Assembly (NCBI GenBank): GCA_964552565.1 | Contig: CAZKGL010000001.1 | Coordinates: forward strand, 435,061-499,060 | Reading direction: 5' to 3' | Length of the DNA stretch: 64,000 nucleotides | Origin: an uncultured Gammaproteobacteria bacterium | Lineage (GTDB): Bacteria > Patescibacteriota > Patescibacteriia > UBA9934 | In this document: positions 1 to 64,000 of the stretch, piece by piece | Position numbering within the stretch: the stretch's first letter is position 1 | How the letters are laid out: the number at the start of each line of letters is the position of its first letter | Position numbers and translations under genes: made by a program | Notes under the pieces: model-generated | The model's database searches: none | Seen by the model: only the letters and a program-made list of their open reading frames with translations | Told to the model about the DNA's origin: nothing

Positions 1-730
1 CCGCGGGGAAATGCACCTTGCGGTGCTCATCGAGCAGATGCGCCGCGAGGGGTTCGAACTCCAGGTGTCGCAGCCGCAGGTCATCATGAAGGTCGAGGAC
101 GGCGTCGAGATGGAGCCGATGGAAACCGTGGTCATCGACGTGCCGGACGAGTTTTCGGGCACGGTCATCGAGAAGCTCGGCCGCCGCAAGGGCGAGATGA
201 AGAACATGATGAGCGAGAACGGCTCGACGCGGCTTGAATACGCCATGCCGACGCGCGGCCTCCTCGGCTACCGCACGGAATTCATGACCGATACGAAGGG
301 CGAAGGGACGCTGAGCCACGTCTTCAGCCATTACGGCCCGCACAAGGGCGATATCAGCCGCCGCACCACGGGCAGCATCATCTCGGGCTTCACCGGCACC
401 ACGACGCCGTACGCGCTCAACATGATCCAGGAACGCGGCCCGCTGTTCGTCGACCCGGGCGTCGAGGTGTACGAGGGCCAGGTTGTCGGTGCGAGCATGA
501 AGGAGACCATGACCGTCAACCCGATCCGCGAGAAGAAGCTCACGAACATGCGCTCCGCCGGCGCGGACGACCTCGTGAAGATCACCCCGGCGCTCGACAT
601 GAACCTGGAACGCGCGCTCGAATACATCGACAGCGACGAGCTCGTCGAAGTCACGCCGTCGACGGTGCGCATCCGCAAGAAGTACCTTACCGAAAACGAA
701 CGCAAGCGCCACGGCGTTGCGAACCAATAA
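1..730 (+). CDS. typA: GTP-binding protein TypA/BipA, C-terminal ~239 aa only; the 5' part lies upstream of the window
   Basis: Translation matches the BipA C-terminal domains (beta-barrel and C-terminal region); the ATG at 11 is internal because TypA is ~600 aa; stop TAA at 728-730. Confidence 0.85.
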   Translation, partial: RGEMHLAVLIEQMRREGFELQVSQPQVIMKVEDGVEMEPMETVVIDVPDEFSGTVIEKLGRRKGEMKNMMSENGSTRLEYAMPTRGLLGYRTEFMTDTKGEGTLSHVFSHYGPHKGDISRRTTGSIISGFTGTTTPYALNMIQERGPLFVDPGVEVYEGQVVGASMKETMTVNPIREKKLTNMRSAGADDLVKITPALDMNLERALEYIDSDELVEVTPSTVRIRKKYLTENERKRHGVANQ

Positions 731-732
731 CA

Positions 733-762
733 CAAAGACCGGCCGTGCGGCCGGTCTTTGTG
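733..762. terminator. Perfect GC-rich hairpin between convergent typA (+) and the 763..1428 (-) gene; likely a bidirectional intrinsic terminator
   Basis: ACAAAGACCGGCCGTGCGGCCGGTCTTTGT, a perfect inverted repeat with T-run flanks. Confidence 0.6.
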
Positions 763-1428
763 TTAGTTGCACTCCTCGCCCTGCAGCACCCTGTCCACCT
801 GTGCACGTACGGCATCGCGCAATCGCTCCCCGTACCGCCATCCGCTCTGCACATCCACGGACGGCGTGATGCCGTGCGCCTTCGCCGCGGTGCATGCCGC
901 GAGGACGGCGTCGGTCATGTCGACGTAGAGACCGGTCCAGACGTTCGTGCGGCCGGTCGCAGTGACGATCTCGGCGTACGGGACGGTGTGCGTTTCCGAT
1001 CCTGAGTACCGAGTTCCTTTGCTTTCTACCTCGCGGAGTCCGATTGCGAATGCCGTGATGTCCGCCCATGGCGTCGTTGTGCCTCCCCGCGTGATGCCAT
1101 CATCACCGACGACGTATGCCATGCGACCGCTTGTGAGAACGAGCGTGACCGACACGACGATGAGGACGCCCGCAGCGATCCGCCGATTGCGCATCTGATG
1201 CGGCGCAATTTCCGTCGTCGGCCACCACGCCGCGCCGCCGGCGAGCACGAGCAGTACGCCCGCAACAAGCAGCGCGATCTCGGCATTGCCGGGGAACACC
1301 GCCGCCGCGTCCGGATACCTCGCCGCAAGGAGCGGCATCGTGAGTACTTTTGGCAGCAGCACGGCTGCGCCCAATCCCATCACCGAACAGGCAAATGCAA
1401 TCCCCTGCGTGCGGTCAAACGTCTTCAT
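763..1428 (-). CDS. Hypothetical membrane-anchored protein (221 aa)
   Basis: ATG at 1426-1428; hydrophobic segments near the N-terminus and mid-protein; no recognisable family. Confidence 0.45.
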   Translation of the reverse strand: MKTFDRTQGIAFACSVMGLGAAVLLPKVLTMPLLAARYPDAAAVFPGNAEIALLVAGVLLVLAGGAAWWPTTEIAPHQMRNRRIAAGVLIVVSVTLVLTSGRMAYVVGDDGITRGGTTTPWADITAFAIGLREVESKGTRYSGSETHTVPYAEIVTATGRTNVWTGLYVDMTDAVLAACTAAKAHGITPSVDVQSGWRYGERLRDAVRAQVDRVLQGEECN

Positions 1429-1461
1429 ATTGCCTCAAGTATACCGCTCGCCGTGCGGTTC

Positions 1462-1492
1462 CCAAAACAAAAGAGGCCTTGCGGCCCCTCTT
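1462..1492 (-). terminator. Intrinsic terminator downstream of the dnaG-rpoD-small membrane protein operon
   Basis: Hairpin AAGAGGCC-TTGC-GGCCCCTCTT followed on the minus strand by a T-run (TTTTGTTTTGG). Confidence 0.55.
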
Positions 1493-1498
1493 GTCGTC

Positions 1499-1801
1499 CT
1501 ACGTTTTCTTTTTGAGGAACGGGTTCTTGCCGGTGGCCATCATCCACAGCCCGCCGAAGATGAAGACGATGTTCGCCGCGGCGGCGATAATGAGCACCCT
1601 GCCCGTCGCCTGCGTCGACAGATAGTTCGCGACCGTGAGCCCGAGTCCGATGACGAACATGAGTACGCCGTATCCGCGATAGCGCTTTTTCATCGCCGGG
1701 GTGTTCGCGAGCGCCGGGTTCGCGCGCACCGCGTCCTCGACCTGCTTGGATTCGGCGTACCCCTTTTTCATGAGCGCCTTGATCGCTTCGATCGACTGCA
1801 T
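1499..1801 (-). CDS. Small membrane protein (~100 aa) encoded immediately after rpoD
   Basis: ATG at 1799-1801, 1 nt after the rpoD stop; two hydrophobic helices (GYGVLMFVIGLGL, IIAAAANIVFIFGGLWMMATG). The listed ORF (1499..1897) extends antisense into rpoD. Confidence 0.5.
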   Translation of the reverse strand: MQSIEAIKALMKKGYAESKQVEDAVRANPALANTPAMKKRYRGYGVLMFVIGLGLTVANYLSTQATGRVLIIAAAANIVFIFGGLWMMATGKNPFLKKKT

Positions 1802-1802
1802 A

Positions 1803-3110
1803 CTAGTAATCGCGAAGTTTCTGGATGATGTCTTTCTGCTGGATCTTCTCGAGCGCCTTCGCTTCGATCTGACGGATGCGTTCGCGGGTGACGTCAAACT
1901 CGCGGCCGACCTCTTCGAGGGTATGGCTGACGCCGTCGACGAGCCCGAAGCGCATCTCCAGGATCTTTTGTTCGCGCGGCGTGAGGTCTTTCATTGCCTC
2001 GTTGACATAGTCCTTGAGGAGCTGCCGCGCGGCGGCCTTGTCCGGCGAGATGTTCTTCACGTCCTCGATGAAGTCCTCGAGCGTCGAGTCGTCATCGTCA
2101 TCACCGACCGTCGTTTCGAGCGACACGGTCTCCTGCGAGATCTTCTGGATGTGCTGCACCTTCTCGAGCGGCATGTCGAGCTCTGCGGCGAGCTCTTCGA
2201 GGAGCGGCTCGCGGCCGAGGTCCTGGATGAGGCGGCGCTCCACCTGCTTGAACCGGTTGATGGTCTCGACCATGTGGACCGGGATGCGGATGGTGCGCGA
2301 CTGGTCGGCAAGCGCGCGGGTGATGGCCTGGCGGATCCACCACGTCGCGTACGTGGAGAACTTGTAGCCCTTGCGGTATTCGAACTTCTTCACCGCGCGG
2401 AAGAGGCCGACGTTGCCCTCCTGGATGAGGTCAAGCAGCGACAACTGCTTGCCGACGAACTTCTTTGCGATGGAAACGACGAGACGGAGGTTCGCCTCGA
2501 TGAGCCGGCGCTCCGCTTCTTTGTCGTTGCGTTCCTTGCGCTTTGCGAGCGCGACCTCTTCTTCCGCTGAAAGGAGCGGGATCTTGCCGATCTCGCGCAG
2601 GTACATCTGGATGGAGTCCTGCGTCAGTTCCGACGGCTCGCTGAGGCTCGCGCGCTGCTTTTCCTTCTCCGCGCTGATGCGGAGTTTGTCGTAGACCTCG
2701 TCTCGGGTCTTACTGCCGCCGAGGAAACCCTCCTTCATCTCGACGAAGTGCAGACCCTTCCGCTCCAGGCGGTCAAGAAACTCGTCAAAAAGGTCGAGAT
2801 GGTCTTCGACGTACCCAAAAGCGAACATGACTTCGTTTTCCGTGACGAAACCCCGGGTCTGGCCGCGCTCAATCATGCGGTTCAGCGACTCTTCGCTCGG
2901 CGGCGGGGACTTGCGGGACGCCAAAATCGCCGCCTCGTTCGGTCGCTTCGGCGGTCGGATCTCTTTCTCCTTCTCGGGCCGCTTTGCCGCTGGCTTTTGT
3001 GCGGGCTTTTTCGACGCCTTCACCGGTTTCTTTCCCGGTTTCCTTGTGGGAGGAATGGCCTTCTTGTGTTTGGACGGTACAATCGCTTTCTTCTTGGTGC
3101 GCTGCGGCAT
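1803..3110 (-). CDS. rpoD: RNA polymerase sigma-70 (primary sigma factor) with a Lys/Pro-rich N-terminal extension
   Basis: Conserved regions 2-4 ([39 protein letters not shown]...TRERIRQIE); ATG at 3108-3110; lies immediately downstream of dnaG. Confidence 0.9.
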
Positions 3111-3113
3111 AGG

Positions 3114-4964
3114 TTACTTGCCCAAAATGCGAAGGAGTTGGGCGTACTCCGCAAGGAGTGCGTTCAGGGAAGCGGACTGCGAAAGTTCGGCCGCGCGAAT
3201 GGCGGCTTCGAGTTCTTTGCGCCGCTGGTCCCCAAGGGCACCCTTTAACAAAGCAATGTGCTGGTCGAGTTCTGCCCGAACCATGTCGGGTGACCATCCT
3301 CGAACCTGCTCTTCAAGTCGCAACAGCGTCGCGTCGATACGACGGAGGTCGTCATCGGCGCCACGCGAACGGACGTCACTCTGGAGGCGCGAATAAAGCG
3401 ATTGGTTGGTCGCGCCTGCAATCTGCCCCGAAGTATACTGTGCCTTCGCCATGGTGTAAAGACGCCGCCACGGCTCAGCGGGCAGCGCAGTTTCTGGCAC
3501 GCGGTCGAGGATTTCCGCGGCGACGCCGTCGTCCGCGAGCATGAGCCCGATGACGAACTCGGCGGCGCGGTCTTCTTTGGTCTGCTTTTTTTGGTGGGGG
3601 GTGGGAGGGTGGGAGGGTGGGAGGGTTTTCGGTGTGCTCGGCGCGGCGCGTTTGGCGACTTCGCGCTCGAGCACCTCGACCGCGACGTGCGTTGCGTCGG
3701 ACAAACGCAGCAGGTACAGATGCCGGTCGACGCTGCGCGGGATGCGCGCAATCTCGCCCACGAGCTCGTCGACCAGCGCGCGGCGCTCTTCGATGGTCGC
3801 GCTGCCCGACCGCGCCTCGTACGCCTTGAGCTGACGGTCAAACATGAATTCCACGATCTCCTTGGACGACTGCGCGATGCGCCGCCAGGCCTCGGGATCC
3901 TTCTGCACGACTTCGTCCGGGTCTTTGCCGGCGTCGCGAGGGATGATAAGGCAACGGATCTCGAGTTCGGGAAACTTCGTCCGCGCGATCTCGAGCGCAC
4001 GGCGCGCCGCGGCGAACCCGGCCGCGTCTTCGTCGAGCGCAAACACGATGCGCTTCGTATAGCGCGACAGGATTTTCAGCTGTTCCTCGGTCAGCGCGGT
4101 ACCCGAGCTCGCGACGATGTGCTCCACGCCCGCCTTGTGCGACGACACGACATCGAGGTTGCCTTCGACGACGATGACGCACTTCGCGGTGCGGATACCG
4201 GTCTTCGCCAGGTGCAGCCCGTACAGCACACGTCCCTTGGAATACACCGGCGACTCCGGCGAGTTCATGTACTTCGGCGCCACCGGCGTCACCGTCTGGC
4301 CCGGGCCGATGGTGCGCGCGGTAAAGCCGACGATGTTCCCGACGGCGTCGTGGAGTGGAATCATCACGCGGTGCCGGAAACGATCCAGCAGTCCGTCGCC
4401 CGACTTCTTGCGGATGCCAAGTCCGGCATCGACGATCTGCGTCGCGCCGTAGCCGCGGGATCCCAAAAACTGTACCAGCGCGTCCCACCGGTCGGGCGCG
4501 TAGCCAAGCCCGAACTTCTCGATGAGGTCGGGCGTGATGCCCCGCTTCGCGAGATAGTCGCGCGCCCCTGCCCCGTCCGGATGGTTGCGCAACACTTTCG
4601 CGAAGAACTTCTGTGCGAGATCCTGAATCGTCAGAAGCGACTCGCGCGCATCGACGACCGCCTTGGGCTGGGGACGGAACTCCGGCACGTCGACGCCCGC
4701 GCGTTTCCCGAGGTGCCGGAGCGCCTCCGGGAACGTCATGCCCTCGAGTTCCATGACGAACGCAAAGACGTCCCCGCCCTTGTCGCACCCGAAGCAATGC
4801 CAGATCTGCCGCTCGCGCGACACGTGGAACGACGGCGTCTTTTCGGCGTGAAACGGACAGACCGCCTTGAAGCTCCCGCTTCCCGCCGGTTTCAACTGCA
4901 AGTACTCCCCGAGTACGTCGGCGATGTCGAGTTTCTGCCGAATTTCATCCTTCGGTTCGAGCAT
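3114..4964 (-). CDS. dnaG: DNA primase
   Basis: N-terminal zinc-binding motif (CPFHAEKTPSF...CFGCDKGGD), TOPRIM region (EGNLDVVS, DEDAAG); dnaG-rpoD arrangement with a 3-nt gap. Confidence 0.9.
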   Translation of the reverse strand: MLEPKDEIRQKLDIADVLGEYLQLKPAGSGSFKAVCPFHAEKTPSFHVSRERQIWHCFGCDKGGDVFAFVMELEGMTFPEALRHLGKRAGVDVPEFRPQPKAVVDARESLLTIQDLAQKFFAKVLRNHPDGAGARDYLAKRGITPDLIEKFGLGYAPDRWDALVQFLGSRGYGATQIVDAGLGIRKKSGDGLLDRFRHRVMIPLHDAVGNIVGFTARTIGPGQTVTPVAPKYMNSPESPVYSKGRVLYGLHLAKTGIRTAKCVIVVEGNLDVVSSHKAGVEHIVASSGTALTEEQLKILSRYTKRIVFALDEDAAGFAAARRALEIARTKFPELEIRCLIIPRDAGKDPDEVVQKDPEAWRRIAQSSKEIVEFMFDRQLKAYEARSGSATIEERRALVDELVGEIARIPRSVDRHLYLLRLSDATHVAVEVLEREVAKRAAPSTPKTLPPSHPPTPHQKKQTKEDRAAEFVIGLMLADDGVAAEILDRVPETALPAEPWRRLYTMAKAQYTSGQIAGATNQSLYSRLQSDVRSRGADDDLRRIDATLLRLEEQVRGWSPDMVRAELDQHIALLKGALGDQRRKELEAAIRAAELSQSASLNALLAEYAQLLRILGK

Positions 4965-5024
4965 GGCGCCAGATTAGCGGATTTCGACCGGATTTGCTAG
5001 CGTGTCTGCACGCCAGGAGTTCCC

Positions 5025-5558
5025 ATGTCCTTTGCATCTCCGAACGACATCGTCATCGTGTCCGCGTGTTGGCCCGTCGGCCAGGCCATGCAGTTCATGA
5101 CCGTCATCGGCCGCGTCGCCACCGTCGAGGGCGCGACGATCCGGACGTCGTGGCGCACCGAGCTGACATGGTCGCCGGCGTGCTCCCGCGAGCAGCTCCT
5201 CGCGCACCGCGGCTTCATGGTGTGGCCCGACGACAAGGCCGCCGCGAGCGATGTCTGCCGCGCGATGCTTTCGGAGCAGACATTCTGGCGCATCGGCGCC
5301 TGGGTCGGCGGACACGACCCGGCGCGCCTCACCCACCGCCGTCTCGCCGGCACGACGCGGTTCGGCACGCCGATCAACGACTTCGTGCTCGGCGTGTGCG
5401 TGACGAGCGAGGTCAAGCAGGACCCGAACCTCGGCGAGGTCGACGGCGCGCACGAGGTCGCGCTCCTCGTCGCGCCACGACGCACCCCGCGGGGCTACTT
5501 CGACCGCTGCATCATGGGCAAGGACGACGTGCGCCTCCACGGCACCCCGCTGGATTGA
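5025..5558 (+). CDS. Hypothetical protein (177 aa)
   Basis: ATG at 5025 preceded by AGGAG; no antisense competitor with motifs; no recognisable family. Confidence 0.45.
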   Translation: MSFASPNDIVIVSACWPVGQAMQFMTVIGRVATVEGATIRTSWRTELTWSPACSREQLLAHRGFMVWPDDKAAASDVCRAMLSEQTFWRIGAWVGGHDPARLTHRRLAGTTRFGTPINDFVLGVCVTSEVKQDPNLGEVDGAHEVALLVAPRRTPRGYFDRCIMGKDDVRLHGTPLD

Positions 5559-6082
5559 CGAGGCCGCTTCCGAGCAGTAGCATGCGGGCGCACCGTGAGG
5601 GCACATGACCGGAGCGCCGCTCGTCGTCGTGTGGATCCTCCTCACGGCGATCGGTACTGCAACCCTTGCGTTGTGGCCGCTCGGGAGTCCCCCGCGGCCC
5701 AACCCCGTAGCACACGGAGGAAACGCACCGCCGTCGGTAGCACCCGCCCCCTCAGCAGCTCCAAGACGAGCAGCACGCCTCGCGCAGTCCCGTACCGCTC
5801 GAGATGACCGGCAACGCCGCTACCGTCGCCTGGTGACCTGGATCCCGCCCCCGTACCACATCGCTGCGCCCGTCTCGACGGGCATCCCACACACATGGCG
5901 AGCGGCCGGTGGCCAATCGCAGCTTCGTCCTTTCGCGGACTGGTAAGACGGCGCTCCCTTCCCTGCGCCTGTCGCACCGTTCGGAGAGACGCTCGCTCTG
6001 CAACATGACCGGGTCGTGGGCATCTCCCACGTCGCGCCCCGCGTCCGACACTCGTCGGCCGGGGCGCTCTTCTTTTTCTCCA

Positions 6083-6116
6083 TGTTCAAAAAATGACGAT
6101 CGTCATTTTTTGAACA
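6083..6116. promoter_or_regulatory. 34-bp perfect palindrome (operator-like site 1) overlapping the stop codon of the PaaX-like gene
   Basis: TGTTCAAAAAATGACGATCGTCATTTTTTGAACA; perfect dyad centred on GATC. Confidence 0.5.
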
Positions 6117-6603
6117 GGTGGCGCTCTCGAACAGCGAATACCTTTACATGTCGTCCCAATCCGTTCAGCTGAGCAAAATAGAGCAGGTGATCCGCGATGT
6201 CCGTCCTCCCGACCCAAACGCTTTTCTGGAGCATACGATACCGCTGCTCACGCAAAAGCTTACGGACCTCTGCACGAAGCCAACGATATCGCTCTGGGAT
6301 ATCGAACACGACCATGCATTGTTCACCTTCCCGCAGCGGACGCTGTCCCTTTCGCATGCATGCCAGTACAGCGAGTGTGACGCCCTTCTTCGTGATGACA
6401 ATTGCGCCATCTCTTCTTTTCCGGACGAGCTTCCTCTTTACTAGGCGGCGTAACGCATTTCGTTCTCTGCTCTTATACTGGTGATAGCTGTATTGAAACG
6501 ATGTTGGAGAGTATTTATATGGGCTCTGCATCATCTCGAATGTCCACCCAACCTCCCGGCAGATGGCAAGTAGCACTTCCATGGTTTTTGATGCACGTAC
6601 CAT
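6103..6603 (-). CDS. PaaX-family transcriptional regulator-like protein
   Basis: Winged-helix segment (RRLVKRKLVRKRRDGAIVITKKG) and the PaaX middle-domain signature (MVVFDIPERYRWLRAEVRKLLREQRYRMLQKSVW, compare E. coli PaaX WLLLLSEGLDKSTLADVKKQLIWQGF). Probable start is ATG at 6601-6603, or 6582. The region is lower in GC than its flanks. Confidence 0.55.
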   Translation of the reverse strand: MVRASKTMEVLLAICREVGWTFEMMQSPYKYSPTSFQYSYHQYKSRERNALRRLVKRKLVRKRRDGAIVITKKGVTLAVLACMRKGQRPLREGEQCMVVFDIPERYRWLRAEVRKLLREQRYRMLQKSVWVGRTDIADHLLYFAQLNGLGRHVKVFAVRERHLFKK

Positions 6604-6605
6604 AC

Positions 6606-6639
6606 TGTACAAAAACTGCCGATCATCATTTTTTGGACA
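6606..6639. promoter_or_regulatory. 34-bp imperfect palindrome (operator-like site 2) immediately upstream of the PaaX-like start codon
   Basis: TGTACAAAAACTGCCGATCATCATTTTTTGGACA, 29/34 identical to the site at 6083-6116. Confidence 0.5.
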
Positions 6640-6907
6640 ATGTCGCCGCACCCTCGCTGCGAAGCCGCGCAACCTTCGCCTCCGCCCCTCGGTTATAGCC
6701 GCCCGTCTTGCCGTCGGAGCGAATGACGCGGTGGCACGGGATTGCGGGGTCGTAGTTTTTATTCAAAATATTGCCGACGGCGCGGTAGGCGCGGGGGCGC
6801 CCGGCACGTGCGGCGACCTCTTTGTACGTCAGGACGCTCCCCTCGGGGATCTGTGTGACCACCGTGTACACCGCATCGCGGAAGGAATCAGACATAGTGG
6901 AGGACAT
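6626..6907 (-). CDS. Methylated-DNA-protein-cysteine methyltransferase (MGMT/Ogt) DNA-binding domain protein, ~93 aa, single domain
   Basis: Active-site motif PCHRVI and surrounding Ogt C-terminal-domain conservation (YKEVAARAGRPRAYRAVGNILNKN...IPCHRVIRSDG); ATG at 6905-6907 or 6893-6895. Confidence 0.7.
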   Translation of the reverse strand: MSSTMSDSFRDAVYTVVTQIPEGSVLTYKEVAARAGRPRAYRAVGNILNKNYDPAIPCHRVIRSDGKTGGYNRGAEAKVARLRSEGAATLSKK

Positions 6908-7502
6908 GAAAACCAAACATGAGGAGGAGGAGCCCAAGGAGCGCGGGCGGCCAGAGTCCCGCCGCAACGCATGCGCCGGTCGCGAATGCGAGAAGCGCAA
7001 TCGTGCTCTGCGCACTCGTGACCGGAACCTCCTCTGCGAGCCGGATGCGGAGCGTACCTGCAACGACGGCAGCCGTTGCGCAAAACCACGTCAGCATGGC
7101 GACAGGAGGAAAACCGTAATACAGCCCCGGCTCCGCGTACGACCACAGCCCGAGCGCGAGGCCCGCGGGTTCGACAACGAGCGCCGTCATGATCCCCGCG
7201 AGTCCTGCGACGGCGAGCTGCGTCCCAAGCCGCTGGCCGAAACGCGACGCGAGCAGGAAAGCTGAAGCGCCGACGCCGACCACGACCGGCGCGAATGTGG
7301 GCGACACGGCAAACGTCATGACGGCCACCGCCCCACCCGCCACGATGAGCGGGGCGTGTTGACGCCCCTTCACCATCGCCGCGACGAACGGCACGAGCGC
7401 AGCATACGCAAGCACAGGCAACAAGATGCCGAAACTCCTGTCGTGCGGCGCAAACCCCGCGAGGAAACCGAAAACGAGGAGCAACGGGACGATCCAATGC
7501 AT
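6888..7502 (-). CDS. Integral membrane protein (204 aa, ~6 TM helices)
   Basis: Hydrophobic throughout; ATG at 7500-7502; overlaps the upstream MGMT-domain gene start by 20 nt. Confidence 0.5.
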   Translation of the reverse strand: MHWIVPLLLVFGFLAGFAPHDRSFGILLPVLAYAALVPFVAAMVKGRQHAPLIVAGGAVAVMTFAVSPTFAPVVVGVGASAFLLASRFGQRLGTQLAVAGLAGIMTALVVEPAGLALGLWSYAEPGLYYGFPPVAMLTWFCATAAVVAGTLRIRLAEEVPVTSAQSTIALLAFATGACVAAGLWPPALLGLLLLMFGFHVLHYV

Positions 7503-7568
7503 ACCGCCTCCATGCTACCGCACTCCACGCCATCGTTCCACAGGACTCCTGCCCTTCTGCGCTGTGCT

Positions 7569-7577
7569 TGCTATACT
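7569..7577 (+). promoter_or_regulatory. Extended -10 promoter element TGCTATACT upstream of the first BNR surface protein gene
   Basis: TGNTATACT motif 24 nt upstream of the ATG; the same motif recurs upstream of several other genes in the window. Confidence 0.45.
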
Positions 7578-7600
7578 TTCCCCAAACTTATCTTTTGCGT

Positions 7601-10006
7601 ATGACCATGCGACTCTCTCGCGGCATCGGCGTTGCAGCCGGATTCCTCGCCGCATTCCTCATGGCGGCAAGTGCCGCAACCGCCCAGGCCGCGGGCGGAT
7701 GGACCGATGTCGACCTCGACATTTCGCTCGCTGAGCTCAACGGCATCGATGCCTACGGCTCAAGCCTGGCGATGATCGTCGGCAGCGGCGGCCTTGTGCT
7801 CGCGTCAACAGACAACGGCCTCACGTGGTCCGATGCGTCGCTCAGTTCCGCGGACATGGAGGGCCAGTCGTTCGACCTCTACGACGTGGACGTGATGAGC
7901 GCAACGACTGCGGTCGTCGGCGGCGAAGGCGGTATCTGGCGCACGACGGACGGCGGAGACACGTGGACCTGGGAAGAGATCGAGATCCTGGACACCGTCC
8001 GCGGCATCGACATGGGAAGCAGCACGATTGGTATCGCCGCCACGACGAACGGGACGATTTTCCGCACGACGGACGGCGGAGACACGTGGAGCAGCGTCGT
8101 CACGGGCACGAACGACTACTACGCAGCCTACTGCTACAGCGGCGGAAACCCGTGCTGGGCGGCCGGGGCGAACTCGAGCGGCACCGGCATCGTCTCCAAA
8201 TACAGCGGCAGCTCCTGGACAACAACGACGGTAACGGGCAGCGGCGTCTTGTACGGCATCGACTTTGTCTCGACGTCGACCGGATGGGTCGTCGGTGACG
8301 GAAGCTTTTTCAAAACGACCAACGGCGGCTCCAGCTGGTCGTCGGTAACGAGCGAATCGCTCGACGGGACGGAGGCGCTCTACGGTATCGACATGGCGAG
8401 CGCGTCGACCGGCTACGTTGTCACCAACGACGCGAAGATCGTGCAGACGAGCGACGGCAGCAGCTGGACGAACGGCACCGAGGTCGACAGCGTCTTCAGC
8501 TGGATGTACGCCGTAAACGCAAACCTCAAGATCGCGGTCGGCGGTTTCTCGAGCGCCTCGCGCTACGACGTCGCGGCTCCGGACGCGCCGACGAACTTCT
8601 TTGCTGAAGACGACACCACCACGGACCGCACGCCGTCGTTCACCTGGACCGCGGCCGTCGACGATGAAACCCCGATCGACTCCTACGAAGTCAAGCGCAA
8701 CAGCGGAAGCTGGACGAACATCGGCAACGTGACCAGTTACACCTGGCCGGCAACCATCGCGCCCGGCGCGCATACGTTCCTGCTCCGCGCCTACGACAGC
8801 GCCGGCAACGTCAGCGCGGAAGCGACCGAGACACTCACGGTCGACCTCACCGCCCCGACGGTCCCTGCGCCGTCGATCAACGCCTCGGAAGTCGGCGAGG
8901 AAATCACCTACAGCGTCGTTGCGACGGACGCGGAGACCGATGTCGCGAGCTGCACGCTCTACGTCAACGCGGCTAGCGTCGCGACGATGGTCGATATGAC
9001 GTCGGACTTCTACTACAGCACCCTGGCGGCAAGCGCCGGGACGTTCACCGCGTACGCCGTCTGCGTCGACAGCGCGGGCAATAGCACGACCGGCGCGTCG
9101 ACCGCGTACACCGTGACGGAGAGCAGTTCGAGTTCGTCGAGCGGCGACACCACTGCGCCCGTCGTCAGCGCAGTCTCCCCGTCGAGCGGCACATACGGCG
9201 TCATGGCGACCTGGACCGCCACCTACGCCGACGCGGTCGGCGTGACGGGCTGCACCTTCTACTTCGACGGTCGCAGCCGCGGCGCGATGACCATTGAGTC
9301 CGCGACCGCGGGCACGGCGACGACGACGTTCGCGCCGGACGACAGCGGGACGTCGAGCGCGTATGTCGTGTGCGAAGACGCCGCCGGCAATGAAGGGACC
9401 GGCGCAACGACGACCGTCGCGGTCGCCGCAAGCAGCTCGTCGAGCAGCGACACGAGCTCCGACACGTCGGACACCACGGATACCACGGATACAACCGACA
9501 CGACGTCCGACGAGGAAGACGAGGCGGTGAGCGAAGCGGAGCCGGGCAACCTCATTAAGCTCGCGTGTGCGGACGGGGCGGACATCAATGACCCGTGCAA
9601 GGCGGTCTACTACTACGACACGATCGACGAGAAACGCCACGCGTTCCCGAACGAAAAGGTCTACTTCACGTGGTACGACAGCTTCGACGATGTCATCATC
9701 GTCACCGACGAGTTCATGGCGTCCCTCACGCTCGGCGCCAACGTCACCTACCACCCGGGTACGCGGATGGTGAAGTTCATCACCGTCAACACCGTGTACG
9801 CGGTCGGTGAGGAGGGCGAGCTGCGTCCCATCGACAGCGAAGACACCGCCATCAGCATTTACGGCAGCACGTGGAACCAGCAGATCGACGACATCTCGGA
9901 CGCGTTCTACGGCAACTACGAGTTCGGCGAGGAGATCGATTCGACGAGCGACTTCGACCCGGACGCGGTCGAAGCGAGCGTCGACTCCATCGATGACATC
10001 CTCTAG
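7601..10006 (+). CDS. Large secreted/surface protein with BNR (Asp-box) beta-propeller repeats, Ig-like repeats, an acidic Ser/Thr/Asp linker and a conserved C-terminal domain
   Basis: Signal peptide (MTMRLSRGIGVAAGFLAAFLMAASAATAQA); repeated SxDxGxTW-type motifs (TDNGLTWSD, TTDGGDTWTWEE, TTDGGDTWSSV, TTNGGSSWSSV, TSDGSSWTNG); linker SSSSSDTSSDTSDTTDTTDTTDTTSDEEDE; C-terminal ~150 aa nearly identical to the paralog at 10110-12521. Confidence 0.75.
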   Translation: MTMRLSRGIGVAAGFLAAFLMAASAATAQAAGGWTDVDLDISLAELNGIDAYGSSLAMIVGSGGLVLASTDNGLTWSDASLSSADMEGQSFDLYDVDVMSATTAVVGGEGGIWRTTDGGDTWTWEEIEILDTVRGIDMGSSTIGIAATTNGTIFRTTDGGDTWSSVVTGTNDYYAAYCYSGGNPCWAAGANSSGTGIVSKYSGSSWTTTTVTGSGVLYGIDFVSTSTGWVVGDGSFFKTTNGGSSWSSVTSESLDGTEALYGIDMASASTGYVVTNDAKIVQTSDGSSWTNGTEVDSVFSWMYAVNANLKIAVGGFSSASRYDVAAPDAPTNFFAEDDTTTDRTPSFTWTAAVDDETPIDSYEVKRNSGSWTNIGNVTSYTWPATIAPGAHTFLLRAYDSAGNVSAEATETLTVDLTAPTVPAPSINASEVGEEITYSVVATDAETDVASCTLYVNAASVATMVDMTSDFYYSTLAASAGTFTAYAVCVDSAGNSTTGASTAYTVTESSSSSSSGDTTAPVVSAVSPSSGTYGVMATWTATYADAVGVTGCTFYFDGRSRGAMTIESATAGTATTTFAPDDSGTSSAYVVCEDAAGNEGTGATTTVAVAASSSSSSDTSSDTSDTTDTTDTTDTTSDEEDEAVSEAEPGNLIKLACADGADINDPCKAVYYYDTIDEKRHAFPNEKVYFTWYDSFDDVIIVTDEFMASLTLGANVTYHPGTRMVKFITVNTVYAVGEEGELRPIDSEDTAISIYGSTWNQQIDDISDAFYGNYEFGEEIDSTSDFDPDAVEASVDSIDDIL

Positions 10007-10011
10007 ACCGC

Positions 10012-10040
10012 AAAAACAGGCCTTCGGGCCTGTTTTTGCT
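10012..10040 (+). terminator. Intrinsic terminator after the first BNR surface protein gene
   Basis: CAAAAACAGGCC-TTCG-GGCCTGTTTTTG hairpin with T-run. Confidence 0.6.
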
Positions 10041-10072
10041 TGTGGATAGCGTATTTCTCATCCCGCCCCGCT

Positions 10073-10081
10073 TGTTATACT
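10073..10081 (+). promoter_or_regulatory. Extended -10 promoter element TGTTATACT upstream of the second BNR surface protein gene
   Basis: Motif lies 29 nt upstream of the ATG at 10110; context GCTTGTTATACTGG resembles GCTTGCTATACTTT upstream of the first paralog. Confidence 0.45.
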
Positions 10082-10109
10082 GGTGTCAGCTAATTTTCTG
10101 ACTTGCGCT

Positions 10110-12521
10110 ATGCGCCATTTGCTTCCCTTCCGCATCGCTTCGATAGGAGCGCTGCTTGTTGCGTCATGGTTCTTCAGTCACTCGGCCCTTGCGGGCTGGT
10201 ACACGCCCACGTCGGGCACGACCGCATCCCTCTACGACATCGACTACTACAGCGGCTACGTCGTTGCGGTGGGCTCGGGCGGGACAATCCGCTTTTCCGT
10301 CGATGCCGGACATTCGTGGTCAACGAGCACGAGCGGCACCACGTCGGCGCTGTACGCAGTCGATTCGGATAGCGGCTATGTCCTCGCCGTCGGCTATGGC
10401 GGCGTCATTCTGCGATCGACCAACTACGGCGCGACATGGACTGCCGTCACGAGCGGCACCACCGCGTCGTTGTACGACGTCATGATGAATCCCTACGGCC
10501 GGGCGTTCGCCGTCGGCTATGGCGGCGTACTCCTCACCTCAACGGACTACGGCGCGACATGGAGCGCACAGACTTCTGGTACGACGAACACGCTCCAGGC
10601 GGTTGACATTTGGGGCACCACCCGCGCCTACGCCGTCGGTTCGAGCGGCACCATCTTGTACTGGAACGGGACGACATGGAGCGCACAAACGTCCGGGACA
10701 ACGGAGACGCTGTACGGTGTCGCGATGTCCGGGACAACGGAAGCCTGGGTGGTGGGCTCCGGCGGCGTGGTACGGAAAACGACCGATGGCACGACGTGGA
10801 GCAGCGTCACGACGATTACCGGCCAAACGCTCTACAGTATCGAGATGTCGTCGAGCACGGCGGGCGGCATCATGGCAAAGACCGGCTTGTACGAAACCAC
10901 GAACGGAACGACATGGGCGGCAGCGTCGACCGGCAGCTGGTCGAGCGTATCCTGGGTGCTGAACGTCGATTACGGCACGATCCGTTTTGCCGTGGGCGCG
11001 AGCGGGAATATCCGTCGCTATGACCACTACGGCCCGGCTGTGGGTGCAGTAACACCGACGACTGCGCTCGAGGGCGTCCCGGTCACCTTCAGCGTTGACG
11101 CGACGGATGAAGCGGTCGTGACCCGATGCGATATCGAAATCCTTTCGGGTGACGGCAGCGGCGTCGTCCTGGACGGCGTGGACAGCGAAGATGACAGCTG
11201 GACGGCAAGCTATACGCTGAGTGCCGGCACCTACACGACCCAAGCGACGTGTTACGATCCGGCCTATAACTTTACGATGGGCGCAAGCAGCACCCTGACC
11301 GTCTCTGCGCCGGCGGACACGACCGAGCCCACTGTCGGGTCGCTCATCGTCGTCGAGGACGCCGTCGGGTCGCCGAGCGTATTCACGGTTTCGGCGTCGG
11401 ACGACGTCGGCATCGACTTCTGCACGCTCGTCATCTTGGAGGGCGACCTCGGCAGTGCGGGATTCCGCATGGCCATCCCGGCGTACGCCACCGCGGACAT
11501 GACCGGATCGGATGGTGCGTACACGGCAACATACACCTTTACTGCGGCAGGCGATTACACGGCATACGCGTACTGCCGCGATGCGGCGGGAAACCAGGCG
11601 AACACCGCGGATGCCATCTTTACGATTGACGCCGCGGCTGCGGCATCGGATACCGACGACACCGCGCCGACCATCGGGACGCCTTCCCCGACGAGCTTCA
11701 CGCTCGGCACCTCGCGCACGGTCACGGCGACTGTCAGCGACGACGTCGGCATCGAGAGCTGCGACCTCTTCATTGACGCTGAGAACGCCGGACTCATGAC
11801 GGTGAGCGGCGGGACAGCGAGCAAGTCCTACACCTTCTCGACAAACGACTGGGCCGACGGCGATACGGCGACGGTGACGGTGGAATGCGCAGACGAGGCC
11901 GGCAACTTCGACAGTACGTCGGTCGTCGTCACGCTCAGCGAGGCGGCGGTCGCGGATGAAGAAACGACAACGGAAGAAGAAACCGCGACGGATGAAGAAA
12001 CGGTAACCGTCGAAGAAGACCTGACAAACGAGGACGGCGACGCAGAGGCAGGCATGCTCATCAAACTCGCCTGCAGCGAAGGCGCGGACGTCAATGACCC
12101 GTGCAAAGCGGTCTACTTCTACAGCGAGTACGACGGCAAGCGCCACGCGTTCCCGAATGAGAAGGTCTACTTTACCTGGTACGCGAACTTCGACGAGGTC
12201 GCGGTCGTGAGCGACGAGTTCATGGCATCCCTCACCTTGGGACGCAACATCACGTACCGCCCCGGCACCCGCATGGTGAAGTTCATTACCGTCAACACGG
12301 TCTACGCGGTGACCCGAGGCGGCGTGCTGCGTCCCATCGACAGCGAGGAAACGGCCATCGCCCTCTACGGCGCGACGTGGAACCAGCAGATCGACGACAT
12401 CTCCGACGCGTTCTACGGCAACTATAGCTTCGGTGACGAAGTGACGAGCGGCGATGACTACGACGCGGAGACTGAGGAAGACGCCATCACCACGATCGAC
12501 GCCAACCTCCAGTGGCAGTAA
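10110..12521 (+). CDS. Paralogous large secreted/surface protein with BNR-like repeats, Ig-like repeats, an acidic linker and the same conserved C-terminal domain
   Basis: Signal peptide (MRHLLPFRIASIGALLVASWFFSHSALA); repeated TW-containing propeller-like motifs (SVDAGHSWSTSTSGTT, TNYGATWTAVTSGTT, TDYGATWSAQTSGTT, TDGTTWSSV); C-terminal domain GMLIKLACSEGADVNDPCKAVYFY...GTRMVKFITVNTVYAV...WNQQIDDISDAFYGNY shared with the first paralog. ATG at 10110; the listed ORF begins at an upstream GTG. Confidence 0.75.
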   Translation: MRHLLPFRIASIGALLVASWFFSHSALAGWYTPTSGTTASLYDIDYYSGYVVAVGSGGTIRFSVDAGHSWSTSTSGTTSALYAVDSDSGYVLAVGYGGVILRSTNYGATWTAVTSGTTASLYDVMMNPYGRAFAVGYGGVLLTSTDYGATWSAQTSGTTNTLQAVDIWGTTRAYAVGSSGTILYWNGTTWSAQTSGTTETLYGVAMSGTTEAWVVGSGGVVRKTTDGTTWSSVTTITGQTLYSIEMSSSTAGGIMAKTGLYETTNGTTWAAASTGSWSSVSWVLNVDYGTIRFAVGASGNIRRYDHYGPAVGAVTPTTALEGVPVTFSVDATDEAVVTRCDIEILSGDGSGVVLDGVDSEDDSWTASYTLSAGTYTTQATCYDPAYNFTMGASSTLTVSAPADTTEPTVGSLIVVEDAVGSPSVFTVSASDDVGIDFCTLVILEGDLGSAGFRMAIPAYATADMTGSDGAYTATYTFTAAGDYTAYAYCRDAAGNQANTADAIFTIDAAAAASDTDDTAPTIGTPSPTSFTLGTSRTVTATVSDDVGIESCDLFIDAENAGLMTVSGGTASKSYTFSTNDWADGDTATVTVECADEAGNFDSTSVVVTLSEAAVADEETTTEEETATDEETVTVEEDLTNEDGDAEAGMLIKLACSEGADVNDPCKAVYFYSEYDGKRHAFPNEKVYFTWYANFDEVAVVSDEFMASLTLGRNITYRPGTRMVKFITVNTVYAVTRGGVLRPIDSEETAIALYGATWNQQIDDISDAFYGNYSFGDEVTSGDDYDAETEEDAITTIDANLQWQ

Positions 12522-12524
12522 CGC

Positions 12525-12550
12525 AAAGACGGGCTCCGGCCCGTCTTTGT
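12525..12550. terminator. Bidirectional terminator hairpin between the second surface protein gene (+) and the EVE-domain gene (-)
   Basis: AAAGACGGGC-TCCG-GCCCGTCTTT, a perfect stem with T/A runs on both sides. Confidence 0.6.
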
Positions 12551-12963
12551 TATTTCTCGAGTTCCGTCTTCCCCATCGTCAGGAGCGCCTTTGCCTGGCC
12601 GAGCGTGATCGGCACCACGGAGAGCCGCGCCTGTTTGAGGAGCGGGATCTGCGCAAGCGTCTTGCGCATCTTGATCGCGAGCAGCGTCACCGGCTTCGCC
12701 ATCGCCTTCCATGGCACGAGGTCGACGGCGGTCCAGTCATCCGCCTTCGGCTCCGGGTACGGGCCGCTCACCACGCGCGCGATGCCGACGATCTGCCGCT
12801 CCGCACCGCTGTGGTAGATGAACGCGACGTCGTTTGCCTTCATCGCCTTGAGGTGGTTGCGCGCCTGGAAATTGCGCACCCCATCCCATGTCGTTTTCTT
12901 GTCCGCAACGAGGTCGCCCCAGCTGTAGGTGCCCGGCTCGGTTTTGAGCAGCCAGTAGGCCAT
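12550..12963 (-). CDS. EVE (PUA-like) domain protein
   Basis: MAYWLLKTEPGTYSWGDL... is a typical EVE-domain N-terminus; ATG at 12961-12963. The listed ORF extends further 5'. Confidence 0.7.
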   Translation of the reverse strand: MAYWLLKTEPGTYSWGDLVADKKTTWDGVRNFQARNHLKAMKANDVAFIYHSGAERQIVGIARVVSGPYPEPKADDWTAVDLVPWKAMAKPVTLLAIKMRKTLAQIPLLKQARLSVVPITLGQAKALLTMGKTELEK

Positions 12964-13071
12964 AATGGGAAAATGATAGCAGGATTCCGTCGTGCCGCCA
13001 AACAGAATCACCCGGCGCAGCGAGAGCCACCACGTCGGGTGATTCTGCCGCGCCGGGTGGCGGGTACCGTC

Positions 13072-14601
13072 CTAGCGGACGGGTTCTTCGTAGTCGCTCA
13101 GGGCGCTCGACTTCTTGAGGTAGGCGATGCCGAGGCCCATGCCGCCGTTGGACGGCAGGCCCTTGGCACGGCCGACGTCCGGGTTGCCGGTATCGCCGCC
13201 GGCGGTCGCCAGGTCGTGGTGCACGTAGCGGACGCCCTTCGGAACGAAGAAGCTGCAGAAGGCCGCGCCCGTCTGCGTGCCGCAGGCCTTGTCCGGCAGC
13301 TCGCTCAGGTTCTTGTAATCGGCGACCGTGTCCTTCATCGCGTTGTAGTGCTGGTCGGTGAGGCGCAGCGGCTGCACCGGGTCACCGACCTCGTCGCCGA
13401 GCTGCTCGAGCGTGGCCACGACGTCCTTGAGGTTGTCGCGCACCATGAGCGTGCTCATCTCGTCGCCGACGACCACCACGGCGTGCCCGGTGAGCGTCGC
13501 GTTGACGAGGACCTCGTCGCCGTCCTTGAGGCCAAAGCGCTCGCACGTCCAGGAGAGCACGTCGGCGAGGACCAGCCGGCCCTCGGCGTCCGTGTTGAGG
13601 ACACGCACCGTCGCGCCGCTGTAGGACGTGATGATCTCCTCGACGAGGTAGGCGTCCTGGGCGATGACGTTCTCGACGAGCCCGACGGCGAACACGGTGG
13701 TGCAGGCGAGCTCCTCGGGGTGCGCCATGAAGTACAGCGCCGCCGCGAGCACGGCCGCCGAGCCCATCATGTCGCAGTGCATGGTGCGCATGTGGTTCTC
13801 GGTCTTCACGCTGATGCCGCCGGTGTCCATGGTGACGCCCTTGCCGACGTACGCCCGCTTGCGCTCCGTCGGCCCGCCGGGCGGGTGGATGACGATGGCG
13901 CGGACCTCGCCGGGGTAGTTGCTCGCGCGGGCGACGGCGTTGAGGAGCTGCATGCGCTGGTACCCCTCCATCTCGGGCTCGATCATCTCGTAGCTCGTCT
14001 CCGGGTAGCGGTCGCAGGCCTCCGCGATCAGCTTCTCGATGAGCACGGCGTAGCTCTCCGGGTTGAGGATGTTCGGCGGGAGCTGGCCGAGCCAGCACTG
14101 GAAGTTCTCGTAGCAGCCCATCTCCCAGCCGCGCTCGAAGGCGACGTGGCTGCGCTCCGCCGTCTCGGTGGGGACGTTGATGTTGACGATGACCCCCGTG
14201 GGCCCGGCGTAGTACTTGGCGCTCGCCGCGGTCTTGCCCAGGCCCGGGCGCAGGAGGGCTCGCGCGATCCCGCGTCCGGCGCCCTCCAGATTCATGCCCT
14301 GCTGGATCTCCACGCAGAGCGTGGCGGGGGCGTTCGCCTCCATGAGGTTGAGCACGGTCTTGCCGTAGATGTCGGCCGTCCCGTTCGGGCTGAGCTGCGA
14401 CGGGGTCTCCTTGCCGGAGTTGACGTAGATCGCCGCGGCGTTGTTCATGACGAGGTACGCACCGGCCTTCTTCTCCGGGTCCGTGCCGACACCGACCACG
14501 AGGTCGGCATCGTGCATGCCGCCGAAGACCACCTTGCGGCTGGCCTTCGGGACGCTCCAGCCGAGGACGCGTTGGGCGGCTTCCAAGAGGTCCAGGTTCA
14601 T
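13072..14601 (-). CDS. pepA: Leucyl aminopeptidase, M17 family
   Basis: M17 signature NTDAEGRLVLAD and surrounding metal-ligand region; probable start MNLDLLEAAQRV at 14599-14601. The 725-aa + strand ORF across this region is antisense to it. Confidence 0.85.
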   Translation of the reverse strand: MNLDLLEAAQRVLGWSVPKASRKVVFGGMHDADLVVGVGTDPEKKAGAYLVMNNAAAIYVNSGKETPSQLSPNGTADIYGKTVLNLMEANAPATLCVEIQQGMNLEGAGRGIARALLRPGLGKTAASAKYYAGPTGVIVNINVPTETAERSHVAFERGWEMGCYENFQCWLGQLPPNILNPESYAVLIEKLIAEACDRYPETSYEMIEPEMEGYQRMQLLNAVARASNYPGEVRAIVIHPPGGPTERKRAYVGKGVTMDTGGISVKTENHMRTMHCDMMGSAAVLAAALYFMAHPEELACTTVFAVGLVENVIAQDAYLVEEIITSYSGATVRVLNTDAEGRLVLADVLSWTCERFGLKDGDEVLVNATLTGHAVVVVGDEMSTLMVRDNLKDVVATLEQLGDEVGDPVQPLRLTDQHYNAMKDTVADYKNLSELPDKACGTQTGAAFCSFFVPKGVRYVHHDLATAGGDTGNPDVGRAKGLPSNGGMGLGIAYLKKSSALSDYEEPVR

Positions 14602-14689
14602 CTTCAGTTCCTGGCGCGTAGCGTTGGGTGAAGAAACGCGAAACGAGCCGAGCAGTAAGGTAAGGAAATTTGGCTGAACTGTCAATAAA

Positions 14690-14722
14690 AAACAAAGACG
14701 CCGCCGTAAAAGGCGGTGTCCT
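14690..14722 (-). terminator. Intrinsic terminator downstream of the minus-strand tRNA pair
   Basis: On the minus strand: CACCGCC-TTTTAC-GGCGGCG followed by TCTTTGTTTTTT. Confidence 0.5.
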
Positions 14723-14724
14723 TG

Positions 14725-14801
14725 TGGTCGGGCTGAACGGACTTGAACCGTCGACCTCTTGCACCCCATGCAAGCGCGCTAGCCAACTGCGCCACAGCCC
14801 G
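14725..14801 (-). tRNA. tRNA-Pro, anticodon GGG
   Basis: Manual fold: acceptor CGGGCTG/CAGCCCG, D-stem GCGC, anticodon stem CTTGC/GCAAG with loop AUGGGGU (GGG, G37), T-arm GACGG-TTCAAGT-CCGTC, encoded CCA. Confidence 0.8.
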
Positions 14802-14802
14802 C

Positions 14803-14890
14803 TGGCGGAAGGAGAGGGATTCGAACCCTCGATACCTTGCGGTATACACGCTTTCCAAGCGTGCGCACTAGGCCACTATGCGATCCTTCC
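14803..14890 (-). tRNA. tRNA-Ser, anticodon GGA (class II, long variable arm)
   Basis: Manual fold: acceptor GGAAGGA/TCCTTCC, anticodon stem CACGC/GCGTG with loop UUGGAAA, variable arm ATACC-GCAA-GGTAT, T-arm GAGGG-TTCGAAT-CCCTC, encoded CCA; ends 1 nt before tRNA-Pro(GGG). Confidence 0.8.
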
Positions 14891-14918
14891 AAGCGGCGAA
14901 AGAGTACCCCATTTCCGA

Positions 14919-14952
14919 TCCTTGATCAATTGGGCAATATAGAGTAGTATTT
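14919..14952. promoter_or_regulatory. Putative promoter region in the divergent spacer between the minus-strand tRNAs and plus-strand tRNA-Pro(CGG)
   Basis: TTGATC-17 nt-TAGTAT on the + strand about 40 nt upstream of tRNA-Pro(CGG); weak consensus match, unverified. Confidence 0.3.
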
Positions 14953-14994
14953 TCGCACCCGAGAACAGCACCTCAGTCGGTATCCGGCACATGC

Positions 14995-15070
14995 CGGGTC
15001 GTAGCTCAGTAGGTAGAGCGCTACGTTCGGGTCGTAGAGGCCGTGGGTTCGAGTCCCGCCGGCCCGACCA
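14995..15070 (+). tRNA. tRNA-Pro, anticodon CGG
   Basis: Manual fold: acceptor CGGGTCG/CGGCCCG (one G-U pair), D-arm GCTC-AGTAGGTA-GAGC, anticodon stem CTACG/CGTAG with loop UUCGGGU (CGG, G37), T-arm GTGGG-TTCGAGT-CCCGC, encoded CCA. Confidence 0.8.
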
Positions 15071-15071
15071 A

Positions 15072-15100
15072 AAGAACCGCCGCAAGGCGGTTCTTTTGTT
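15072..15100 (+). terminator. Intrinsic terminator after tRNA-Pro(CGG)
   Basis: GAACCGCC-GCAA-GGCGGTTC followed by TTTTGTTTGGG. Confidence 0.65.
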
Positions 15101-15186
15101 TGGGTTACGGCTGGACAAAAGACGAAAACTCTGCTAATAATAGTGGTCCTCGAGACACCGTCCATCCCGGACGGAAAGGAGACACG

Positions 15187-15705
15187 ATGCCCGACACCGC
15201 CACGCCCACGACCCGCCAGCGCCTCCTCGCCATGTTCCGCCACCTCAAGAAGATGATCACGCTCACCGACAGCTTCTTCGATGGCCTCTACTGCGATCCG
15301 GCCTGGGAAGGCTTCGGCCTGTACGGCGTCGCCGACAAGGGCGAGTTCAAGGCCATCCTCCGCCTCGCGATCGGCACAACGTGCCCGGACGACCTCTGCA
15401 AGGACTGGCCCGAGGACAAGCCGTGGGTCGAGCTGTGGCTCTACTGCCACGAGGACGGTCGGCTCACCATCTTCCGGAGCGAGGACGGCGATCTGTTCAA
15501 GATCCTCTGGACCGAGAAGGGCGATCGCGAGGGCTTCACGACGGGCCTCGATCCGTGGATGGATCAGGTCCGCGCGGATTCCACGGCCTGGCAGCGGGTC
15601 CTCGAGAAGCCCGACAGCCCGATCACCATGGCCCAGCTCGCGGAGATGACGATCGCCTACCTGCGCCACTACGACGAGTCCGCGGAATCCGAAGACGAAG
15701 ACTAG
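15187..15705 (+). CDS. Hypothetical protein (172 aa)
   Basis: ATG at 15187 preceded by AAGGAG; the upstream part of the listed ORF overlaps the tRNA and terminator; no recognisable family. Confidence 0.5.
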   Translation: MPDTATPTTRQRLLAMFRHLKKMITLTDSFFDGLYCDPAWEGFGLYGVADKGEFKAILRLAIGTTCPDDLCKDWPEDKPWVELWLYCHEDGRLTIFRSEDGDLFKILWTEKGDREGFTTGLDPWMDQVRADSTAWQRVLEKPDSPITMAQLAEMTIAYLRHYDESAESEDED

Positions 15706-15767
15706 CGCACCCACTGCGCGGAAGATGCCCCATGGGCTCCCGCGGCTCGTGGGTGCGTCTTCTGTTC

Positions 15768-15818
15768 TGGTATACTTGGACTCCGAAGCTGAGCTTCGAA
15801 GCTCAGCTTCGGAGTCCA
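15768..15818 (+). promoter_or_regulatory. Extended -10 element TGGTATACT followed immediately by a 42-bp perfect palindrome in the leader of the 15874 gene
   Basis: TGGTATACT at 15768-15776; TGGACTCCGAAGCTGAGCTTCGAAGCTCAGCTTCGGAGTCCA at 15777-15818 is a perfect inverted repeat centred on TTCGAA. Confidence 0.5.
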
Positions 15819-15873
15819 GTCGTCGAGTCGCTGTGATTGCTCAATTGTTGGTATTGCGCCACACTGCAACTAT

Positions 15874-16254
15874 ATGAAACTTACCTTCCCCCGCGATGCG
15901 GTCATGAATGCGGTGTCGGTCCTGCGAAAGGCCGGGTACTCGTATCTTGTTGACCCCGTCACGAAGGAAGGGAGCTACATCATCCGGCTCACTGGCGACC
16001 ACTACCCGCGCTTCCACGTCTACCTGGAAGAACACCAGGACGCGGTCGTGTTCAACCTCCACCTCGACCAAAAAAAGCCCAGCTACGGCACAGGCCCGGC
16101 ACACAACGGCGAATACGATGGTCCCGTGGTCGAGCGGGAGGCAAAACGCATCGAATCGTGGGTCAGCGCCGCGCTGCGCGAGGCCCGCGGCAAGGAGCCC
16201 GGCCATGGCAAGCAACCGGTCCGCAAATGGTCGGATTGGTTTTTTGGCAGATAG
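15874..16254 (+). CDS. Hypothetical protein (126 aa)
   Basis: ATG at 15874; coding-like composition; no recognisable family. Confidence 0.45.
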   Translation: MKLTFPRDAVMNAVSVLRKAGYSYLVDPVTKEGSYIIRLTGDHYPRFHVYLEEHQDAVVFNLHLDQKKPSYGTGPAHNGEYDGPVVEREAKRIESWVSAALREARGKEPGHGKQPVRKWSDWFFGR

Positions 16255-16271
16255 GCGTCCGTTCGCCATTT

Positions 16272-16300
16272 TTTGACATTTTGCGAGAATTCCGCTACTG
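16272..16300 (+). promoter_or_regulatory. Sigma-70-type promoter of the DEAD-box helicase gene
   Basis: TTGACA-17 nt-TACTGT; this predicts a ~95-nt leader containing the hairpin CTTGATCC-CATCGGTTC-GGATCAAG (16366-16392). Confidence 0.55.
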
Positions 16301-16400
16301 TTAGGTTCTTGATTTTCGCCTCCGCCTAACTTTGCGGACGGCATCGAACCTCGGTCGGCAGTTCCCTGTCTTGATCCCATCGGTTCGGATCAAGACAACT

Positions 16401-17756
<1,356 letters not shown>

Positions 17757-17764
17757 CGATTTTT

Positions 17765-17795
17765 CCCAAAAACCGCCCGCCATAGGCGGTTTTTG
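17765..17795 (+). terminator. Intrinsic terminator after the helicase gene
   Basis: AAAAACCGCCCGCC-ATA-GGCGGTTTTTGG. Confidence 0.65.
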
Positions 17796-17830
17796 GTTGA
17801 CGTGATGCAATTTTTTTGCTAATATTACCG
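17796..17830 (+). promoter_or_regulatory. Sigma-70-type promoter upstream of the 17850 gene
   Basis: TTGACG-17 nt-TAATAT, then a GGGAGG Shine-Dalgarno 6 nt before the ATG at 17850. Confidence 0.5.
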
Positions 17831-17849
17831 CCTTCCCATTTGGGAGGCT

Positions 17850-19028
17850 ATGGAGCTGCGGTCTGCATTCGCGCAAACCGTCTGCAGCAGCAACCCCATA
17901 GAAGGCTCCGCGCATACCGGAGTCAAAACTGGCAAGAAGCTGAAACCTTCACAACGACAACGAGACTTGGAGTACACCATGGCCGCTGAAACCGGCATGA
18001 ACATCGTCACCGCCACGCGCCGCGTGCGGAAGCTCGCGGACAACGCCATCGACCTCATCGAGGACAACCGGCGTACGCCGGCCGAGATCAAGGCCATCCT
18101 GAACGCCCTGCAGGCGTTCAAGGAAGGCAAGCTCGTCGGCATCATGCTGGCGGACACCTCCGACCGGACTATCGCGCTGTGCTCGACCCGCATCGAGGAC
18201 ACGGCGCTCGCGGACGAGGACATGAAGTACATCGTCGCGCGCGGTGTTCGCTACGTCGGGGAGATCTGCTACCTCAACTTCGGCGTCCAGGCCCGGCCGC
18301 GCCAGATCGAGGCGCGGATCAAGGCGGCGCTCGGCTTGCCGATGCGCTTCGACCCGCTTCGCCACGACTGGAAGCCACCCTACTGGAGCGACGAGTCGTT
18401 CTGGAGCGCGCTCGGCATGCCGTGCGTGACGTACTTCGGCGACTACAGTCCGGCGTACTACGATCTGGGTCTCGGTCGTCGCGAGAAGAGCTACTCGAAG
18501 ACCTGCACCCTCGCGCGCAAGCTCGGCCTCTTCGGTGCCATCTACAACATGGCGAGCTTCCTGCGGTGCACGCAGGAGCGCGGCAAGGGCAAGATCGGCA
18601 GCGCCCTGGATCTGGAGACCGTGCTCGGCCGCCCGCGCCCCGGGCTGCTGTGGGCGATGGCTATCATCCCGCCCACCTGGCTCGCCCGGCCGACGAAGCC
18701 CGAGCGGTGGATCGAGGAAGAGCGGGAGATCGAGCAGGAGATCGCGAAGTACGAGACGCCCCGCGCGTGGGTGGTCTCGTGGGTCGTCGATGACGTCACG
18801 GCGGGATTCGCGGGCCTCTGGAAAGCGCGCGAGCTGCATCCGAAGCGCGCCAAGCTGCCCCCCTTCTGGTTCGCAGACGGCAAGGTGCACGCGAGCCACG
18901 CGCGCGAGGAAATCCCGTTCGACCGTGAGCTGGTGGATCACCGCGAGCACCTCCGGTCGTTCCACACCGAGAGCGAGGCCCAGGACTTCATCGAGAAGAT
19001 GGGCCGCGAGATCGTGGACGAGCGCTAG
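17850..19028 (+). CDS. Hypothetical protein (392 aa)
   Basis: Strong RBS (GGGAGG) before ATG 17850; long ORF with coding-like composition; no recognisable family. Confidence 0.55.
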   Translation: MELRSAFAQTVCSSNPIEGSAHTGVKTGKKLKPSQRQRDLEYTMAAETGMNIVTATRRVRKLADNAIDLIEDNRRTPAEIKAILNALQAFKEGKLVGIMLADTSDRTIALCSTRIEDTALADEDMKYIVARGVRYVGEICYLNFGVQARPRQIEARIKAALGLPMRFDPLRHDWKPPYWSDESFWSALGMPCVTYFGDYSPAYYDLGLGRREKSYSKTCTLARKLGLFGAIYNMASFLRCTQERGKGKIGSALDLETVLGRPRPGLLWAMAIIPPTWLARPTKPERWIEEEREIEQEIAKYETPRAWVVSWVVDDVTAGFAGLWKARELHPKRAKLPPFWFADGKVHASHAREEIPFDRELVDHREHLRSFHTESEAQDFIEKMGREIVDER

Positions 19029-19040
19029 CGTCACGTCGTA

Positions 19041-19090
19041 GCCCCGCCATTCGGACACCATCCGGGTGGCGGGGCTCCTCTTTTTCATGA
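19041..19090 (+). terminator. Intrinsic terminator after the 17850-19028 gene
   Basis: GCCCCGCCA...TGGCGGGGC stem followed by TCCTCTTTTTC; a second hairpin lies at 19093-19138. Confidence 0.55.
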
Positions 19091-19145
19091 CTAAAGAAAG
19101 CCACCCCAAGGCGCTTGCCGAGGGGTGGTTTCTTTAGTTTCGAGT

Positions 19146-19892
19146 TTATTCGAGCTCCGCGTCAATGAGGTCCACGAAGGTCTCCAGCGGAACTGCGCCC
19201 GAGACGAGCTGGCCGTTGACGAAGGTCGCCGGGGTGCCGCTGACGCCCGCAGCACGGCCGGAGGAGGTGTCCTCGGAGATCTTGCTCGCGTACTTCTCGC
19301 TCTCGACGCAATCGTCGAACTGCGAGCGGTTCAAACCGAGTTCGTCCGCGAGTTCGCCGTAGTAGTCGTCGCTCAGCGAGTCCTGATTCGCGAAGAGCTC
19401 ATCCGTGTACTCCCAGAACTTGTCCTGCTCGCCCGCGCATTCCGCGGCGAGCGCCGCCGGCTTTGCTTCGGGGTGGAACGACAGCGGGAAGTGGCGGTAC
19501 ACCCACGCGACGTCGTCGCCGTACTTGTCCATGATGTCGAGCATGGTCGGGTGGTGGCGGCCGCAGAACGGACACTCGTAGTCCGAGTATTCGACGACAA
19601 CGACCTTCGCCTTCTCGATGTCGCCGCGCACGTGGTCCTCGTCCGTCACCGGCGCAAGCGTCTTTGCCGTCGCCGTCCCGGTCGAGCCGCTGTCATCATC
19701 ATCGTCGTCAACCACGACCGCATCCTCGTCTGCCGCAACCGCACGGCCGCTCGTCCCTCCCAAGATGTCGCCGCCGACGTACGTCAACGCGATGCCGGCC
19801 ACAAGACCGAACACGAAAATCATTTTCGGATTGCCGTCAAAAAAACCGAGCTGCTTGCTGTCGGTCTGCGATGTCGTTCCTTCTTCGCTCAT
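19146..19892 (-). CDS. Membrane-anchored DsbA-family thiol:disulfide oxidoreductase
   Basis: Thioredoxin-fold CPFC active site (YSDYECPFCGRHHP) with typical DsbA flanking conservation; N-terminal TM helix; poly-Asp stretch (VVVDDDDDDSG). Confidence 0.75.
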   Translation of the reverse strand: MSEEGTTSQTDSKQLGFFDGNPKMIFVFGLVAGIALTYVGGDILGGTSGRAVAADEDAVVVDDDDDDSGSTGTATAKTLAPVTDEDHVRGDIEKAKVVVVEYSDYECPFCGRHHPTMLDIMDKYGDDVAWVYRHFPLSFHPEAKPAALAAECAGEQDKFWEYTDELFANQDSLSDDYYGELADELGLNRSQFDDCVESEKYASKISEDTSSGRAAGVSGTPATFVNGQLVSGAVPLETFVDLIDAELE

Positions 19893-19928
19893 AGGTTTTC
19901 GGTTATTTTACGGCCTTAAGTCTAGCAT

Positions 19929-20678
19929 TTATTGGCGTTTTTGCCTGTGTGTTATCCACAAGACGGCGCCGCCAAAAATAGCGAGCGCGATGCCGAGATA
20001 CTGGCCTGGCGTTAGCCCAAGATAGCGGGTGTCGACAAGGCGCCAGAAGTCTGTCGCGAAACGGAAAAGGCCATACCAGAGCGAGAAGACGCCGATGAAT
20101 GTCCCGACAGGCGGGCGTCTCCGCGCAAGCAAGACGAAGACTACTGCCATGAACGCCCCGTTGATGACCTCGTACAGCCCGTGGTCATGCCGCACGACGC
20201 CGTCCGGGTATTGCACGCCAAGTGCGAAGTCTGTCGCCGTTCCCGGATGGTCGTGAATGAGGAAACATCCGATGCGGCCGACCATCATGCCAAACGGAAG
20301 CCCGAACGCCGCGTCGTCGGCGTAGCGCCACACGTCCACGTGTTTGCGGCGGAGATACCCGATGCCGACGATCGCGCAAGCAATGAGGCCTCCGAACATC
20401 GACAGCCCGCCCTCCCAAATGGCAAAGACTTCGACGGGGTGCGCGAGGTAATACGGGAATTCGTAAAAGAGCACATGGCCAAGACGGCCGCCGACCATGC
20501 CGGCGAGCACCATCCACGCCGCAAGGTCATAGATGATCTCCGCACGAAGTCCATTCCGTTTCGCATGCCGCCCCGCGACAAGCGCGGCAACAAGGAACCC
20601 GAGCGCAACAAACAGCCCCCACACGTGCAGCGTGAGCGGTCCCAGTGTGATGGTTTTCCACTCGATGTACGGGATCAT
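19929..20678 (-). CDS. lgt: Prolipoprotein diacylglyceryl transferase
   Basis: Lgt N-terminal region (MIPYIEW..ITLGPLTLHVWGLFVALGF) and multi-TM architecture; probable start ATG at 20676-20678. The listed ORF extends further upstream. Confidence 0.85.
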   Translation of the reverse strand: MIPYIEWKTITLGPLTLHVWGLFVALGFLVAALVAGRHAKRNGLRAEIIYDLAAWMVLAGMVGGRLGHVLFYEFPYYLAHPVEVFAIWEGGLSMFGGLIACAIVGIGYLRRKHVDVWRYADDAAFGLPFGMMVGRIGCFLIHDHPGTATDFALGVQYPDGVVRHDHGLYEVINGAFMAVVFVLLARRRPPVGTFIGVFSLWYGLFRFATDFWRLVDTRYLGLTPGQYLGIALAIFGGAVLWITHRQKRQ

Positions 20679-20679
20679 G

Positions 20680-21123
20680 TTAGAGCGCGCCAATGTCCAC
20701 GAGCGCCTTCTTGAATGTCGCCACCGCTTTCCGGGCTTCCCCGCCGCGGAGCGAAGAGTGCGGGTTGTGCGAGAGTTCGTTGCGCAGCTTGTGCGCCCAC
20801 CACACACGGCGGAGTTCGCGATACTTCTTCTGCGCAAACTGCATGCGTGTCGCAAACCGGTCGCCCGGGAAATGCTTCGCTTGCAGCGCTTTGTCGAGCA
20901 CGGCGTCCGCGTGCATCACGGCAAGCCGCGCGCTCATCTCGTCGCCGCGCGCCATGAGCTGCTCGACGTCGCGCCACGCAAGCGCGATCTTTTGCCGCTC
21001 GTTGCCGAACGCCCAGCGGCGAAACAGGAGCTTGAACCGATAGATGCCGTAGGCTGCACCTCCAGTGACAATCACAAAGACAGCGATCGCTATGCCCATC
21101 TGCGTTGGTGTCAATTCAAACAT
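20680..21123 (-). CDS. Hypothetical membrane-anchored protein (147 aa)
   Basis: N-terminal TM helix (GIAIAVFVIVTGGAAYGIY); its stop is adjacent to the lgt start, suggesting an operon. Confidence 0.45.
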   Translation of the reverse strand: MFELTPTQMGIAIAVFVIVTGGAAYGIYRFKLLFRRWAFGNERQKIALAWRDVEQLMARGDEMSARLAVMHADAVLDKALQAKHFPGDRFATRMQFAQKKYRELRRVWWAHKLRNELSHNPHSSLRGGEARKAVATFKKALVDIGAL

Positions 21124-21131
21124 AGCTCATT

Positions 21132-21180
21132 GGCGGGGTCCCCGCACCCCGCCGATCCGCCGGCCTGCGGGGAGGCCGGC
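21132..21180. repeat. GC-rich double-hairpin repeat (family 2, intergenic copy; module order A then B)
   Basis: GGCGGGGTCCCCGCACCCCGCC (A) then GCCGGCCTGCGGGGAGGCCGGC (B); both modules recur verbatim at 31187-31245 in swapped order. Confidence 0.6.
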
Positions 21181-22637
21181 TATGCACGCGGGTGTTCCTC
21201 ATGCCATTTCGTGAGTGATTGGTATGCCGCCCCGGCGCGGAGCACCTTCCCGTCCTGGAACGCGCCGCCGAGGAACTGGAGTCCCACAGGAAGCTGTTCG
21301 TCGGTTGCAACCCCGCACGGCACCGAGATTCCGGCGATGCCGGCAAGGTTCGCACCGACGGTGAAAATATCCGCGTAGTACATCGCCAACGGATCGTCGA
21401 ATTTTTCTCCGATCTTCCATGCAACGACCGGCGAAGTCGGCGTCATAATAACGTCAACTTCGTTGAACGCCGCGTCAAACTCCTGACGAATCTTCGTGCG
21501 CACGGCGAGCGCCTTTTTGTAGTACGCGTCGGCGTATCCCGCGGAAAGGATCGCAGTGCCGAGAATAATGCGGCGCTTTACTTCTCTCCCGAACCCATCC
21601 GAACGGGCAGCGATGGAACTCTCTTCGAGATTTCCTTCCGCACGGGTGCCGTAGCGCATCCCATCGAACCGCGCGAGGTTACTCGATGCCTCGGCCGGTT
21701 GGATGATGTAGTACGTCGGGAGCGCGTACGCGTAGCTCGTGTCGACATCGATCTTCGTGATTTCCGCTCCCTCCGACTCGAGAAGCTTCACCGCGTCCGC
21801 AAATGCGGTGACGTAATCGAACTCCGAAAGTTCCGGAGCATCAAGATAACTCGGGATGCCAATCCTCATCCCTTTCAGCGAGCGGTCCATGAGTTCGGGA
21901 ATCGTCTTCTCCTCGAGGACAACCGAGGTTGCGTCCTTTTCATCGACACCTTCAATCACTTCAAGCGTCAACGCGGCATCATCAACCGAGCGCGCGAGCA
22001 CGCCGATTTGGTCGAGGCTCGACGAGAGCGCCGTGAGGCCGAACCGCGACACTCGTCCGTAGCTCGGCTTCAGGCCGGTGATGCCGCACAGTGCGGCCGG
22101 CTGCCGGACGGATCCGCCGGTGTCGGAGCCAAGCGCGACCGGCACGAAACCCGCAGCAACCGCAGCCGCCGAACCGCCCGACGACCCGCCGGGCACGCGT
22201 GTGACATCCCAGGGATTCTTCGTCTGCTGGAACGCCGATGTTTCCGTCGACGAGCCCATCGCAAACTCGTCCATGTTCGTGCGCCCGACAATGATCGCGC
22301 CGGCAGCCTTCAGCCGCGCGACCACGGTTGCATCGTACGTCGCGACGTACTCCGCGAGGATCTTCGATCCCGATGAGGCGACATGACCCTTCACGAGGAT
22401 GCAATCCTTCACTGCGACCGGCACGCCGGCAAGACGCGGGAGGGATTCGCCGCGGGCCTTCATGTCGTCGATCGTTTGCGCCGCCGCCAGCGCGTCGTCA
22501 TCAAACGTCTCCAAAAACGCGCCGATCTTTTTGTCACGCTTTTTGATGTCCGCGAGGGTCGCCTTCACGACCTCGACCGCGCTCGTGGTGCCGGACGCAA
22601 TCGCGTCGCGGATTTCTTTCGCCGTTGCAAACGCCAT
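21180..22637 (-). CDS. gatA: Glu-tRNA(Gln)/Asp-tRNA(Asn) amidotransferase subunit A
   Basis: Amidase signature (GGSSGGSAAAVAAG...SDTGGSVRQPA); 485 aa; directly downstream of gatC. Confidence 0.9.
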   Translation of the reverse strand: MAFATAKEIRDAIASGTTSAVEVVKATLADIKKRDKKIGAFLETFDDDALAAAQTIDDMKARGESLPRLAGVPVAVKDCILVKGHVASSGSKILAEYVATYDATVVARLKAAGAIIVGRTNMDEFAMGSSTETSAFQQTKNPWDVTRVPGGSSGGSAAAVAAGFVPVALGSDTGGSVRQPAALCGITGLKPSYGRVSRFGLTALSSSLDQIGVLARSVDDAALTLEVIEGVDEKDATSVVLEEKTIPELMDRSLKGMRIGIPSYLDAPELSEFDYVTAFADAVKLLESEGAEITKIDVDTSYAYALPTYYIIQPAEASSNLARFDGMRYGTRAEGNLEESSIAARSDGFGREVKRRIILGTAILSAGYADAYYKKALAVRTKIRQEFDAAFNEVDVIMTPTSPVVAWKIGEKFDDPLAMYYADIFTVGANLAGIAGISVPCGVATDEQLPVGLQFLGGAFQDGKVLRAGAAYQSLTKWHEEHPRA

Positions 22638-22639
22638 AC

Positions 22640-22924
22640 TTATTCAAAGACGCCAGGGACTTTCAACGCGCCGGCGGTCGACTGCGGGAACGCATCGAGA
22701 AGCGCCTTCCGGGTCGCTTCATCGACGGGCAGCGCCTCGTCGTCACGGAACACGTTGACCGCGTCGGTAAGGTACGCCTTCACATCGACGCCGGAGGTAT
22801 CGACCTCTTCAAGCTTTCCGACAAACTCCAAGATCGCCGGCAACTGCGGCTCCATCATTTTTTTCTCTTTGGCCGTCAGGCGCAGCTTCGCGAGCTTCGC
22901 AACGTGGTCAATATTGATATCCAT
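22640..22924 (-). CDS. gatC: Glu-tRNA(Gln) amidotransferase subunit C
   Basis: 94 aa, typical GatC (MDINIDHVAKLAKLRLTAKEKK...); sits between ligA and gatA with 2-3-nt gaps. Confidence 0.85.
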   Translation of the reverse strand: MDINIDHVAKLAKLRLTAKEKKMMEPQLPAILEFVGKLEEVDTSGVDVKAYLTDAVNVFRDDEALPVDEATRKALLDAFPQSTAGALKVPGVFE

Positions 22925-22926
22925 AA

Positions 22927-24903
22927 TTACGACCCAAGAATACGCAGGAACTCCGCTTCCGACAAGGTGCGGACACCGAGGCGATTCGCGTCGTCGAGCT
23001 TGCTGCCCGGCTCAGCGCCGACGACCACGTAATCCGTCTTTTTACTCACCGACCCCGACACGTTGCCGCCCGCGAGCCGGATTTTCTCCTTTGCTTCTTC
23101 GCGCCCCAAGCGCTCCAACGTCCCGGTGAGCACGAACGTCTTTCCGGCGAGGGTCCGCTCCACCTTCTTGGCCGGGCGCACCGTCACGCCGACCTCTGCA
23201 TACTCGTCAAACAGCATCTTCGCTTGGCTGCTCTGCAAAAACTCGGTGATGGAGTCCGCGACGACCTCGCCAATGTCCGGCACGCCGAGCAAGTCTTCTT
23301 TCGTGGCGCCCATGAACGCATCACGCGTGCCGAATGCCGTCGCGAGCGCGAACGCGGTTTCGCCGCCGACATGGCGGATGCCGAGCGCGACGATGAACTT
23401 GTCGAGGTCGATCGTCTTCTTGCTTTGGATTTCATCGACGAGCTTCTTTGCCAAGATATCGCCGAAGCGCTCGAGCTCCATCAATTCTTCGGCAGTCAGG
23501 CGGAACACGTCCGGCGGTGAGTTGAGCAGTCCCTCGTTGATGAGCCGTTCAATGATCTTTTCGCCAAGGCCGTCGATTGCGAATGCTCGGACGGCGTAGA
23601 GGATGCGCTCACGCTCTTTCGCGTAACATTCACGGTTCGTACAAAACAGCGCCACCTCGCCCTCACGGCGTTCGACCGGCGAACTGCACACCGGGCATTG
23701 CTTTGGGATCGGCACGGCCTTCTCCTTCCCTTCCCGCAGTTCAGGCAGCACCTTTGTGATTTTCGGGATGATGTCGCCGGCTTTCGTAAGGACGACAGTA
23801 TCTCCGATCTTCAGGCCGAGGCGCGCAATCTCGTCGGCGTTGTGCAGCGTCGCGTGCGTCACGGTCGTGCCGGCGATGAAGGTCGGCGAAACGGTCGCGA
23901 CCGGCGTCAACGACCCGGTGCGGCCCACGAACCACTCGACGCGCTCGACGCGCGTTGTCGCTTCTTCGGGCGCGAACTTCCACGCCACAAGCCCGCGCGG
24001 CGTTTTCCCGACGACGCCGAGGCGTTCGAACTCCCTGTACGCGTTGACGCGGATGACCACGCCGTCAATCCAAAACGGCAGCTCTTCGCGCTCCTTTTCA
24101 ATCGTTGCGTAAAATTTCTTGATCGCGGCGAAATCCTTTGCATGCACAAACGGGCTCGTCGCAAATCCCAATTCGCGCAGCCGCGCCATGCCTTCGGCCT
24201 GCGCCGTCACCGAGGGGTCGCCTTCGATGCGCCATGCAAAGAACCGCAGCGGGCGCGCCGCGGCGAGTTTTGGGTCGAGTTGGCGGATGCTGCCGGCCGA
24301 CACGTTGCGCGGATTGGCAAACTCCTCCTCACCCGCCTTGCGCCGTGCCGCATTCATCTTTTCGAAATCGTCCTTGCGCATGTACACCTCGCCACGCACC
24401 TCGATGCGCCCCTTCACCACTTCACGGAGCGTCAACGGGACCGATTCGATGGTGCGGACGTTCATCGTGACGTCTTCGCCGACACGGCCGTTGCCGCGCG
24501 TCGCCGCCGTTTGCAACACCCCGTCGTCGTAGATGAGCGAAACAGCGAGGCCGTCGATCTTGCACATGCACACATAGTCGAGCGGGCGGCCAGCGATCTT
24601 TTCCACACGCGCCATCCACTCCTTCGCCTCGTCCTCGGTGAAGACATCTTCCATGGACAGCATTGGGCGCTCGTGCGCCACCTTCTTGAACTTCGGCAGC
24701 GGCTCGCCGCCCACGCGCTGGGTCGGCGAGTCGGGCGTGATGAGTTCCGGGAACTCCTGCTCGAGTTGGAAGAGCTCGTGTTTGAGCGTGTCGTGCGCGG
24801 CATCCGAAATCTCCGCCTTGTCGAGGACGTGGTATTCGTAGCGGTATGTGTCGATCGCTTTCCGGAGCTTTTCGATGCGTTTTTTGGCCTCTTCCTTGGT
24901 CAT
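22927..24903 (-). CDS. ligA: NAD-dependent DNA ligase
   Basis: Adenylation motif KIDGLA, OB domain, Zn finger (CPVCSSPVERREGEVALFCTNRECYAK), HhH and BRCT regions; probable start MTKEEAKKRIEKL at 24901-24903. Confidence 0.9.
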   Translation of the reverse strand: MTKEEAKKRIEKLRKAIDTYRYEYHVLDKAEISDAAHDTLKHELFQLEQEFPELITPDSPTQRVGGEPLPKFKKVAHERPMLSMEDVFTEDEAKEWMARVEKIAGRPLDYVCMCKIDGLAVSLIYDDGVLQTAATRGNGRVGEDVTMNVRTIESVPLTLREVVKGRIEVRGEVYMRKDDFEKMNAARRKAGEEEFANPRNVSAGSIRQLDPKLAAARPLRFFAWRIEGDPSVTAQAEGMARLRELGFATSPFVHAKDFAAIKKFYATIEKEREELPFWIDGVVIRVNAYREFERLGVVGKTPRGLVAWKFAPEEATTRVERVEWFVGRTGSLTPVATVSPTFIAGTTVTHATLHNADEIARLGLKIGDTVVLTKAGDIIPKITKVLPELREGKEKAVPIPKQCPVCSSPVERREGEVALFCTNRECYAKERERILYAVRAFAIDGLGEKIIERLINEGLLNSPPDVFRLTAEELMELERFGDILAKKLVDEIQSKKTIDLDKFIVALGIRHVGGETAFALATAFGTRDAFMGATKEDLLGVPDIGEVVADSITEFLQSSQAKMLFDEYAEVGVTVRPAKKVERTLAGKTFVLTGTLERLGREEAKEKIRLAGGNVSGSVSKKTDYVVVGAEPGSKLDDANRLGVRTLSEAEFLRILGS

Positions 24904-25264
24904 AGCGCTTCCCCAATGGTACCCGAAAACGACACTATTTGCCATGACCCCGGCCATACAAACCCATTGACTTTTTTGCTCAGCTCAGGCATCCTTTTGC
25001 ACCGGAGGCTCCATGAACGACCGTACGACCGACCTGTCCGCCCGGGGCAGCCGCCCCAGCACGTCCCGCATCGACCTCAAGCCGCCACCGGAGATGTACC
25101 TGACCCCGGGGCCGTTCCCGGAGGTCGTCCACCCCGTGCCGGAGGCTCCCGTCGACACCGACGAGTCGATCTACAACTACTCCCAGCCCGCCGGCTGGTA
25201 GCAGCCCCTCCAACCGTCCGTCCCCGCCCGCGAACCCCACTCGCCGAGGCGGGGTTTGCATTTT

Positions 25265-25273
25265 TGGTATACT
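25265..25273 (+). promoter_or_regulatory. Extended -10 element TGGTATACT; predicts a leaderless or near-leaderless arfB mRNA
   Basis: The motif ends 10 nt before the arfB ATG at 25284; no Shine-Dalgarno in between. Confidence 0.45.
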
Positions 25274-25283
25274 ATGCTCGATT

Positions 25284-25688
25284 ATGCTCGGAGGACGGAG
25301 GATTCCGGAGAATGAAATTCGTATCGTCTACGTCCGTTCGTCGGGCGCGGGCGGGCAAAACGTCAACAAGGTCGCGACCAAGGCGCAGCTCCACTGGGAC
25401 TTGGCCGGGTCGCAGGTTTTTGATAGTTCCGAAAAAGCCAGGCTCCGCGCCGCATTCAAGAACCGGCTGAACAACGAAGGCGAAGTGGTCCTCACTGCGA
25501 GCGAAAGCCGCCTGCAGTCCCGCAACCGCGAAACCGCGCTCGAGAAGTTGTACCGCCTCATCGAGCACGCGCTAACGCCGCAAGCAAAACGCGTCCCAAC
25601 AAAACCCACCCGCGCATCGAAGCAACGCCGCATCGACGCAAAGAAACGCCGCTCAGTCATCAAGCAGTTGCGGAGAAGTGTTGATTAG
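25284..25688 (+). CDS. arfB: Peptidyl-tRNA hydrolase ArfB (alternative ribosome-rescue factor B; RF-1 GGQ-domain protein)
   Basis: 134 aa; GGQ motif (SSGAGGQNVNKV) in a short class-I release factor domain plus a basic C-terminal tail. Confidence 0.75.
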   Translation: MLGGRRIPENEIRIVYVRSSGAGGQNVNKVATKAQLHWDLAGSQVFDSSEKARLRAAFKNRLNNEGEVVLTASESRLQSRNRETALEKLYRLIEHALTPQAKRVPTKPTRASKQRRIDAKKRRSVIKQLRRSVD

Positions 25689-25794
25689 GTGGCGGAATGA
25701 AATGTACACGCGATACCGCCACCTGGACATAAAACGAAGCGCCCCGGAAGCCAGGGCGGCTTCTCGGGGCGACGGCGACGCGCGAGTTCTTCGG

Positions 25795-26160
25795 CTAGAA
25801 GCCGCCGAACTGCGGGCCACGGTAGACGATGAACTCGAGCTGGCTGCCGGCGAAGTGCGGCATCTGCTCCTTGTGGCTTCCGCAGACCGCCGTGATCTCC
25901 TCGTTCACACGGTTCACGATGATCTTCACCGTGACGCCCTTGCACGCGGCGACGAACTCGTCCATGTTGAAAGTCGCGGTGTGGGTCGACTCGTTGTACG
26001 AGTAGCCCTGGACCGGCGGGGTCTCGACCGGGACGAAGCCGGCGGGGGTCGCGGCCTCGGCGCGGTTCATGACGTTGCGCTCGAAGCCCATGCCGAAGCT
26101 GAAGAGGCCGAGAGAGAAGAGGAACGCGGAGAGGCCGTAGGCGAGGTGCTTGTGACGCAT
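25795..26160 (-). CDS. Hypothetical secreted protein (121 aa)
   Basis: N-terminal signal peptide (LSAFLFSLGLFSFGMGF); ATG at 26158-26160. Confidence 0.45.
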   Translation of the reverse strand: MRHKHLAYGLSAFLFSLGLFSFGMGFERNVMNRAEAATPAGFVPVETPPVQGYSYNESTHTATFNMDEFVAACKGVTVKIIVNRVNEEITAVCGSHKEQMPHFAGSQLEFIVYRGPQFGGF

Positions 26161-26317
26161 GCGAACTCCTGGGTTGCGATGCGAACCTTAGCAGAAAAGC
26201 GAGCCGTTGTCCAGCTCGCTTCTCGAGATTCACCGCCACCTTGGAAAACCATCCCGACGCCAGGAGGGACCTAGAACGCCCGCAAGGTCCCTCGCCTTCG
26301 CTCGGGATGGTTGCGCG

Positions 26318-26509
26318 CTACCAGCTTTTGCTTTGTAAAATCTGCTCGGAATACACTGCGGGATTGAAGGTGTCGGCAGCCTCGTATTCGAGGCCAAGTT
26401 TGATCATCGTGACGTTCGGCTGCATGAGGAGCGACCAGCGCCACGCCGCTTTTTCTTCCTCGGAGATGTCCGACGCGTTCACGCCCGCAATCACTTCTTC
26501 GATCGTCAT
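26318..26509 (-). CDS. Small hypothetical protein (63 aa) downstream of the prepilin peptidase gene
   Basis: ORF beginning 4 nt after the pilD stop; no family assignment; weak. Confidence 0.3.
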   Translation of the reverse strand: MTIEEVIAGVNASDISEEEKAAWRWSLLMQPNVTMIKLGLEYEAADTFNPAVYSEQILQSKSW

Positions 26510-26512
26510 ACG

Positions 26513-27310
26513 CTACGACAAGACGCCAAGGTACCAGTCGAGCATCCACGGCCCGAACACCATGACGATGACCGTCGCGAGCGCCAGGAACGTCCCGAAC
26601 GGCACATGGCTATCCAGTTTGCGATGGCCGAAGGCGATGAGGATAACGCCCGCAATCGCGCCGAGGACATAGGACCAGAACAGGGCGACGATACCGAGCG
26701 GCAGGCCGAGCAAGAAGCCCATGAGCAGCCCCATGCGGATGTCGCCGCCGCCGACCCAGCGCCCCTGCGAAACGAGATACTGCACCGAGAAGAACCCACC
26801 GAGCGCAAGCCCGCCAAGGAGCAGCGACCACGTCGACGCGCCGAGCACGAGGTTCGCGAGGATGACGATGATGACCGCGGGAATGGAAAACCGGTCAGGA
26901 ATGACGGAAAACCGGAAGTCGTACAGAAAAATGATGACGAGGAAGACCGCAACGATCGCATCGCGGATAAAAAGCAGCGCGTGTTCGGTACCGGTGATGT
27001 ACGGCGGGATGCCGACGCCAAGGAAGATGCGCGCGGCGAAGAGCGCGAACAAGAGGCCCATCGCAAGTTCCACGGCGGGGTACTGCCATTCGATTGCGGA
27101 AGAACACCGGCGGCAGCGGCCCTTGAGGGCAAAGAAACTCACGACCGGGATGAGGTCGAACCACGCGAGCGGCTCGACGCACGACAAACACTTCGCCCGG
27201 CTCATGAGCGGCAGCCCCGCTTTGGTACGCAACACGGTAGCGTTGACGATGCTGCCGGTGACGACGCCGAGGACGAACGCGAGGAGCAGGTACGCGATGA
27301 TTTCCCCCAT
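26513..27310 (-). CDS. pilD: Type IV prepilin peptidase (A24 family)
   Basis: N-terminal tetra-Cys motif (CLSCVEP...CRRCSS), multi-TM architecture, conserved Asp-containing loops. Confidence 0.8.
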   Translation of the reverse strand: MGEIIAYLLLAFVLGVVTGSIVNATVLRTKAGLPLMSRAKCLSCVEPLAWFDLIPVVSFFALKGRCRRCSSAIEWQYPAVELAMGLLFALFAARIFLGVGIPPYITGTEHALLFIRDAIVAVFLVIIFLYDFRFSVIPDRFSIPAVIIVILANLVLGASTWSLLLGGLALGGFFSVQYLVSQGRWVGGGDIRMGLLMGFLLGLPLGIVALFWSYVLGAIAGVILIAFGHRKLDSHVPFGTFLALATVIVMVFGPWMLDWYLGVLS

Positions 27311-27316
27311 AGCCGG

Positions 27317-27811
27317 TTATTCAAGCGTGCCGCAGGCGCCGGGCACAAGGTTGCTCTCGGTCGCGCAGTTCGCGCCCTTCACCAAGCCGAGCACGTTGTT
27401 CTTTCCTTCGAGCTCGAATTGGATGCGGTACTGATCGCCGTCGCTCTCATAGCAGTACACGTCGCTTGTGTCGCCGCAGGACACCGCGCCCTTCAGCCCT
27501 TTCGTGGGCGGCGTGGGGACGATCTCGAGATACGCCCCGTCCGGCGCGATGCTGCAATCAAATCCGTCGTCGGAAAGGCACTGCGTCGCGCCCTGCCCGA
27601 GCGCCGTCGCCTCGTCGGCCGCCGGGTACGCGCTATGGTCGGAGAAATACGACTCGAGCGCATTTTGTAGTTCGCGGACATGCGAAAGCCGCGTCGCATC
27701 GCGGGTCCGTTCGCGCGCCGTCGACACGGCGACCGCGGAAAGCGCCCCCATGACCCCGAGCACGAGGAGCACGATCAGCACCTCAATTTTTGTCATACCC
27801 ATTTGGTTCAT
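27317..27811 (-). CDS. Type IV pilin / pseudopilin
   Basis: Prepilin leader and N-methylation site: G|MTKIE with Glu at +5, followed by a hydrophobic helix (VLIVLLVLGVMGAL); 164 aa. Confidence 0.75.
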   Translation of the reverse strand: MNQMGMTKIEVLIVLLVLGVMGALSAVAVSTARERTRDATRLSHVRELQNALESYFSDHSAYPAADEATALGQGATQCLSDDGFDCSIAPDGAYLEIVPTPPTKGLKGAVSCGDTSDVYCYESDGDQYRIQFELEGKNNVLGLVKGANCATESNLVPGACGTLE

Positions 27812-27829
27812 ACGGTTAAGCGAAGCATA

Positions 27830-28204
27830 TCACAACGAGAGCAAGCGTTTCATTTTCGCGACCGCCTCTTGCGGGACAAAATGCCCGACGAGCAGGTAGT
27901 CGCTGGCGCCGGCGAGCATCGCGTCGCGGACGCCGTGCATGTGCGCACGGCTCGCAAGGACGACGATGTGCGTCTTGAGGAGCGTTGGCAGCGCTTTGAG
28001 ACGCCGCACTTCTTTGGCGACATCCGCCACACAATCGGCTTCGAACATGAGGACCGCGGGCCGCACTTGCACCGCGCGATGCTCCGCGTCCTTCACGCGC
28101 TCGACGACCTCCACCTCCCAGCCGTCACGCTCAAACTTCCGGCCGTAGATGCCGGCAAGATACGTGTCGCATGCGGCAATCAGGATGGTCGGCCGGGGCG
28201 CCAT
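27830..28204 (-). CDS. Stand-alone response-regulator receiver domain protein (CheY-like) inside the pilus cluster
   Basis: 124 aa receiver fold (ILIAACD...LMFEAD...ALPTLLKTHIVVLAS); ATG at 28202-28204, 2 nt after the pilM stop. The listed ORF starts further upstream. Confidence 0.6.
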   Translation of the reverse strand: MAPRPTILIAACDTYLAGIYGRKFERDGWEVEVVERVKDAEHRAVQVRPAVLMFEADCVADVAKEVRRLKALPTLLKTHIVVLASRAHMHGVRDAMLAGASDYLLVGHFVPQEAVAKMKRLLSL

Positions 28205-28206
28205 AG

Positions 28207-29361
28207 CTATTCTTCGGCCGCGCGCATGGCGAGCCCGATGGCGATGCTGAACCGCGGGCCCACTTCTTCGAGCACCGGCCGGAGCGCCGCAGGCGCCGCG
28301 ATGCGCGCCCACGGGTCACCGATATAGACGTTCACGTTCAGTTCCTTGGTGAGGTATGGGTCAAGCGACGGCAGGTGCGCGCTGCCGCCGGTCACGATGA
28401 TCTTTTCCACCGTGCGGTTGTCGTGGAACGCCTGCTGCGCGTACAGCTCAAGCGCATACCGCAACTCATGCACGACCGACTCGAGCGCGTCTTTCACCAC
28501 CTTCGGCGGCTCTGTCTCGCCCGGCGAAAGCGCAAGGTCGCGCTTCATGCGCTCCGCGTCCTCGTAGCCCATGCCAAGGCTCGTCGCGAGCGCCTGCGTC
28601 ATGGCGCTGCCGCCGCCCTTCATGCTCCGCGCGAGGTACGGCACCCCTTTGTCGATGATGGAAATATTCGCCTGCGCAAACCCCATGTCCGCGACCATGA
28701 TGCGCGACTTGTCTTTGCCGACGAGCGACCGGATGAGCGCGAACACCTCGGTCTCGAGCGAGACGAGGTCGAGCTTCGCCTTCCTGAAGATGTCGACGTA
28801 CTTCTGGACGAGCGTACGCGGCGCGGCGGTCACGAGGACGCGGATGTGCTTTTTCTCCTCGGCCTTCGGTGCCTCGGGCGCTGCGGCCTCTTTTTGTTCC
28901 TGCTTCTCCTCCTTTTTCTCTTTCTTTTCCTGGCCAGCCTCCTTCGGGAGGAGTTCCTTGTCGAGCACGTTCGAGTCGACAATCATCTCCGCCATCGGGA
29001 GCGGCAGGAGCTTCGCCGTCTGCGTCTCAATCATCGCCTTCACTTCCTCCTTCGTCTTGACTTGCGGAATGACGACGATGGTTTGGAAGACCTGCGCGCT
29101 CGGCAACGCCGCGACCGCGCGGGTCGCCTTCATCCCCGAGTCTTTGATGATGGCGCGGATGAGCTCGACCGCCTTGTCGGGATTGTCGAGGAGCGACGGC
29201 GCCTCGGACGAAACCGCGGCGTACTCCGCGTAGCCGTACGTCGAAAGGCGGAGCCGCCCCTTCTCGGGGACAAGCTCGACGATCTTGATGCCGGACGGAC
29301 CGATGTCGACCCCGAGCATGCCGTCAAAGTGTTCTTCTTTCTTGCCTCCAAACAAGCCCAT
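28207..29361 (-). CDS. pilM: Type IV pilus assembly protein PilM (actin-like ATPase fold) with an internal Lys/Glu-rich insertion
   Basis: PilM N-terminal motif GVDIGPSGIKIVEL and C-terminal actin-fold motifs (IVTGGSAHLPSL); low-complexity insert KEAGQEKKEKKEEKQEQKEAAAPEAPKAEEKK. Confidence 0.8.
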   Translation of the reverse strand: MGLFGGKKEEHFDGMLGVDIGPSGIKIVELVPEKGRLRLSTYGYAEYAAVSSEAPSLLDNPDKAVELIRAIIKDSGMKATRAVAALPSAQVFQTIVVIPQVKTKEEVKAMIETQTAKLLPLPMAEMIVDSNVLDKELLPKEAGQEKKEKKEEKQEQKEAAAPEAPKAEEKKHIRVLVTAAPRTLVQKYVDIFRKAKLDLVSLETEVFALIRSLVGKDKSRIMVADMGFAQANISIIDKGVPYLARSMKGGGSAMTQALATSLGMGYEDAERMKRDLALSPGETEPPKVVKDALESVVHELRYALELYAQQAFHDNRTVEKIIVTGGSAHLPSLDPYLTKELNVNVYIGDPWARIAAPAALRPVLEEVGPRFSIAIGLAMRAAEE

Positions 29362-29376
29362 AGTAGGAAAATGATA

Positions 29377-29802
29377 TCACAGCCCAAGAGCCGCATCGAT
29401 GGTCTTATTCACCATGGCGTCCGCGTCTTTGTTGAACTCCCGGCGCACGTGGCGGAAGGAAATCGTCCGGAAATGCGGTTTGAGGTTGTACACATCCACA
29501 AAGAGGCGCGCAAGCTCCGGGTTCTTGACCTTGTACTCGCCGTTCAGCTGCTTGACCGCGAGCTCGGAGTCCAAACAGACATCGAGCGACTGCACGCCAA
29601 GCTCGTGCGCCTTTCGGAGTCCGATGATGATTCCCGTGTACTCCGCGACGTTGTTCGTCGCATGGGGCAAATACTCGCCCACTTCCGCAAGCCGTTCACC
29701 GACGTTGCCATCCCCGTCGAGCGCAAACAAGACCGCGCCGCCCGCCGCAGGCCCCGGATTCCCTCTTGCCCCGCCATCGGCATACATTCGTGCCCGCTTC
29801 AT
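29377..29802 (-). CDS. rnhA: Ribonuclease HI
   Basis: 141 aa; RNase H fold with catalytic D/E positions (YADGGARGNPGPAAGG...EYTGIIIGL...); its start overlaps the recJ stop (ATGA). Confidence 0.8.
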   Translation of the reverse strand: MKRARMYADGGARGNPGPAAGGAVLFALDGDGNVGERLAEVGEYLPHATNNVAEYTGIIIGLRKAHELGVQSLDVCLDSELAVKQLNGEYKVKNPELARLFVDVYNLKPHFRTISFRHVRREFNKDADAMVNKTIDAALGL

Positions 29803-31559
29803 ACGCGCAAATCAACAATCCGGAGTTGCAACTCACGGCGCCCGTTCCATATATTTACCTCCAGAGTATACGCGACATCGACGCGGTCGCCCATATGGAG
29901 GCGCGCTGCCCATTCGCCGAAGCCAAAGCCGACGAGCTTCCGCGCCTGTCCCGCGCCGTCAAGCGCCGACAACCGCAGGTGGTTCGCCCTGTTCCCCATC
30001 GTTTCGGCCGCAAGAACGCTGACGCCGCACGCGGCAAATATCGGCGCGCGGTTCCCTTCGCCAAACGGCGCGCACCGCGCGACGTCGCCGAGCAACTCCC
30101 ATGTCGCGTGCTCGAGCGGCAGCTCGACGTCGATCGGGAGCGTCTGCGCCGGTCGCGGCCCGCCAAAGAACGTGCGGGCAAACTCCCCGATGCGGGCTTG
30201 GAAGTCCCGGACCAACGACTCGTCCGCGATAGTGAGGCCGCACGCCTGCGGGTGCCCGCCTTTTCTGACGAACATATCGCCGCACGCGTTCATGGCTTCA
30301 ACCAAATGCAAGCCGCCGACGCTCCGCCCGCTGCCCACGTACTGGCCGCCGACGCGGGCGAATGCGAACGCCGGTACCCCGTAGTCGCCGACAAGACGCC
30401 CGGCGATGAGCCCGACGATGCCGGGAAGCCAATCGTCCTTCCACACCACGAGCACAGGAGCAGCCTCAGCAGCGTCGACCATCGCCCGCGCCTCGTCGTA
30501 TGCCTTTGCGAACATTCCCTGCCGTTCACGGTTCAGCGTCTCGAGCGTCGCCGCGGCGCGCTGTGCGGCAACCATGTCGTCTGCAGCAAGCGCGTCGAAC
30601 GCATGCGACGCCGACGTAAGACGTCCGGCGGCGTTCAACCGCGGGCCGATGCGGAAGCCGATCGTCTCCGTGTCGATGGTATCGAGGTCGACGCCTGCGG
30701 AGGCGAGGATGGCGAGCAGTCCCGGACGTTTTGTCTTGCGCAGCACGGTGAGCCCGAAATGTTCGAGGACGCGGTTCTCGCCGAGGAGCGGCATGACGTC
30801 CGTGACGGTCGCGACCGCAACAAGGTCGAGCATCCACTTTTCGTAGCCGACCGGGAATGCCGCGCCGCGTTTCCGCGCTTCGTCGAAGAGCGCACTCGCG
30901 AGTTTGAACGCGACGCCGGTACCGCACAACACTTTGTTCGGGTACTCCTCGCCCGGCGCGAGGGGATGCAACATGATCGCATGCGCGGGAAGGCGATCTC
31001 CCAACTGGTGGTGGTCGCAAATAACGACGTCAACGCCGAGCTCGTGGGCATGGTCGAGCTGGTCCGCGTTCGCAATACCGCAATCGACGGTAAGCAGCAG
31101 CTTCGTGCCCTCGGCCGCCAGCCGCTCCACCGTGTGCATGGCGACGCCGTAGCCGTCCTTCTCCCGGTCGGGCAGGAATACTCCCAGCCGGCCTGCGGGG
31201 AGGCCGGCGATGTACTGTTGATAGGCGGGGTCCCCGCACCCCGCCATTTTTTTAGCAATGTCTTGGAGCGCGCCGTACAGGAGCGCGCTCCCCGACACGC
31301 CGTCGGCGTCATAATCGCCGTGGATCATGATACGCTCGCCGTTTGCAAGCGCGGCGAAGACGCGGTCGACCGCGTGCCGCATCTTCGTGAACAGCCACGG
31401 CGAATGCGTCCCGCGTTCCCAGTCGGGCGATAAGAACGCCGCGCCGTCGTCCGGGCGGACACCGCGGTTCGCAAGCAGTTGCCGAACAATATCGTCCTCC
31501 ACGCGGGGGGCGATGACCCATTGCCGTTCCATGAAGCTGTCGTTACGTCGCGCCTCCAC
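29799..31559 (-). CDS. recJ: Single-stranded-DNA-specific exonuclease RecJ (DHH family)
   Basis: DHH motifs (IHGDYDADGVSG, DHH..., GGGH); start is either GTG at 31559 or ATG at 31532; contains an in-frame family-2 repeat at 31187-31245. Confidence 0.85.
   Translation of the reverse strand: MEARRNDSFMERQWVIAPRVEDDIVRQLLANRGVRPDDGAAFLSPDWERGTHSPWLFTKMRHAVDRVFAALANGERIMIHGDYDADGVSGSALLYGALQDIAKKMAGCGDPAYQQYIAGLPAGRLGVFLPDREKDGYGVAMHTVERLAAEGTKLLLTVDCGIANADQLDHAHELGVDVVICDHHQLGDRLPAHAIMLHPLAPGEEYPNKVLCGTGVAFKLASALFDEARKRGAAFPVGYEKWMLDLVAVATVTDVMPLLGENRVLEHFGLTVLRKTKRPGLLAILASAGVDLDTIDTETIGFRIGPRLNAAGRLTSASHAFDALAADDMVAAQRAAATLETLNRERQGMFAKAYDEARAMVDAAEAAPVLVVWKDDWLPGIVGLIAGRLVGDYGVPAFAFARVGGQYVGSGRSVGGLHLVEAMNACGDMFVRKGGHPQACGLTIADESLVRDFQARIGEFARTFFGGPRPAQTLPIDVELPLEHATWELLGDVARCAPFGEGNRAPIFAACGVSVLAAETMGNRANHLRLSALDGAGQARKLVGFGFGEWAARLHMGDRVDVAYTLEVNIWNGRRELQLRIVDLRV
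31187..31245. repeat. GC-rich double-hairpin repeat (family 2, in-frame copy within recJ; module order B then A)
   Basis: GCCGGCCTGCGGGGAGGCCGGC ... GGCGGGGTCCCCGCACCCCGCC; translated within RecJ as MAGCGDPAYQQYIAGLPAGR. Confidence 0.6.
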
Positions 31560-32019
31560 GAAGACGCGTCGTCACCACACCTTCCTAAAACCCATACGAT
31601 CCCATGGCGAGGATCATGGACACGATGACCAGCAGGGCGACGACCGCCCATGCTTTGCGCGACGCTTCGGAGCGTTTCATACGCTCCCATTCTAGCAGAG
31701 TGGCTTCCCGATTCATCCACACCCTTGCCCGTTTTTGCGGGCTCATCTATAGTGACCCCGCCACGCCCGTGACGCACGCGCTCCATAGCGGGGCTCGGTG
31801 CTCCGGGTACCACGTTCACCCTCAGGAACATTGTCGTGCAAGGACTGGCCTGTCCCATGCGAGCCACCCTCCATGAGAAGCATCGGTTTGTTCGAGCATA
31901 CATCGGTCAACTCCGGCTCGCGCACCGCAATCGACATGAGGCCCTTGATCGCCGTCCGGGAGGAGCGGCGATCTTGCCTTTTTCTGCACTGTCATTATCC
32001 TTATTGCCGGAGGGAAGAA

Positions 32020-32397
32020 ATGACGACATCACCTGCGCTTACGCTCGAAGAGCTCCGCGGCCGGTTTCCGGACAGCGGACGCTGGTACGTCGATGGCTGC
32101 ACGCCGTTCGCCGGCGACGTCGAGGCGATCATCGAGGATGACGGCGGCTTCTACGTCCGCATCCAGCCGACGCACGACCTCGCGCCGGACGGCGACCCGG
32201 TCATCTGCCGCCTGCACTGGGACGACGGCTACCACCTGAGCGCGAAGGCGTTCGGCACGCTGCCCGACCCCGCGCAGCGCCGCATCGCCGCCGCGCTCCA
32301 GACGGAGTTCGATGCGCCCGCGAAAGACGATGACGACGACCCGCGGTGGAAGGCGTCCTACTTCCGTCGCAACCCCGACGAAGACGAGGACCGCTGA
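32020..32397 (+). CDS. Hypothetical acidic protein (125 aa)
   Basis: ATG at 32020 preceded by GGAGGGAAGAA; acidic C-terminus (DDDDDPRW...DEDEDR). Confidence 0.45.
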   Translation: MTTSPALTLEELRGRFPDSGRWYVDGCTPFAGDVEAIIEDDGGFYVRIQPTHDLAPDGDPVICRLHWDDGYHLSAKAFGTLPDPAQRRIAAALQTEFDAPAKDDDDDPRWKASYFRRNPDEDEDR

Positions 32398-33020
32398 TGC
32401 CCGGGCCCGAACTCCTGGCGTGGGATCCCGAGGCGCTCACGCGCGGCGACGAGGTGCGGCTCACCGACGCCGATGACGAGGAGGAAGTGTTCTTCTTCGT
32501 CACGAAGGTCACCGAGCACGATCGCGAATACTACTTCTTCGTCGACGGGCCGGAAGACGACGAAGATTCGCTCATGTACATCTTCGTCCTGGAAGAGGTC
32601 GACGAGGGGCAGACGCTCACCGACAACATCGACGCGGTGACGATCGACCGGCTCATGCGCTGGCTGCACGCGCAGTTCGACCAGGATGCGCGGCTTCGGA
32701 CGTCGGCGGCGGCTCCGCGCATCTTCCCGAACCACGTCGAGCTCGAGGATGCAGGGTCCCCGATCGTCGCGTCCGCCCTCTGCCAGGTCGAGATCGACAT
32801 GCGCACCTACGTCTTCTTCCGTGCCGTCGAACCGTTCGAAGGCGCGAGCGAAGGCGGGCTCATGCTCATGACCTTCTACGTCCTCGAAGCGACGAAGACC
32901 AAGGCGGGCATCATCTGGGAGCCCGTCGATGAGGAGGATCGGCTGATGGCGAACGAGCGGATGGCCGAACTGCACGGCGACGCGCCGGATGAGGCCGAAC
33001 CGTCGTACGACGACGCGTGA
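32397..33020 (+). CDS. Hypothetical acidic protein (207 aa)
   Basis: ATG overlaps the upstream stop (TGATG); D/E-rich; motif EEVFFFVTKVTEHDREYYFFVD resembles the upstream protein (GFYVRIQPTHDL), suggesting a paralogous pair. Confidence 0.45.
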   Translation: MPGPELLAWDPEALTRGDEVRLTDADDEEEVFFFVTKVTEHDREYYFFVDGPEDDEDSLMYIFVLEEVDEGQTLTDNIDAVTIDRLMRWLHAQFDQDARLRTSAAAPRIFPNHVELEDAGSPIVASALCQVEIDMRTYVFFRAVEPFEGASEGGLMLMTFYVLEATKTKAGIIWEPVDEEDRLMANERMAELHGDAPDEAEPSYDDA

Positions 33021-33115
33021 CATGCACACTCAGGGCGGACCGCGCGATCGCGGCCCGCCCTGGAACTTTTTTTATGGTTCAGCGAGGCTGCCGCGTATGG
33101 CCGCCTTGTCCATTT

Positions 33116-33124
33116 TGTTATACT
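33116..33124 (+). promoter_or_regulatory. Extended -10 element TGTTATACT 9 nt upstream of the ATG at 33133 (predicts a leaderless mRNA)
   Basis: Same TGNTATACT motif as at 7569, 10073, 15768, 25265 and 47259. Confidence 0.45.
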
Positions 33125-33132
33125 GGGCAGGT

Positions 33133-34056
33133 ATGCTCGAGCATGAGGACCACGGCGGGTCGCCAGATTGGACGGCTCCGCAAGAGGCTCGCGAAAAGAA
33201 ACCGTTCGCCCCGGAAGACGGCGGGCAGTATTCGATTGAGGATCCGAACGTTCCGGAACGCTTGAAGCGCGAAGCGACGGAGAAGGCGCTCGGCGCGTGG
33301 CGGAAGCTGCTTGCGGACGTTCCCGACTACGTCGTGTTCGCGAGTACCGCGATGTACCTGCACGGCACCGAGCACGGGATCGACGAGCTCGACGTGCCTC
33401 CGGGGGATTTTGACGTCGCGGTGATGAACAAACAGACGCTCGCCCGTCTTGCGGAACGTTTTGGCAACGTCGACGAGATCACGCTCGACCACGACGGCCA
33501 ACCGCGCCGGTTCGTGGGAGAGGACAGCATGCGCATGAGCGGTACGCTCGCCATCCCGATGGAGTCGGACGGCAAGGAGTTCACGCTCTTGCAGCCGTTC
33601 GAGTTCTACTATAACTCGGTCATCGTCACGCCGCGCGTCCTGCGCACCATCGAGCACGCGCGGGGATTCCGCGTCCTTGGCATGGAAGGACTGCAAGCGC
33701 AGTACGGCAACAACCTCAAACGGGAACTGCAACAGCAGGACGTCATCGACGGCAAGTTCGCGTTCCTCATGGAACACAAAGACGAGCTCGCCGCCGAACT
33801 CGCCCGGCGCGCCAACCACGCCGACGAGGTGCCGCTCGTCCCGTCGCGCCGGTATGCGGAGATTGCGCAGGCGGCCGGGCTCACCCCCGGACAACTCGAA
33901 TCGTTTTTTACGCACGCAGAGGGGCTCGGCGACGCCGACACCCGCATCGCCGCCGAGAAAGCGATCGCAACGCTCCTCAGCGGAAGCAAAACCAAGGTCG
34001 CGAAACGGTGGCACAACGTCGAGCAATTGCAGGACCTTCAGCGCCTTGAGACGTAA
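33133..34056 (+). CDS. Hypothetical protein (307 aa)
   Basis: ATG at 33133; the listed ORF starts upstream at 32989 and overlaps the promoter motif; no confident family. Confidence 0.5.
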   Translation: MLEHEDHGGSPDWTAPQEAREKKPFAPEDGGQYSIEDPNVPERLKREATEKALGAWRKLLADVPDYVVFASTAMYLHGTEHGIDELDVPPGDFDVAVMNKQTLARLAERFGNVDEITLDHDGQPRRFVGEDSMRMSGTLAIPMESDGKEFTLLQPFEFYYNSVIVTPRVLRTIEHARGFRVLGMEGLQAQYGNNLKRELQQQDVIDGKFAFLMEHKDELAAELARRANHADEVPLVPSRRYAEIAQAAGLTPGQLESFFTHAEGLGDADTRIAAEKAIATLLSGSKTKVAKRWHNVEQLQDLQRLET

Positions 34057-34083
34057 CACGACGGGCCCGCGGGCCCGTCGTGT
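34056..34083. terminator. 28-bp perfect palindrome between convergent genes (33133-34056 + and lepA -); bidirectional terminator-like
   Basis: ACACGACGGGCCCGCGGGCCCGTCGTGT. Confidence 0.55.
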
Positions 34084-35873
34084 TATCGTTTGAGCACTTT
34101 GAGATACGCTTCGCTCGGGATACTCACTTTGCCGACGCCCATTTCGAGCATCTTCTTCTTTCCCTTCTTCTGCTTCTCGAGGAGTTTCATCTTGCGCGTC
34201 ACGTCGCCGCCGTACAACGCGCCAGTAACGTCTTTGCGCATCGCGCTGATGCGTTCGCCGGCGACGACCTTCCCGCCGATCGCGGCCTGCAGCTTGATGA
34301 CGAACTGCTGCTTGGGAATCTCGTCCTTCAAGATTTCGAGCACGCGGCGCCCGACGCGCTCGGCTTCGTCGCGGTACACGAGCGTCGCGAACGCGTCGAC
34401 CGGGTCCTCAGCAACGAGGATGTCGAGTTTCACGACATCTGCCTCGCGGTACGCAAAGACCTCATACCCCATCGAAGCGTACCCGCTGGAAATGCTTTTC
34501 AGCTTGTCGTTGAAGTCCACGATGATCGCCGAAAGCGGGAGCTCGTAGTGCAGCACTGCGCGGCCTTCGGACAGGTACTCCGTGTTCTTGTAGATGCCGC
34601 GCCGCTCCTGGCAGAGGCCCATGATGCCGCCGATGTCGTCGGGGCGCGCGATGATGTCGACCTTCGCCCACGGCTCCTCAATCGTATCGATGAAACTCGG
34701 GTCCGGCAGGTCGAGCGCGCTCTTGATGACCTCGTACTCCGTACTGCCGCTGCGGTAGATGCGGTACGCCACGGACGGCAGCGTCACGACGAGCTCGATG
34801 CGGAACTCGCGCGACAGGCGCTCCTTGAGGATTTCAAGGTGAAGCATGCCGAGGAAGCCGCAGCGGAAACCGTAGCCGAGCGCGGGTGAATGTTCCGGCT
34901 CGTACACGAGCGCCGCGTCGTTCAGCTTGAGGCGGTCCATCGCCTCGCGCAGCTGTTGGTACTCGTCGCCGGACGCCGGGAAGATGCCGGCGAACACCAT
35001 CGGCCGTACCTCGCGGTAGCCCTCGAGCACGACCGTGCTCGGGTTGTTGGCAAGCGTGATCGTGTCGCCGACGCGGCAGGCGCGGATGTCCTTGAGGCCG
35101 GTGACGATGTAGCCGATCTGCCCGGTCTCGAGCTCGTCCATCGCCGCGAACTTCGGCTTCAGCGCGCCGAGCTCGAGCACTTCGCCGTCCGCCAGCGTCG
35201 CCATCATCTTCAGCCGGTCGCGTTTACGGAAGGCGCCGTCGACGACGCGGACATACGCGACGACGCCTTTGTAGTCGTCGTATGCCGAATCGAAGATGAG
35301 TGCGCGCGGCGGGGCGGCGGCGTCGCCCTTCGGCGACGGAATGCGCGCGACGATCGCATCGAGCAACTCCATGACGCCTTCGCCGGTCTTGCCGGAGACG
35401 CACAAAATATCCTCGCGGCGGCACCCGATGAGCTTCATGAGTTCTTCCGCCCGCTTCGGGACGTCCGCGGCCGGAAGGTCGATCTTGTTCAAGACGGGGA
35501 TAATCGTCAGGTTCTCTTCAATGGCCAGGTACAGGTTGGCGATGGTCTGCGCCTGTACGCCCTGCGTCGCGTCGACAAGCAATACCGCGCCGTCCACCGC
35601 GGCGAGCGAACGGGAGACTTCGTAGTTGAAGTCGATGTGGCCCGGCGTGTCGATGAGGTTGAGCGTCGTCCCCCGCCATTCCATGCGGGCCGGAGCGAGC
35701 TTGATGGTGATACCGCGCTCCCGCTCGATATCCATGCTGTCGAGAAGCTGATCTTTCATCTGCCGTTTGTCGACCGTGCCGGTAACTTCAAGCAACCGGT
35801 CGGAAAGCGTGCTTTTTCCGTGGTCGATGTGGGCAATGATGCAGAAATTGCGAATGCGCTCCTGGGAAACCAT
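34083..35873 (-). CDS. lepA: Elongation factor 4 (LepA)
   Basis: N-terminal GTPase motifs (AHIDHGKST, DTPGH, NKID) and the LepA-specific C-terminal domain; 596 aa. Confidence 0.9.
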   Translation of the reverse strand: MVSQERIRNFCIIAHIDHGKSTLSDRLLEVTGTVDKRQMKDQLLDSMDIERERGITIKLAPARMEWRGTTLNLIDTPGHIDFNYEVSRSLAAVDGAVLLVDATQGVQAQTIANLYLAIEENLTIIPVLNKIDLPAADVPKRAEELMKLIGCRREDILCVSGKTGEGVMELLDAIVARIPSPKGDAAAPPRALIFDSAYDDYKGVVAYVRVVDGAFRKRDRLKMMATLADGEVLELGALKPKFAAMDELETGQIGYIVTGLKDIRACRVGDTITLANNPSTVVLEGYREVRPMVFAGIFPASGDEYQQLREAMDRLKLNDAALVYEPEHSPALGYGFRCGFLGMLHLEILKERLSREFRIELVVTLPSVAYRIYRSGSTEYEVIKSALDLPDPSFIDTIEEPWAKVDIIARPDDIGGIMGLCQERRGIYKNTEYLSEGRAVLHYELPLSAIIVDFNDKLKSISSGYASMGYEVFAYREADVVKLDILVAEDPVDAFATLVYRDEAERVGRRVLEILKDEIPKQQFVIKLQAAIGGKVVAGERISAMRKDVTGALYGGDVTRKMKLLEKQKKGKKKMLEMGVGKVSIPSEAYLKVLKR

Positions 35874-35932
35874 ACGTTGGCCGGAATGATAGCAGAAAAT
35901 GCCATTTTTTCGCTAGTTTTCCACCTTTTCGC

Positions 35933-35961
35933 TTGACGAAACCCTATTTCTTTGCTAATTT
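35933..35961 (+). promoter_or_regulatory. Putative sigma-70-type promoter upstream of the 36051 gene
   Basis: TTGACG-17 nt-TAATTT; a downstream leader carries AAGGAGG 7 nt before the ATG. Confidence 0.4.
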
Positions 35962-36050
35962 CTAGACTTTTCTCGTGGCTGAGGCAGCCATGGAAAAGCC
36001 CCTCCCCTCAGGGAATCCACCCGAACGCCCCACAAGGAGGCTCGGAACCC

Positions 36051-36389
36051 ATGTCCCAACCCGCCGTGCAGCAGATCGTCGAGGCCGCAGAGCGGCGCAC
36101 CCTCACGATCGAGATGATCGAGGCCGCCGCCCGGAACACCCAGCGCGTGGGCCGCAAGGAGCTCGCCAGCGCGCTGAAGACCGCGTCGCGGTCCATGCCG
36201 ACGCTGGTCGACCAGGCCTGCCGCACCAGCGCCGTCACCAAGGACCGGCTGGGCGCAGAGCTCGTCGAAGAGGTGCGGCGCCACACGGATGCCGGCGACA
36301 TCCCGATCACGAGCGACATGACGTTCGACCGCATCATGCGGATCATCGCCTCACGGCTTCGGGAACCGGGGTACCGGATGACGGGATAG
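36051..36389 (+). CDS. Hypothetical protein (112 aa)
   Basis: Strong RBS (AAGGAGG) before ATG 36051; no recognisable family. Confidence 0.5.
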   Translation: MSQPAVQQIVEAAERRTLTIEMIEAAARNTQRVGRKELASALKTASRSMPTLVDQACRTSAVTKDRLGAELVEEVRRHTDAGDIPITSDMTFDRIMRIIASRLREPGYRMTG

Positions 36390-36407
36390 GGTTCACGGAA
36401 ACACGGA

Positions 36408-36450
36408 CGGCAGGAGCTCCCACTCGGGACTCCTGCCGTTGCTCGTTGTT
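36408..36450. terminator. Terminator-like hairpin between convergent 36051-36389 (+) and mnmA (-)
   Basis: CGGCAGGAG...CTCCTGCCG 9-bp stem followed by TTGCTCGTTGTT. Confidence 0.5.
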
Positions 36451-37564
36451 ATGCAGCAATGACGCCGCTACCGATGAGTTCGTCGCCGTCGTAGAACGCG
36501 ATGAACTGCCCCGGCGCGACGGCGCGCTGCGGCGTGTCGAAGGTGACGACCACCCCCGAACCCCCTCCATGAATGGAGGGGGACTTCGCTCCCTCTTGGC
36601 TACCCCCATTCATGGGGGCTAGGGGGTAGACGACACACGGGGCGAGCGGCTGGCGGTAGCGGATGCGCGCCGCGATTTTTTTGTTTTGCGCGTCCGTGAG
36701 GTTGCCCGGAACGGTCTCCGTCAGGTCCGTCGCAACGAGTGCGGAACGGTACAGCGCCGGATCCTCGTCCCCAACCGCGACCACGACCTCGTTCGTCTCC
36801 GGACGGCGTTCGACGACATAGAGCGGCGTCCCGCCGCCGACACCAAGCCCCTCGCGCTGGCCGATGGTGTAGAACGCGAACCCCTTGTGCGTGCCGAGGA
36901 CCTTTCCGTCCGTCGTCACAATGTTTCCCTCGTGCGGCGCAATGCGTTCGGCAAGGAAATCGACCATGTCGACTTTGCCGACAAAGCAGATACCTTGGCT
37001 GTCCTTTTTCTCCGCGACCGGAAGCGCAAACTTCCGTGCACGCTCGCGCACCTCGGGTTTCGTGTACTCGCCAATCGGGAAGATGACGCGGCGCAACTGC
37101 TCCTGCGTCAACTGACAAAGGAAGTAGCTTTGGTCCTTGTTCGTGTCGACGCCGGCATACAACCGCCCGTCCTTCACGCGGGCGTAGTGCCCGGTTGCCA
37201 CGAAGGCGCACCCCAGCGCGTCCGCTTCGCGGAGGAACAGGTCGAACTTCATGTACTTGTTGCACCGCACGTCCGGATTCGGTGTGCGTCCCGCCCTGTA
37301 CTCGGCGATCATGTACTCGTATACCTTGCGGCGATACTCCTCCTCAAAGTCGAACGTATGGAATGGGATACCGAGCTGCGCTGCGACCCGCATCGCGTCG
37401 CGCCGCTCCGCGCGCCAGCCGCAACTTTCGTCCTCAGTCCCGTCGCTCCAGTTCTTCATGAATCCGCCGACGACCTCATAACCCTGTTCCAACAGCAATG
37501 CCGCGCTGACGCTTGAGTCAACGCCGCCAGAGAGGCCCACAAGGACGCGAGGCTTCGGCTGCAT
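36449..37564 (-). CDS. mnmA: tRNA-specific 2-thiouridylase MnmA
   Basis: PP-loop SGGVDSSV, catalytic Cys region and C-terminal barrel (AVAPGQFIAFYDGDELIGSGVI); contains an in-frame family-1 repeat at 36552-36628. Confidence 0.9.
   Translation of the reverse strand: MQPKPRVLVGLSGGVDSSVSAALLLEQGYEVVGGFMKNWSDGTEDESCGWRAERRDAMRVAAQLGIPFHTFDFEEEYRRKVYEYMIAEYRAGRTPNPDVRCNKYMKFDLFLREADALGCAFVATGHYARVKDGRLYAGVDTNKDQSYFLCQLTQEQLRRVIFPIGEYTKPEVRERARKFALPVAEKKDSQGICFVGKVDMVDFLAERIAPHEGNIVTTDGKVLGTHKGFAFYTIGQREGLGVGGGTPLYVVERRPETNEVVVAVGDEDPALYRSALVATDLTETVPGNLTDAQNKKIAARIRYRQPLAPCVVYPLAPMNGGSQEGAKSPSIHGGGSGVVVTFDTPQRAVAPGQFIAFYDGDELIGSGVIAA
36552..36628. repeat. GC-rich double-hairpin repeat (family 1, in-frame copy within mnmA)
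   Basis: ~90% identical to 40752-40828; hairpins CCCCCTCCA-TGAA-TGGAGGGGG and CTACCCCC..GGGGGTAG; encodes PLAPMNGGSQEGAKSPSIHGGGSGVV. Confidence 0.7.
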
Positions 37565-37576
37565 AAGCGCAGCATG

Positions 37577-38266
37577 CTACCCGACTGTACGGAAGATGTC
37601 GAGCTCTGGCTCTGCGGCAACGGTGATGCGCTCCTTCGTGACCGGTTGGTCAAACTCGAGCGACCGGGCGAACAGCCCGATGGCGCCGCTGTGACCCTCC
37701 CCCTGCCCGAGGGGGAGTTGGAGGGGGTGGGAGGCGCCGTATTTTTTGTCGCCGACGATCGGGGTGCCGAGCGATGCCATGGCCACGCGAATCTGGTGCG
37801 GCCGTCCTGTTGCGGGTTGCACCTCGACAAGCGATCGCCCGTCCTTGGACGCGAGGACGCGGTACGAGAGTTGCGCCCGCTGCGAATCCGGGACCTCGTG
37901 GTCGTACGCGGTCACGAAATTCTTCGCCTCGTCCTTCACCAGCCACTGGATCACATCGCCTGCGGTTTTTTCCGGCCTGCCTTCCACGACCGCCCAATAC
38001 GTCTTGTCGATGCTGTGCGAACGGAACTGTTCAGACAGGCGGCTCGCGCCCTTCGATGTCTTTGCGAACAGCACGACGCCCCCGACCGGCCGGTCGAGGC
38101 GGTGGAGCAGCCCCAAAAACACGTTGCCGGGCTTCGCGTCGCGCGACTTCAGCAATGCTTTTACTTCGTCCATCACATTGACGTCCCCTGTCTCGTCGCC
38201 CTGCGTCAGCATGCCGTGCGGTTTGCGGACGGCAATCAGGTGGTTATCTTCGTAGAGGATGTCCAT
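37577..38266 (-). CDS. RluA-family pseudouridine synthase
   Basis: Catalytic motif HRLDRPVGGVVLFAK plus the C-terminal GDKKYG...LFARSLEF region typical of RluA/RluD-type enzymes. Confidence 0.85.
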   Translation of the reverse strand: MDILYEDNHLIAVRKPHGMLTQGDETGDVNVMDEVKALLKSRDAKPGNVFLGLLHRLDRPVGGVVLFAKTSKGASRLSEQFRSHSIDKTYWAVVEGRPEKTAGDVIQWLVKDEAKNFVTAYDHEVPDSQRAQLSYRVLASKDGRSLVEVQPATGRPHQIRVAMASLGTPIVGDKKYGASHPLQLPLGQGEGHSGAIGLFARSLEFDQPVTKERITVAAEPELDIFRTVG

Positions 38267-38384
38267 ACCGCCGAAAGATTAACATATGGCGGACGGAGGC
38301 GCTACTACGGCGGCGTCCGGATAAATAGCGGCTTCATAATTTTGCGATCGTGAAGTTATGAAGCTTCGCAGCTGTCAGCTACAT

Positions 38385-38957
38385 CTATTGCTCCTTGATG
38401 CCGAACTTCTTGAATATCCCCTCAACCGTCGATTGTTGCGCTTCGGTGTCCGCGGCAAGCACGACCGCCTCGCCGTCGTCCCAATGCAACGTGTAGAGGT
38501 ATTTCGGCCCGCGGTGGGTCGCCGTGTTCCGCTTCGAGTATGTCACGCCCTCCCCCGAAAGCTGCTCGTCCTCGCTTCCCTTCTGCCGCCGCAACTCGCC
38601 CGTCTCTTTGTTGTAGATGTACAGCGTGTCGCGGCTTGCAATCCCGTCCGTTGCGCGGTCCGCAACCTGCGCGCGGCCTACGCCAAACATGCTCCACGAC
38701 CCGACCGCAAGCATGAGGCACAACGCGCCGAATACGATGGCGGCGACCGCCCCCGTTTTCCCATTCGCGACCGCGATGCCGCCGGGGACGATGAAGAGCG
38801 CCCCCAGAATAAGGCACCATGCAATCAGCCACGGCCAGGTCTTCACGGTCGTCTCGTTGAATGGCGCAAATCGGATAATGAGCAGGTCGTCCTGCGCAAG
38901 CACGCCGTACTGCAGCAGTTCGTACAAGGATTCTGCCCCTGCGATCGTTGCAAGCAT
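38385..38957 (-). CDS. Hypothetical membrane protein (190 aa)
   Basis: Two hydrophobic helices (WLIAWCLILGALFIVPGGIAV, AVAAIVFGALCLMLAVG) with a hydrophilic C-terminus; no family. Confidence 0.45.
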   Translation of the reverse strand: MLATIAGAESLYELLQYGVLAQDDLLIIRFAPFNETTVKTWPWLIAWCLILGALFIVPGGIAVANGKTGAVAAIVFGALCLMLAVGSWSMFGVGRAQVADRATDGIASRDTLYIYNKETGELRRQKGSEDEQLSGEGVTYSKRNTATHRGPKYLYTLHWDDGEAVVLAADTEAQQSTVEGIFKKFGIKEQ

Positions 38958-38960
38958 AGA

Positions 38961-39827
38961 TTATGTCCCCCAAGAAGAACGAATGACGATGCCGGTCGGG
39001 AGTTCGAATGCTCGCGGCGTGGTTTCTTTCAAGGTCAACTCGACCGAGGACAACGACTGCGCACACGGCACCGTCGTACGCACGAGATTCTCGATGGCGA
39101 GCGCCGGGAATCCGAGCGAGTACGCGTTCACAAGGAGATGGCCGCGTTCCTTGTTCAGCAATTGCGCACACATGTCGAGCAGCTTCGGCAAGTGCTCTTC
39201 AAACTTCCACAGCTCCCCCTCCGGGCCGCGGCCGAACGCGGGCGGGTCCATGACGATCGCGTCGTACGTATTGCCGCGGCGGACCTCGCGCCCGACGAAC
39301 TTCATCACGTCGTCAGTGATGTACCGCACCGTGCGGTTGCCAAGGCCGGACAACTCGATGTTTTCCTTGACCCACGCGATCGCCGGCTTGCTCCCGTCGA
39401 CATGGACGACCTCGGCGCCCGCCGATGCGCACGCGAGCGTCACGCCGCCGGTGTAGCCAAACAGGTTCAACACCTTCATGCCCGGCTGCACGACGCCGCG
39501 AAGATACTTCCAGTTCGACGCCTGTTCCGGAAATAACCCCGTGTGTTTGAACGACGTCGTGCGGATGCGGAACCGCAGGTCCTCCCACTGCACGGTCCAC
39601 GACGACGGCAACGGACGGATGATATCCCAGTCCCCTTCACGACCGGTCCGCGTGTACGTCGCCCACGCCTTGTTCCAGGCATCGGCGCCAGACTTTCGCC
39701 ACAACGCCTGCGGCTCGGGACGTACCATGACGACGTCCCCATAGCGCTCGCATTTTTCAAAATCGCCCGAGTCGATGAGTTCGACGTCGGACCATGGTGC
39801 GGCCTCCCGTGTGAGCGGCGTCGCCAT
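38961..39827 (-). CDS. Class I SAM-dependent RNA methyltransferase (RlmI/YwbD-like family)
   Basis: SAM-binding motif VLNLFGYTGGVTLACASAGA, acidic motif DVMKF, post-motif DAIVMDPPAFGRG. Confidence 0.7.
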   Translation of the reverse strand: MATPLTREAAPWSDVELIDSGDFEKCERYGDVVMVRPEPQALWRKSGADAWNKAWATYTRTGREGDWDIIRPLPSSWTVQWEDLRFRIRTTSFKHTGLFPEQASNWKYLRGVVQPGMKVLNLFGYTGGVTLACASAGAEVVHVDGSKPAIAWVKENIELSGLGNRTVRYITDDVMKFVGREVRRGNTYDAIVMDPPAFGRGPEGELWKFEEHLPKLLDMCAQLLNKERGHLLVNAYSLGFPALAIENLVRTTVPCAQSLSSVELTLKETTPRAFELPTGIVIRSSWGT

Positions 39828-39828
39828 A

Positions 39829-40638
39829 CTACGCGGTCAAGCGATCCGCAAACACGGTGAGGAGCAGCAGGCCGAACGCAATGCGATACAGCGCAAACAC
39901 ACCGAACCCCGTCTTGCGGATGATAAAAAACAACAAGCGGATGGCAATGACGCCAAAGATGAGCGCGGAGGCGAAACCGATACCGAGCATGCCCCATGCG
40001 AGGTCTGTCGCCCCGGCATCGACAACATCCCACGCCGTCTTAGCGCCTGCGCCAACGATGGCGGGTATTGCGAGGAGGAAGGAAAAGCGCGCCGCCTGCC
40101 CGCGGTCCATGCCGGAGAACAAGCCGATGGTCATGGTCGCGCCCGACCGCGAGGTGCCCGGGATGAGCGCGAAAGCTTGCGCGACGCCAACGGCAACCGC
40201 CTGGCCCCACGTGACATCGTGGACGCGACGCGCGTCGATGGTGCGCTTCTTTGGGACGTAGTCGGCAATGCCAAGCAGGATGCCCCACGCAATGAGCATT
40301 GCCGCGACGACCGGCAGCGTGCGCACTGCGTCCATCATGCTGCCGAGCGCGGCGCCGACGATGACCGCCGGGATGGTCGCCACGAGCAGCTTCACTGCCA
40401 ACGACCGGTCGGCCCGGACCCTTTCGCGGATGCCCTTCACGAGGGCGCCGATTTCGCGGCGCATGGCGATGACGATGGCGAGCAGCGTCGCAAGGTGGAC
40501 CGCCACATCGAACACCAACCCTTGCGCCTCCCAACCGAAGAGCGCCGGAATCGCAAGAAGGTGGCCGGAGCTCGAAATGGGGAGGAACTCGGTGAGGCCC
40601 TGGACCGCGCCAAGCACTGCCGCCTCAAGGAACGTCAT
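39829..40638 (-). CDS. uppP: Undecaprenyl-diphosphate phosphatase
   Basis: UppP/BacA signature (GAVQGLTEFLPISSSGHL...PGTSRSGATM) with 8 TM helices; its start overlaps the stop of the upstream ATPase gene (ATGA). Confidence 0.85.
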   Translation of the reverse strand: MTFLEAAVLGAVQGLTEFLPISSSGHLLAIPALFGWEAQGLVFDVAVHLATLLAIVIAMRREIGALVKGIRERVRADRSLAVKLLVATIPAVIVGAALGSMMDAVRTLPVVAAMLIAWGILLGIADYVPKKRTIDARRVHDVTWGQAVAVGVAQAFALIPGTSRSGATMTIGLFSGMDRGQAARFSFLLAIPAIVGAGAKTAWDVVDAGATDLAWGMLGIGFASALIFGVIAIRLLFFIIRKTGFGVFALYRIAFGLLLLTVFADRLTA

Positions 40639-42530
40639 AGCTCTTCGTCAAACGTTATGCGCTCGCCGGGCATGACCTGCTGCGGCGCGGCGGCTGGCGC
40701 GTCCCCGCCGTTCCCGCGGTTGCGGCGTCGGCGTCGGCGTTTGCGGCCAACCACCCCCGAGCCCCCTCCATCAATGGAGGGGGACCCGGTTCCCTCTTGG
40801 CTACCCCCATTCATGGGGGCGAGGGGGTTGAGCATGTCGCCTGCACGTGGTGCGGCGTCGTCGTGCGCCGGGACGGGTTTCGGCGGTGACGCCTCGGGTT
40901 TCTTTACGGGGGAAAGTGCGGACAACGACATGCTTTCGCCCGCCTCCCGCGCAACAGGCTCACCGTCATGCACCTTCGGCGCCGGCCCGGACTCCTTGCC
41001 CTTCTGGCGTACCTCCTTCTTTTCCTTCCCCTTCTTCCGCTCCTCCATCACGATGGGGTGGCACTCTTCACAGTAAATCGGGCGCGACCGGTCAAGCTCC
41101 ACCGGCAACAAAAACTTCTTCCCGCAGCGGGTGCAGTCATACTCGTGGCTGTACCGCTTCTTTTTGTCCTCCTTCTTTTGCGCCGCGACCGCGGCGAGCG
41201 CTCCGGCCACGTCGACGTTCGGGTCAAACCCCGCCCACGTCGCGACGTGCTCTTCAATCTGCGCCTTGTTGCCGGCGTACCGTTCGCGCGACTGCGCGAT
41301 GACCCGCTCCGCGCTGCCCGTGCGCTGGGCGATGGGCGGCAGCGTCTGCGCCGAAAACGGATGGCTCGTCACGCCGTCAATCATGAGTTTGACGTAGATG
41401 GCGTGCTTCGGGAGGTTGATGATGTCTTCCGGCGTGAACCGCGGCATGAGCTCGTTCTCGAGGAAGACGGCGTCCGGCGAGCCGACGCGGAAGAACACCA
41501 TGCTGCCGACGTTGCCGAACACTGCGTCCCGCACCGCAGTCGACGTCCCCTGCTCGAGCTGGGCGATGTACTGGTGCGCCATGATGAGGTTGAGCCGGTA
41601 CTTGCGCGCTTCAGAGAGCACGCTTGCGAACGATTCGACGGCAAAGTTCTGGAATTCGTCGACGTACAGGTAGAAATCGTTCCGCTCGGACTCCGGGACA
41701 TTCACGCGCTCCATGGCCGACATCTGGATCTTCGTGATGAGCATGCCGCCGAGGAGGCGCATCGCATCTTCACCGACGCGCCCCTTGGAGAGGTTGATGA
41801 TGAAAATCTTCTGGCTGTCCATGATGTCGCGGATGTTGATGGACGACTTCGCCTGCGCGACGATGTTGCGAATGACCGACGACGACAAGAATTGGCCGAT
41901 CTTGTTTTGGATCGGCGCAACCGCCTCGGTCGCGAATTTCGCATCATATTGGGCGAACTCCTGCAGCCAGAACTGTTTGACGATCGGGTCGGTGACGTTC
42001 GTGATGATCTGCGCGCGGTAGTCCTTATCCGACAGCATGCGATTGATGCCGAGCAGCGTGGATCCCGACGTGTCGAGGAGCGCAAGGATGGTGTTATTCA
42101 AAATGTACTCCATGCGCGCCGACCACACGTTCTCCCAGATCTTTTTGAACACCGACATGAGGCTCGACGCGACGAGGTGCTTCATGGTCGGATCCACCGA
42201 CTCGAGGATGTTGAAGCCGATCGGGTAGTCGAGGTCCGACGGATTGAAATACACGACGTCGTTGATGCGCCAGGACGGGATGTAATCGATCAGCTTTTCC
42301 GCGGTGTCGCCGTGCGGATCGACATAACAACACCCGTGGCCGGCGTAGATGTCGGCCAGGATCATGTTCTCGAGCAGCGTCGTCTTGCCCATGCCGGTCT
42401 TTCCGATGACGTACATGTGCCGGCGGCGGTCGTCGGTCTTGACGCCGAACTTGCGCATCGCATTCCGGAAGTTGGTCTTGCCGAAATAGATGACGTCGCT
42501 CTCGTGGTCATGTTCGTAACGCATTGGCAT
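40635..42530 (-). CDS. FtsK/HerA/TraG-superfamily P-loop ATPase resembling type IV coupling proteins (TraD/VirD4-like), soluble, with a C-terminal zinc ribbon and basic tail
   Basis: Walker A VIGKTGMGKTT, YVDPHGD (like the DPKG motif of TraD/VirD4), Walker B FYLYVDEFQNF, Zn ribbon YDCTRCGKKF...IYCEECH, Arg-rich tail; contains an in-frame family-1 repeat. Confidence 0.65.
   Translation of the reverse strand: MPMRYEHDHESDVIYFGKTNFRNAMRKFGVKTDDRRRHMYVIGKTGMGKTTLLENMILADIYAGHGCCYVDPHGDTAEKLIDYIPSWRINDVVYFNPSDLDYPIGFNILESVDPTMKHLVASSLMSVFKKIWENVWSARMEYILNNTILALLDTSGSTLLGINRMLSDKDYRAQIITNVTDPIVKQFWLQEFAQYDAKFATEAVAPIQNKIGQFLSSSVIRNIVAQAKSSINIRDIMDSQKIFIINLSKGRVGEDAMRLLGGMLITKIQMSAMERVNVPESERNDFYLYVDEFQNFAVESFASVLSEARKYRLNLIMAHQYIAQLEQGTSTAVRDAVFGNVGSMVFFRVGSPDAVFLENELMPRFTPEDIINLPKHAIYVKLMIDGVTSHPFSAQTLPPIAQRTGSAERVIAQSRERYAGNKAQIEEHVATWAGFDPNVDVAGALAAVAAQKKEDKKKRYSHEYDCTRCGKKFLLPVELDRSRPIYCEECHPIVMEERKKGKEKKEVRQKGKESGPAPKVHDGEPVAREAGESMSLSALSPVKKPEASPPKPVPAHDDAAPRAGDMLNPLAPMNGGSQEGTGSPSIDGGGSGVVGRKRRRRRRNRGNGGDAPAAAPQQVMPGERITFDEEL
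40752..40828. repeat. GC-rich double-hairpin repeat (family 1, in-frame copy within the T4CP-like ATPase gene)
   Basis: Near-identical to 36552-36628; encodes PLAPMNGGSQEGTGSPSIDGGGSGVV in the C-terminal tail. Confidence 0.7.
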
Positions 42531-42538
42531 AGCGCAAA

Positions 42539-44170
42539 CTACAGCACGGGCAAATTCCCCGGCGCGTCGTCGTCATCACTGATCGGTTCTGCGGCAAGGT
42601 TCAGGCCCGGCGGAAGCGGCGCAGGTTTGCCTGGTTGCGGGACGAACTCGGCGTGCGCAGGGGCGGCATGCGCCGGCGCAGCGGCGTGGGCCGGAGCACG
42701 GGCCGGGGCACCGCCGGTCGGCGCATGCGGCGTCGGGACGGATAACACCCCCGCCTCTTCTTCGCCGACCCCGTACTCCCCGCCCTTCTCCTTCATGAGT
42801 TCCTTCCAGTCCGGGAGATCCGGCGCATCGTCGTCCGCGAACGGCAATGCGAGCGGCGCTTCTGCGCGGCGGGCGCCCGACGTGGCGAGAATCGGGGTCC
42901 GGGCGTCGGCCGGCGGGAAGTGGAACAGCGACGCAAGTTCCTCCGAGTTCAGAATGTACGGCGGCGCGCCGGCACCAAGCTGGCGGCCCTTGTAGCGCTT
43001 CACCAGCCGCGTCATGCGCGCAAAAATCTGCCACTCCAACCAGAAGTAGTCGTCCTTCGGCGTGGCCGGGTCGTGCATGCCGAACTTGTTCATGTTCAGG
43101 TGCGCGAACGGATGGAACATGCCCTTGATGACCGACGCAATGAGCGGCTTGCGGTACGTCTCGTGCACCGCGCAGTACACCACGCGGATCTTTGTATACC
43201 ACCCGAGCTTGCTGATCTTCTCCGCAATGGCGTCCGAAACACTGCGCTCGGTCGGCGTCATCTTGAACATGCGGAAATCGTCCGCCTTCTTCTCTTCGTG
43301 GCCGCCCTCGCCCATAAGGTCCAGCCCGGCGGTCTGCTTCAGCACCTCGTTCGGCAACCAAGCAACGCCGCCCATGATCTGCGACGTCATGCTCGGCGCG
43401 TGCTTCTCCTCCTTGCCCATGAGCTTGTTGAGGTACTTCTCGCCCTCCTTCGCCCAGTCCTGTTCGTCCGGCTGTTGGATGATGATCTGCACCCACAAGT
43501 GCTCGCCCTTCTGCATCTTGCCCATGATCTCGATGACGTTGAGGAGCGGATCCTTAAACCGCATGTCCTTTTCGCCAAGATGCTCAAAATCCGCGTACGT
43601 ACGGATCGGGTAGAACATCGGCTTGCTGAGCTTCATTTCGCTGCCGAAGACGAGGTGCGTGTCGTTCGGATACTTGTCCGGGATGCGGTCGACGTAGTCC
43701 TCGACCTCCATGATCTGCGCCTCGGGGTACTGTGCGTAGAGCGCGGCCTCGACAAGATCGCGGTATTTCTCCGGCGTACGGATGTAGAACTTCACGTCGC
43801 CTTCGCTGCCCACGATCTCGAAGCTGAAAAATGCCTGGAACTTGCCGAGAAGATGCGCCTCCTTCCACGTAATCGCCGACTTTGAGCCCGCGATGTTGTT
43901 GAAGAAGTTCTCCATGCCCTTCGGCGTGTTGATGGCGCCTTGGGGGATGCTGATGTTGAGGAGCACCCAGTCGATATGCGCAAGGTACTGCCCTTGCTTG
44001 TAGTCGACCCATACTTCCGTGAAGCCCCAGATGAGGACGCCGAAAATAGGGATCCACCCGAACACGAGCAGTGCGTGCGACGCCATCTCGAAGACCGGCG
44101 TGGTCGCGATGTAGTGATCGACGGCCGGTGGCAGGTTGAATGCGATGCCGAGCATAATTGCTCGCATCAT
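42539..44170 (-). CDS. Membrane protein partner of the T4CP-like ATPase (N-terminal TM helices plus a large soluble domain and a Pro/Ala-rich acidic tail)
   Basis: ATG at 44168-44170 (the listed ORF starts at an upstream TTG); TM segments (IMLGIAFNLPP, HALLVFGWIPIFGVLIWGF); ends 8 nt before the ATPase gene. Confidence 0.55.
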   Translation of the reverse strand: MMRAIMLGIAFNLPPAVDHYIATTPVFEMASHALLVFGWIPIFGVLIWGFTEVWVDYKQGQYLAHIDWVLLNISIPQGAINTPKGMENFFNNIAGSKSAITWKEAHLLGKFQAFFSFEIVGSEGDVKFYIRTPEKYRDLVEAALYAQYPEAQIMEVEDYVDRIPDKYPNDTHLVFGSEMKLSKPMFYPIRTYADFEHLGEKDMRFKDPLLNVIEIMGKMQKGEHLWVQIIIQQPDEQDWAKEGEKYLNKLMGKEEKHAPSMTSQIMGGVAWLPNEVLKQTAGLDLMGEGGHEEKKADDFRMFKMTPTERSVSDAIAEKISKLGWYTKIRVVYCAVHETYRKPLIASVIKGMFHPFAHLNMNKFGMHDPATPKDDYFWLEWQIFARMTRLVKRYKGRQLGAGAPPYILNSEELASLFHFPPADARTPILATSGARRAEAPLALPFADDDAPDLPDWKELMKEKGGEYGVGEEEAGVLSVPTPHAPTGGAPARAPAHAAAPAHAAPAHAEFVPQPGKPAPLPPGLNLAAEPISDDDDAPGNLPVL

Positions 44171-44246
44171 AACACAAACACACCTTGCTGTGGAAACACA
44201 CAAAAAACCATCCCGCGCACTGCCGCGCAGGACGGTTTCTTGTTCG

Positions 44247-45149
44247 TTACTTCTTTCCCTTCCCCCAGTGCTCGCTCATGACGAGGAGCGGGCTGGCGAG
44301 GAAGATGGACGAGTACGCACCGGCGGCGATACCGGCAAGGAGCGTCATGGCGAACGGTCGCGTCGACTCGCCGCCGAACACGACGATCGCGAGGACCGGC
44401 AGGAGCGTCGACAGCGTGGTGTTAATGGAGCGCGCGAGCGTTTCGTTGATGCTCTGGTTCACCGTTTCGCCGAAACTCGCGTGCCTGTGGCGGTTGCGGT
44501 ACAGGTTTTCGCGGGTGCGGTCGAACACCACGATGGTGTCGTTAATCGAGTAACCGAGGATGGTGAGGAGCGCGGCGACGAACGCGGTGTCGGCCTGGAA
44601 TCCGTAGATTTTGCCAAGGACCGCGAAGATGCCGAGCGGGATGATGACATCGTGGAACGCGCTGATGACCGTAATGACGCCGTACTTCCAGGACTCGACC
44701 GGCTGCGAGACGCGACGGAAGGCCCACGCGATATAGACCGCGATAAGGAGCAGGACGAGGATCATCGCGAACGTCGCCTTTTCCTTGAGCTCCTCACCCA
44801 CGACCGGGCCGACGGAATCGAAACGCTGTTCCTCGAGCTCGCCGAAACGCGTGCGGAGCGCGGCGAGGACCGCCTGGTGTTCTTCCTCGGTGACCGGACG
44901 GACACGGATCAGCGTGGAGCCGTCGTCGGCCTGCTGGATGACCGGTTCGTAACCGAGTTCGGCGACCGCCGCACGGACGTCTTCCTGCACCGGAACGGAA
45001 GTGAATTTCACCGACATGAGCGAGCCGCCGGTGAAGTCGATACCCGGGTTCACGCCGAAGCCGATGATTGCCGCGAGCGCAAGGACGACGATCGTCCCGG
45101 ACATCGCGAGCCAGACCTTGGAATGTGTGACGATGGAGAGGTTGGCCAT
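44247..45149 (-). CDS. secF: Protein translocase subunit SecF
   Basis: SecF periplasmic motif (GIDFTGGSL) and six-TM core; immediately downstream of secD. Confidence 0.85.
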   Translation of the reverse strand: MANLSIVTHSKVWLAMSGTIVVLALAAIIGFGVNPGIDFTGGSLMSVKFTSVPVQEDVRAAVAELGYEPVIQQADDGSTLIRVRPVTEEEHQAVLAALRTRFGELEEQRFDSVGPVVGEELKEKATFAMILVLLLIAVYIAWAFRRVSQPVESWKYGVITVISAFHDVIIPLGIFAVLGKIYGFQADTAFVAALLTILGYSINDTIVVFDRTRENLYRNRHRHASFGETVNQSINETLARSINTTLSTLLPVLAIVVFGGESTRPFAMTLLAGIAAGAYSSIFLASPLLVMSEHWGKGKK

Positions 45150-45153
45150 ACGG

Positions 45154-47175
45154 TTATTTGATGCCCAGGAAGAACAGCCGCTTGCGCAACGCCTGCGACC
45201 GGCTCACCGCGATGAGCAGCGAGCGCACGAGGACCAGCGCGCAGAAGAGCGAGACGAAGATACCGATCATGAGCGTCAGCGCGAATCCCTTGATGAAGCT
45301 CGTGCCCATCGTGAAGAGGATGAACGTCGCGATGAGCGTCGTCGTGTTGCCGTCGCGGATCGACGGCGTCGCGCGCAGGACCGCCTCCTCAACCGCGGTC
45401 GGCAGGTCGCGCCCGCTCCAGAGCTCTTCCTTCAAGCGCTCGAAGATCAGCACGTTTGCGTCCACCGCGATGCCGACCGAGAGCACGAAGCCCGCGATGC
45501 CCGACAACGTCACCGTGACGCCGAACACCTTGTACAGCGCGAGGTTGATGGCGCTGTAGACGAGGAGCGCGATGACGGCAAGGAAGCCCGGAAGGCGGTA
45601 GTACAGAATGAGGAATGCCGTAATGAGGGCGAACGCGATGAGGCCTGCCGTGATGCTCGCCTCAAGCGACGCCTGGCCGAGCGTCGGGCCGATCGTCTGC
45701 TGCGTGATGACCGAGATCGGCACCGGGAGCGCGCCGGCGTTCAGGCGCTGCGCAGTCTCCTTCGCCTCGACGACCGTGAACTGGCCGGTGATCTGCGCTT
45801 CGCCGCCGTAGATCGCCTGTTGCACGACCGGCGTCGTGACCGGCTCCCCGTCGAGGAAGATGCCGATGACCTGGCCGATGTTCGCTTCGGTGAGGTCCGC
45901 AAACAACTCCGCGCCCTCGCTGTTGAACGAGAGGAGGATGTACGGGGCGCCGGTGTTCGGGTCGAACGCGACCGAGGCGCTCTTCACATGCTTGCCCGAA
46001 AGCGCGGTGTTCTCCCACGGGTCGGCGTCGATGATGTCGGAGAGCGTCGTCCACGGCATCTCGACGTGCGCGAGTTCGTACGTCTTCACGGATTCGGAGC
46101 GCTCGCGGTAGATGAGGTGGTAGCCGAACTCCGTTTCGACCACGTCGGAGACCGTGCCGTCCTCCATGGCGAAGAGGGTGTCCTCAAACGACTGCACCAT
46201 CATTCCTTTGGTGACGGTGCCGAGGTCGCCTCCGGTGGAATTCGCGCCCGGCTCGTCCGAATTTGCCTTGGCGAGGTCGGTGAAGTTTTCCGTCGTCGCT
46301 TCCGTCTTGAGGCCGTCGATGAGGGCGCGCGCCTCTTCCTTGGAGCGCGTCTCGCCGCAGCGGGTCGCGCCGGCGTAACAAATGAGGATATGCGACGCAT
46401 CGACTTCCTCTTCGGCGCCCGTCCCCATGAAGTCGACGATGTGCATGCTCGACGCGCTCTCGTACAGGCCGTCAACGACGCCGGTGCGGCGGCCGAGGTC
46501 CTTCACGAGGTCCCCAAACACCTCGTCGTCCTCGCGGACCATGCCAAGGTAGCCGCCGGTGTCCTTGGTCGCGGTATCGATGGAAAATTCCGTCGCGAGG
46601 GCGGCGAAGTCCTCGCCGTCGAGCGCGCGGTCGAGCACCGCAAGCGCGGCGTCGCGCTCCGACTCCTGCGCAGCGTCAATCTGCGCCTGCTGCTCGGGCG
46701 TTGCCTCGGTCGGAACGTCCGCGGTTGGGGTTTTGAACTCCAGAACCGGCGTCTCGCCGATGATGCGCGTCGCTTCGGTCGCGTCCTGGATGCCCGGGAG
46801 CTCGATGATGACGCGGTAGTGCCCGTCGGCGATCGTCGTTTCCACGCGCGATTCGCTGACGCCGAGCGCGTTGGCGCGGCGTTCGATGACGTCGCGGACG
46901 CCTTCGAGCGCATCGGCGCGGTCGGCCTCCGGGATGGCGGACATGTCCGCCTCGTAGACGAGGTGCACGCCGCCGGAGAGGTCGAGGCCGAGGGTGAAGT
47001 CGGTGTCCGGGAACGTCGGCAGCGCAAACCCGATCTTCTCGCGGATCGCGGCCATGGCGTTATTCCACGGCGTCGGGAAGGCGGTGAAGCCGGCAAAGAA
47101 CAAGATTGCAAGTACCAGAGCCACGCGCAGCACACTCTGACGAGTGGAGCGCGCCATAATCGGTCGCAAAGGCAT
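45154..47175 (-). CDS. secD: Protein translocase subunit SecD with two parvulin-type PPIase domains in its periplasmic head region
   Basis: SecD N-terminal motif LGLDLSGGVHLVYEAD, P1-base and TM2-6 core; between them two parvulin signatures (GEDFAALATEFS...GGYLG...HIV and HILICYAG...FTDLAKANSDEPGANSTGGDLGTVTKGMMVQSFEDTLF...ETEFGYHLIY). Confidence 0.85.
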   Translation of the reverse strand: MPLRPIMARSTRQSVLRVALVLAILFFAGFTAFPTPWNNAMAAIREKIGFALPTFPDTDFTLGLDLSGGVHLVYEADMSAIPEADRADALEGVRDVIERRANALGVSESRVETTIADGHYRVIIELPGIQDATEATRIIGETPVLEFKTPTADVPTEATPEQQAQIDAAQESERDAALAVLDRALDGEDFAALATEFSIDTATKDTGGYLGMVREDDEVFGDLVKDLGRRTGVVDGLYESASSMHIVDFMGTGAEEEVDASHILICYAGATRCGETRSKEEARALIDGLKTEATTENFTDLAKANSDEPGANSTGGDLGTVTKGMMVQSFEDTLFAMEDGTVSDVVETEFGYHLIYRERSESVKTYELAHVEMPWTTLSDIIDADPWENTALSGKHVKSASVAFDPNTGAPYILLSFNSEGAELFADLTEANIGQVIGIFLDGEPVTTPVVQQAIYGGEAQITGQFTVVEAKETAQRLNAGALPVPISVITQQTIGPTLGQASLEASITAGLIAFALITAFLILYYRLPGFLAVIALLVYSAINLALYKVFGVTVTLSGIAGFVLSVGIAVDANVLIFERLKEELWSGRDLPTAVEEAVLRATPSIRDGNTTTLIATFILFTMGTSFIKGFALTLMIGIFVSLFCALVLVRSLLIAVSRSQALRKRLFFLGIK

Positions 47176-47258
47176 AGTGGCCGCATTCTAAGCCAAATGG
47201 CATGTCTCTACAAGCCGCGTCGGCGCGAAGCTATACACAGCCGAAAAAGACGGAACGA

Positions 47259-47267
47259 TGCTATACT
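47259..47267 (+). promoter_or_regulatory. Extended -10 element TGCTATACT upstream of the 47291 gene
   Basis: Motif lies 24 nt upstream of ATG 47291; the listed ORF start (47258) lies inside or at this promoter, so 47291 is preferred. Confidence 0.45.
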
Positions 47268-47290
47268 TGGTGCAACGTTTTTACATCCTT

Positions 47291-49339
47291 ATGGGAAAGA
47301 AAGGAACAACGGTCGAAGGTGGGCTCGCCGGGCTTGGCGCAGCCATTGAAGCACAGGGGAAGCAGGCGGCCGCACCGGCGCCCGAGGCGGCTCCGGCAAA
47401 AGCGCCGGCGGCAAAGGCGGAAAAAAAACCCGCGCAACCTCCCGCGCCGAAAAAGAAGGCAGCCCCAGCGCCCGCACCGGCGTCGGAAGTCAAAAAGGCT
47501 GCTCCGCGCTCCGCGCGCCAGGAACGGCAGGCCAGTGCGACGACGCCGCAACGGGTGGAAACTGCGCCCGAGGCGGCACGGCGCGTGATGCGCGAAGCTC
47601 AAGAACTGCGTGACCGTGAGTATAGGGATGCAACCGCGCTCTTTGAGGAAACGCGTGCGGGAATCCAGGAAATCGATGGCGGCGACCCTCGCATCCAAAA
47701 GCTCCCTGAAACGAAGGCGCTCCGTGCCAAACTCTTCAAGGCAAACGAAGGGGCGCTGCGCGAGATGACGCAGTATGAGTACCACATGCTCTTGCCCGAC
47801 CTCGCGGCCGAGCTTCAGCGTATTGATGCGGCACGTGCGGGTAACATGGAAGATGAGGATTTGAAACGGCGTGCACACGAAGTCAATGAGCTCATTAACG
47901 ACATCGACGATCGGGCGGCGCAGTTCAAGATTGGTGAGTACGCGGTAAAGAAGGAGAAAAAGGCCGCGGCTCCAACGGAAGTCGCCCCGGAACCTGCGCC
48001 AAAGGCCGAGGTGGCTCCGGCGCCCGCTGAACCCAAGGTCGAAGAACTCGACACGGATACGCTCATCGCCAAGGAGCGCGAGCGGCGCGAAGCGGAGATT
48101 ACGGCCGCGCAGGCCGAGCTCGCAGGCATTGAACCCGACATCGCGAAGCTGAGCGCCATCCCGAAGCGCGAACGCACGCTTGCCATGCAGCAGCGGCTCG
48201 ACCAGCTTGAAGCGCGGTCGTTGGAATTGAAGAAGGCGTTGCCGGCTGCAGAGGCGGTCGTGGAACAAACCCCAGACCTCGGTCCGGAAGCGAAGAAGTA
48301 TCTCGGCGCCATCGAAAAGGTCCGCAAGAGCGCAACAGGCCTGCGCGAATTGAGCGAAGGTTTCTTGAACGAAAAGGCCGCGGTCGTCGCCGCGAACGCG
48401 GAGATCGCACGCAACCATGAAACAGTCGAGGCGACGTTCACCGCGCTGCGCGACGATATCAATGAGAAGCTGAAGGCGCTGCCAGACTACATGAAAGACG
48501 CCCTCTCCGCGGCGGTCGGCAGCAAGCGTGCACCGAAGGATGCTGGGCAGCTGACAAAGCTGAAAATGTGGTTCGATGCCTGGAAGGGCAAAGTGAAGCC
48601 GGGTTTCTGGAGAAAAAACTTCGGTGACTGGGATTACGAGAAGATCCAGGAGCTGGAGGCGATGGCCGAGGATCCGCGCATTGCGGAAATGGAGGCCCTG
48701 GAACAGCAGAACGACGAGATCCGCCTCCGCGGCGTATCGAGCGAACAGGAGCAGCATCGGTACATTACGAAGATCGAGGAGTACGCCTCCGCGATGGCGA
48801 ACGAAGTCCCCGCCGTTCCTGAGGGGCTCACAAAGGATGAACAGGCCGCAATAAAGGCGACGTTCGACGAGATCAACCGCGAGATGAACCTCGTGAAGCT
48901 CCCTTCCGAAGTCAGCCGAGCGGCGTCACGCAACGTCGAAAAGTTCTTCAAGAACATGGGCCATGAACGCGACCTCGCCAGCGGGAAGATGACGCCAGAG
49001 CAGGCGCGCGAAAAGAAGGCGGCAGAGCACGTCCCGGAGGTCATGAAGCTGTCGGAAGATGTCGATATCGAGTTCCGGCTCCTCGACTTGGCCAAGAGCT
49101 ACGGCAGCGCGCTGCAGGGAATGAAAAAGGAATCCCCGCATTACGCGGAAACCTGGGCGAAGAAGCATGCCCTCGAATTCCTCGCGCATCGCAAGTACGT
49201 CGCAAAAGGATTCTTCATGGCAGACATCCAAAAAGCGGCAAAACGCGACCTCGGCGCCGAACTCGACCGTGCGACCATCGAGGAAGCCTGGGCGCACGCC
49301 TTCCAGATCAACCGCGACACCGCGCTTGCCGCGGCGTAA
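47291..49339 (+). CDS. Hypothetical large protein (~682 aa) with an Ala/Pro/Lys-rich low-complexity N-terminus and long predicted coiled-coil regions
   Basis: AAPAPEAAPAKAPAAKAEKKPAQPPAPKKKAAPAPAPA then heptad-like charged helices; no family recognised. Confidence 0.55.
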   Translation: MGKKGTTVEGGLAGLGAAIEAQGKQAAAPAPEAAPAKAPAAKAEKKPAQPPAPKKKAAPAPAPASEVKKAAPRSARQERQASATTPQRVETAPEAARRVMREAQELRDREYRDATALFEETRAGIQEIDGGDPRIQKLPETKALRAKLFKANEGALREMTQYEYHMLLPDLAAELQRIDAARAGNMEDEDLKRRAHEVNELINDIDDRAAQFKIGEYAVKKEKKAAAPTEVAPEPAPKAEVAPAPAEPKVEELDTDTLIAKERERREAEITAAQAELAGIEPDIAKLSAIPKRERTLAMQQRLDQLEARSLELKKALPAAEAVVEQTPDLGPEAKKYLGAIEKVRKSATGLRELSEGFLNEKAAVVAANAEIARNHETVEATFTALRDDINEKLKALPDYMKDALSAAVGSKRAPKDAGQLTKLKMWFDAWKGKVKPGFWRKNFGDWDYEKIQELEAMAEDPRIAEMEALEQQNDEIRLRGVSSEQEQHRYITKIEEYASAMANEVPAVPEGLTKDEQAAIKATFDEINREMNLVKLPSEVSRAASRNVEKFFKNMGHERDLASGKMTPEQAREKKAAEHVPEVMKLSEDVDIEFRLLDLAKSYGSALQGMKKESPHYAETWAKKHALEFLAHRKYVAKGFFMADIQKAAKRDLGAELDRATIEEAWAHAFQINRDTALAAA

Positions 49340-49384
49340 GACACAACAAAACGATGTCCGTCCGGACATCGTTTTGTGTACTGG

Positions 49385-49732
49385 CTATTCTTTTTTGAAC
49401 CGCACCGAGAACGCCGGCACCCACTTCACATTCGCGTCATCGACGATCTCGACGTTTTCGTTTGCAAGAAATTTGTTGAGCGCGATATCGGCGAGCATCT
49501 CTTGGTCGCCTTTGATGTCCGCCTTCAGCGCCTCGATCTCCGTGATGTCGCCCGGCGAACGGACTTCGTTTTCGATCGACTTCTTTTCCTCGCGCAACTT
49601 CTGCAGTTCTTCCACAATCTCCTGATAGCGCGGGTGGACCGAGAGCTCATCCTGGAATGACTTGTTCAAATCCCGCCGCTTGCGCTTCTTCTCCTGTAAC
49701 CGCTTGTAAACCGCTTCGAGGGTGTTCGACAT
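49385..49732 (-). CDS. Hypothetical small coiled-coil protein (115 aa)
   Basis: Charged helical sequence (LQEKKRKRRDLNKSFQDELSV...LQKLREEKKSIENE); weak call. Confidence 0.4.
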   Translation of the reverse strand: MSNTLEAVYKRLQEKKRKRRDLNKSFQDELSVHPRYQEIVEELQKLREEKKSIENEVRSPGDITEIEALKADIKGDQEMLADIALNKFLANENVEIVDDANVKWVPAFSVRFKKE

Positions 49733-49826
49733 AGCAAAAAGAGTGAATCAGCGGGCGTCATTATACCACGTCGAGCCCCGCCCGACGTAACGCAAAAAAG
49801 AGCCGGCCGGCTCTTTTTGCGGACAG

Positions 49827-50450
49827 TTACTTGAGCAACTGCAGTCCGAAGTGATAGTTGCCAACGATGCGCTCGGCGGCCTGCTTGTCCTTCACGACAT
49901 ACAGGCCCGCCATCGTGAACATTGCGTCGTCGCCATTCTTGCTCGAGCCCGCCTTCTCCGCCTGGTCGAGGAAATAGCGGATCTTCACCGTCCCAGCCGG
50001 AACCTTGAACACGCCCGAGCTCACGGTCCATTCTCCGCTTTTCGCGTCCTTCCGGATGGTCGCCTGCCCCTTAAAGCGGCTCATGATCTTCCCGTCGGCG
50101 CCCATGGCGTAGCCGTGAATGACCGGCAGGCCGGTGATGTCGTTCGCGCGGACGGTCTCGGCCTTGGTGTACGCGACAAACACGACGTGCTCGCCGGCGC
50201 GGCCGCTGACCGCAACATCCTTATACGCCTGCTCGGACTCGCTCCCGTTCTCGGTGAGCGTCACCGTTCCGTCGCTTGCAACGCTGACCCCGCCCTGTGT
50301 CACCCAGTTTCCGGGAGCCAAAAGGTTGACCGGCGCGGTCATGTGGCGGAACCGGGGGGTATGCTCCCCTTTTGCCCACGCGGCGGCCGGAGAAAGCGAA
50401 AACGCGCCAAGCAGCGCGATCACACCTGCCTTTACGAGCGGAAGTTGCAT
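49827..50450 (-). CDS. Hypothetical secreted protein (~207 aa)
   Basis: Signal peptide MQLPLVKAGVIALLGAFSLSPAAAWA; ATG at 50448-50450. Confidence 0.5.
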   Translation of the reverse strand: MQLPLVKAGVIALLGAFSLSPAAAWAKGEHTPRFRHMTAPVNLLAPGNWVTQGGVSVASDGTVTLTENGSESEQAYKDVAVSGRAGEHVVFVAYTKAETVRANDITGLPVIHGYAMGADGKIMSRFKGQATIRKDAKSGEWTVSSGVFKVPAGTVKIRYFLDQAEKAGSSKNGDDAMFTMAGLYVVKDKQAAERIVGNYHFGLQLLK

Positions 50451-50494
50451 AGCAAACACGTTAAGGTTCTTGAACTTCATTCATAGCACAGCCG

Positions 50495-51094
50495 CTAGCG
50501 CTTCTTCCAGTCCCCGCCCCGAAAACGGTTACGTGGAGCCAAAAAATGCCAGTCGTGCGGATTGGCGGCGACGAGCGCTTTCCTGAGCTTCTTCGCCGAG
50601 GCGGTGTAGAGCTTCGGCGGGAGGTAGGTGTCGCGGTTTTCCTTCCAGAGGTCGCGCAGCGCGATGCCCTGCGCATGCGCCTCGCGCAGTTCCAGGTCGA
50701 CGTCGAGGTTGTCGGCGTCCTTCACGACCTGCGCCGCCTTCGTCTTCCGCTCCTCGTATTCGCGGAGGACCTCCCGCATGTCCTCCTCGTGGATGGTGTC
50801 AGCAAGCATGTCCCCGATCGCCGCATGCTCGTCGCGCGTCACATACTGCCGCTGGACGTAGTTGACGTCCCCGCAGCGGCTCTCGGCAAGGTCGTGGATG
50901 AGCGCCATCTTGAGCACCTTCTCATGGTCGCGCACCTTTTCCATCCGCGCCAACGTCAATGCAATCCACGCGACGCGGAACGCGTGCTCGGCGTTGTTCG
51001 CCGCGCCGGGGTAGAGGAAGTGCTTCCACGTGCGGTCGACGAACCGGAACGCGCTCGCCTCGTACAAAAACTCGATGTCGCGCTTCATCGTCAT
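50495..51094 (-). CDS. HD-domain phosphohydrolase (YfbR-like 5'-deoxynucleotidase family)
   Basis: HD motif (ALIHDLAESRCGDVNY) plus upstream His; ATG at 51092-51094, adjacent to the Nudix gene stop. Confidence 0.7.
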   Translation of the reverse strand: MTMKRDIEFLYEASAFRFVDRTWKHFLYPGAANNAEHAFRVAWIALTLARMEKVRDHEKVLKMALIHDLAESRCGDVNYVQRQYVTRDEHAAIGDMLADTIHEEDMREVLREYEERKTKAAQVVKDADNLDVDLELREAHAQGIALRDLWKENRDTYLPPKLYTASAKKLRKALVAANPHDWHFLAPRNRFRGGDWKKR

Positions 51095-51522
51095 AGGCCG
51101 AAAAACATGCGTACCAACGTGTCGTTGTCTTTCACGAGCGTCATGCCGAGCGCCTCGTGGGGCGTCGCCCAGCACGCGTCCTTGTGCTCTGCGGGGCTCA
51201 CGACGAGCTCGGGAAGATGTTCGAGATCGAGCGCGAACTCGTGGAAGATAAAATCGTATTGCGGGTAGCGGACATAGACCGTCTGCGCAAACCGATAGCG
51301 ATCCGGCGGCATCGTGATGCCCGTTTCCTCGCCGACTTCACGCGCGATGGCCGCGTCGAGCGCCTCGCCCTTGCCGATCTTCCCACCCGGCGTCCCCCAC
51401 TTGTTGCCTTCGTCCTTGTCGTCATTGCGCAGGAGCAACAGGAACTTGCCGCCGTGCTGGACGTAGCAACTGACGACCTCAAACTTCGGCTGGAACGCCT
51501 CGGGCGGCAAAGTGTGGATCAT
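51091..51522 (-). CDS. NUDIX hydrolase
   Basis: Nudix box GGKIGKGEALDAAIAREVGEETGI (GX5EX7REUXEEXGU). Confidence 0.8.
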   Translation of the reverse strand: MIHTLPPEAFQPKFEVVSCYVQHGGKFLLLLRNDDKDEGNKWGTPGGKIGKGEALDAAIAREVGEETGITMPPDRYRFAQTVYVRYPQYDFIFHEFALDLEHLPELVVSPAEHKDACWATPHEALGMTLVKDNDTLVRMFFGL

Positions 51523-52079
51523 ACGACCGCCGCAAGGGCTTCAGGAAGCTCGGTAATGCCGTTGTCTTCGGTGATATGTCCGTGGTTCGGCAGGACGGAG
51601 ATCGCCGCGAGCGGGAATTCGCCGACGAACAGCCGGACGTTTTCCTTGAGCGGGACGTGCGGATCATCATCCGAGAAGATGAGGGAGAGCTTTGGGCAGT
51701 GCGCGCGCACGGACTCGAAATCAATGGGCGTCTCGAGCCACGGTTTCGCGACCGCCTGCTCTTCTTCGCCCTCAAGGCCGGTGAGGTGGAGCCACGGCGC
51801 AACGAGCACCGCCTGCGCGACCGGTGTGTTGATGGACGCGAGGTAGCGCAGCACCGCCTGGCAGCCGATGCTGTGCCCAATCAAGACGAGCTGATCGTCG
51901 GTTTCGCCGACCGCATCCGAAAGCGATTTCGCCCACGCATCGATGGTCGGGTTATCGGCGTCGGGGATGGTCGGCGTCAGCACGGTGAATCCCTTTGCTT
52001 CGAGCTCCCCGCGGAGCCACGGATACCAGTCGCTCTCCGGCGACCCGCTCCAACGGTGGACGATAACGGCACGCTGCAT
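51519..52079 (-). CDS. Small alpha/beta serine hydrolase (RBBP9/YdeN-like, ~186 aa)
   Basis: Nucleophile elbow LIGHSIGCQ; size and motif spacing fit the YdeN family; probable start MQRAVIVHRWSG at 52077-52079. Confidence 0.6.
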   Translation of the reverse strand: MQRAVIVHRWSGSPESDWYPWLRGELEAKGFTVLTPTIPDADNPTIDAWAKSLSDAVGETDDQLVLIGHSIGCQAVLRYLASINTPVAQAVLVAPWLHLTGLEGEEEQAVAKPWLETPIDFESVRAHCPKLSLIFSDDDPHVPLKENVRLFVGEFPLAAISVLPNHGHITEDNGITELPEALAAVV

Positions 52080-52093
52080 ATGGGATGAGTCTA

Positions 52094-52291
52094 TCACGCA
52101 GTGAAGTCTGCCTGCCATTCGGGGTTCAGTTCGTCGAATGTATTGCGGCAATGCGGACAGACGACGTGCAGCATGATGCCGCGCGCATCGTCGCGAACCG
52201 TACCGTCCCATACCGCCATCTTGCCGCAGTTCGGACATTCGGAGCGATAGCGGCCTGTCGGAAGGCGGTTTGTATATGGCGCGTTCTCCAT
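52094..52291 (-). CDS. Small zinc-ribbon protein (65 aa)
   Basis: CPNCGK...CPHCRN, a four-Cys zinc ribbon. Confidence 0.45.
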   Translation of the reverse strand: MENAPYTNRLPTGRYRSECPNCGKMAVWDGTVRDDARGIMLHVVCPHCRNTFDELNPEWQADFTA

Positions 52292-52293
52292 AC

Positions 52294-52734
52294 TTATGCG
52301 AGAGCAAGTTTCTGTTTTGTAAATCCAAAATGCTCTTCATCGATGAGTTCGATGAGACTCGGCCGGAGCACATACCATGCGTCGCCCTGCAGGACGTCGT
52401 CCTCGGGCGCGGGCGCTGGCTTGTTGCGTTTGGCGAAGTGCTTCACGGCAAGGTCGTGGCGCGGTCCGTCGATTTTCTCCGCCATGCCCGCAACCTGCAC
52501 GCCGAGGTTCATGTCGCCCCGCGCGTTCGCGGTAATGCTCACCGCAACACGCGCATCGTTCGCGATGGCTTTCGAATGCCGGACGTCGGGGTCGGACATC
52601 CAATACACGTTCAGATCATCGTCGAAGACGTAGATGACGTCGCTCACCCACGGTCCGCCGTCATCGACGGTCGCAAGGCTCATGAGGTAGCCGCGTTCCA
52701 GCGCAAGCCGGACGCGCGCACGGATGTCGGTCAT
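52294..52734 (-). CDS. Pyridoxamine 5'-phosphate oxidase-like FMN-binding split-barrel protein
   Basis: PNPOx-like pattern (LMSLATVDDGGPWVSDVIYVFDDDLNVYWMSDPDVRHSKAI...VAVSIT); ATG at 52732-52734 (the listed ORF starts at an upstream TTG). Confidence 0.55.
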   Translation of the reverse strand: MTDIRARVRLALERGYLMSLATVDDGGPWVSDVIYVFDDDLNVYWMSDPDVRHSKAIANDARVAVSITANARGDMNLGVQVAGMAEKIDGPRHDLAVKHFAKRNKPAPAPEDDVLQGDAWYVLRPSLIELIDEEHFGFTKQKLALA

Positions 52735-52807
52735 AGATGCACATACTCTACCAGCGGCGACCAGACTCGACAATGTTCGTAGAACCTGCTAGCGTATCGC
52801 GCTGGAG

Positions 52808-53173
52808 GTGAGCATGGCTCGGTATTATCGGCCGAAAAACCGAGTCCCGAGCTGGCACCTCCGTAAGGCCAGCTACCGGGACTTCCTTGACGGGCATAAG
52901 TGCATTTTTCTCTTCCCGGCAACGGCGTTTTTCATCCGACTTGAGCGCGGGATGGATGTGCACCTCATGAACGGCAGTCACCGAACGCTGTGCCGCGTCG
53001 TCGCGAAACGCTTCTACCGCAGCCTGGAGGAGGCGGTCGAACACGAGGACCTGGAAAAAATCTGCCACGGTGACGCGGCGCAAGTCCTCGGATCGCTCGA
53101 CCGCGTGTACCACCACTCCATCTGGGACTCCGGCGCGTACGCCTTCGAGTTCGTCGTCATCAACAACTCCTGA
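52808..53173 (+). CDS. Hypothetical protein (121 aa)
   Basis: GTG at 52808 or ATG at 52814; no family. Confidence 0.4.
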   Translation: MSMARYYRPKNRVPSWHLRKASYRDFLDGHKCIFLFPATAFFIRLERGMDVHLMNGSHRTLCRVVAKRFYRSLEEAVEHEDLEKICHGDAAQVLGSLDRVYHHSIWDSGAYAFEFVVINNS

Positions 53174-53248
53174 ATACGCGCACCGCGCCGGGTTCTCCGG
53201 CGCGGTTCGTCATATCCTGCGACACCGCCTCGCGGGCGGTGTTGTTCG

Positions 53249-53566
53249 TTACTCGCGCTGATCGGCCGGTGCGTTCGCGTAATGCGCGGCGGTTTCAAAT
53301 GCGCCATCGACAGCGTCATTGATCGCATCCAGGACCCACGGGTTGGCTTCGATCGCCTTTTTCGCCTGTTCGGTAACGGCTGCCCGCAACTCGTCGGGAG
53401 TCATGCGGTCAGCCATGTCGCGGATCTGCAAGTAGATGGAATCTTTCACCTCTTCTCGCTTCGCCTCGTCCATCGGCTGCGCAAACTGCTCCATCATCGG
53501 GCCGAACTCACGACGAATATACATCGCAAGCTCCTGTTTCGGGTCACCCATGCGCTCACCTTCCAT
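53249..53566 (-). CDS. Hypothetical protein (105 aa)
   Basis: ATG at 53564-53566; helical, charged; no family. Confidence 0.4.
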   Translation of the reverse strand: MEGERMGDPKQELAMYIRREFGPMMEQFAQPMDEAKREEVKDSIYLQIRDMADRMTPDELRAAVTEQAKKAIEANPWVLDAINDAVDGAFETAAHYANAPADQRE

Positions 53567-53681
53567 ACTGGCATCGTAAATACTGATGACGCAAGTTTAC
53601 ACCACCCGCTGCCTGGTTGGTGTGCATAACTCAACGCCGCCTCCGGGCCAGCCCAGCTGGTTCCAAAGGCGGCGTCGCCTG

Positions 53682-53891
53682 TTAGTGGTTCTTGTTGTCG
53701 ATGCCGAACGCCGTATGGAGCCAGCACCACGCGGTGAAGCTCTCGATGAGCGCGATCCACGCGATGACGAACAGCGCCCAATTCACCGGTTCGCTGGCAT
53801 ATTCCGGGGCCCATGGACCGAGCCACCAAAACGCGAGCAGGAAACGGAGTACCCTATCGAGCTTGCCCAAATTTTGTTTGAGCATATGCAC
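53682..53891 (-). CDS. Small membrane protein, DUF2892 (YgaP-like) type
   Basis: MLKQNLGKLDRVLRFLLAF... resembles the conserved DUF2892 N-terminus (GxxDRxxRxxxG) followed by two TM helices. Confidence 0.5.
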   Translation of the reverse strand: MHMLKQNLGKLDRVLRFLLAFWWLGPWAPEYASEPVNWALFVIAWIALIESFTAWCWLHTAFGIDNKNH

Positions 53892-53936
53892 AATGCAAAG
53901 AATAAACTGATACTACTATAGCACCCCCGACTCGCC

Positions 53937-54090
53937 GCATCTACAAAAAATGTCCGGCCGGACAAAAAGTGTAGACGGGGGGCGTTACACTTTTTTCACG
54001 ATCGTCGATTTTGTGTAACGCTCCTGGTAACCAAAACCTCACGGCCGTAAAAAATTGATATCCATCACAAAACCGCCCTTGCGAGCGGTT
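53937..54090. repeat. 154-bp direct repeat, copy 1 (identical to 55542-55695)
   Basis: Perfect 154/154 identity; contains the palindrome TGTCCGGCCGGACA and a terminator-like hairpin AAAACCGCCC-TTGCGA-GCGGTT at its high-coordinate end. Confidence 0.9.
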
Positions 54091-54098
54091 CTGCGGGG

Positions 54099-54743
54099 CT
54101 ATTCAAGTCGCGCAGTCGTGATAAGCCCTTCAAGTGTAGCGAAGACGGCAGCCTCGTCGACCGCCTGGATACTGCCGGGATCCCAGTTGCCGATGTTGCC
54201 GGTCGCGACGATCGCCGCAAGCTCAACGCAATTCCCATCGTGCATTGCGTGGTACACCCGCCTTTCAAAACTCGTACCCGCAGCGGCTTCTCCAATAACC
54301 CCGTAATACCATGTAACGCCGCCGATCTCTTTCGTTTCCGTAAGCTCGACGGTGCCCGTGCCATAGCGAGCGAGGTTGCACGACAAAGCCGTATCGTTTT
54401 CGCTTATCCTACTAAATGATGAAAGATGCACCCAGGCGCCAAACAGGTTGGTGCCGTCATACGGCGCCTCATCAAGAAGGAACGTCGAGCGCACGGGGGG
54501 TGGGTTGCCGTTACTGCTCAGCATGTCGATGAGTGCGCTTCCCGTCTGATAGTCGGAAGCTTCGTCGGCAGCAACGGTAAATTCGTCTGGGTCGTATGCG
54601 AGCGTCAGGCCGAGCGTGCTATCGGAGAACGTCACGCTGCTTGCTTCCGAGGAGGAGGGGGCGGGACGTAAGGCTACGATCGCCAGAAAGACGGCCGCAC
54701 AGATCAATCCGCCCATGAGTATCGCGCGTGATGCCACGGTCAT
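54099..54743 (-). CDS. Hypothetical secreted/membrane-anchored protein (214 aa)
   Basis: N-terminal TM/signal segment (ILMGGLICAAVFLAIVAL); lies within the repeat-bracketed cassette. Confidence 0.5.
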   Translation of the reverse strand: MTVASRAILMGGLICAAVFLAIVALRPAPSSSEASSVTFSDSTLGLTLAYDPDEFTVAADEASDYQTGSALIDMLSSNGNPPPVRSTFLLDEAPYDGTNLFGAWVHLSSFSRISENDTALSCNLARYGTGTVELTETKEIGGVTWYYGVIGEAAAGTSFERRVYHAMHDGNCVELAAIVATGNIGNWDPGSIQAVDEAAVFATLEGLITTARLE

Positions 54744-54804
54744 AGATAGCCTTAAGAGTACCTTGAATAATTATTCCTGCACAGCCCGCTCGTCAAGGCA
54801 ATCA

Positions 54805-54828
54805 CAAAACCGCCCGGAGGCGGTTTTG
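54805..54828 (-). terminator. Intrinsic terminator inside the repeat-bracketed cassette, downstream of the 89-aa gene
   Basis: AAAACCGCCC-GGA-GGCGGTTTTG. Confidence 0.55.
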
Positions 54829-54848
54829 AGTGTGACACCTCTGTTTTT

Positions 54849-55118
54849 TTACTGCCAGAACCAAATCATGTACGAGCCGCGATACCCGTTCTGATACACG
54901 CAGTTCTCGGAACCAAGTTGGATGCCGAATGGCACTTTCCTTACCCCTGGCGCCCCGTCACCGCATGGGACCACACTTGCGTCGGCGGCGAGCTTCACCG
55001 CATCCTCTCCATGTCTCGTACGAATTTTTCGCATCGCTTCGTCGGTATCCATCCATGGCGCCCAGGCGCAAAGGCCGATGACGAGCACAACAACAGCGAT
55101 AACATGGGAATATTTCAT
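54849..55118 (-). CDS. Small secreted protein (89 aa)
   Basis: Signal peptide (VIAVVVLVIGLCAWAPW). Confidence 0.45.
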   Translation of the reverse strand: MKYSHVIAVVVLVIGLCAWAPWMDTDEAMRKIRTRHGEDAVKLAADASVVPCGDGAPGVRKVPFGIQLGSENCVYQNGYRGSYMIWFWQ

Positions 55119-55142
55119 ATTCGCGTTCTCCGAAGTAAAAGT

Positions 55143-55493
55143 CTAGCTTTGAAGCCCGGTCCTCCGTCTCGTAGCCGCCATCACGATCGCGGATATGACC
55201 GCGAAGAAGCCAGCGTCAAGCAGGAATGCGCTGCCCGAAAAGTCATCTTCTATACCAAGGCTTCCGATAACGCTCGTCCCTGCGCTGTCCTTTAAAAATG
55301 GCCTTGGAAATCCCGCTTGCGGCAAGTATTGATAGCACAGGCCATACGGGTTGCCTTCTGTCACGGGACAAAGATTGCCCGTCATGGCCTCATAGCGCGA
55401 GCGAAACACGTAACCAGACAATACGGCCAGCACGAGCCCGAACGAAAGTGCTAACAACACGAACCGTACGCGCCCCATCGTTTTTGCTTCCAT
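55143..55493 (-). CDS. Small membrane protein (116 aa)
   Basis: N-terminal TM (FVLLALSFGLVLAVLSGYVF) and C-terminal TM (FFAVISAIVMAAT). Confidence 0.45.
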   Translation of the reverse strand: MEAKTMGRVRFVLLALSFGLVLAVLSGYVFRSRYEAMTGNLCPVTEGNPYGLCYQYLPQAGFPRPFLKDSAGTSVIGSLGIEDDFSGSAFLLDAGFFAVISAIVMAATRRRTGLQS

Positions 55494-55541
55494 AGTCGAG
55501 TCACTATACCGCGTGCCAACAGCTTAGCAACCTCATCCTGA

Positions 55542-55695
55542 GCATCTACAAAAAATGTCCGGCCGGACAAAAAGTGTAGACGGGGGGCGTTACACTTTTT
55601 TCACGATCGTCGATTTTGTGTAACGCTCCTGGTAACCAAAACCTCACGGCCGTAAAAAATTGATATCCATCACAAAACCGCCCTTGCGAGCGGTT
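55542..55695. repeat. 154-bp direct repeat, copy 2 (identical to 53937-54090); immediately downstream of secA
   Basis: Perfect identity to copy 1; its terminal hairpin also serves as the secA terminator (followed by TTTTG). Confidence 0.9.
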
Positions 55696-55704
55696 TTGTG
55701 CGCG

Positions 55705-58464
55705 CTAGGCGCCGTGGCATTTCTTGTACTTTTTCCCGGACCCACACGGGCAGGGGTCGTTGCGGCCGACATTATCGAACTTCTTTTCATCCGATGATGG
55801 CGTGGTTTGTGTGACGACCGTTGTCGCGGTCGATGCGTTCTTGGCTGCGCCGCTCATTTGCATGCCCTTGATGACCTGCGGCGCCAAGTCGATCAGCTTC
55901 TTCGTCGCGACCGCCTGGTCGAGGAGCTTAAAGAGGTTGTAGGCGACCTCGTGCTGTACCTCGTCCTGCATCGCGTTATACAAACGGAACGACTCATGCT
56001 TGTACTCGACAAGCGGGTCGCGCTGGGCGTAACCGCGCAGGCCGATGGTGTGGCGCAGGTACGTCATCTCGTCCAAATGACGCATCCAATGGCTGTCCAT
56101 GGCGCGCAAAAGGACGGTGCGTGCGATACGTTGTACCTGTTCCTGGCCGCCGAAGGTTTCCACCGTCGCATCGTACTTCGCATTCAAGTATCCCATCATC
56201 CGTTCGATGACCGCGCTGCGCTGCGCTGCCAACTTCTCCTTGTCGCGCGACAGCGACGGCAGGTCGGTACGGATGGCGGCCTTCGTTGCATCATCAAGCG
56301 GCACAATAGTGTGCAGCGTCTCGATAATTTCCTTCGGGTCCCAATCGCCCGCCTGTTTCTTGTCCGTAAAGTCGTCCGGGATGTCGGTATCGACGCCGGT
56401 GTGGAAAAGGACCACGCGCTCAAGCTCGCGCTCTACCATGCCCATGACTTCGGTGTGCGCAAACGCCAAATCGCCCTGCAAGAGCCGTCGGCGGCGTTCA
56501 TAGGTCGCAAGACGGTGCTTGTTGAGCACATCGTCATACTCAAGGACGTGCTTGCGGGTGTCGTAGTTGTGCCCTTCCACGCGCTGCTGCGCCTTCTCGA
56601 GCGCACTCGTGATCATCTTGCTTTCGATCGGGGTCGTGTCGTCAAAGCCGAGCTTGTCCATCATCCCCTTCACGCGGTTGCTGCCGAAAATGCGCATGAG
56701 GTCGTCGTCGAGCGACACGAAGAACTGCGTCGTGCCCGGGTCGCCCTGGCGCCCAGCGCGGCCGCGCAGCTGGTTATCGATGCGACGCGACTCATGGCGC
56801 TCCGTACCAATCACGCACAGGCCGCCAAGCGCGCGGATCTCCTCTGCCTCGTTCGCGTCCGGCGGGTTGCCGCCGAGGATGATGTCCACGCCGCGGCCGG
56901 CCATGTTCGTCGCGACGGTCACCGCACCCTTGCGGCCGGCCTGCGCGATAATCTCCGCTTCACGTTCGTGGTGCTTCGCGTTCAGGAGTTCGTGGCGGAC
57001 GCCGGCCATGCGCAACAGTTCGCTCAAGCGCTCGTTCTTGTCGACAGAAATGGTACCGATAAGCACCGGCTGCCCCTTTTCCTGAAGCGCCTTCACCTCT
57101 TTGACGATGGCGAGGAACTTGCCGTTCTCCGTCTTGTAGATGCGGTCCGGCAGGTCGACGCGCGCGTTCGTCTTGTTGGTCGGGATCTGCACGACCTCGA
57201 GGTTGTACGTCTTTGCAAACTCCTCAGCCTCGGTCGCCGCGGTACCGGTCATGCCGGCGAGCTTCGTGTAGAGGCGGAAGTAATTTTGGTAGGTAATCGT
57301 CGCGAGCGTGCGGCTTTCGCGCTGGATTTTGACGCCCTCCTTCGCCTCGATCGCCTGGTGCAAGCCTTCGCTGTAGCGGCGGCCTTCCATGACGCGGCCC
57401 GTGAACTCGTCGACGATCATCACCTCGCCGTCGCGGACGATGTAGTCGCGGTCGCGCAAAAACAGCGCATGCGCTTTCAGCGCCTGCTCGGCGTGGTGGA
57501 CCATCTCAAGGCCGCCCTGCTCGTACAAGTTGTCGATGCCAAGCGCCTTCTCTACCTTCTGCAACCCGGTCTCGGTGAAGGTCGACGAGCGCATCTTTTC
57601 GTCGATGTTGTAGTCCTCGCCCTCCTTCAGGCCGCGGACGATGTCGGCAAACCGGTAGTACGTGTCCGCGGACTCCGCAGCCGGCGCACTGATGATGAGC
57701 GGCGTGCGCGCCTCGTCAATAAGGATGGAGTCGACCTCGTCGACGATGGCGTAGTGCAGTTCGCGCTGCACCATGTGCGCCGCGTCCTGCGCCATGTTGT
57801 CGCGCAAATAATCAAACCCGTACTCGTTGTTCGTGCCGTAGGTAATGTCGCAGGCGTAGGCATCCTTGCGGCTGCCCGGACGGAGATAGTCCATCTGCAC
57901 GCGGAACGAGCTCGTTGACGCCTTCGCTTCGCCTTCTTCCGCCGTCTCCGGCACCGGCGCCTTGTACGCCGCATCAAAGACATAGCCGCTCTCGTGCTGG
58001 ATGCAGCCGACCGTCAGGCCTAAAAACCCGAACACGCGGCCCATCCAGACGGCGTCGCGCTTGGCGAGGTAGTCGTTGACCGTGACGACGTGGACGCCTT
58101 TGCCGGCGAGGGCGTTGAGGTACGTCGGCGCCACGGCGGTGAGCGTCTTCCCTTCACCGGTACGCATTTCCGAAATCTGCCCGCGATGGAGTGCGAGGCC
58201 GCCCATGAGCTGGACGTCGTACTGGCGCTGGCCGAGCGCGCGCTTGGACGCTTCCCGGACCACGGCAAACGCCTCGAACGCCAGGTCGTCGATAGCCGCG
58301 CCGTCCGCGAGGCGCTGCATGAATTCTGCGGTCTTCGCCTTCAGTTGGTCGTCCGTCAACGCCGCGATGGCGGGTTCAAACGCATTGATGGCGTCGACGT
58401 CGGCACGCAGCTGTTTGAGGACCTTTTCGTTGGGATCGCCGAAGATTTTGGAGAGGAAGGACAT
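55705..58464 (-). CDS. secA: Preprotein translocase ATPase SecA
   Basis: DEAD-like motor motifs, preprotein-binding domain, C-terminal zinc-binding tail CPCGSGKKYKKCHG; probable start MSFLSKIFGDPNEK at 58462-58464. Confidence 0.9.
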   Translation of the reverse strand: MSFLSKIFGDPNEKVLKQLRADVDAINAFEPAIAALTDDQLKAKTAEFMQRLADGAAIDDLAFEAFAVVREASKRALGQRQYDVQLMGGLALHRGQISEMRTGEGKTLTAVAPTYLNALAGKGVHVVTVNDYLAKRDAVWMGRVFGFLGLTVGCIQHESGYVFDAAYKAPVPETAEEGEAKASTSSFRVQMDYLRPGSRKDAYACDITYGTNNEYGFDYLRDNMAQDAAHMVQRELHYAIVDEVDSILIDEARTPLIISAPAAESADTYYRFADIVRGLKEGEDYNIDEKMRSSTFTETGLQKVEKALGIDNLYEQGGLEMVHHAEQALKAHALFLRDRDYIVRDGEVMIVDEFTGRVMEGRRYSEGLHQAIEAKEGVKIQRESRTLATITYQNYFRLYTKLAGMTGTAATEAEEFAKTYNLEVVQIPTNKTNARVDLPDRIYKTENGKFLAIVKEVKALQEKGQPVLIGTISVDKNERLSELLRMAGVRHELLNAKHHEREAEIIAQAGRKGAVTVATNMAGRGVDIILGGNPPDANEAEEIRALGGLCVIGTERHESRRIDNQLRGRAGRQGDPGTTQFFVSLDDDLMRIFGSNRVKGMMDKLGFDDTTPIESKMITSALEKAQQRVEGHNYDTRKHVLEYDDVLNKHRLATYERRRRLLQGDLAFAHTEVMGMVERELERVVLFHTGVDTDIPDDFTDKKQAGDWDPKEIIETLHTIVPLDDATKAAIRTDLPSLSRDKEKLAAQRSAVIERMMGYLNAKYDATVETFGGQEQVQRIARTVLLRAMDSHWMRHLDEMTYLRHTIGLRGYAQRDPLVEYKHESFRLYNAMQDEVQHEVAYNLFKLLDQAVATKKLIDLAPQVIKGMQMSGAAKNASTATTVVTQTTPSSDEKKFDNVGRNDPCPCGSGKKYKKCHGA

Positions 58465-58538
58465 AGCGTCGATTACCGCAGAAGTTTGCCCCAAAAATGG
58501 GGGTTAGGCAAGCACCAGCCGATAGAATCGACTGTTTC

Positions 58539-58578
58539 GCCCCCGAACCACCCCTTGCCCCTCCTTGGGAAGGAGGGG
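58539..58578. repeat. Partial copy of the family-1 GC-rich hairpin element (intergenic, murC/secA)
   Basis: GCCCCCGAACCACCCCTTGCCCCTCCTTGGGAAGGAGGGG: shares the 5' CCCCCGAACC and a first hairpin of the CCCC(C)TCC...GGAGGGG type with 36552 and 40752. Confidence 0.4.
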
Positions 58579-58583
58579 AAATG

Positions 58584-59975
58584 CTATTGCACCAGACGCC
58601 GCGCCACCTCGTCGATATCGCCGGCGCCCATGACGATGACGACGTCGCCGTCACGCAGATGCGCACGGAGCTTCGCCTCGGTTGCGTCGAGGTCCTGGGC
58701 GTACTCCATCGGACGCACCGCTCCGCTCCCCGCAGGAATCCGCTGCTGGATGGCGTTCAGGAGATCCATACTCGAGATCGCATCCGCCTCGTCCGTCCGG
58801 CCTTGCACACCGTAAATTTCCGTGAGGATAAGGACATCAGCGTCGTCGAACGCCGTGACGAACTCGTCGAAGAGTTCTTTCGTGCGGTTGTGCTGATGCG
58901 GCTGGAAGGCGAGCACGATGCGCCGACCAGGGAAAAACTCTTTCGCCGCGGCGAGCGTGCCGGTAATGGCAGTCGGATGGTGGCCGTAATCGGAGATGAC
59001 ATCGGCGCCGTTGCACGTGCCGACGCGCTCAAAGCGGCGCCAGATGCCGGTGAAGTTCATCAGCGTCTGGAGGGCGATGTGCGCACCAATCCCGTATTCC
59101 GACGCGATCGCGAGCGCGGCGAGCGCGTTCATCATGTTGAATGCGCCGGGAATCTGCAGCATGAGGTCGCCGATGATCGCGCGCCGGCGCAAGAATCCGC
59201 GCGACCGGTACAGGCGCAACAACTGATAGCCGCCTTCGAAACGGCGCGGCTCGGCGTCCATGGCGTCACCGAAGAACTTCAGCGTCGCCGTGCCGTCGCC
59301 GCGATAGATGCGCCGCGCGCGGTCGGCGGCATTGTGGAAAAATGTCTTTGTCGTCTGCATGCCGAGCTGGCGGAACATCGCTTCCATGTCCGCAAGGTCC
59401 TTGTACACGTCCGTGTGGTCCAGCTCGACGTTCGTGACGAGCGTCGTCTCCGGGTGCAGCGCGAGCACTTTCCGCTTGTACTCGTCGCCCTCGACGATAA
59501 GGATGTCGCTTGCGCCGATGCGCAGGTTCCCCAGCTCCCAGCCGGGAACGAGGCTGCCGACGAAGACCGTCGGGTCCATGCCGGCGTCTTCAAAAATCTT
59601 TCCGGTCATCGCCGTCGTCGTGGATTTCCCGTTCGTCCCCGTCACGCAAATCGTACGCATCGTCTTTGCAAGCTCCCCAAGGAATCCGAAGTGCCCGAGC
59701 TGGCGGATGCCGCGCCGCGCGGCCTCCGCGCGCTCGACGTTGTCCTCCCCCGCCGCCTCGGTGTACACGACAAGATCGCACGATGCGGGGATGTTCGCCG
59801 CGTCGTGGCCGATGGTGATCGTCGCGCCCCGCGCGGCGAGGTCGTCGGTCATCGCGGACCGGACCGTGTCGGAGCCGCTCACCGCAACGCCGCGCGAAAG
59901 CAAAAATTTCGCGACCGCGCTCACGCCGATCCCTCCCGCGCCGATGCAGTGCGCATGCTTCACCTCGTCCTGCAT
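58584..59975 (-). CDS. murC: UDP-N-acetylmuramate--L-alanine ligase
   Basis: Mur ligase motifs (GIGGIGVSAVA, TGTNGKSTT) and a C-terminal domain; 463 aa. Confidence 0.9.
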   Translation of the reverse strand: MQDEVKHAHCIGAGGIGVSAVAKFLLSRGVAVSGSDTVRSAMTDDLAARGATITIGHDAANIPASCDLVVYTEAAGEDNVERAEAARRGIRQLGHFGFLGELAKTMRTICVTGTNGKSTTTAMTGKIFEDAGMDPTVFVGSLVPGWELGNLRIGASDILIVEGDEYKRKVLALHPETTLVTNVELDHTDVYKDLADMEAMFRQLGMQTTKTFFHNAADRARRIYRGDGTATLKFFGDAMDAEPRRFEGGYQLLRLYRSRGFLRRRAIIGDLMLQIPGAFNMMNALAALAIASEYGIGAHIALQTLMNFTGIWRRFERVGTCNGADVISDYGHHPTAITGTLAAAKEFFPGRRIVLAFQPHQHNRTKELFDEFVTAFDDADVLILTEIYGVQGRTDEADAISSMDLLNAIQQRIPAGSGAVRPMEYAQDLDATEAKLRAHLRDGDVVIVMGAGDIDEVARRLVQ

Positions 59976-59976
59976 A

Positions 59977-60303
59977 CTAGTCGTTTGCGGGACGCTCCGT
60001 CATGCGCTCCTTGCGTTCGATAAGCTGGCGCTTGAGGTCGTCCTTCGCGACATCGATCGCCGCGTACAGGTCCTCCTCGACCGACTCGGCGCGGAGCGTC
60101 GTGCCCGGGATGCTCATGGTAAATTCCGCCCGGAAAATCTTCCCCTTATTGTGGTGCTCGCTCGTCTTGCCGACGTCCGCAGACACGTCGCATGGGTTGT
60201 AACGCTCGCAAAACTTCTCAAGCGACTGGAGCTTCTGCTCGACGTACGCACGGATCGCCTCCGTGACCTCCATGTTCGTACCGATGATTTCCGTGATGCG
60301 CAT
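59977..60303 (-). CDS. hpf: Ribosome hibernation promoting factor (HPF/RaiA, short form)
   Basis: Sigma-54 modulation protein fold signature (MRITEIIGTNMEVTEAIRAYVEQKL...); ATG at 60301-60303; 1 nt before the murC start. Confidence 0.8.
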   Translation of the reverse strand: MRITEIIGTNMEVTEAIRAYVEQKLQSLEKFCERYNPCDVSADVGKTSEHHNKGKIFRAEFTMSIPGTTLRAESVEEDLYAAIDVAKDDLKRQLIERKERMTERPAND

Positions 60304-60324
60304 AGAGTTGCATTTTACCATGAG

Positions 60325-61461
60325 TTATTTTGCCGCCTGTTCGGCTGACGCGGCCTCGGTCTTTGGCACGGTAAAGAGCATCTGGAAATAGGACAACATC
60401 CTTTCGCTGTGCGGCGCAAGGGGCACGTCAAGCAGCCGCAGCCGTTCCGTCATGCCTAGCTCCGCCGCGACCGCATTGACGAACCGCGTGTAGTTCACCG
60501 CGAACAGCGCGTCAAAAATCTCGTCGTCCGTCAGCGGCGTGCGCTCAAGCATCGCGCGGACCGCAGCCTTGCCCTTGGCAAATATGCCGCCGGAGATGCG
60601 GCCGTCGACCATGAGGACGCGCCAGCGGTCGTTTTCTTTGAATGCCCGGACATTGTTCGTGCCGATAAAATCGACCAGCCCTCCGGTTTCTTGACTGAAC
60701 GCCATTGCAGACCGAAGGAATGCGACGAGTTCCTTTCGGAGCTCGGGGTCATTTTTCGCCGTCTCGACAAACTCCTCGACGCCGGCGTCGCGCGCCATCA
60801 TCGGCACGCCGACATACGAATCCGGGTTCGGGGCGCAGTCGAGGTACGACGCATTCATGTCGGCGTAATCTTGGCCGTCGATTGCGGTGACGCCGGTCGC
60901 CTTTTCGACATACTTCATCTGGATGCCGTGCGACCCGGGTCCGAACGCCGCATCGGGAGCGCGTTCCTGGAGCGTGACGATCGTCGGGAATTCGTGGGTG
61001 CCGCGCGTCAGCCTGGGAAGCACCGCGTCCTGCCCCGCCAGCGTCTGGAGCGTCTCGTCCGTGACGGGGATGTCCATGATACGGATGCGCTCGTGCAGCA
61101 TGTACGGCGCAAAGTATTGTTTTGCCGTCCGTACGCTGCCCTGTTCCTTGCGCAGTTCGCGCGCGAGCAGCAGCCGCTGCCGGCGCGCGACTTCTTCCTT
61201 GGGCGTCCCGGGCGGCGCCTTCGTACGTTCATTCAGTGACCGGAGCAAGTGGATGCGGTGCACTTTCGCGACGATGCCCCGCGGCACGCCCTCTTGGTTT
61301 TCGAGCGTGAATACGGCATGCATGCCGCCCTCGCCGAGGAGTTCCGGCTTTGCGGCGATGATGAGCGGATGACGGTACATTTCACTCAGCGCCTCCGCAG
61401 CGAGCGCCTTCCGTTCTTCGTTTGCCGCGCCGGTCCTGAACCGGCCCGCTTCCGTGTTCAT
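60325..61461 (-). CDS. Hypothetical protein (378 aa)
   Basis: ATG at 61459-61461 overlapping the murB stop (ATGA); no confident family. Confidence 0.5.
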   Translation of the reverse strand: MNTEAGRFRTGAANEERKALAAEALSEMYRHPLIIAAKPELLGEGGMHAVFTLENQEGVPRGIVAKVHRIHLLRSLNERTKAPPGTPKEEVARRQRLLLARELRKEQGSVRTAKQYFAPYMLHERIRIMDIPVTDETLQTLAGQDAVLPRLTRGTHEFPTIVTLQERAPDAAFGPGSHGIQMKYVEKATGVTAIDGQDYADMNASYLDCAPNPDSYVGVPMMARDAGVEEFVETAKNDPELRKELVAFLRSAMAFSQETGGLVDFIGTNNVRAFKENDRWRVLMVDGRISGGIFAKGKAAVRAMLERTPLTDDEIFDALFAVNYTRFVNAVAAELGMTERLRLLDVPLAPHSERMLSYFQMLFTVPKTEAASAEQAAK

Positions 61462-62450
61462 AGCGAGAAGCCAAGATACTGCACCTCTTCGTGGAGTTGG
61501 ATGCCGGCCTCGTTGCGGACGCGGGTTTTGATGAGCGCGATGAGCTGCACGATCTCGTCCGCAGTCGCGTTTCCTTTGTTGACGAGGAAGTTGCCGTGCG
61601 TTTCCGACACCATCGCGTCGCCGACGCGCGTGCCCTTCAGCCCGAGCTGGTCGATGATCCACCCGGACGCGATACGTTTGCGTGCGAGCATTTCTGGCGG
61701 CACGGGATAGCGCGCGGCAAGTTTCGCGATTTCCGACTCGTCCGTGTACTCCACGTTCTTGAACATGCAGCCTGCGCTCGACGACCCAAGCGGCTGGCTT
61801 GCCTTGCGGCCGGCGAGGTTCTTTTCGAGCTGTGCCATCGCCTCCGCGGCGTCGCCCTTCTTCAGCGCGAGCGTCGCGTCAAGGACAACGTCGGCGTTGC
61901 CCGGCTCTTTGAACATGCTGTGGCGGTATGCGAACCCGAGTTCATTCTTGTGGAGCGTCTTCAGCTCGCCGTCGTGGAGCACGCGTACCGACTCGACCGC
62001 GTCTTTCATCTCGCCGCCGAAGCAGCCCGCGTTGCCGCGCACGCCGCCGCCGATCGTCCCCGGGAGCGAGATGGCCCACTCGAACCCGCGCAGCCCGGCC
62101 TGCGCCGTGGCGCGAGCGACCGCCGCAGCAATGACGCCGGCCTCGGCGATGACGCGCGTCCCGTCGATTTTCATGCCGCGGTTCGCCGCCTTCACGAGAA
62201 GCCCGTCGAAGCCTTTGTCCGACGCAAGCGTGTTGCTGCCGCCGCCGAGGACGAAAAACGGGACGCCGGCGTCCTTCGCCATGCGTACGGCGTCGATGAT
62301 GTCTTGGCTTGACTGCGCCTCGACGAAATAGCGCGCCGGTCCGCCGATGCGGAAGTTGAGATGCTTCGCCAGCGGTTCGTCCTGCTTCGCCCTCGCCCCG
62401 AACCGTTCCGCCAACATGGCCGCAAAATCCATACGAAGGAAGTCTAGCAT
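61458..62450 (-). CDS. murB: UDP-N-acetylenolpyruvoylglucosamine reductase
   Basis: FAD-binding domain (NFRIGGPARYFVEA...FFVLGGGSNTL) and a MurB C-terminal domain; ATG at 62448-62450. Confidence 0.85.
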   Translation of the reverse strand: MLDFLRMDFAAMLAERFGARAKQDEPLAKHLNFRIGGPARYFVEAQSSQDIIDAVRMAKDAGVPFFVLGGGSNTLASDKGFDGLLVKAANRGMKIDGTRVIAEAGVIAAAVARATAQAGLRGFEWAISLPGTIGGGVRGNAGCFGGEMKDAVESVRVLHDGELKTLHKNELGFAYRHSMFKEPGNADVVLDATLALKKGDAAEAMAQLEKNLAGRKASQPLGSSSAGCMFKNVEYTDESEIAKLAARYPVPPEMLARKRIASGWIIDQLGLKGTRVGDAMVSETHGNFLVNKGNATADEIVQLIALIKTRVRNEAGIQLHEEVQYLGFSL

Positions 62451-62482
62451 TTCAGCGAAAAATCGGCTACCATGCTGGCAGT

Positions 62483-63781
62483 ATGATGAACCACCTGTTT
62501 CCCGCTGACCCGGCAGTCGCAAAGGCCCTCGAGGGCGAGCTCAACCGCGAACGCGACGGGCTTGAGATGATCCCCTCGGAAAATTTCGTGTCGCCGGCAG
62601 TGCTTGAGGCGCTCGGATCGATCGGCACGAACAAGTATTCGGAGGGGTACCCGGGAGGCCGGTACTACGGTGGCTGCGAATTCGTCGACGCAATCGAGAA
62701 CCTTGCTCGGGACCGCGCAAAGGCGCTGTTCAACGTGACGCACGCCAACGTCCAGCCGGCGTCGGGATGCGCGGCGAACATTGCGGTCATGTTTGCGTTG
62801 CTCGACCCGGGAGACACGCTCATGGGCATGTCGCTTGCGTTTGGGGGCCACATGACGCACGGCCGCCCCGGGAACTTCTCCGGCAAGTACTACACGTCGG
62901 TGCAGTACACGTCGGACGCAAACGGGTTCATGGATTTTGATCAGATGGCCGCCATGGCGAAGGAGCACCGACCGAAACTCATCATTGTCGGCGCGACGGC
63001 GTATCCGCGCATCATCGACTGGAAAAAGGCGCGCGAGATCGCGGACAGCGTCGGCGCGTTCTTGCTGGCCGACGTCTCGCATATCTCCGGCCTCATCATT
63101 TCCGGCGACCATCCGTCTCCTGCGGGAATCGCGGACGTCATCACGACGACGACGCACAAGACACTGCGCGGCCCGCGCGGTGCGATGATCTTGTGTAACG
63201 GCAATCCGTCGACGCCGCTCAAGGCCGCGGAGCGCACGCGCGAAAACCTGCCGACGCTTATCGACCGCGCCATCATCCCCGGCCTGCAGGGCGGGCCGCA
63301 CAACCACCAGACGGCGGCAATCGCGGTTGCCCTCAATGAGGCCGCCCGTCCGGACTTCACCGAGTACGGCCATCAGGTCATGAAAAACGCGAAGGCGCTT
63401 GCCGCAGCACTCACCGCGCGCGGCTATGCCCTCGTCACCGGAGGTACGGACAACCATCTCATGGTCGTCGACCTCACGAACAACGGCGTCTCGGGCAAAG
63501 AGGCGCAGGTTGCGCTGGACGCGGCAGGCATCACCGTCAACAAGAACACCGTGCCGTTCGATCCCCGCAAACCGTTCGACCCGTCGGGCATTCGCCTTGG
63601 CACTCCGGCGCTGACGACCCGCGGGATGCGCGAAGCGGATATGGAGCGCATCGCCGGCTGGATCGACGCCGCGATCCTTGCGCGCACCAACGCCGACCGT
63701 CTCTCGACAATCCGCAAAGAGATTCACGACTTCACTGCGCAGTTTCCGCTCTACGCCGGCCTCAGCTATACCGGCGAATAA
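62483..63781 (+). CDS. glyA: Serine hydroxymethyltransferase
   Basis: SHMT PLP site (TTTTHKTLRGPRGA) and global conservation; 432 aa. Confidence 0.9.
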   Translation: MMNHLFPADPAVAKALEGELNRERDGLEMIPSENFVSPAVLEALGSIGTNKYSEGYPGGRYYGGCEFVDAIENLARDRAKALFNVTHANVQPASGCAANIAVMFALLDPGDTLMGMSLAFGGHMTHGRPGNFSGKYYTSVQYTSDANGFMDFDQMAAMAKEHRPKLIIVGATAYPRIIDWKKAREIADSVGAFLLADVSHISGLIISGDHPSPAGIADVITTTTHKTLRGPRGAMILCNGNPSTPLKAAERTRENLPTLIDRAIIPGLQGGPHNHQTAAIAVALNEAARPDFTEYGHQVMKNAKALAAALTARGYALVTGGTDNHLMVVDLTNNGVSGKEAQVALDAAGITVNKNTVPFDPRKPFDPSGIRLGTPALTTRGMREADMERIAGWIDAAILARTNADRLSTIRKEIHDFTAQFPLYAGLSYTGE

Positions 63782-63782
63782 T

Positions 63783-64000
63783 ATGACCGAGATCCTGAAC
63801 GGCAACGTGCTCGCAAAAAACATCCGCGAGAAGGCGGCGCAGCGCATCGCGAACCTCCCGCACCCGCCGGGACTCGCGGTCATTTTGGTCGGCGACAACC
63901 CCGCGTCGCACCTGTACGTCGGCCTCAAGGAGCAGGCGGCGCGCGAGGTCGGCATTTACATTGAAAAGTTCTTGTTCGCGAGCGATGCGCCGGAAAAGGA
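63783..64000 (+). CDS. folD: Bifunctional methylenetetrahydrofolate dehydrogenase/cyclohydrolase, N-terminal fragment (continues past the window end)
   Basis: MTEILNGNVLAKNIREKAAQRIANL...VILVGDNPASHLYVGLKEQAAREVGI matches the FolD N-terminus; follows glyA. Confidence 0.8.
   Translation, partial: MTEILNGNVLAKNIREKAAQRIANLPHPPGLAVILVGDNPASHLYVGLKEQAAREVGIYIEKFLFASDAPEK

What the first reader, a model, noticed from the sequence alone, without database searches (positions are those of the whole stretch)
36552..36628. In-frame GC-rich double-hairpin repeat inside mnmA (family 1, copy 1): an RPE-like intragenic element
A ~77-bp segment (CACCCCCGAACCCCCTCCATGAATGGAGGGGGACTTCGCTCCCTCTTGGCTACCCCCATTCATGGGGGCTAGGGGGTAG) is ~90% identical at nucleotide level to 40752-40828 inside an unrelated gene. 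It folds into two stem-loops (CCCCCTCCA-TGAA-TGGAGGGGG and CTACCCCC...GGGGGTAG). In both host genes it sits in the same frame and orientation without a stop, adding nearly the same peptide (PLAPMNGGSQEGAKSPSIHGGGSGVV here). Compared with my memory of E. coli MnmA, the C-terminal barrel segment between the conserved PC and FD(E/T)P positions is ~18 aa longer here, so it looks like an insertion, not ancestral sequence. This is the behaviour described for Rickettsia palindromic elements. I am not aware of it being reported for this type of genome.
Basis: partly seen in the sequence, partly recalled or inferred. Interest (0 to 1): 0.85.

Follow-up and report, generated by a model that had tools for sequence, protein, structure and literature searches.

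The report
In-frame hairpin-doublet repeat in CPR genes
A 78-base GC-rich double-hairpin repeat sits in frame inside two unrelated genes of a tiny Candidatus Uhrbacteria genome, adding a floppy loop to each protein. It behaves like the selfish "palindromic elements" of Rickettsia and matches the two ends of a small endonuclease (DUF559) gene cassette seen in other bacteria.

Summary
An 82-nt segment, 74/82 identical, occurs at 36549-36630 in mnmA and at 40750-40831 in the tail of a TraD/VirD4-like ATPase. Both copies have the same orientation and frame and encode 26 codons. The closest orthologues of both genes lack it, and solved MnmA structures show a 19-residue gap there. AlphaFold places it as a disordered loop between two strands.

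What is conserved is nucleotide structure, not peptide:
- All 8 differences fall outside 42 stem positions.
- Stems covary across relatives.
- An orthologous copy reads hairpin B in another frame.
- Intergenic copies exist in other CPR genomes.

The element is an inverted doublet of a "hairpin plus G-tail" module, so it is built like a REPIN and behaves like an RPE. It is a member of neither family.

New lead: its two ends are 85-94% identical to the ends of a DUF559 (Vsr/EDxHD-type endonuclease) ORF cassette in a gammaproteobacterial MAG, read in the same frame. Eight of eight DUF559 loci inspected carry such hairpins next to the gene.

I read the window copies as endonuclease-less miniature derivatives. 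The mobiliser is inferred only: the window has no DUF559 gene and the rest of the genome could not be searched.

The parts
36549..36630 (-). Copy 1 of the double-hairpin element, inside mnmA. The 26 in-frame codons are 36548-36625 (MnmA residues 314-339).
   Evidence: Direct repeat D5; codon-by-codon comparison; nhmmer E 4.5e-21.
36603..36618 (-). Hairpin A of copy 1 (coding sense CCCCCA-TGAA-TGGGGG), read as APMNGG.
36561..36582 (-). Hairpin B of copy 1 (coding sense CCCCCTCCA-TTCA-TGGAGGGGG), read as SPSIHGGG. Its loop is the reverse complement of the loop of hairpin A.
36552..36557 (-). G-tail of copy 1 (coding sense GGGGGT, + strand ACCCCC); it pairs with the C-tail at 36622-36627 to form the outer closing stem.
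   Evidence: 21 of 21 Watson-Crick pairs in the three-stem structure.
36622..36627 (-). C-tail of copy 1 (coding sense ACCCCC), the 5' arm of the outer stem.
40750..40831 (-). Copy 2 of the element, forming almost the whole linker between the PRAGDML and RKRRRRRR motifs in the C-terminal tail of the TraD/VirD4-like ATPase. Hairpin B is 40762-40783, hairpin A is 40804-40819, and the outer arms are 40753-40758 and 40823-40828.
36449..37564 (-). Host gene 1: mnmA (tRNA 2-thiouridine synthase), 371 aa.
   Evidence: Pfam tRNA_Me_trans, E 6e-76; 100% identical to an NCBI Candidatus Uhrbacteria protein on an 838,942-bp contig.
40635..42530 (-). Host gene 2: T4SS coupling-protein-like ATPase with a zinc ribbon, 631-aa ORF (the database protein has 629 aa).
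   Evidence: Pfam TrwB_AAD_bind, T4SS-DNA_transf, TraG-D_C.
58540..58578 (-). Intergenic single module related to hairpin B plus tail (CCCCTCCTT-CCC-AAGGAGGGG-CAA-GGGGTGGTTCGGGGG), 5 nt downstream of the stop codon of the ORF 58584-59975 (function not tested here).
   Evidence: weak nhmmer hit, E 0.34.
37695..37727 (-). In-frame single module of the A type (CCCCCTCC-AA-CTCCCCCTC-GGG-CAGGGGGAG) in the pseudouridine synthase gene, read as PLQLPLGQGEG. It is shared with the closest relative L017 and absent from L018 and L013.

Best explanation
The element is a non-autonomous, selfish palindromic repeat that sits in frame inside genes.

Architecture. It is an inverted doublet of one module, laid out as [C-tail][hairpin A] - 20-nt spacer - [hairpin B][G-tail].

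How copies arise and persist. Copies are made at the DNA level. They survive only where they do no harm, either just past stop codons or inside genes at surface loops. Inside genes they must lie in the single sense frame without stop codons. There the element is translated into a Gly/Ser/Pro-rich disordered loop that the protein tolerates.

What is preserved. Selection, or the copying mechanism itself, maintains the stems and not the peptide.

Probable origin. The doublet is most likely a miniature derivative of a longer cassette, having lost the endonuclease gene. In that cassette the same two ends bracket a DUF559 (Vsr-like, EDxHD-type) endonuclease ORF that is read through both hairpins in this same frame. 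The endonuclease would supply the DNA break in trans, as a RAYT does for REPINs or a homing endonuclease does for its own ORF.

Shown here:
- the repeat, the insertion and the frame;
- the stem constraint;
- the disordered loop (from a predicted model);
- the existence of intergenic relatives;
- the match between the element's ends and the ends of the DUF559 cassette, and the association of such hairpins with DUF559 genes.

Inferred:
- mobility;
- translation of the insert;
- any role of DUF559 in this genome.
For: Insertion:
- Orthologues of both hosts have empty sites.
- Solved MnmA structures show a 19-aa gap at this place.
- In the AlphaFold model, residues 315-337 are coil with pLDDT below 50 at 320-331, between strands 308-314 and 338-347.

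Constraint on the nucleotide rather than the peptide:
- All 8 differences between the two copies fall outside the 42 paired positions (hypergeometric P = 0.002).
- Across 14 related modules, 91% of cells are paired. Fourteen cells show changes on both sides of a pair, against 6.0 +/- 1.9 in shuffles; 0 of 500 shuffles reached the observed value.
- The orthologous copy in L012 reads hairpin B in a different frame (SPPFMEGS instead of SPSIHGGG).
- The peptide has no relatives in protein searches.

Dispersal:
- An intergenic doublet lies between a stop codon and a terminator in a Hainich groundwater contig (L016).
- An intergenic single module occurs in another Uhrbacteria genome (L008).
- The two copies in this genome are 90% identical. 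By eye, the copy at the same mnmA site in L012 matches them at roughly 70% (not computed).
- Carriers of the hairpin at the mnmA loop fall in three separate clades, interleaved with non-carriers.

Survivorship: only one of the three sense frames is open in both copies.

DUF559 link:
- In L006 the layout is A-end, then the DUF559 ORF, then B-end. These ends are 85-94% identical to the CPR doublet ends. The ORF reads SPINGG at one end and TPSIYGGG at the other, the same frame as in the window.
- In L011 a DUF559 domain (E 3e-23) is bracketed by modules and sits in frame inside a 1350-aa methylase ORF.
- Six of six DUF559 genes sampled from plasmid records carry such hairpins, on both sides in four and on one side or within one end of the ORF in the others.
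- In two 40-kb controls the hairpins concentrate at the gene: 4 of 6 in Sphingomonas and 6 of 11 in Pseudanabaena. The third control, Photobacterium, is weaker (see evidence against).
- The Vsr/DUF559 fold includes a proven homing endonuclease family (PMC3424549, PMC3384342, PMC9403480).
Against: - Only two full copies are visible, because just 64 kb of an 839-kb genome could be read.
- Exact-pattern scans of the public collections found few relatives: 11 loci among the genome contigs, 1 among the metagenome contigs and 1 among the viral contigs.
- No DUF559 gene and no transposase was found in the window or in any CPR locus fetched. The mobiliser is therefore unproven for this lineage.
- There is no consistent target-site duplication. 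GACGAC flanks copy 1 only, and removing the element at that repeat would delete the beta-hairpin turn.
- The covariation set was partly collected with patterns that require a hairpin, so it leans towards pairing.
- L006 and L011 are contigs of metagenome bins, and their taxonomic labels may be wrong.
- In Photobacterium the hairpins form long arrays, only one of which adjoins the DUF559 gene.
Confidence: 0.7

Rival explanations
1. A one-off ectopic copy. A short tract was copied once between mnmA and the ATPase gene by gene conversion or template switching, with no dedicated mobility system. The hairpins merely made the event more likely.
For: Only two full copies are seen in 64 kb. No target-site duplication and no transposase were found. 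The mnmA site is occupied in several lineages while the ATPase site is unique to this genome, which fits copying from an old copy to a new site.
Against: The same doublet occurs in intergenic DNA of other genomes (L016) and as the ends of a DUF559 cassette (L006). Other module families in the same window also occur both inside genes and between them. Another Uhrbacteria mnmA carries two copies of a 38-nt module in two different loops.
Confidence: 0.12
2. A functional nucleic-acid structure kept by host selection. Possible roles include an mRNA-stabilising or terminator-like hairpin, a translational pause site or a protein-binding site. On this view the copies are maintained because they do something for the cell.
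For: The stems are strictly conserved while the peptide is not. Intergenic relatives lie directly after stop codons and next to terminators, as REP elements do.
Against: The closest relatives do without it in both genes. Its distribution on the MnmA tree is patchy. It matches no Rfam family. No short word is over-represented in the window, as an uptake signal would be. Stem conservation is also what a hairpin-dependent copying mechanism would produce.
Confidence: 0.1
3. The element is removed or bypassed and never translated, through RNA-level excision or ribosomal bypassing as with the byp elements of yeast mitochondria. The proteins would then be unaltered.
For: The hairpins are very stable. 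Insertions in CPR rRNA genes are known (my own recollection, not checked here).
Against: Every intragenic copy seen is a multiple of 3 and has no stop codon, including L012, where indels compensate each other to restore the frame. Excision or bypass would not require this. No stop codon or frameshift lies within the element; matching take-off and landing codons were not looked for.
Confidence: 0.03
4. An ordinary conserved protein segment, meaning a linker or loop with a peptide-level function that the two proteins share by descent or domain shuffling.
For: The two peptides are 88% identical. A few MnmA orthologues have similar peptides at the same place.
Against: Relatives use different reading frames. 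Intergenic copies exist. Protein searches found no relatives of the peptide. The region is predicted to be disordered. Most orthologues lack it.
Confidence: 0.03

Closest known systems
Rickettsia palindromic elements (RPE; Ogata et al. 2000, as summarised in PMC10969869)
   Same: A dispersed palindromic repeat inserted in frame into unrelated housekeeping genes. It adds a peptide at a place compatible with the protein fold. It has no coding capacity of its own and no clear target-site duplication.
   Different: There is no sequence relationship. This element is 78 nt, whereas RPEs are about 100-150 nt, and it is extremely GC-rich. It is built as an inverted doublet of a hairpin-plus-tail module. 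The host is a CPR bacterium rather than one of the Rickettsiales. A candidate partner gene (DUF559) exists here; the review cited here names no partner gene for RPEs.
REPINs and REP sequences mobilised by RAYT transposases (PMC3116915, PMC3337134)
   Same: [quoted passage not shown] Singlets also occur. The putative partner gene is itself flanked by the repeats.
   Different: REPINs are described as extragenic, whereas these copies lie inside ORFs and are read through. The GTAG head lies on the wrong side of the hairpin. The gene found next to relatives is a DUF559 endonuclease, not a Y1 (HUH) transposase. Copy number appears low.
GC-rich double-hairpin elements and GC clusters of fungal and sponge mitochondria (PMC2800124 and the work it cites)
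   Same: GC-rich single, double or triple hairpin repeats that occur between genes and in variable parts of protein and rRNA genes. They are not removed from transcripts and are suspected to be mobile.
   Different: Those elements live in organelle genomes and are unrelated in sequence. No endonuclease association of this kind has been described for them.
[quoted passage not shown]
   Same: Short and non-autonomous, with imperfect terminal inverted repeats. It looks like an internally deleted version of a longer element that carries a gene. In-frame fusions with host ORFs are known for MITEs.
   Different: There is no reproducible target-site duplication, and the longer relative carries an endonuclease of the Vsr/EDxHD type, not a transposase. 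In at least one case (L011) the longer relative also sits in frame inside a host ORF.
Free-standing and intron- or intein-borne homing endonuclease genes of the EDxHD family (I-Bth0305I; PMC3239194, PMC3384342)
   Same: The DUF559/Vsr fold is shared. Both are invasive genes found within coding regions, and both are distributed patchily across phyla.
   Different: No intron or intein surrounds the cassette. It is bounded by hairpin modules and stays in the host protein. Endonuclease-less miniature forms have not been described for homing endonuclease genes, as far as I could find.

Membership tests
Rickettsia palindromic elements (RPE) | Repeat found in several copies, inserted in frame in unrelated protein-coding genes | tested here: met
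   Two copies lie in mnmA and a TraD-like ATPase gene, in the same frame and with no stop codon. The copy number in the whole genome is unknown.
Rickettsia palindromic elements (RPE) | Palindromic sequence able to form a stable stem-loop | tested here: met
   RNA folding z -4.1 and -3.0; DNA folding z -3.4 and -2.9.
Rickettsia palindromic elements (RPE) | Insertion at a place compatible with the fold of the host protein | tested here: met
   In the AlphaFold model the insert is a low-confidence coil between two strands of the C-terminal barrel. Solved MnmA structures show a 19-aa gap there. In host 2 the insert lies in a variable linker.
Rickettsia palindromic elements (RPE) | Sequence homology to one of the ten RPE families; length of about 100-150 bp; Rickettsiales host | tested here: not met
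   The element is 78 nt and GC-rich, in Candidatus Uhrbacteria. It was not aligned directly to RPE consensus sequences. Rfam gave no match.
REPIN / REP-RAYT | Two REP units in inverted orientation with a spacer, folding into a long hairpin | tested here: met
   The inverted arms are 14-35 nt long and 74-86% complementary. The minimum-energy fold of copy 1 (as RNA) and of L016 (as DNA) is one long hairpin.
REPIN / REP-RAYT | Extragenic location | tested here: not met
   Both window copies are intragenic. Relatives L016 and L008 are extragenic.
REPIN / REP-RAYT | A RAYT (Y1 transposase) gene in the genome, flanked by the repeats | not testable with these tools
   Only 64 kb of the 839-kb genome is available. 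None of the 32 ORFs scanned against Pfam is a transposase. Relatives are flanked by DUF559 genes instead.
REPIN / REP-RAYT | Conserved GT[AG]G head 5' of the palindrome | tested here: not met
   GTAG, GTGG or GTTG does occur, but 3' of the hairpin at the end of the G-tail, which is the mirror image of the REP arrangement.
MITE | Terminal inverted repeats | tested here: met
   ACCCCCGAnCCCCC / GGGGGCnAGGGGGT, 14-23 nt at 78-86% complementarity.
MITE | Target-site duplication | tested here: inconclusive
   A 6-bp direct repeat, GACGAC, flanks copy 1 only. Copy 2 has none. Removing copy 1 at that repeat would delete the beta-turn present in all orthologues.
MITE | A longer autonomous relative that shares the ends | tested here: inconclusive
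   L006 carries both ends, 85-94% identical, around a DUF559 ORF. That contig comes from another phylum, and no such cassette was found in the CPR DNA held.
Translational bypass (byp) elements / introns / inteins | The insert is incompatible with read-through (stop codon, frameshift, or splicing or bypass signals) | tested here: not met
   The frame is open and the length is a multiple of 3 in every intragenic copy. No intein-type boundary residues are visible by eye at the ends of the insert in the translations; no intein motif search was run.

The most novel reading that the evidence does not exclude
DUF559 (Vsr-like, EDxHD-type) endonucleases may be the partner genes of a class of repeats found across phyla. 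These repeats are C-run/G-run hairpin doublets. The relationship would resemble that between RAYT transposases and REPINs, with one difference: both ends of the cassette are open in the endonuclease's own reading frame. That allows the cassette and its miniature derivatives to live inside host ORFs. The CPR copies in mnmA, rluA, recJ and the ATPase gene would then be such miniatures, and this process would be a steady source of new surface loops in very small genomes.
Probability: 0.35. Interest if true: 0.8.

Novelty: new variant of a known kind. Interest (0 to 1): 0.62.

Why it matters
In-frame selfish palindromes have so far been best documented in Rickettsia and in organelles. Here one 64-kb stretch of an 839-kb CPR genome carries four in-frame hairpin insertions in conserved genes (mnmA, a pseudouridine synthase, recJ and a TraD-like ATPase). 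A single loop of MnmA ranges from 16 to 52 residues across Uhrbacteria. Three consequences follow.

- **Protein evolution.** Hairpin repeats would be a regular source of length variation and new loops in the most reduced bacterial genomes.
- **Annotation and alignment.** Gly/Pro/Ser-rich "inserts" in CPR proteins may be repeat DNA and should be masked in phylogenies and in domain calls.
- **A candidate mechanism.** The match to the ends of DUF559 cassettes gives a concrete, testable mobiliser for a repeat class that also occurs in cyanobacteria and proteobacteria. It would also suggest a function for a large family of uncharacterised endonuclease genes.

Tried and rejected
- **Peptide search for further in-frame copies.** A 52-aa tandem query found nothing. 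A 40-aa query against 1.8 billion representatives returned only unrelated repeat proteins. The peptide therefore does not define a protein family, but the result is weak evidence about copy number.
- **Whole-collection DNA scans.** The hairpin-B pattern found 11 loci in the genome collection, and the window's own genome is not in that collection. The doublet pattern found 1 metagenome locus. Viral contigs gave 1 and 0 matches. Phage and plasmid BLAST searches found nothing.
- **Extending the window.** Look-ups with edge genes failed three times because the exact gene products are not on record.
- **Rfam.** No family matched at the gathering threshold or at E up to 10.
- **DNA uptake signal.** No short word is over-represented in the window.
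- **Target-site duplication.** Rejected as a consistent feature.
- **Integron attC-like ends.** Only copy 2 resembles the core sites, because its inverted repeat happens to extend further; I dismissed this by eye.
- **REP-type GTAG head.** It lies on the wrong side of the hairpin.
- **Transposase in the window.** None among the 32 ORFs scanned against Pfam, and tblastn found no DUF559.
- **Covariance model of the single module.** Not built. A direct hairpin scan had already listed every C-run/G-run hairpin in the window, 10 in all.
- **Literature.** No paper was found on such elements in CPR/Patescibacteria, nor on DUF559 genes flanked by repeats.
Full report
**1. Observation**

The window contains an 82-nt direct repeat at 36549-36630 and 40750-40831. 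The two copies match at 74 of 82 positions without gaps. Each of the two hairpin motifs occurs only at these two places, and none of 100 shuffles produced a match.

Both copies lie on the coding (-) strand of their hosts, in the same frame. They encode 26 codons each:
- PLAPMNGGSQEGAKSPSIHGGGSGVV
- PLAPMNGGSQEGTGSPSIDGGGSGVV

Host 1 is mnmA (36449-37564). Host 2 is a T4SS coupling-protein-like ATPase with a zinc ribbon (40635-42530). The organism is a Candidatus Uhrbacteria bacterium (CPR/Patescibacteria); MnmA is 100% identical to an NCBI protein on an 838,942-bp contig. The ATPase with its insert is also on record from an independent Logan assembly, so an assembly artefact is unlikely.

**2. 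It is an insertion**

In an alignment of 32 MnmA orthologues, the closest ones (77-81% identical) have a short beta-turn where the window protein has the 26 residues. At the DNA level, the relatives L017 and L018 read C-T-L-E-R-A-A-K-G-V-T-V-R-F and C-T-I-D-A-H-G-D-V-T-F at that place.

Across 115 orthologues this loop is 16-21 residues long in about half and reaches 52 in the longest. In the window protein it is 39. Solved MnmA structures (2hma, 9hlv) align with a 19-residue gap exactly there. An AlphaFold model (mean pLDDT 83) has strand 308-314, then coil 315-337 with pLDDT below 50 at 320-331, then strand 338-347.

In the ATPase, the element makes up almost the whole linker between the conserved PRAGDML and KRKRRRR motifs. 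None of 119 orthologues shows the same peptide.

**3. Anatomy**

In coding sense the element reads:

ACCCCC-TAG-[CCCCCA TGAA TGGGGG]-20 nt-[CCCCCTCCA TTCA TGGAGGGGG]-TTC-GGGGGT

- The two loops are reverse complements of each other.
- The 5' half is about 80% identical, by eye, to the reverse complement of the 3' half (not computed).
- The outer C-tail pairs with the outer G-tail.

The element can therefore fold in two ways: as a three-stem structure, or as one long hairpin. In short, it is an inverted doublet of a "hairpin plus G-tail" module.

**4. What is conserved is the nucleotide structure**

- All eight differences between the two copies lie in loops and spacers. None lies in the 42 paired positions (P = 0.002).
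- In 14 related modules from the window and from other loci, 91% of cells pair. Two pairs switch between U-A and C-G with few or no unpaired cells. The number of cells changed on both sides exceeds every one of 500 shuffles. One caveat: some of these sequences were retrieved with hairpin-shaped patterns.
- The mnmA orthologue in L012 carries a homologous doublet at the same site. Small indels there put hairpin B in another frame (SPPFMEGS instead of SPSIHGGG) before the frame is restored.
- Protein searches with the peptide found no relatives.

**5. It is dispersed**

A scan of metagenome contigs with a doublet pattern found one further copy, L016, from Hainich groundwater. It lies in intergenic DNA between a stop codon and an intrinsic terminator. 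A single module lies in intergenic DNA in another Uhrbacteria genome (L008), and similar hairpins occur in a Kaiserbacteria genome (L005).

On an MnmA tree, sequences carrying hairpin A at this loop fall in three clades. Each clade is interleaved with sequences that lack it or that carry a different module. The two copies within this genome are 90% identical, more alike than copies at the same site in different genomes. By eye, the mnmA copy in L012 matches the window copies at roughly 70% (not computed). This pattern points to recent copying within the genome.

**6. The phenomenon is wider than this one family**

In the same window:
- The pseudouridine synthase gene carries an in-frame A-type module at 37695-37727. 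It is shared with L017 and absent from L018 and L013.
- recJ carries two 22-nt hairpins at 31187-31245, which form an insertion of about 20 residues relative to solved RecJ. The same two hairpins, 100% identical but in the opposite order, lie just past the gatA stop codon at 21132-21180.
- An intergenic B-type module lies at 58540-58578.

In another Uhrbacteria genome, mnmA holds two copies of a 38-nt module in two different loops (L020).

**7. A candidate origin and mobiliser**

*L006.* Among the loci retrieved only by the hairpin-B pattern, L006 (a bin labelled Gammaproteobacteria) has this layout:

[CCCCCTCTACCTCCCCCATAAATGGGGGAGAG] - a 330-nt DUF559-like ORF - [CCCCCTCCATTTATGGAGGGGGCTAGGGGGTGG]

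Its ends are 85-94% identical to the ends of the CPR doublets. Its ORF reads SPINGG at one end and TPSIYGGG at the other, the same frame as APMNGG and SPSIHGGG in the window.

*L011.* In L011 (a bin labelled Competibacteraceae), a DUF559 domain (PF04480, E 3e-23) is bracketed by modules. It sits in frame inside a 1350-aa Eco57I/MmeI-like methylase ORF, and that ORF also reads through at least five further modules.

*Plasmid records.* A tblastn search of plasmid records with the L006 ORF found 40 records. All six DUF559 genes I inspected carry C-run/G-run hairpins next to the gene or within the ends of its ORF. They lie on both sides in four of the six and on one side or within one end of the ORF in the other two. 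Several are doublets with complementary loops and CTAGGGGG-type tails. The six hosts were Picosynechococcus, Pseudanabaena, Synechocystis, Sinorhizobium, Photobacterium and Sphingomonas.

*Controls.* In three 40-kb stretches around such genes:

| Organism | Hairpins in 40 kb | Hairpins at the DUF559 gene |
|---|---|---|
| Sphingomonas | 6 | 4 bracket the gene core |
| Pseudanabaena | 11 | 6 lie within about 200 bp of the gene |
| Photobacterium | two long arrays | one array starts 70 bp from the gene |

Several of the cyanobacterial hairpins lie inside annotated CDSs.

*Literature.* The Vsr/DUF559 fold includes the EDxHD homing endonucleases (PMC3424549, PMC3384342, PMC9403480). I found no paper describing repeats associated with DUF559 genes.

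**8. Limits**

The window has no DUF559 gene and no transposase among the 32 ORFs scanned. The rest of the genome could not be reached, and neither could further CPR genomes. Copy number and the identity of the mobiliser in this lineage are therefore inferred, not shown. There is no consistent target-site duplication.

**9. Verdict**

The element belongs to neither the RPE nor the REPIN families. It is a new family of in-frame palindromic repeat in a phylum where I found none reported. It is built like a REPIN, and its ends match those of a DUF559 endonuclease cassette.

Noticed in passing
window 31187-31245 (in recJ, - strand) and 21132-21180 (intergenic, abutting the gatA stop codon): A second hairpin family. 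Two 22-nt hairpins, GGCGGGGTCCCCGCACCCCGCC and GCCGGCCTGCGGGGAGGCCGGC, are 100% identical at both sites but in swapped order, and their loops are reverse complements of each other. In recJ they are read in frame as part of an insertion of about 20 residues relative to solved RecJ (8y30).
   Followed up: partly
window 37695-37727 (pseudouridine synthase gene 37577-38266, - strand): An in-frame hairpin module read as PLQLPLGQGEG. It is present in the closest relative (L017) and absent from L018 and L013. L020 has a different hairpin at the same site (HPRPLLRQEGSS).
   Followed up: partly
window 53937-54093 and 55542-55698: A 157-nt intergenic repeat, 99% identical between its two copies, containing terminator-like hairpins. 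Each copy lies just downstream of a minus-strand gene.
   Followed up: no
window 7568-10006 and 10083-12521: Two tandem paralogous ORFs of 812 aa each, with BNR/YCF48-like and Ig-like (Big_13) domains. Stretches of them are 79-85% identical at the nucleotide level.
   Followed up: no
L020 10001-11152 (mnmA of another Uhrbacteria genome): Two in-frame copies of a 38-nt module, CTCTCCCCCTCAyCGAGGGGGAGTCGGAGGGGGAG, in two different loops of the same gene, read as PLPLIEGESEGE and LPLTEGESEGE.
   Followed up: partly
MnmA orthologues P0001-P0120, the loop between RYRQP and PQRA: The loop length ranges from 16 to 52 residues. Several recurrent insert types appear, for example HPR[EK]GGDP, LLPYPEF.P.DR and DLTPSLSV. 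Other loops of MnmA also hold hairpin-like peptides such as SPPYEGGVGGG and SPSFKEGGKG.
   Followed up: partly
L011 829-4881 (- strand; bin labelled Competibacteraceae): A 1350-aa Eco57I/MmeI-like methylase ORF reads through a complete DUF559 domain and at least five hairpin modules, all in frame.
   Followed up: partly
L006 about 1810-2270: The DUF559 cassette lies inside a larger inverted repeat (CCCGAGGAATGCGC ... GCGCATTCTCGGG), as if it had inserted at the tip of an existing palindrome.
   Followed up: no
Module spacers in L006, L008, L023, L024 and window 36619-36623: The spacer between the hairpin and the G-tail is often CTAGG. That matches CTWGG, the sequence in which Vsr nicks at T/G mismatches. 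This may be coincidence, or it may hint at the cleavage site of the DUF559 endonuclease.
   Followed up: no
L030 20425-21996 and 36627-39979 (Photobacterium sp. GJ3 pGJ3-1): Long arrays of CCTCCCCCTT-GAA-AAGGGGGAGG hairpins, spaced about 55-150 bp apart. One array begins 70 bp downstream of a DUF559 homologue.
   Followed up: no
C-terminal tails of the TraD-like ATPase orthologues P0121-P0240: The tails vary widely in length (proteins of 586-901 aa). Some contain repeated hairpin-like peptides, for example P0200 with GP[AG]RRGGPMSPP twice and P0155 with LPLPKGEPEG.
   Followed up: no

Follow-up and report, generated by a model that had tools for sequence, protein, structure and literature searches.

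The host genome belongs to Candidatus Uhrbacteria (Patescibacteria). The window, that is, the whole stretch of 64,000 nucleotides that was analysed, carries two adjoining genes on the minus strand: one for a membrane protein (the partner) and, 8 nt downstream of it, one for an ATPase resembling type IV coupling proteins (T4CPs). The two genes, their closest downstream neighbours and the type IV pilus genes of the window are as follows.

42539..44170, minus strand: partner gene of the DUF8128 (PF26449) family; ORF of 543 aa, single-pass membrane protein
40635..42530, minus strand: ATPase gene; T4CP-like (TrwB/VirD4-type) P-loop ATPase of 631 aa without a transmembrane (TM) segment, assigned by ORF, Pfam and Foldseek
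39829-40638: uppP (Pfam BacA, 241 bits), overlapping the ATPase stop by 4 nt
38961-39827: SAM methyltransferase of the RlmI/Cons_hypoth95 type, 1 nt past uppP
28207-29361: PilM of the type IV pilus
26513-27310: PilD of the type IV pilus

The pair lies directly downstream of secD-secF, and RluA and MnmA are also among its gene neighbours. The NCBI model of the ATPase is 100% identical, with a start 2 aa later (629 aa), and is named 'type IV secretion system DNA-binding domain-containing protein'. A subset of the window ORFs was scanned for genes of type IV secretion systems (T4SS) and for relaxases, and none was found, in line with a preliminary description of this DNA that had seen no other T4SS genes nearby; the type IV pilus cluster it had placed elsewhere in the window is represented by PilD and PilM. 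Promoter and terminator scans at the locus gave chance-level signals only. Gene spacing suggests that the module is co-transcribed with its neighbours.

The DUF8128 protein and the ATPase

The partner might start at Met6 (MLGI...), corresponding to 44155, because most homologues begin at this position. Its features are given below.

44006..44077, minus strand: N-terminal TM helix HALLVFGWIPIFGVLIWGFTEVWV (aa 32-55), assigned to the model helix 39-65
42836..43993, minus strand: DUF8128 alpha/beta core (aa ~60-445), pLDDT >90 over most of its length
Within the core: conserved motifs YAQYPEA (aa 145-151), FEH (195-197), KDP (206-208), EELAxLFHFP (410-419) and RRAEAPxxLP (434-443)
42542..42835, minus strand: disordered C-terminal extension, pLDDT mostly <70, with several stretches <50

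The AF2 model of the whole partner had a pLDDT of 82. A 543-aa protein with several N-terminal TM helices had been proposed 8 nt upstream of the ATPase; its size and spacing were right, but only one clear TM helix was found. This helix coincides with a conserved hydrophobic stretch in the homologue alignment and is preceded by two short helices. The extension contains a lineage-specific motif, PGxPAPLPPGL (aa 511-525), and ends in AP.NLP[VILM] (aa 536-543), a motif that hardly any split partner of the 79 loci lacks.

Membership of the partner in DUF8128 was read through its homologues: 444 were found, and all of the 120 listed (49-77% identical) bear a precomputed PF26449 assignment. The family counts 2471 representatives at 50% identity. 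Sequence and profile searches of the partner against PDB gave nothing meaningful, tblastn against the plasmid collection gave no match, and nothing relevant was found in the literature searched on PF26449 and DUF8128.

In the ATPase, all motifs that had been named from the sequence (Walker A, YVDPHGD, Walker B, CxxC...CxxC and an Arg-rich tail) were located.

42381..42404, minus strand: Walker A GKTGMGKT (aa 43-50), invariant in 120 homologues and aligning with the P-loops of TrwB and DotL
42306..42326, minus strand: YVDPHGD motif (aa 69-75), aligning with 'VDPNGD' of TrwB and 'YVDGKGD' of DotL
41817..42191, minus strand: all-alpha insertion (aa ~114-238) separating the strands of Walker A and Walker B, corresponding to the T4CP all-alpha domain in the AF2 model
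41643..41675, minus strand: Walker B FYLYVDEFQNF (aa 286-296), aligning with TrwB and DotL
41061..41135, minus strand: zinc ribbon CxxC-x17-CxxC (aa 466-490)
40638..41060, minus strand: disordered basic C-terminal tail, pLDDT <50 for aa 543-618
Within the tail: Lys-rich block (aa 497-513), Arg run RKRRRRRRNR (aa 596-605) and terminal motif MPGERITF (aa 620-627)

With more than 8000 homologues in the family and the motifs invariant in the aligned close homologues (n=120), chance does not account for them. No hydrophobic window in the sequence and no helix in the model qualified as a TM segment, as expected from the earlier remark that the ATPase lacks an N-terminal anchor.

Profile searches, by which the preliminary description had thought its coupling-protein reading could be checked, placed the ATPase above the Pfam cut-offs of TrwB_AAD_bind (54.3 bits, cut-off 20.5, aa 33-350), T4SS-DNA_transf (32.7 bits, cut-off 20.1) and TraG-D_C (30.0 bits, cut-off 22), and below those of DUF87 (23.0 bits, cut-off 23.2) and FtsK_SpoIIIE (16.4 bits, cut-off 24). 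CagE_TrbE_VirB, AAA_10 and P-loop_TraG of Pfam gave no match. The contrary outcome it had envisaged, a KAP or AAA+ regulator whose upstream gene is not co-conserved, did not occur, as no such family scored above its cut-off. That reading was rejected: matches to AAA_22, AAA_16, AAA_19 and nSTAND were weak, short, located in the P-loop region and below cut-offs.

The predicted fold was nearest to TrwB (Foldseek E ~1e-11, TM 0.60, ~410 columns), followed by Cag-beta, HerA, DotL and VirB4 (E 3e-7 for VirB4). The AF2 model has helices only over aa 114-238, with core strands on either side, and the TrwB-deltaN70 structure aligned over these ~410 columns includes the all-alpha domain. The model therefore points to an all-alpha domain of T4CP type within the nucleotide-binding domain.

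The zinc ribbon was modelled as a pair of beta-hairpins with pLDDT around 90. All complete split ATPase orthologues of loci L001-L078 have it and the fused protein of L081 does not. The ribbon's matches to zf_Tbcl_2 (21.5 bits) and TIGR04272 (20.4 bits) were weak and sub-threshold. PG[EQ]R[IV]xF recurs at the end of the ATPase in Uhrbacteria-like loci and in L066-L071. A palindromic repeat of ~80 bp is inserted in the coding region of the tail (40749-40828); its 29-mer had no match in a metagenome scan.

Conservation of the pair in split and fused form

The ATPase gene followed directly downstream of the partner gene, on the same strand, in 72 of 73 testable loci; these come from Uhrbacteria, Moraniibacteria and other Patescibacteria. 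The co-occurrence analysis that had been suggested thus showed the upstream gene to be co-conserved. Locus L079 had a partner without an ATPase. A scan of viral contigs returned one fragmentary locus only.

The pair was kept where flanking synteny is lost. SecF is directly upstream of it in 58 of 71 testable loci, but several lineages that keep the pair or a fusion, among them Moraniibacteria-like ones and WWE3, have lost the SecDF linkage. The neighbours were RpoD/MnmA in Moraniibacteria-like loci and DnaB/EF-P/RuvC/GyrA in WWE3, and neither a T4SS gene nor a relaxase turned up within 10 kb of the WWE3 locus. Because a housekeeping context recurs across lineages, the module is probably core and not plasmid-borne, as had been supposed from the window.

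A single ORF of ~840 aa encoding TM, DUF8128 and ATPase was found in L080 and L081 as well as in each of the fusion's 120 best homologues, including those of WWE3, and these fused proteins likewise bear PF26449. The fused protein of L081 has an equivalent N-terminal TM followed by RR. Since the two proteins are fused into one polypeptide in these lineages, they presumably act together also where they are split, and we infer from the same fusion to the ATPase that the DUF8128 domain faces the cytoplasm. Adjacency and fusion, as seen in the sequences, are the strongest available support for a membrane anchor provided in trans, a possibility already raised in the preliminary description. The split/fused DUF8128 architecture appears to be undescribed in the literature searched.

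A candidate coupling machine and its alternatives

A large part of bacterial diversity is made up of Patescibacteria, whose cultivated members grow as epibionts on other bacteria. T4CP homologues have been reported in 2,918 of 3,035 Patescibacteria assemblies and T4SS (VirB4) in 2,417, with only 148 of 5,713 T4CP homologues near virB4 (PMC12102498); the module is a variation of a known machine. The homologues lie scattered elsewhere in the genomes, and in the one species tested, epibiotic growth requires the T4SS, yet its gene cluster has no recognisable coupling protein (PMC10633639, PMC12102498). In Southlakia epibionticum the T4SS is essential and the T4CP homologue was reported to be non-essential, for which the authors suggest exaptation (PMC12102498); this comparison holds at the level of T4CPs and does not imply the DUF8128 type. 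Relaxases are seldom encountered in Patescibacteria (109 in 103 genomes; PMC12102498), so classical conjugation is unlikely.

We propose, with moderate confidence, that the products of the two genes form a single machine, a type IV coupling protein split over two polypeptides; this is the best explanation of the data as a whole. The upstream product is in all likelihood held in the cytoplasmic membrane by its one N-terminal helix, with the DUF8128 domain of ~400 aa on the cytoplasmic side. The ATPase, a nucleotide-binding domain of TrwB/VirD4 type that carries an all-alpha insertion and no anchor of its own, is strongly predicted to bind the partner. TrwB and TraI/TraJ of pIP501 suggest by analogy that it would assemble on the DUF8128 protein into a membrane-tethered ring, presumably a hexamer. 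Fuelled by ATP, this ring would take up a substrate and pass it on to a channel in the envelope, which, again by analogy, would most likely be the T4SS-like apparatus of Patescibacteria encoded elsewhere in the genome. The zinc ribbon, the basic tail and the terminal peptide motif may recruit a substrate or an adaptor, like the C-terminal extensions of TraD and DotL. Nucleic acid would be the likeliest substrate, because of the basic tail and the DNA-transfer ancestry of the family. The lack of a T4SS gene or relaxase near the pair, together with the reported excess of T4CP homologues over VirB4, their rarity near virB4 and the non-essential T4CP homologue of Southlakia, counts against a role in a T4SS. 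L079, where the partner stands without the ATPase, is a further point against the proposal.

In the alternative that survives best, the two-part motor was exapted and works independently of a T4SS as a chromosomal DNA translocase, for example in import with a competence system or a type IV pilus, much as the VirD4-like CedD works in the archaeal Ced system. We consider this unlikely. The housekeeping context in several lineages and the pilus genes in the window are consistent with it, and the zinc ribbon and the Lys/Arg-rich tail would fit nucleic-acid binding. However, the pair is not linked to comEC or pilus genes here, the pilus genes being more than 11 kb off, and the fused forms have no zinc ribbon. 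The NCBIfam scores of the ATPase were 23.2 bits for CedD and 17.2 bits for CedB, against cut-offs of 600 and 700. The bacterial competence systems known to us use ComFA and not a T4CP. Published observations speak for the exapted motor: T4CP homologues outnumber VirB4 by assemblies and seldom adjoin it (PMC12102498), Patescibacteria are naturally competent (PMC12857230), and CedD of Sulfolobus, a VirD4-like ATPase whose gene is separate from the other ced genes, is indispensable for DNA import and has some orthologues without a TM domain (PMC11823120).

A further possibility arose from the structure of the partner. When its model was compared with PDB by Foldseek, the top eight matches were all full-length TrwK/VirB4 (E 5e-5 to 3e-3, prob 0.91-1.00), with low TM-scores to TrwK of 0.25-0.30. 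The C-domain-only VirB4 structure 4ag6 was absent from the 50 matches listed, so the resemblance points to the N-domain. The modelled fold of the partner shows a weak resemblance to VirB4/TrwK, probably to the N-domain. No CagE_TrbE_VirB Pfam match was found, and hhalign of the partner against TrsD and TrsE of pSK41 and against an alignment of Streptomycetaceae VirB4 gave Prob below 1. If real, the resemblance bears on the divergence of the two T4SS ATPase families. One could go further and regard DUF8128 as a homologue of the VirB4 N-domain and DUF8128 plus T4CP, fused or split, as the ancestral two-domain form, powering relaxase-independent uptake or exchange in Patescibacteria. This is speculative and, in our view, distinctly unlikely. 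If it were true, canonical coupling proteins would have arisen by swapping the N-domain for a TM domain, and the module would be a near-universal core motor moving host-derived DNA or another macromolecule through a pilus-bearing T4SS-like apparatus, comparable to Ced/Ted.

The same eight matches, the VirB4-like length and domain order of the ~840-aa fusion, and the arrangement in pSK41, where TrsD, which resembles the VirB4 N-domain, is encoded directly upstream of VirB4 (PMC12102498), would also fit a diverged, split VirB4-like assembly ATPase that energises pilus or channel assembly. This is very unlikely, as the ATPase matches T4CP profiles and is nearer to TrwB than to VirB4 (Foldseek 1e-11 and 3e-7), the low TM-scores and the absence of a profile-profile signal to VirB4, TrsD or TrsE argue against it, and in Embleya a fused homologue and a separate, genuine VirB4 occur in one cluster.

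The ATPase also matched mad8 of PADLOC (59.5 bits, E 9e-17, aa 34-357) and, weakly, HerA and DndH, which could indicate an anti-phage defence component of the MADS mad8-like or HerA-like type. The literature searched on mad8 gave nothing relevant. The partner has no PADLOC match, no defence genes adjoin the pair (its neighbours are SecDF, uppP, the methyltransferase, RluA and MnmA), and vertical, near-universal conservation among housekeeping genes is unlike defence islands. A defence role is accordingly highly improbable, and the mad8 match most likely reflects the shared T4CP/HerA-type fold. Barely credible is an aid to Sec-dependent protein export, suggested by the position downstream of secD-secF, with SecF directly upstream in 58 of the 71 loci: the linkage is lost in lineages keeping the pair or the fusion, and we know of no Sec component that is a T4CP-type ATPase. 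Both readings were rejected.

Read as a split coupling protein, an orphan T4CP family gains a concrete architecture and testable partners, since in the sampled lineages the homologue forms a conserved unit with a DUF8128 membrane-anchor domain, either as two genes or as a fusion.

Comparison with known systems

Coupling proteins of the TrwB (R388)/VirD4 type are the best Pfam and the best PDB fold match of the ATPase. They share with it the P-loop domain, the all-alpha insertion, the aligned Walker A, VDPxGD and Walker B motifs, and a C-terminal extension that could recruit partners. The ATPase differs from TrwB in its low identity (~15%), the lack of an N-terminal TM domain, the added zinc ribbon and basic tail, and its chromosomal gene in a housekeeping operon with no adjoining T4SS or relaxase. 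The TM domain that T4CPs carry on the same polypeptide is here on the upstream DUF8128 protein, and in cis in the fusions; a genetic link to VirB4 or a relaxase was found neither among the scanned window ORFs nor in the 10 kb around the WWE3 locus.

CedD/TedD are likewise chromosomal VirD4-like ATPases that act without a relaxase (PMC11823120). The ATPase is neither a CedD orthologue nor CedB by the NCBIfam scores given above, and no DUF8128 partner is reported for CedD. TrsD of pSK41/pGO1 resembles the partner in being a free-standing protein whose gene is just upstream of an ATPase gene, but the associated ATPase is VirB4-like there and T4CP-like here.

A two-partner arrangement is known from pIP501. 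A subfamily 'T4CP lacking TMD' is recognised (PMC7434980), and TraJ of pIP501 is a T4CP without a TM domain, for which TraI, encoded just upstream, was proposed as the membrane recruiter (PMC4981023, PMC7434980). As in our pair, a soluble T4CP ATPase follows the gene of a membrane protein immediately upstream. TraI has, however, 143 aa and no detectable similarity to DUF8128 (hhalign Prob 0.2), TraJ matched the ATPase marginally (BLASTP 20 bits), and the genes belong to a plasmid tra operon with a relaxase. The likeness is one of arrangement, not of descent.

Similarity of the DUF8128 domain itself was found in two other groups. The DUF8128 profile matched a 395-aa ORF of Natrinema pellirubrum pNATPE02 (hhalign Prob 96.7, E 4e-10), which lies directly upstream of, and overlaps, a T4CP-like 'TraM recognition domain' gene of 1003 aa, so that the pair is split as in the window. 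This is an archaeal megaplasmid and its ATPase is much longer than ours. A further large gene upstream is annotated as T4SS conjugative DNA transfer family, with sub-threshold Pfam matches only.

The profile also matched the N-terminal ~400 aa of Streptomycetaceae T4CPs (hhalign Prob 93.2, E 3e-7, 321 columns). These plasmid proteins of Embleya and Streptomyces (812-819 aa) have, like the module, an N-terminal TM and a DUF8128-like domain with the ATPase after them. They share the ELAxLxHxP...P motif with DUF8128, and their ATPase is 28-31% identical to that of the window; unlike the window pair, they are single polypeptides without a zinc ribbon. Just 3 relatives of the Embleya N-domain were found in the plasmid collection. 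The Embleya T4CP gene, in an annotated record, adjoins PrgI/VirB3-like, VirB4-like, Replic_Relax and NlpC/P60 genes, which form a T4SS-type cluster. A DUF8128-like domain thus forms the N-terminus of coupling proteins from actinobacterial T4SS clusters and also stands beside T4CP-like genes of haloarchaeal plasmids, and membrane docking of a T4CP motor is the probable role of this domain of unknown function, which comprises about 2,500 sequence clusters.

The ATPase and its membrane partner

The source genome of the window is GC-rich (~62%) and belongs to Candidatus Uhrbacteria (Patescibacteria/CPR); the ATPase ORF matched an NCBI protein of a Candidatus Uhrbacteria organism at 100% identity. 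Both ORFs of the preliminary description were present as described there, with the following coordinates and motifs. No transmembrane (TM) segment was found in the ATPase by sequence scan or in its AF2 model.

42539-44170, - strand: membrane partner, 543 aa, separated from the downstream ATPase start by 8 nt
40635-42530, - strand: ATPase, 631 aa
ATPase aa 43-50: Walker A
ATPase aa 69-75: YVDPHGD motif
ATPase aa 286-296: Walker B
ATPase aa 466-490: CxxC-x17-CxxC ribbon
ATPase aa 596-605: Arg run
uppP: 4-nt overlap with the ATPase stop
SAM methyltransferase gene: 1 nt after uppP
40749-40828 and 36549-36627, both - strand: GC-rich palindromic element, ~80 bp

Against Pfam, the ATPase scored 54 bits with TrwB_AAD_bind, 33 with T4SS-DNA_transf and 30 with TraG-D_C, all above the cut-offs, and lower with HerA/DUF87 and FtsK. 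Scores for the specific NCBIfam equivalogs TraD, VirD4, CedB and CedD were all far below the cut-offs. In a sequence search of the PDB, DotL and TrwB were the only matches, and they aligned near the P-loop and Walker B. The AF2 model (pLDDT 75 overall, 80-95 in the core) was closest in fold to TrwB (Foldseek E ~1e-11, TM 0.60, ~410 columns), followed by Cag-beta (6e-10), HerA (1e-7), DotL (3e-7) and VirB4 (3e-7 to 2e-6). In the model, aa 114-238 form an all-helical insertion at the same place as the all-alpha domain of type IV coupling proteins (T4CPs), and the core is followed by two helices, a well-modelled zinc ribbon and ~130 disordered Lys/Arg-rich residues. The ribbon was kept in all complete split orthologues examined, and the terminal peptide PG[EQ]R[IV]xF recurred in Uhrbacteria-like and some distant loci. 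As judged from the profile scores and the TrwB-like predicted fold, the ATPase is a coupling-protein family member without a transmembrane domain. This agrees with the class originally proposed, and an assignment to KAP or AAA+ families, which would contradict it, was not obtained with Pfam profiles.

The nearest ATPase relative outside Patescibacteria (39% identity) lies on a Sulfitobacter mediterraneus plasmid (5983-7170) between recombinase and transposase genes. It is a stand-alone soluble T4CP-like protein of 395 aa, with no annotated membrane partner adjoining and no zinc ribbon.

Both copies of the palindromic element keep the reading frame of the gene that holds them: one (40749-40828) is within the sequence for the C-terminal tail of the ATPase, the other (36549-36627) within that for the C-terminal domain of mnmA, breaking the tRNA_Me_trans_C match there. 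The copies are 91% identical, share an identical 29-mer and fold strongly (z -2.9 and -5.0). The element was not found in ATPase orthologues of other species, nor in the JGI metagenomes when these were scanned for the 29-mer. It is reminiscent of the palindromic elements that Rickettsia carries in frame.

Several TM helices had been ascribed to the partner, but one clear helix (aa ~32-55) was found. Most homologues start at the position corresponding to Met6 of the window ORF. The partner had no match in NCBIfam or in a local copy of Pfam without the PF26449 model, and PF26449 (DUF8128) was precomputed on all partner homologues among the matches listed. An exhaustive profile search with the partner gave 2,471 cluster representatives. 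Its AF2 model (pLDDT 82) has an N-terminal TM helix and then a confident alpha/beta domain (aa ~60-430). The tail, disordered in the model, carries a lineage-specific PGxPAPLPPGL motif, and an AP.NLP[VILM] motif at the C-terminus was near-universal.

Linkage of the two genes

One genome per species was scanned with the partner profile, which gave 79 loci. Downstream sequence was long enough at 73 loci, and at 72 of these the ATPase gene followed the partner gene directly on the same strand; L079 was the sole exception. The pair was kept both in Uhrbacteria-like loci, where it is flanked by SecDF/uppP, and in Moraniibacteria-like loci, where RpoD/MnmA take their place, and the ATPase was still ~57% identical where the partner was down to ~31% identity. 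In loci L080 and L081 both parts are on a single ORF of 840 aa in the order TM - DUF8128 - ATPase, and all of the best 120 homologues of this protein were also fused, WWE3 proteins included; the WWE3 gene has the housekeeping neighbours DnaB, EF-P, RuvC and GyrA. The adjacency and the fusions in other lineages bear out the co-conservation that had been expected, and the existence of fused homologues is a strong sequence-based argument for joint action of the split products. For DUF8128 a cytoplasmic location would follow, since the ATPase depends on ATP from the cytoplasm and the L081 fusion showed no second TM segment in the stretch between its two domains.

In L079 (Parcubacteria MAG 'viral-cat_58_25', 2057-3301), a DUF8128 gene without an ATPase after it has RpoD upstream and MnmA ~630 bp downstream. 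In L001, from the same organism as the window (GCA_016177675.1, JACOUU010000015.1, 1866-3568), the partner gene was present or called only for its C-terminal 283-290 aa, with an oppositely oriented 168-aa ORF in place of the 5' half. Both the window and Logan contig L002 carry an intact gene; the truncation in L001 probably stems from an assembly error or a frameshift. A viral-classed contig (IMG/VR UViG_3300009537_000513, 81-461) joins the final ~40 aa of DUF8128 directly to ~86 aa from the ATPase N-terminus, with no match beyond. Among the loci of the species scan, L003, L009, L013 and ~30 others are Uhrbacteria-type SecDF-DUF8128-T4CP-uppP loci from MAGs titled 'uncultured Gammaproteobacteria bacterium' or, in one case, 'Candidatus Kapaibacterium'; these titles look wrong.

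Proposed function and genomic setting

The window genes examined were housekeeping (RpoD, DEAD-box helicase, DsbA-like, MurB, LepA-type GTPase, MnmA, RluA-type synthase, UppP, SecDF), together with part of a set of type IV pilus genes (PilD, PilM); no T4SS gene or relaxase was found among the ORFs examined. SecD (45154-47175, -) has a PpiC/parvulin-type peptidyl-prolyl isomerase domain (Rotamase_3, 124 bits) inserted at aa 254-358 in the extracytoplasmic P1 region, which amounts to a SecD-foldase fusion. Divergent from secD is a gene (47258-49339, +) for a 693-aa Ala/Lys/Glu-rich protein without Pfam match. Tandem paralogues of 812 aa each (7568-10006 and 10083-12521, both +), with N-terminal hydrophobic segments, BNR/YCF48-like propeller matches and bacterial Ig-like domains, are probably surface proteins.

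We moderately favor the reading that the pair is a two-polypeptide coupling protein. The DUF8128 partner would tether the ATPase to the membrane, and the ATPase would deliver its cargo, probably nucleic acid, to a T4SS-like apparatus encoded elsewhere. T4CP homologues were reported in 2,918 of 3,035 Patescibacteria assemblies and VirB4 in 2,417; only 148 of 5,713 T4CP homologues were near virB4, relaxases were rare, and in Southlakia the T4SS was essential and the T4CP homologue non-essential (PMC12102498). The Southlakia T4SS cluster has no recognisable coupling or relaxase proteins (PMC10633639). The main rival, which we consider rather unlikely, is that the same two-part motor was exapted for DNA handling independent of a T4SS; the archaeal CedD, a VirD4-like ATPase encoded on the chromosome, is an example of such a protein serving DNA import independent of a relaxase (PMC11823120).

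A split VirB4 is a minor alternative. The best eight PDB matches of the partner model were full-length TrwK/VirB4 chains (E 5e-5 to 3e-3), at low TM-scores of 0.25-0.30. The C-domain-only VirB4 structure 4ag6 was matched by the ATPase model and was not among the partner's matches listed. Because 4ag6 is missing there and all eight top chains are full-length, the matched part may be the VirB4 N-domain, and we regard this predicted resemblance as a lead. No profile-profile signal of the partner to VirB4, TrsD or TrsE was seen. A defence component, to which a PADLOC mad8 match (59.5 bits) points, is another minor reading, as is a Sec accessory for a pair that adjoins SecDF in only some lineages.

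Relatives on plasmids and comparison with known systems

Searched against plasmids by tblastn, the ATPase matched 470 records at 21-39% identity. On an Embleya plasmid, an 812-aa T4CP is clustered with PrgI/VirB3-like, VirB4-like (P-loop_TraG, AAA_10), Replic_Relax and NlpC/P60 genes, and its N-terminal 400 aa contain a TM helix and a region matching the DUF8128 profile. Like the window pair, it combines a DUF8128-like region with a T4CP, but on one polypeptide and in a T4SS-type cluster. The profile aligned with three Streptomycetaceae sequences in hhalign (Prob 93.2, E 3e-7, 321 columns), the match including an ELAxLxHxP...P motif, and with a 395-aa ORF of Natrinema plasmid pNATPE02 (Prob 96.7, E 4e-10), inside which a T4CP-like gene begins. 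From these matches, DUF8128 is by profile homology the N-terminal module of a monoderm/archaeal T4CP subtype, and the Uhrbacteria arrangement is its putative split form.

The annotation of the ATPase as a T4SS DNA-binding-domain protein, the counts of T4CP homologues in the phylum and the Pfam entry for DUF8128 were known before. Apparently undescribed in the searchable literature are the obligate DUF8128-T4CP unit with its split/fused alternation, the homology of DUF8128 to the actinobacterial T4CP N-terminus and haloarchaeal plasmid pairs, the conserved ATPase zinc ribbon and the VirB4-like predicted fold of the partner. TraI/TraJ of pIP501 already provide a known case of a T4CP divided in two, with the membrane partner encoded upstream (PMC4981023, PMC7434980); TraI differs from the window partner in being 143 aa long and unrelated.

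Follow-up and report, generated by a model that had tools for sequence, protein, structure and literature searches.

Results

A double-hairpin repeat in the tail of a T4CP-like ATPase

The window, that is, the whole stretch of 64,000 nucleotides analysed here, comes from a ~0.84-Mb Candidatus Uhrbacteria genome. It holds the gene for a T4CP-like ATPase, in whose ORF the Pfam domains TrwB_AAD_bind, T4SS-DNA_transf and TraG-D_C were identified, as well as mnmA and an RluA-like pseudouridine synthase gene (Table 1). The segment 40750-40831, in the tail of the T4CP-like gene, is 90% identical to the segment 36549-36630 in mnmA (82 nt, ungapped, with unrelated flanks), both being read on the minus strand. 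The T4CP copy encodes NPLAPMNGGSQEGTGSPSIDGGGSGVV (residues 568-594), immediately N-terminal to GRKRRRRRR, and the mnmA copy encodes YPLAPMNGGSQEGAKSPSIHGGGSGVV (MnmA residues 313-339). The preliminary description had reported a second in-frame copy, in the orientation and frame of the one in mnmA, whose peptide sits in the C-terminal tail just ahead of a basic stretch; all of this was confirmed. The extent that it gave, 40752-40828, covers a real repeat but falls short of the shared segment. In dinucleotide-preserving shuffles (n=100), no match of 77 nt with 3 mismatches or fewer was obtained, and both window copies are also present in a second record of the organism (GCA_016177675.1, JACOUU010000015.1, L001).

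Table 1. Positions of the repeat elements, their parts and their host genes in the window
Feature	Position	Strand	Evidence
Host gene, T4CP-like (TrwB/TraG/VirD4-type) ATPase; treble-clef zinc finger; variable basic C-terminal tail	40635-42530	-	
Double-hairpin REP-dimer-like element, 81-82 nt, read in frame within the T4CP-like ATPase gene (C-terminal tail)	40750-40831	-	repeat match; covariance-model matches
Box ACCACCCCC + GAG, ahead of hairpin A in the T4CP copy	40750-40761	+	
Hairpin A of the T4CP copy, CCCCCTCCAT-CA-ATGGAGGGGG, perfect 10-bp stem	40762-40783	.	
Hairpin B of the T4CP copy, CCCCCAT-TC-ATGGGGG, perfect 7-bp stem	40804-40819	.	
CGA, then box GGGGGTTGA, after hairpin B in the T4CP copy	40820-40831	+	
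Host gene, tRNA 2-thiouridine(34) synthase MnmA	36449-37564	-	
Sister copy in mnmA, in frame, 90% identical	36549-36630	-	repeat match, alignment, structure model
Single unit within the RluA-like pseudouridine synthase gene, in frame and encoding SHPLQLPLGQGEGHS	37695-37731	-	covariance model, E=0.016
Single unit, intergenic, murC-like / secA	58544-58581	+	covariance model, E=0.039

In the basic unit, a C-rich box (CCACCCCC, CCTCCCCC or CTACCCCC) is followed, after 2-4 nt, by a GC-rich hairpin whose 5' arm is the C-rich one. In the dimer, where 2-3 nt separate a C5 box from its hairpin, two such units stand inverted with their boxes outward, joined by a linker of ~17 nt, and the resulting 81 nt correspond to 27 codons. 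Both hairpins are perfect in the window copies, CCCCCTCCAT-NN-ATGGAGGGGG and CCCCCAT-NN-ATGGGGG (10 and 7 bp, 2-nt loops), and the predicted fold of the segment was better than that of shuffled sequences on either strand (z -2.5 to -5.3). The 46 positions of the stems and boxes carry none of the eight differences between the window copies (P ~8.5e-4). The preliminary description had proposed to test for a bias towards hairpin-preserving compensatory changes. The stems of these two copies are identical and leave no such change to be scored; compensation was seen solely among more distant family members, in a set chosen in part for perfect stems.

At the peptide level, 23 of 27 residues are identical and three to four differ (Y/N, AK/TG, H/D), the encoded insert containing the stretches PLAPMNGGSQEG and SPSI[HD]GGGSG. 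In the coding orientation, the frame in use is the only one of the three that is stop-free in both copies. For a given orientation, then, the two copies had no other frame to share, and their agreement in frame does not amount to an independent coincidence. Since no stop interrupts this frame and the length is divisible by three, neither ribosomal bypass nor intron-like removal needs to be invoked.

Single units in the window

A covariance model was trained on 20 units and used to search the window, where it matched exactly the four units of the two dimers (on the T4CP copy, 40749-40786 on the plus strand and 40801-40835 on the minus strand) and two single units from outside the training set. 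The unit in the rluA-like gene is made up of the box CCCACCCCCTCC, AA and the hairpin CTCCCCCT-CGGGC-AGGGGGAG; the intergenic one consists of the box AACCACCCC, TTG and the hairpin CCCCTCCTT-GGG-AAGGAGGGG. The window thus contains six units in 64 kb, of which five are intragenic, and two full copies.

The insertion sites are loops and variable stretches

AlphaFold2 modelled MnmA with a mean pLDDT of 81 and placed the insert as a loop joining strands 308-314 and 338-347 of the C-terminal barrel, with pLDDT values below 50 at residues 319-334. This mnmA loop is an insertion hot spot. Among the related loci from other genomes, L013 and L023 carry a related dimer in it, L014 and L016 have one unit each, and L024 has a different unit, with a second copy in another mnmA loop; L019 holds a perfect palindrome unrelated to the element. 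The insert is absent from L018 and L020, and the former, the nearest mnmA relative, has ATGGAGGAAGGGGGC at the insert site. The mnmA loop would be a convenient marker of gain and loss.

Host genes with and without the insert, as envisaged in the preliminary description, were also found for the T4CP-like ATPase. Four T4CP orthologs lack the element, and their corresponding site is an unconserved, length-variable spacer directly ahead of RKRKRRRR. As this spacer is of similar length, the element may have replaced sequence there rather than simply been added. The rluA unit likewise lies in a stretch that varies among orthologs; a variant unit is present at the site in L024, and none in six other aligned orthologs.

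Relatives in other genomes

Copies of the unit beyond those of the two dimers, of the sort that the preliminary description had anticipated, are present in the window itself, and others were detected in further genomes, some of another phylum. In L017, a full related copy lies between genes, with a stop codon on one side and a terminator on the other, and is 83% identical to the mnmA copy of L013. Copies within the genome share 90% identity, against 67.5% for the same mnmA position in two genomes. In L024, three units were counted in 21 kb, and the five related loci L018-L022 (68 kb) contained none. Seven in-frame units occur inside one Eco57I/MmeI-type methylase ORF of a gammaproteobacterial MAG (Competibacteraceae, L012).

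In pattern scans, hairpin A was found at 11 loci of a genome collection to which the source genome does not belong, none of them with the full element. The two-hairpin pattern gave a single match in metagenomes, L017, in a collection that is incomplete for this purpose since L013 was not recovered. Neither of the two patterns scanned against viral contigs gave a match. A search of Rfam yielded no match at gathering thresholds, and only chance-level matches at permissive thresholds.

Conservation resides in the DNA

The hairpin CCCCTCCAT..ATGGAGGGG is read as SPPFMEG in L013 and as SPSIHGGG in the window, that is, in different frames, and the rluA units of the window and of L024 also differ in reading frame. 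Conservation resides in the DNA and not in the peptide. The earlier proposal that the shared peptide arises from a nucleotide-level repeat and not from domain homology is supported by these other-frame hairpins, by the intergenic copy in L017, by the stem-sparing differences between the window copies, by the further copies of the unit in the window and in other genomes, and by the host genes that lack the insert.

Searches by tblastn with IS200 TnpA and RAYT/YafM queries, which were approximate, covered the window together with 22 loci, 263 kb in total, in which ~8% of the source genome is represented; no transposase was detected at E<1. Inspection by eye and alignments revealed no consistent target-site duplication at the element ends; direct repeats were seen at the mnmA copy (GTCGTC) and the L013 copy (TCTG), with nothing comparable at the T4CP copy. 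Among near-identical genomes, no filled/empty polymorphism was observed, the nearest empty sites being in orthologs with 70-81% protein identity. The preliminary description spoke of a mobile or recombining DNA element: a repeat at the DNA level is supported, and the two modes are not separated, because no transposase, consistent target duplication or filled/empty polymorphism was found.

Discussion

Comparison with known palindromic repeats

REP sequences with GTAG or CGTC tags (Di Nocera et al. 2013, PMC3733652) and REPINs (Bertels & Rainey 2011, PMC3116915) share several properties with the element. They are imperfect palindromes of 20-40 nt that combine a short unpaired tag with a GC-rich 7-13 bp stem and a small loop, and inverted pairs of units form a larger foldable dimer; in the element, the covariance model matches the units on opposite strands. 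Intragenic REPs, over half of which are dimers or grouped repeats, account for 20-30 aa of the products of DNA-repair and tRNA-modification genes (PMC3733652). The length of the encoded peptide is thus alike, as are the hosts (tRNA-modification, pseudouridine-synthase and DNA-repair genes) and the patchy distribution across related genomes. In contrast, the tag of the element is a C5/G5 box (CCACCCCC, CCTCCCCC) and neither GTAG nor CGTC, no RAYT was found in the 263 kb searched with approximate queries, five of the six window units are intragenic whereas REPs are mostly extragenic, and the genome, whose assembly contig is ~0.84 Mb long, is that of a CPR bacterium. A GTAG tag was considered and rejected: it is confined to the two window copies, where it stands on the wrong (3' coding-strand) side of hairpin B, and is missing from L013, L016 and L017. 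CGTC was rejected too, as it flanks the mnmA copy only.

The Rickettsia palindromic elements (RPEs) are ~150 bp long (Ogata et al. 2000, reviewed in PMC10969869) and are inserted in frame (PMC10969869). Like them, the element is a dispersed palindrome found in frame in unrelated housekeeping genes of a reduced genome (here mnmA, T4CP-like and rluA-like), encodes a family-specific peptide and occupies sites that the fold would tolerate (the MnmA beta-hairpin loop, the T4CP tail spacer and the variable rluA stretch); RPEs, too, have no known transposition mechanism. It differs in being 81 nt long and very GC-rich, in belonging to another phylum and in having no CGTC tag, a tag carried by RPE-4 and RPE-6 (PMC3733652), and is not known to be related in sequence to RPE-1 to RPE-10. 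By analogy, the element would work like an RPE; we do not claim that it is one.

Another class to consider was that of MITEs and PATEs, the latter being hairpin-ended minimal IS200/IS605 derivatives. Here the likeness lies in short length, non-autonomy, inverted symmetry and two similar subterminal hairpins. IS200/IS605-type single-strand transposition is not expected to leave a consistent target duplication. In the DNA examined, however, the element has no identified parent IS, TnpA, cleavage sites, target motif, or TA or other target-site duplication. As a MITE candidate it was rejected, with outer boxes that pair solely via the CCCCC/GGGGG run, inconsistent direct repeats at the ends and no parent IS found. 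Membership in the MITE/PATE class cannot be claimed.

A probably selfish or near-neutral palindrome tolerated in protein loops

Taken together, we consider it probable, with some reservation, that the element is a small selfish or near-neutral palindromic repeat akin to REPs/REPINs or RPEs, non-coding by origin and translated as a tolerated disordered loop. Copies would be spread or homogenised as DNA, either through a transposase supplied in trans or because copies recombine and templates are switched among them. To survive within genes, a copy would need a length that keeps the frame, a stop-free frame in the position used, and a site in a surface loop or disordered tail. Since the C runs are read as Pro or Ser and the G runs as Gly, the product is a flexible hydrophilic loop, and such a Pro/Gly/Ser-rich disordered segment (MnmA 313-339, T4CP tail 568-594) could be tolerated by the host protein. 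The repeat with its hairpins, its in-frame position in a loop or tail, its conservation as DNA, its patchy occurrence and its relatives within and between genes are observed; that the insert is translated, that the element is neutral or selfish, and how it would move are inferred.

Small size and high gene density mark the genomes of CPR bacteria (Patescibacteria), which are usually held to be repeat-poor. The present genome would have palindromic repeats mostly within conserved housekeeping genes, as Rickettsia does with its RPEs, and a REP- or RPE-like intragenic palindrome has apparently not been described before in CPR bacteria. The principle itself is unchanged, as intragenic REPs and RPEs are already documented. 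In reduced genomes with scant intergenic space, selfish palindromes may be pushed into permissive protein loops. Short, length-variable loops of CPR proteins can stem from DNA hairpin elements and not from adaptation at the protein level. Such DNA-derived loops matter when CPR proteins are aligned, used for phylogeny or modelled structurally. The recurrence of the unit in other phyla offers a handle for finding the enzyme that moves it.

Alternative explanations

A history of old insertions is possible, though we regard it as rather unlikely. Single insertions in mnmA, rluA and the T4CP tail would date from an ancestor, transposition would have ended, gene conversion would keep the copies within a genome alike, and many lineages would have deleted or eroded theirs. 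The mnmA units of the window, L013, L014, L016 and L023 do agree in codon position, in orientation and in the frame in which they begin, as do those in rluA of the window and of L024, and ATGGAGGAAGGGGGC at the L018 mnmA site could be a remnant. Within-genome copies being closer than same-position copies across genomes, and the failure to find a transposase or target duplication, are in keeping with such a history. However, the unrelated palindrome in L019, and the different unit and second mnmA copy in L024, point to repeated new arrivals, and old insertions fit poorly with the intergenic copies (L017 and the window unit near secA), with the occurrence of the family in Gammaproteobacteria MAGs as well as in CPR bacteria, and with the five related loci that contain no unit.

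We think it improbable that the hairpins are a selected nucleic-acid element acting on mRNA or DNA, for instance by blocking 3'-exonucleases, marking a site of processing, pausing translation or binding a protein, with the peptide as a by-product. Such a role could account for loops and linker that vary between copies beside invariant stems and boxes, yet recent selfish copies predict invariant stems equally well. Stems differ across the family yet remain self-complementary, with both-side changes in 27 cells versus 9.2 +/- 2.4 in shuffled data, a signal inflated by the choice of the family set, for which perfect stems were required. All three intragenic sites of the window place their units 97-117 nt upstream of the gene's stop codon, and REPs are reported chiefly downstream of coding sequences, many of them perhaps being RNA elements (PMC3733652). 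Against this, close relatives lack the element in all three genes, the units of the L012 methylase and the L024 mnmA are scattered along their ORFs and not 3'-proximal, and no Rfam family was matched.

A broader proposal, to which we assign a slightly lower probability still, is that the C5-box units form one family across CPR episymbionts (Uhrbacteria, Kaiserbacteria) and Gammaproteobacteria, repeatedly targeting mnmA and rluA loops, with hairpins selected for a task within coding sequences such as mRNA stabilisation or processing ~100 nt before stop codons. If true, ultra-small genomes would possess an intragenic repeat system that prefers certain sites, spans phyla and is retained for its function.

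A protein-level origin, in which a Pro/Gly/Ser-rich 27-mer was selected as a linker or interaction motif and shuffled between proteins, was already disfavoured and appears very improbable. Same-frame translation into a near-identical peptide (23/27) would be expected of such a module, but non-conservative residue changes (Y/N, AK/TG, H/D) accompany unchanged stems, the hairpin is read in other frames elsewhere, intergenic copies exist and the structure model shows the insert as a loop of low confidence. Word-indexed searches of 5.8 billion proteins with six-frame peptides, as a two-row profile of four concatenated frames and as a 160-aa concatenated query, produced 44 and 477 word candidates, respectively, none of which scored; this says little, as the window's own MnmA did not score either.

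Finally, a chimeric join or mis-assembled repeat, conceivable in a metagenome-assembled genome with GC-rich hairpins that are hard to sequence, has a negligible probability: long ORFs stay open through both copies, the copies recur in the second record, and related elements occupy the same mnmA loop on contigs from unrelated samples (JGI, Logan, ENA).

A double-hairpin repeat lies in frame in mnmA and a T4CP-like ATPase gene

The window (62% G+C) belongs to a Candidatus Uhrbacteria bacterium and carries two copies of the family-1 element, which form an ungapped direct repeat of 82 nt with 90% identity (repeat family D7). Both lie on the minus strand inside a long ORF and use one common frame in the coding orientation, the remaining two coding-orientation frames containing stop codons in both copies. 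Their common frame thus follows from the same orientation and the survival of the genes. The preliminary description of the ATPase-gene copy was accurate, except that it placed the ends 2-3 nt too far inward on either side. A 77-nt probe allowing up to 3 mismatches gave 0 matches across 100 dinucleotide-preserving shuffles, and a hairpin search with at most 3 mismatches per hairpin detected no full copies in the window beyond these two. The window MnmA was also found on an 838,942-bp contig and in GCA_016177675.1 (contig JACOUU010000015.1); the latter, a second public record of this organism, contains both copies.

Positions of repeat elements, host genes and other repeats
Feature	Record	Coordinates	Strand	Remarks
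mnmA	window	36449-37564	-	host ORF
Family-1 copy in mnmA	window	36549-36630	-	MnmA residues 313-339, YPLAPMNGGSQEGAKSPSIHGGGSGVV
T4CP-like ATPase ORF	window	40635-42530	-	631 aa; Pfam TrwB_AAD_bind, T4SS-DNA_transf, TraG-D_C; weak treble-clef zinc finger
Family-1 copy in T4CP-like ATPase gene	window	40750-40831	-	residues 568-594, NPLAPMNGGSQEGTGSPSIDGGGSGVV; GRKRRRRRR directly after
Single unit	window	37695-37731		inside RluA-like pseudouridine synthase gene; encodes SHPLQLPLGQGEGHS; covariance-model match
Single unit	window	58544-58581		intergenic, murC-like gene / secA; covariance-model match
rluA unit	L024	9834-9870		same rluA site as window unit
mnmA units	L024	10418-10455; 11008-11040		two different loops
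mnmA ortholog	L019 (ERZ27280297)	10001-11095		contains unrelated palindrome
Methylase ORF	L012 (REEE01000264.1)	829-4881		Eco57I/MmeI-type
Conserved gene order	window	34000-44300
Second hairpin family	window	21132-21180		intergenic, directly downstream of gatA
Second hairpin family	window	31187-31245		in frame within recJ (..KKMAGCGDPAYQQYIAGLPAGRL..)
157-nt direct repeat	window	53937-54093; 55542-55698		99% identity
214-aa ORF	window	54099-54743	-	flanked by the 157-nt copies
Repeated segments	window	9531-9933; 12037-12439		274 nt + 119 nt
Shorter internal repeats	window	near 10328-10721; near 11953-12024

The element is made of two inverted units with self-complementary stems

The element spans 81 nt, or 27 codons. 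On the plus strand, the left half comprises box ACCACCCCC, GAA or GAG, and hairpin A (CCCCCTCCAT-NN-ATGGAGGGGG); about 17 nt of linker then lead to the right half, formed by hairpin B (CCCCCAT-TC-ATGGGGG), CTA or CGA, and box GGGGGT(A/T)GA. Reverse-complemented, the right half has the plan of the left (box, 3 nt, hairpin with the C arm first), so that two inverted units, boxes outward, make up the element. It folded better than shuffles on either strand (z -2.5 to -5.3), and no Rfam family matched it. All 8 differences between the window copies, 3 of which change an amino acid, fall in loops, linker and spacers, leaving the 46 positions of stems and boxes unchanged (P ~8.5e-4 if sites are evenly hit).

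We aligned 20 units from several genomes (alignment A6) for a covariance model, R1. Pairing in the 13-pair stem reaches 86% over these units. At three positions both C-G and U-A pairs occur, in one of them also G-U, and no cell there is unpaired. Cells changed on both sides numbered 27 versus 9.2 +/- 2.4 in shuffles, and slid controls scored lower. Because a unit had to show 6 or more perfect pairs, or match a hairpin pattern exactly, to be selected, inner-stem pairing is partly built in. What can safely be concluded is less: stems differ among family members, each being self-complementary.

Related units occur in other genomes, within and between genes

Run on the window with filters off, R1 matched all four units of the dimers, plus two single units absent from its training set. 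When one genome per species was scanned with hairpin A, 11 loci emerged, including single units between genes (L006 in Kaiserbacteria, L009 in Uhrbacteria). Units bearing the same G-box were present in Gammaproteobacteria MAGs (L004, L005, L007 and L012). A metagenome scan with the two-hairpin pattern returned one full element, from groundwater (L017); with a stop codon on one side and a terminator on the other, this copy is thus untranslated. The viral contigs scanned gave no matches. A repeat lacking further copies, as the preliminary description had allowed for, does not fit these units in the window, CPR, Gammaproteobacteria MAGs and groundwater. By covariance model, unit density was 0 in L018-L022 (68 kb) versus 6 in the 64-kb window and 3 in 21 kb of L024.

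The Competibacteraceae MAG L012 has seven C5-box hairpin units in 6 kb, every one in frame within a 1350-aa methylase ORF; their peptides include SPLNPLSINGEG...SSPPSPFMEKGDGG, a dimer much like the window element. A DUF559 (Vsr-like endonuclease) domain is inserted between two units of this ORF (residues 314-407), which suggests that the gene has tolerated several kinds of insertion.

Host genes exist with and without the element

The 120 best MnmA relatives (63-77% identity to the window protein) vary in length, and in alignment A3 of 35 relatives the main length-variable site is the loop between RYRQPLAxC and V.F..PQRA. The window MnmA was modelled with AlphaFold2 on A3 (mean pLDDT 81, pTM 0.82); the insert lies in the loop between beta-strands 308-314 and 338-347, with pLDDT <50 at residues 319-334. 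The DNA at this site was read in seven relatives. The loop holds a full related dimer in L013 (SSSPINGGENSGETSPPFMEGSGEV), a dimer of another subtype in L023, the hairpin-B unit only in L014 and L016, and a different unit in L024 (LPLTEGESEGEL), where a second copy occupies another mnmA loop. Both mnmA units of this related Uhrbacteria-like genome are of the hairpin-plus-G-box type (LPL[IT]EGESEGEL). An unrelated, perfect 13-bp palindrome (CTCACGTCACTCG/CGAGTGACGTGAG) lies in frame at the site in L019, indicating that different palindromic elements colonised the loop independently. The loop is short and free of hairpins in L018 and L020; the site sequence of L018, the closest relative, is ATGGAGGAAGGGGGC, which could be an element remnant.

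Four T4CP-like orthologs (L019-L022, 70-76% identity) are without the hairpin element; in each of the four, RKRKRRRR is preceded by an unconserved spacer, similar in length. Judged from these spacers, the element sits in a variable spacer of the T4CP tail, whose sequence it may have replaced. The ATPase retains a CxxC...CxxC zinc finger and the poly-Arg motif in its tail. For rluA, the window and L024 have different unit variants at the same site, in different frames over the hairpin, and six other orthologs have no unit. The preliminary description had proposed checking whether the host genes exist in both states; among these orthologs they do, some carrying an insert and others lacking it.

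Gene order in this region (SecDF, DUF8128, T4CP-like ATPase, BacA, SAM methyltransferase, RluA, MnmA, LepA, then RecJ, RNase H, PilM) is conserved in Uhrbacteria-like genomes (L016, L019-L022 and L024), with the DUF8128 gene always preceding the ATPase gene. The three intragenic units or dimers of this family in the window all end 97-117 nt before the stop codon of their own gene. This spacing, not seen for L012 or L024 units, may be coincidence or an effect of C-terminal tolerance.

A palindromic repeat resembling REP dimers and RPEs

Conservation is at the level of DNA, not of peptide. Hairpin A of L013 is kept while its frame differs (SPPFMEG versus SPSIHGGG in the window), and copies are found inside genes as well as between them, in agreement with the earlier proposal of a DNA-level repeat and not protein-domain homology. 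Unit numbers differ sharply among related genomes, and one permissive loop, that of mnmA, is occupied by several different palindromes. Given this behaviour, we read the element as a palindromic repeat of the REP-dimer/RPE kind, selfish or near-neutral, that would supply a Pro/Gly/Ser-rich flexible loop at sites the proteins tolerate. What we infer beyond these observations is that the insert is translated, that it is neutral, and how it spreads.

Gene conversion among old insertions, instead of transposition, is a live alternative, consistent with mnmA and rluA units that, in different lineages, have the same site, orientation and frame. Similarity is 90% between the window mnmA and T4CP copies, 67.5% between window and L013 copies at the same mnmA position, and 83% between the L013 mnmA copy and intergenic L017. 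We found no transposase (a weak test with small DNA coverage), no consistent target duplication and no polymorphism of the filled/empty type among near-identical genomes, so that transposition is inseparable from gene conversion.

The element works like either a REP dimer or an RPE. More than half of intragenic REPs are dimers or grouped repeats, encoding 20-30 aa, and their hosts include pseudouridine-synthase, tRNA-synthetase and DNA-repair genes (PMC3733652). The GTAG/CGTC tag that defines both REP superfamilies is absent, the tag here being a C5/G5 box. Rickettsia RPEs behave similarly (PMC10969869), but the window element is shorter and its host is not Rickettsia. The element is best classed as a new family within an already known kind of repeat. 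Within the literature covered by full-text search, we came across no account of such repeats, whether REP-like or palindromic and in frame, from Patescibacteria/CPR.

Other repeats in the window

A second, unrelated family consists of hairpins GGCGGGGT-CCCCGC-ACCCCGCC and GCCGGCCT-GCGGGG-AGGCCGGC. Both occur at each of two places in the same plus-strand orientation, with order swapped and spacing different; at the recJ site, the loop exceeds that of the L018 ortholog by about 14 residues. The relatively AT-rich 157-nt repeat, with copies 1605 bp apart, has palindromes within it (TACAAAAAATGTCCGGCCGGACAAAAAGTGTA), along with a terminator-like hairpin, and may represent either a duplicated intergenic/regulatory region or the two ends of some small insertion. 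The 274-nt and 119-nt segments, whose copies share 79-85% identity and lie 2506 bp from each other, are accompanied by shorter internal repeats and look like paralogous or internally repetitive genes.
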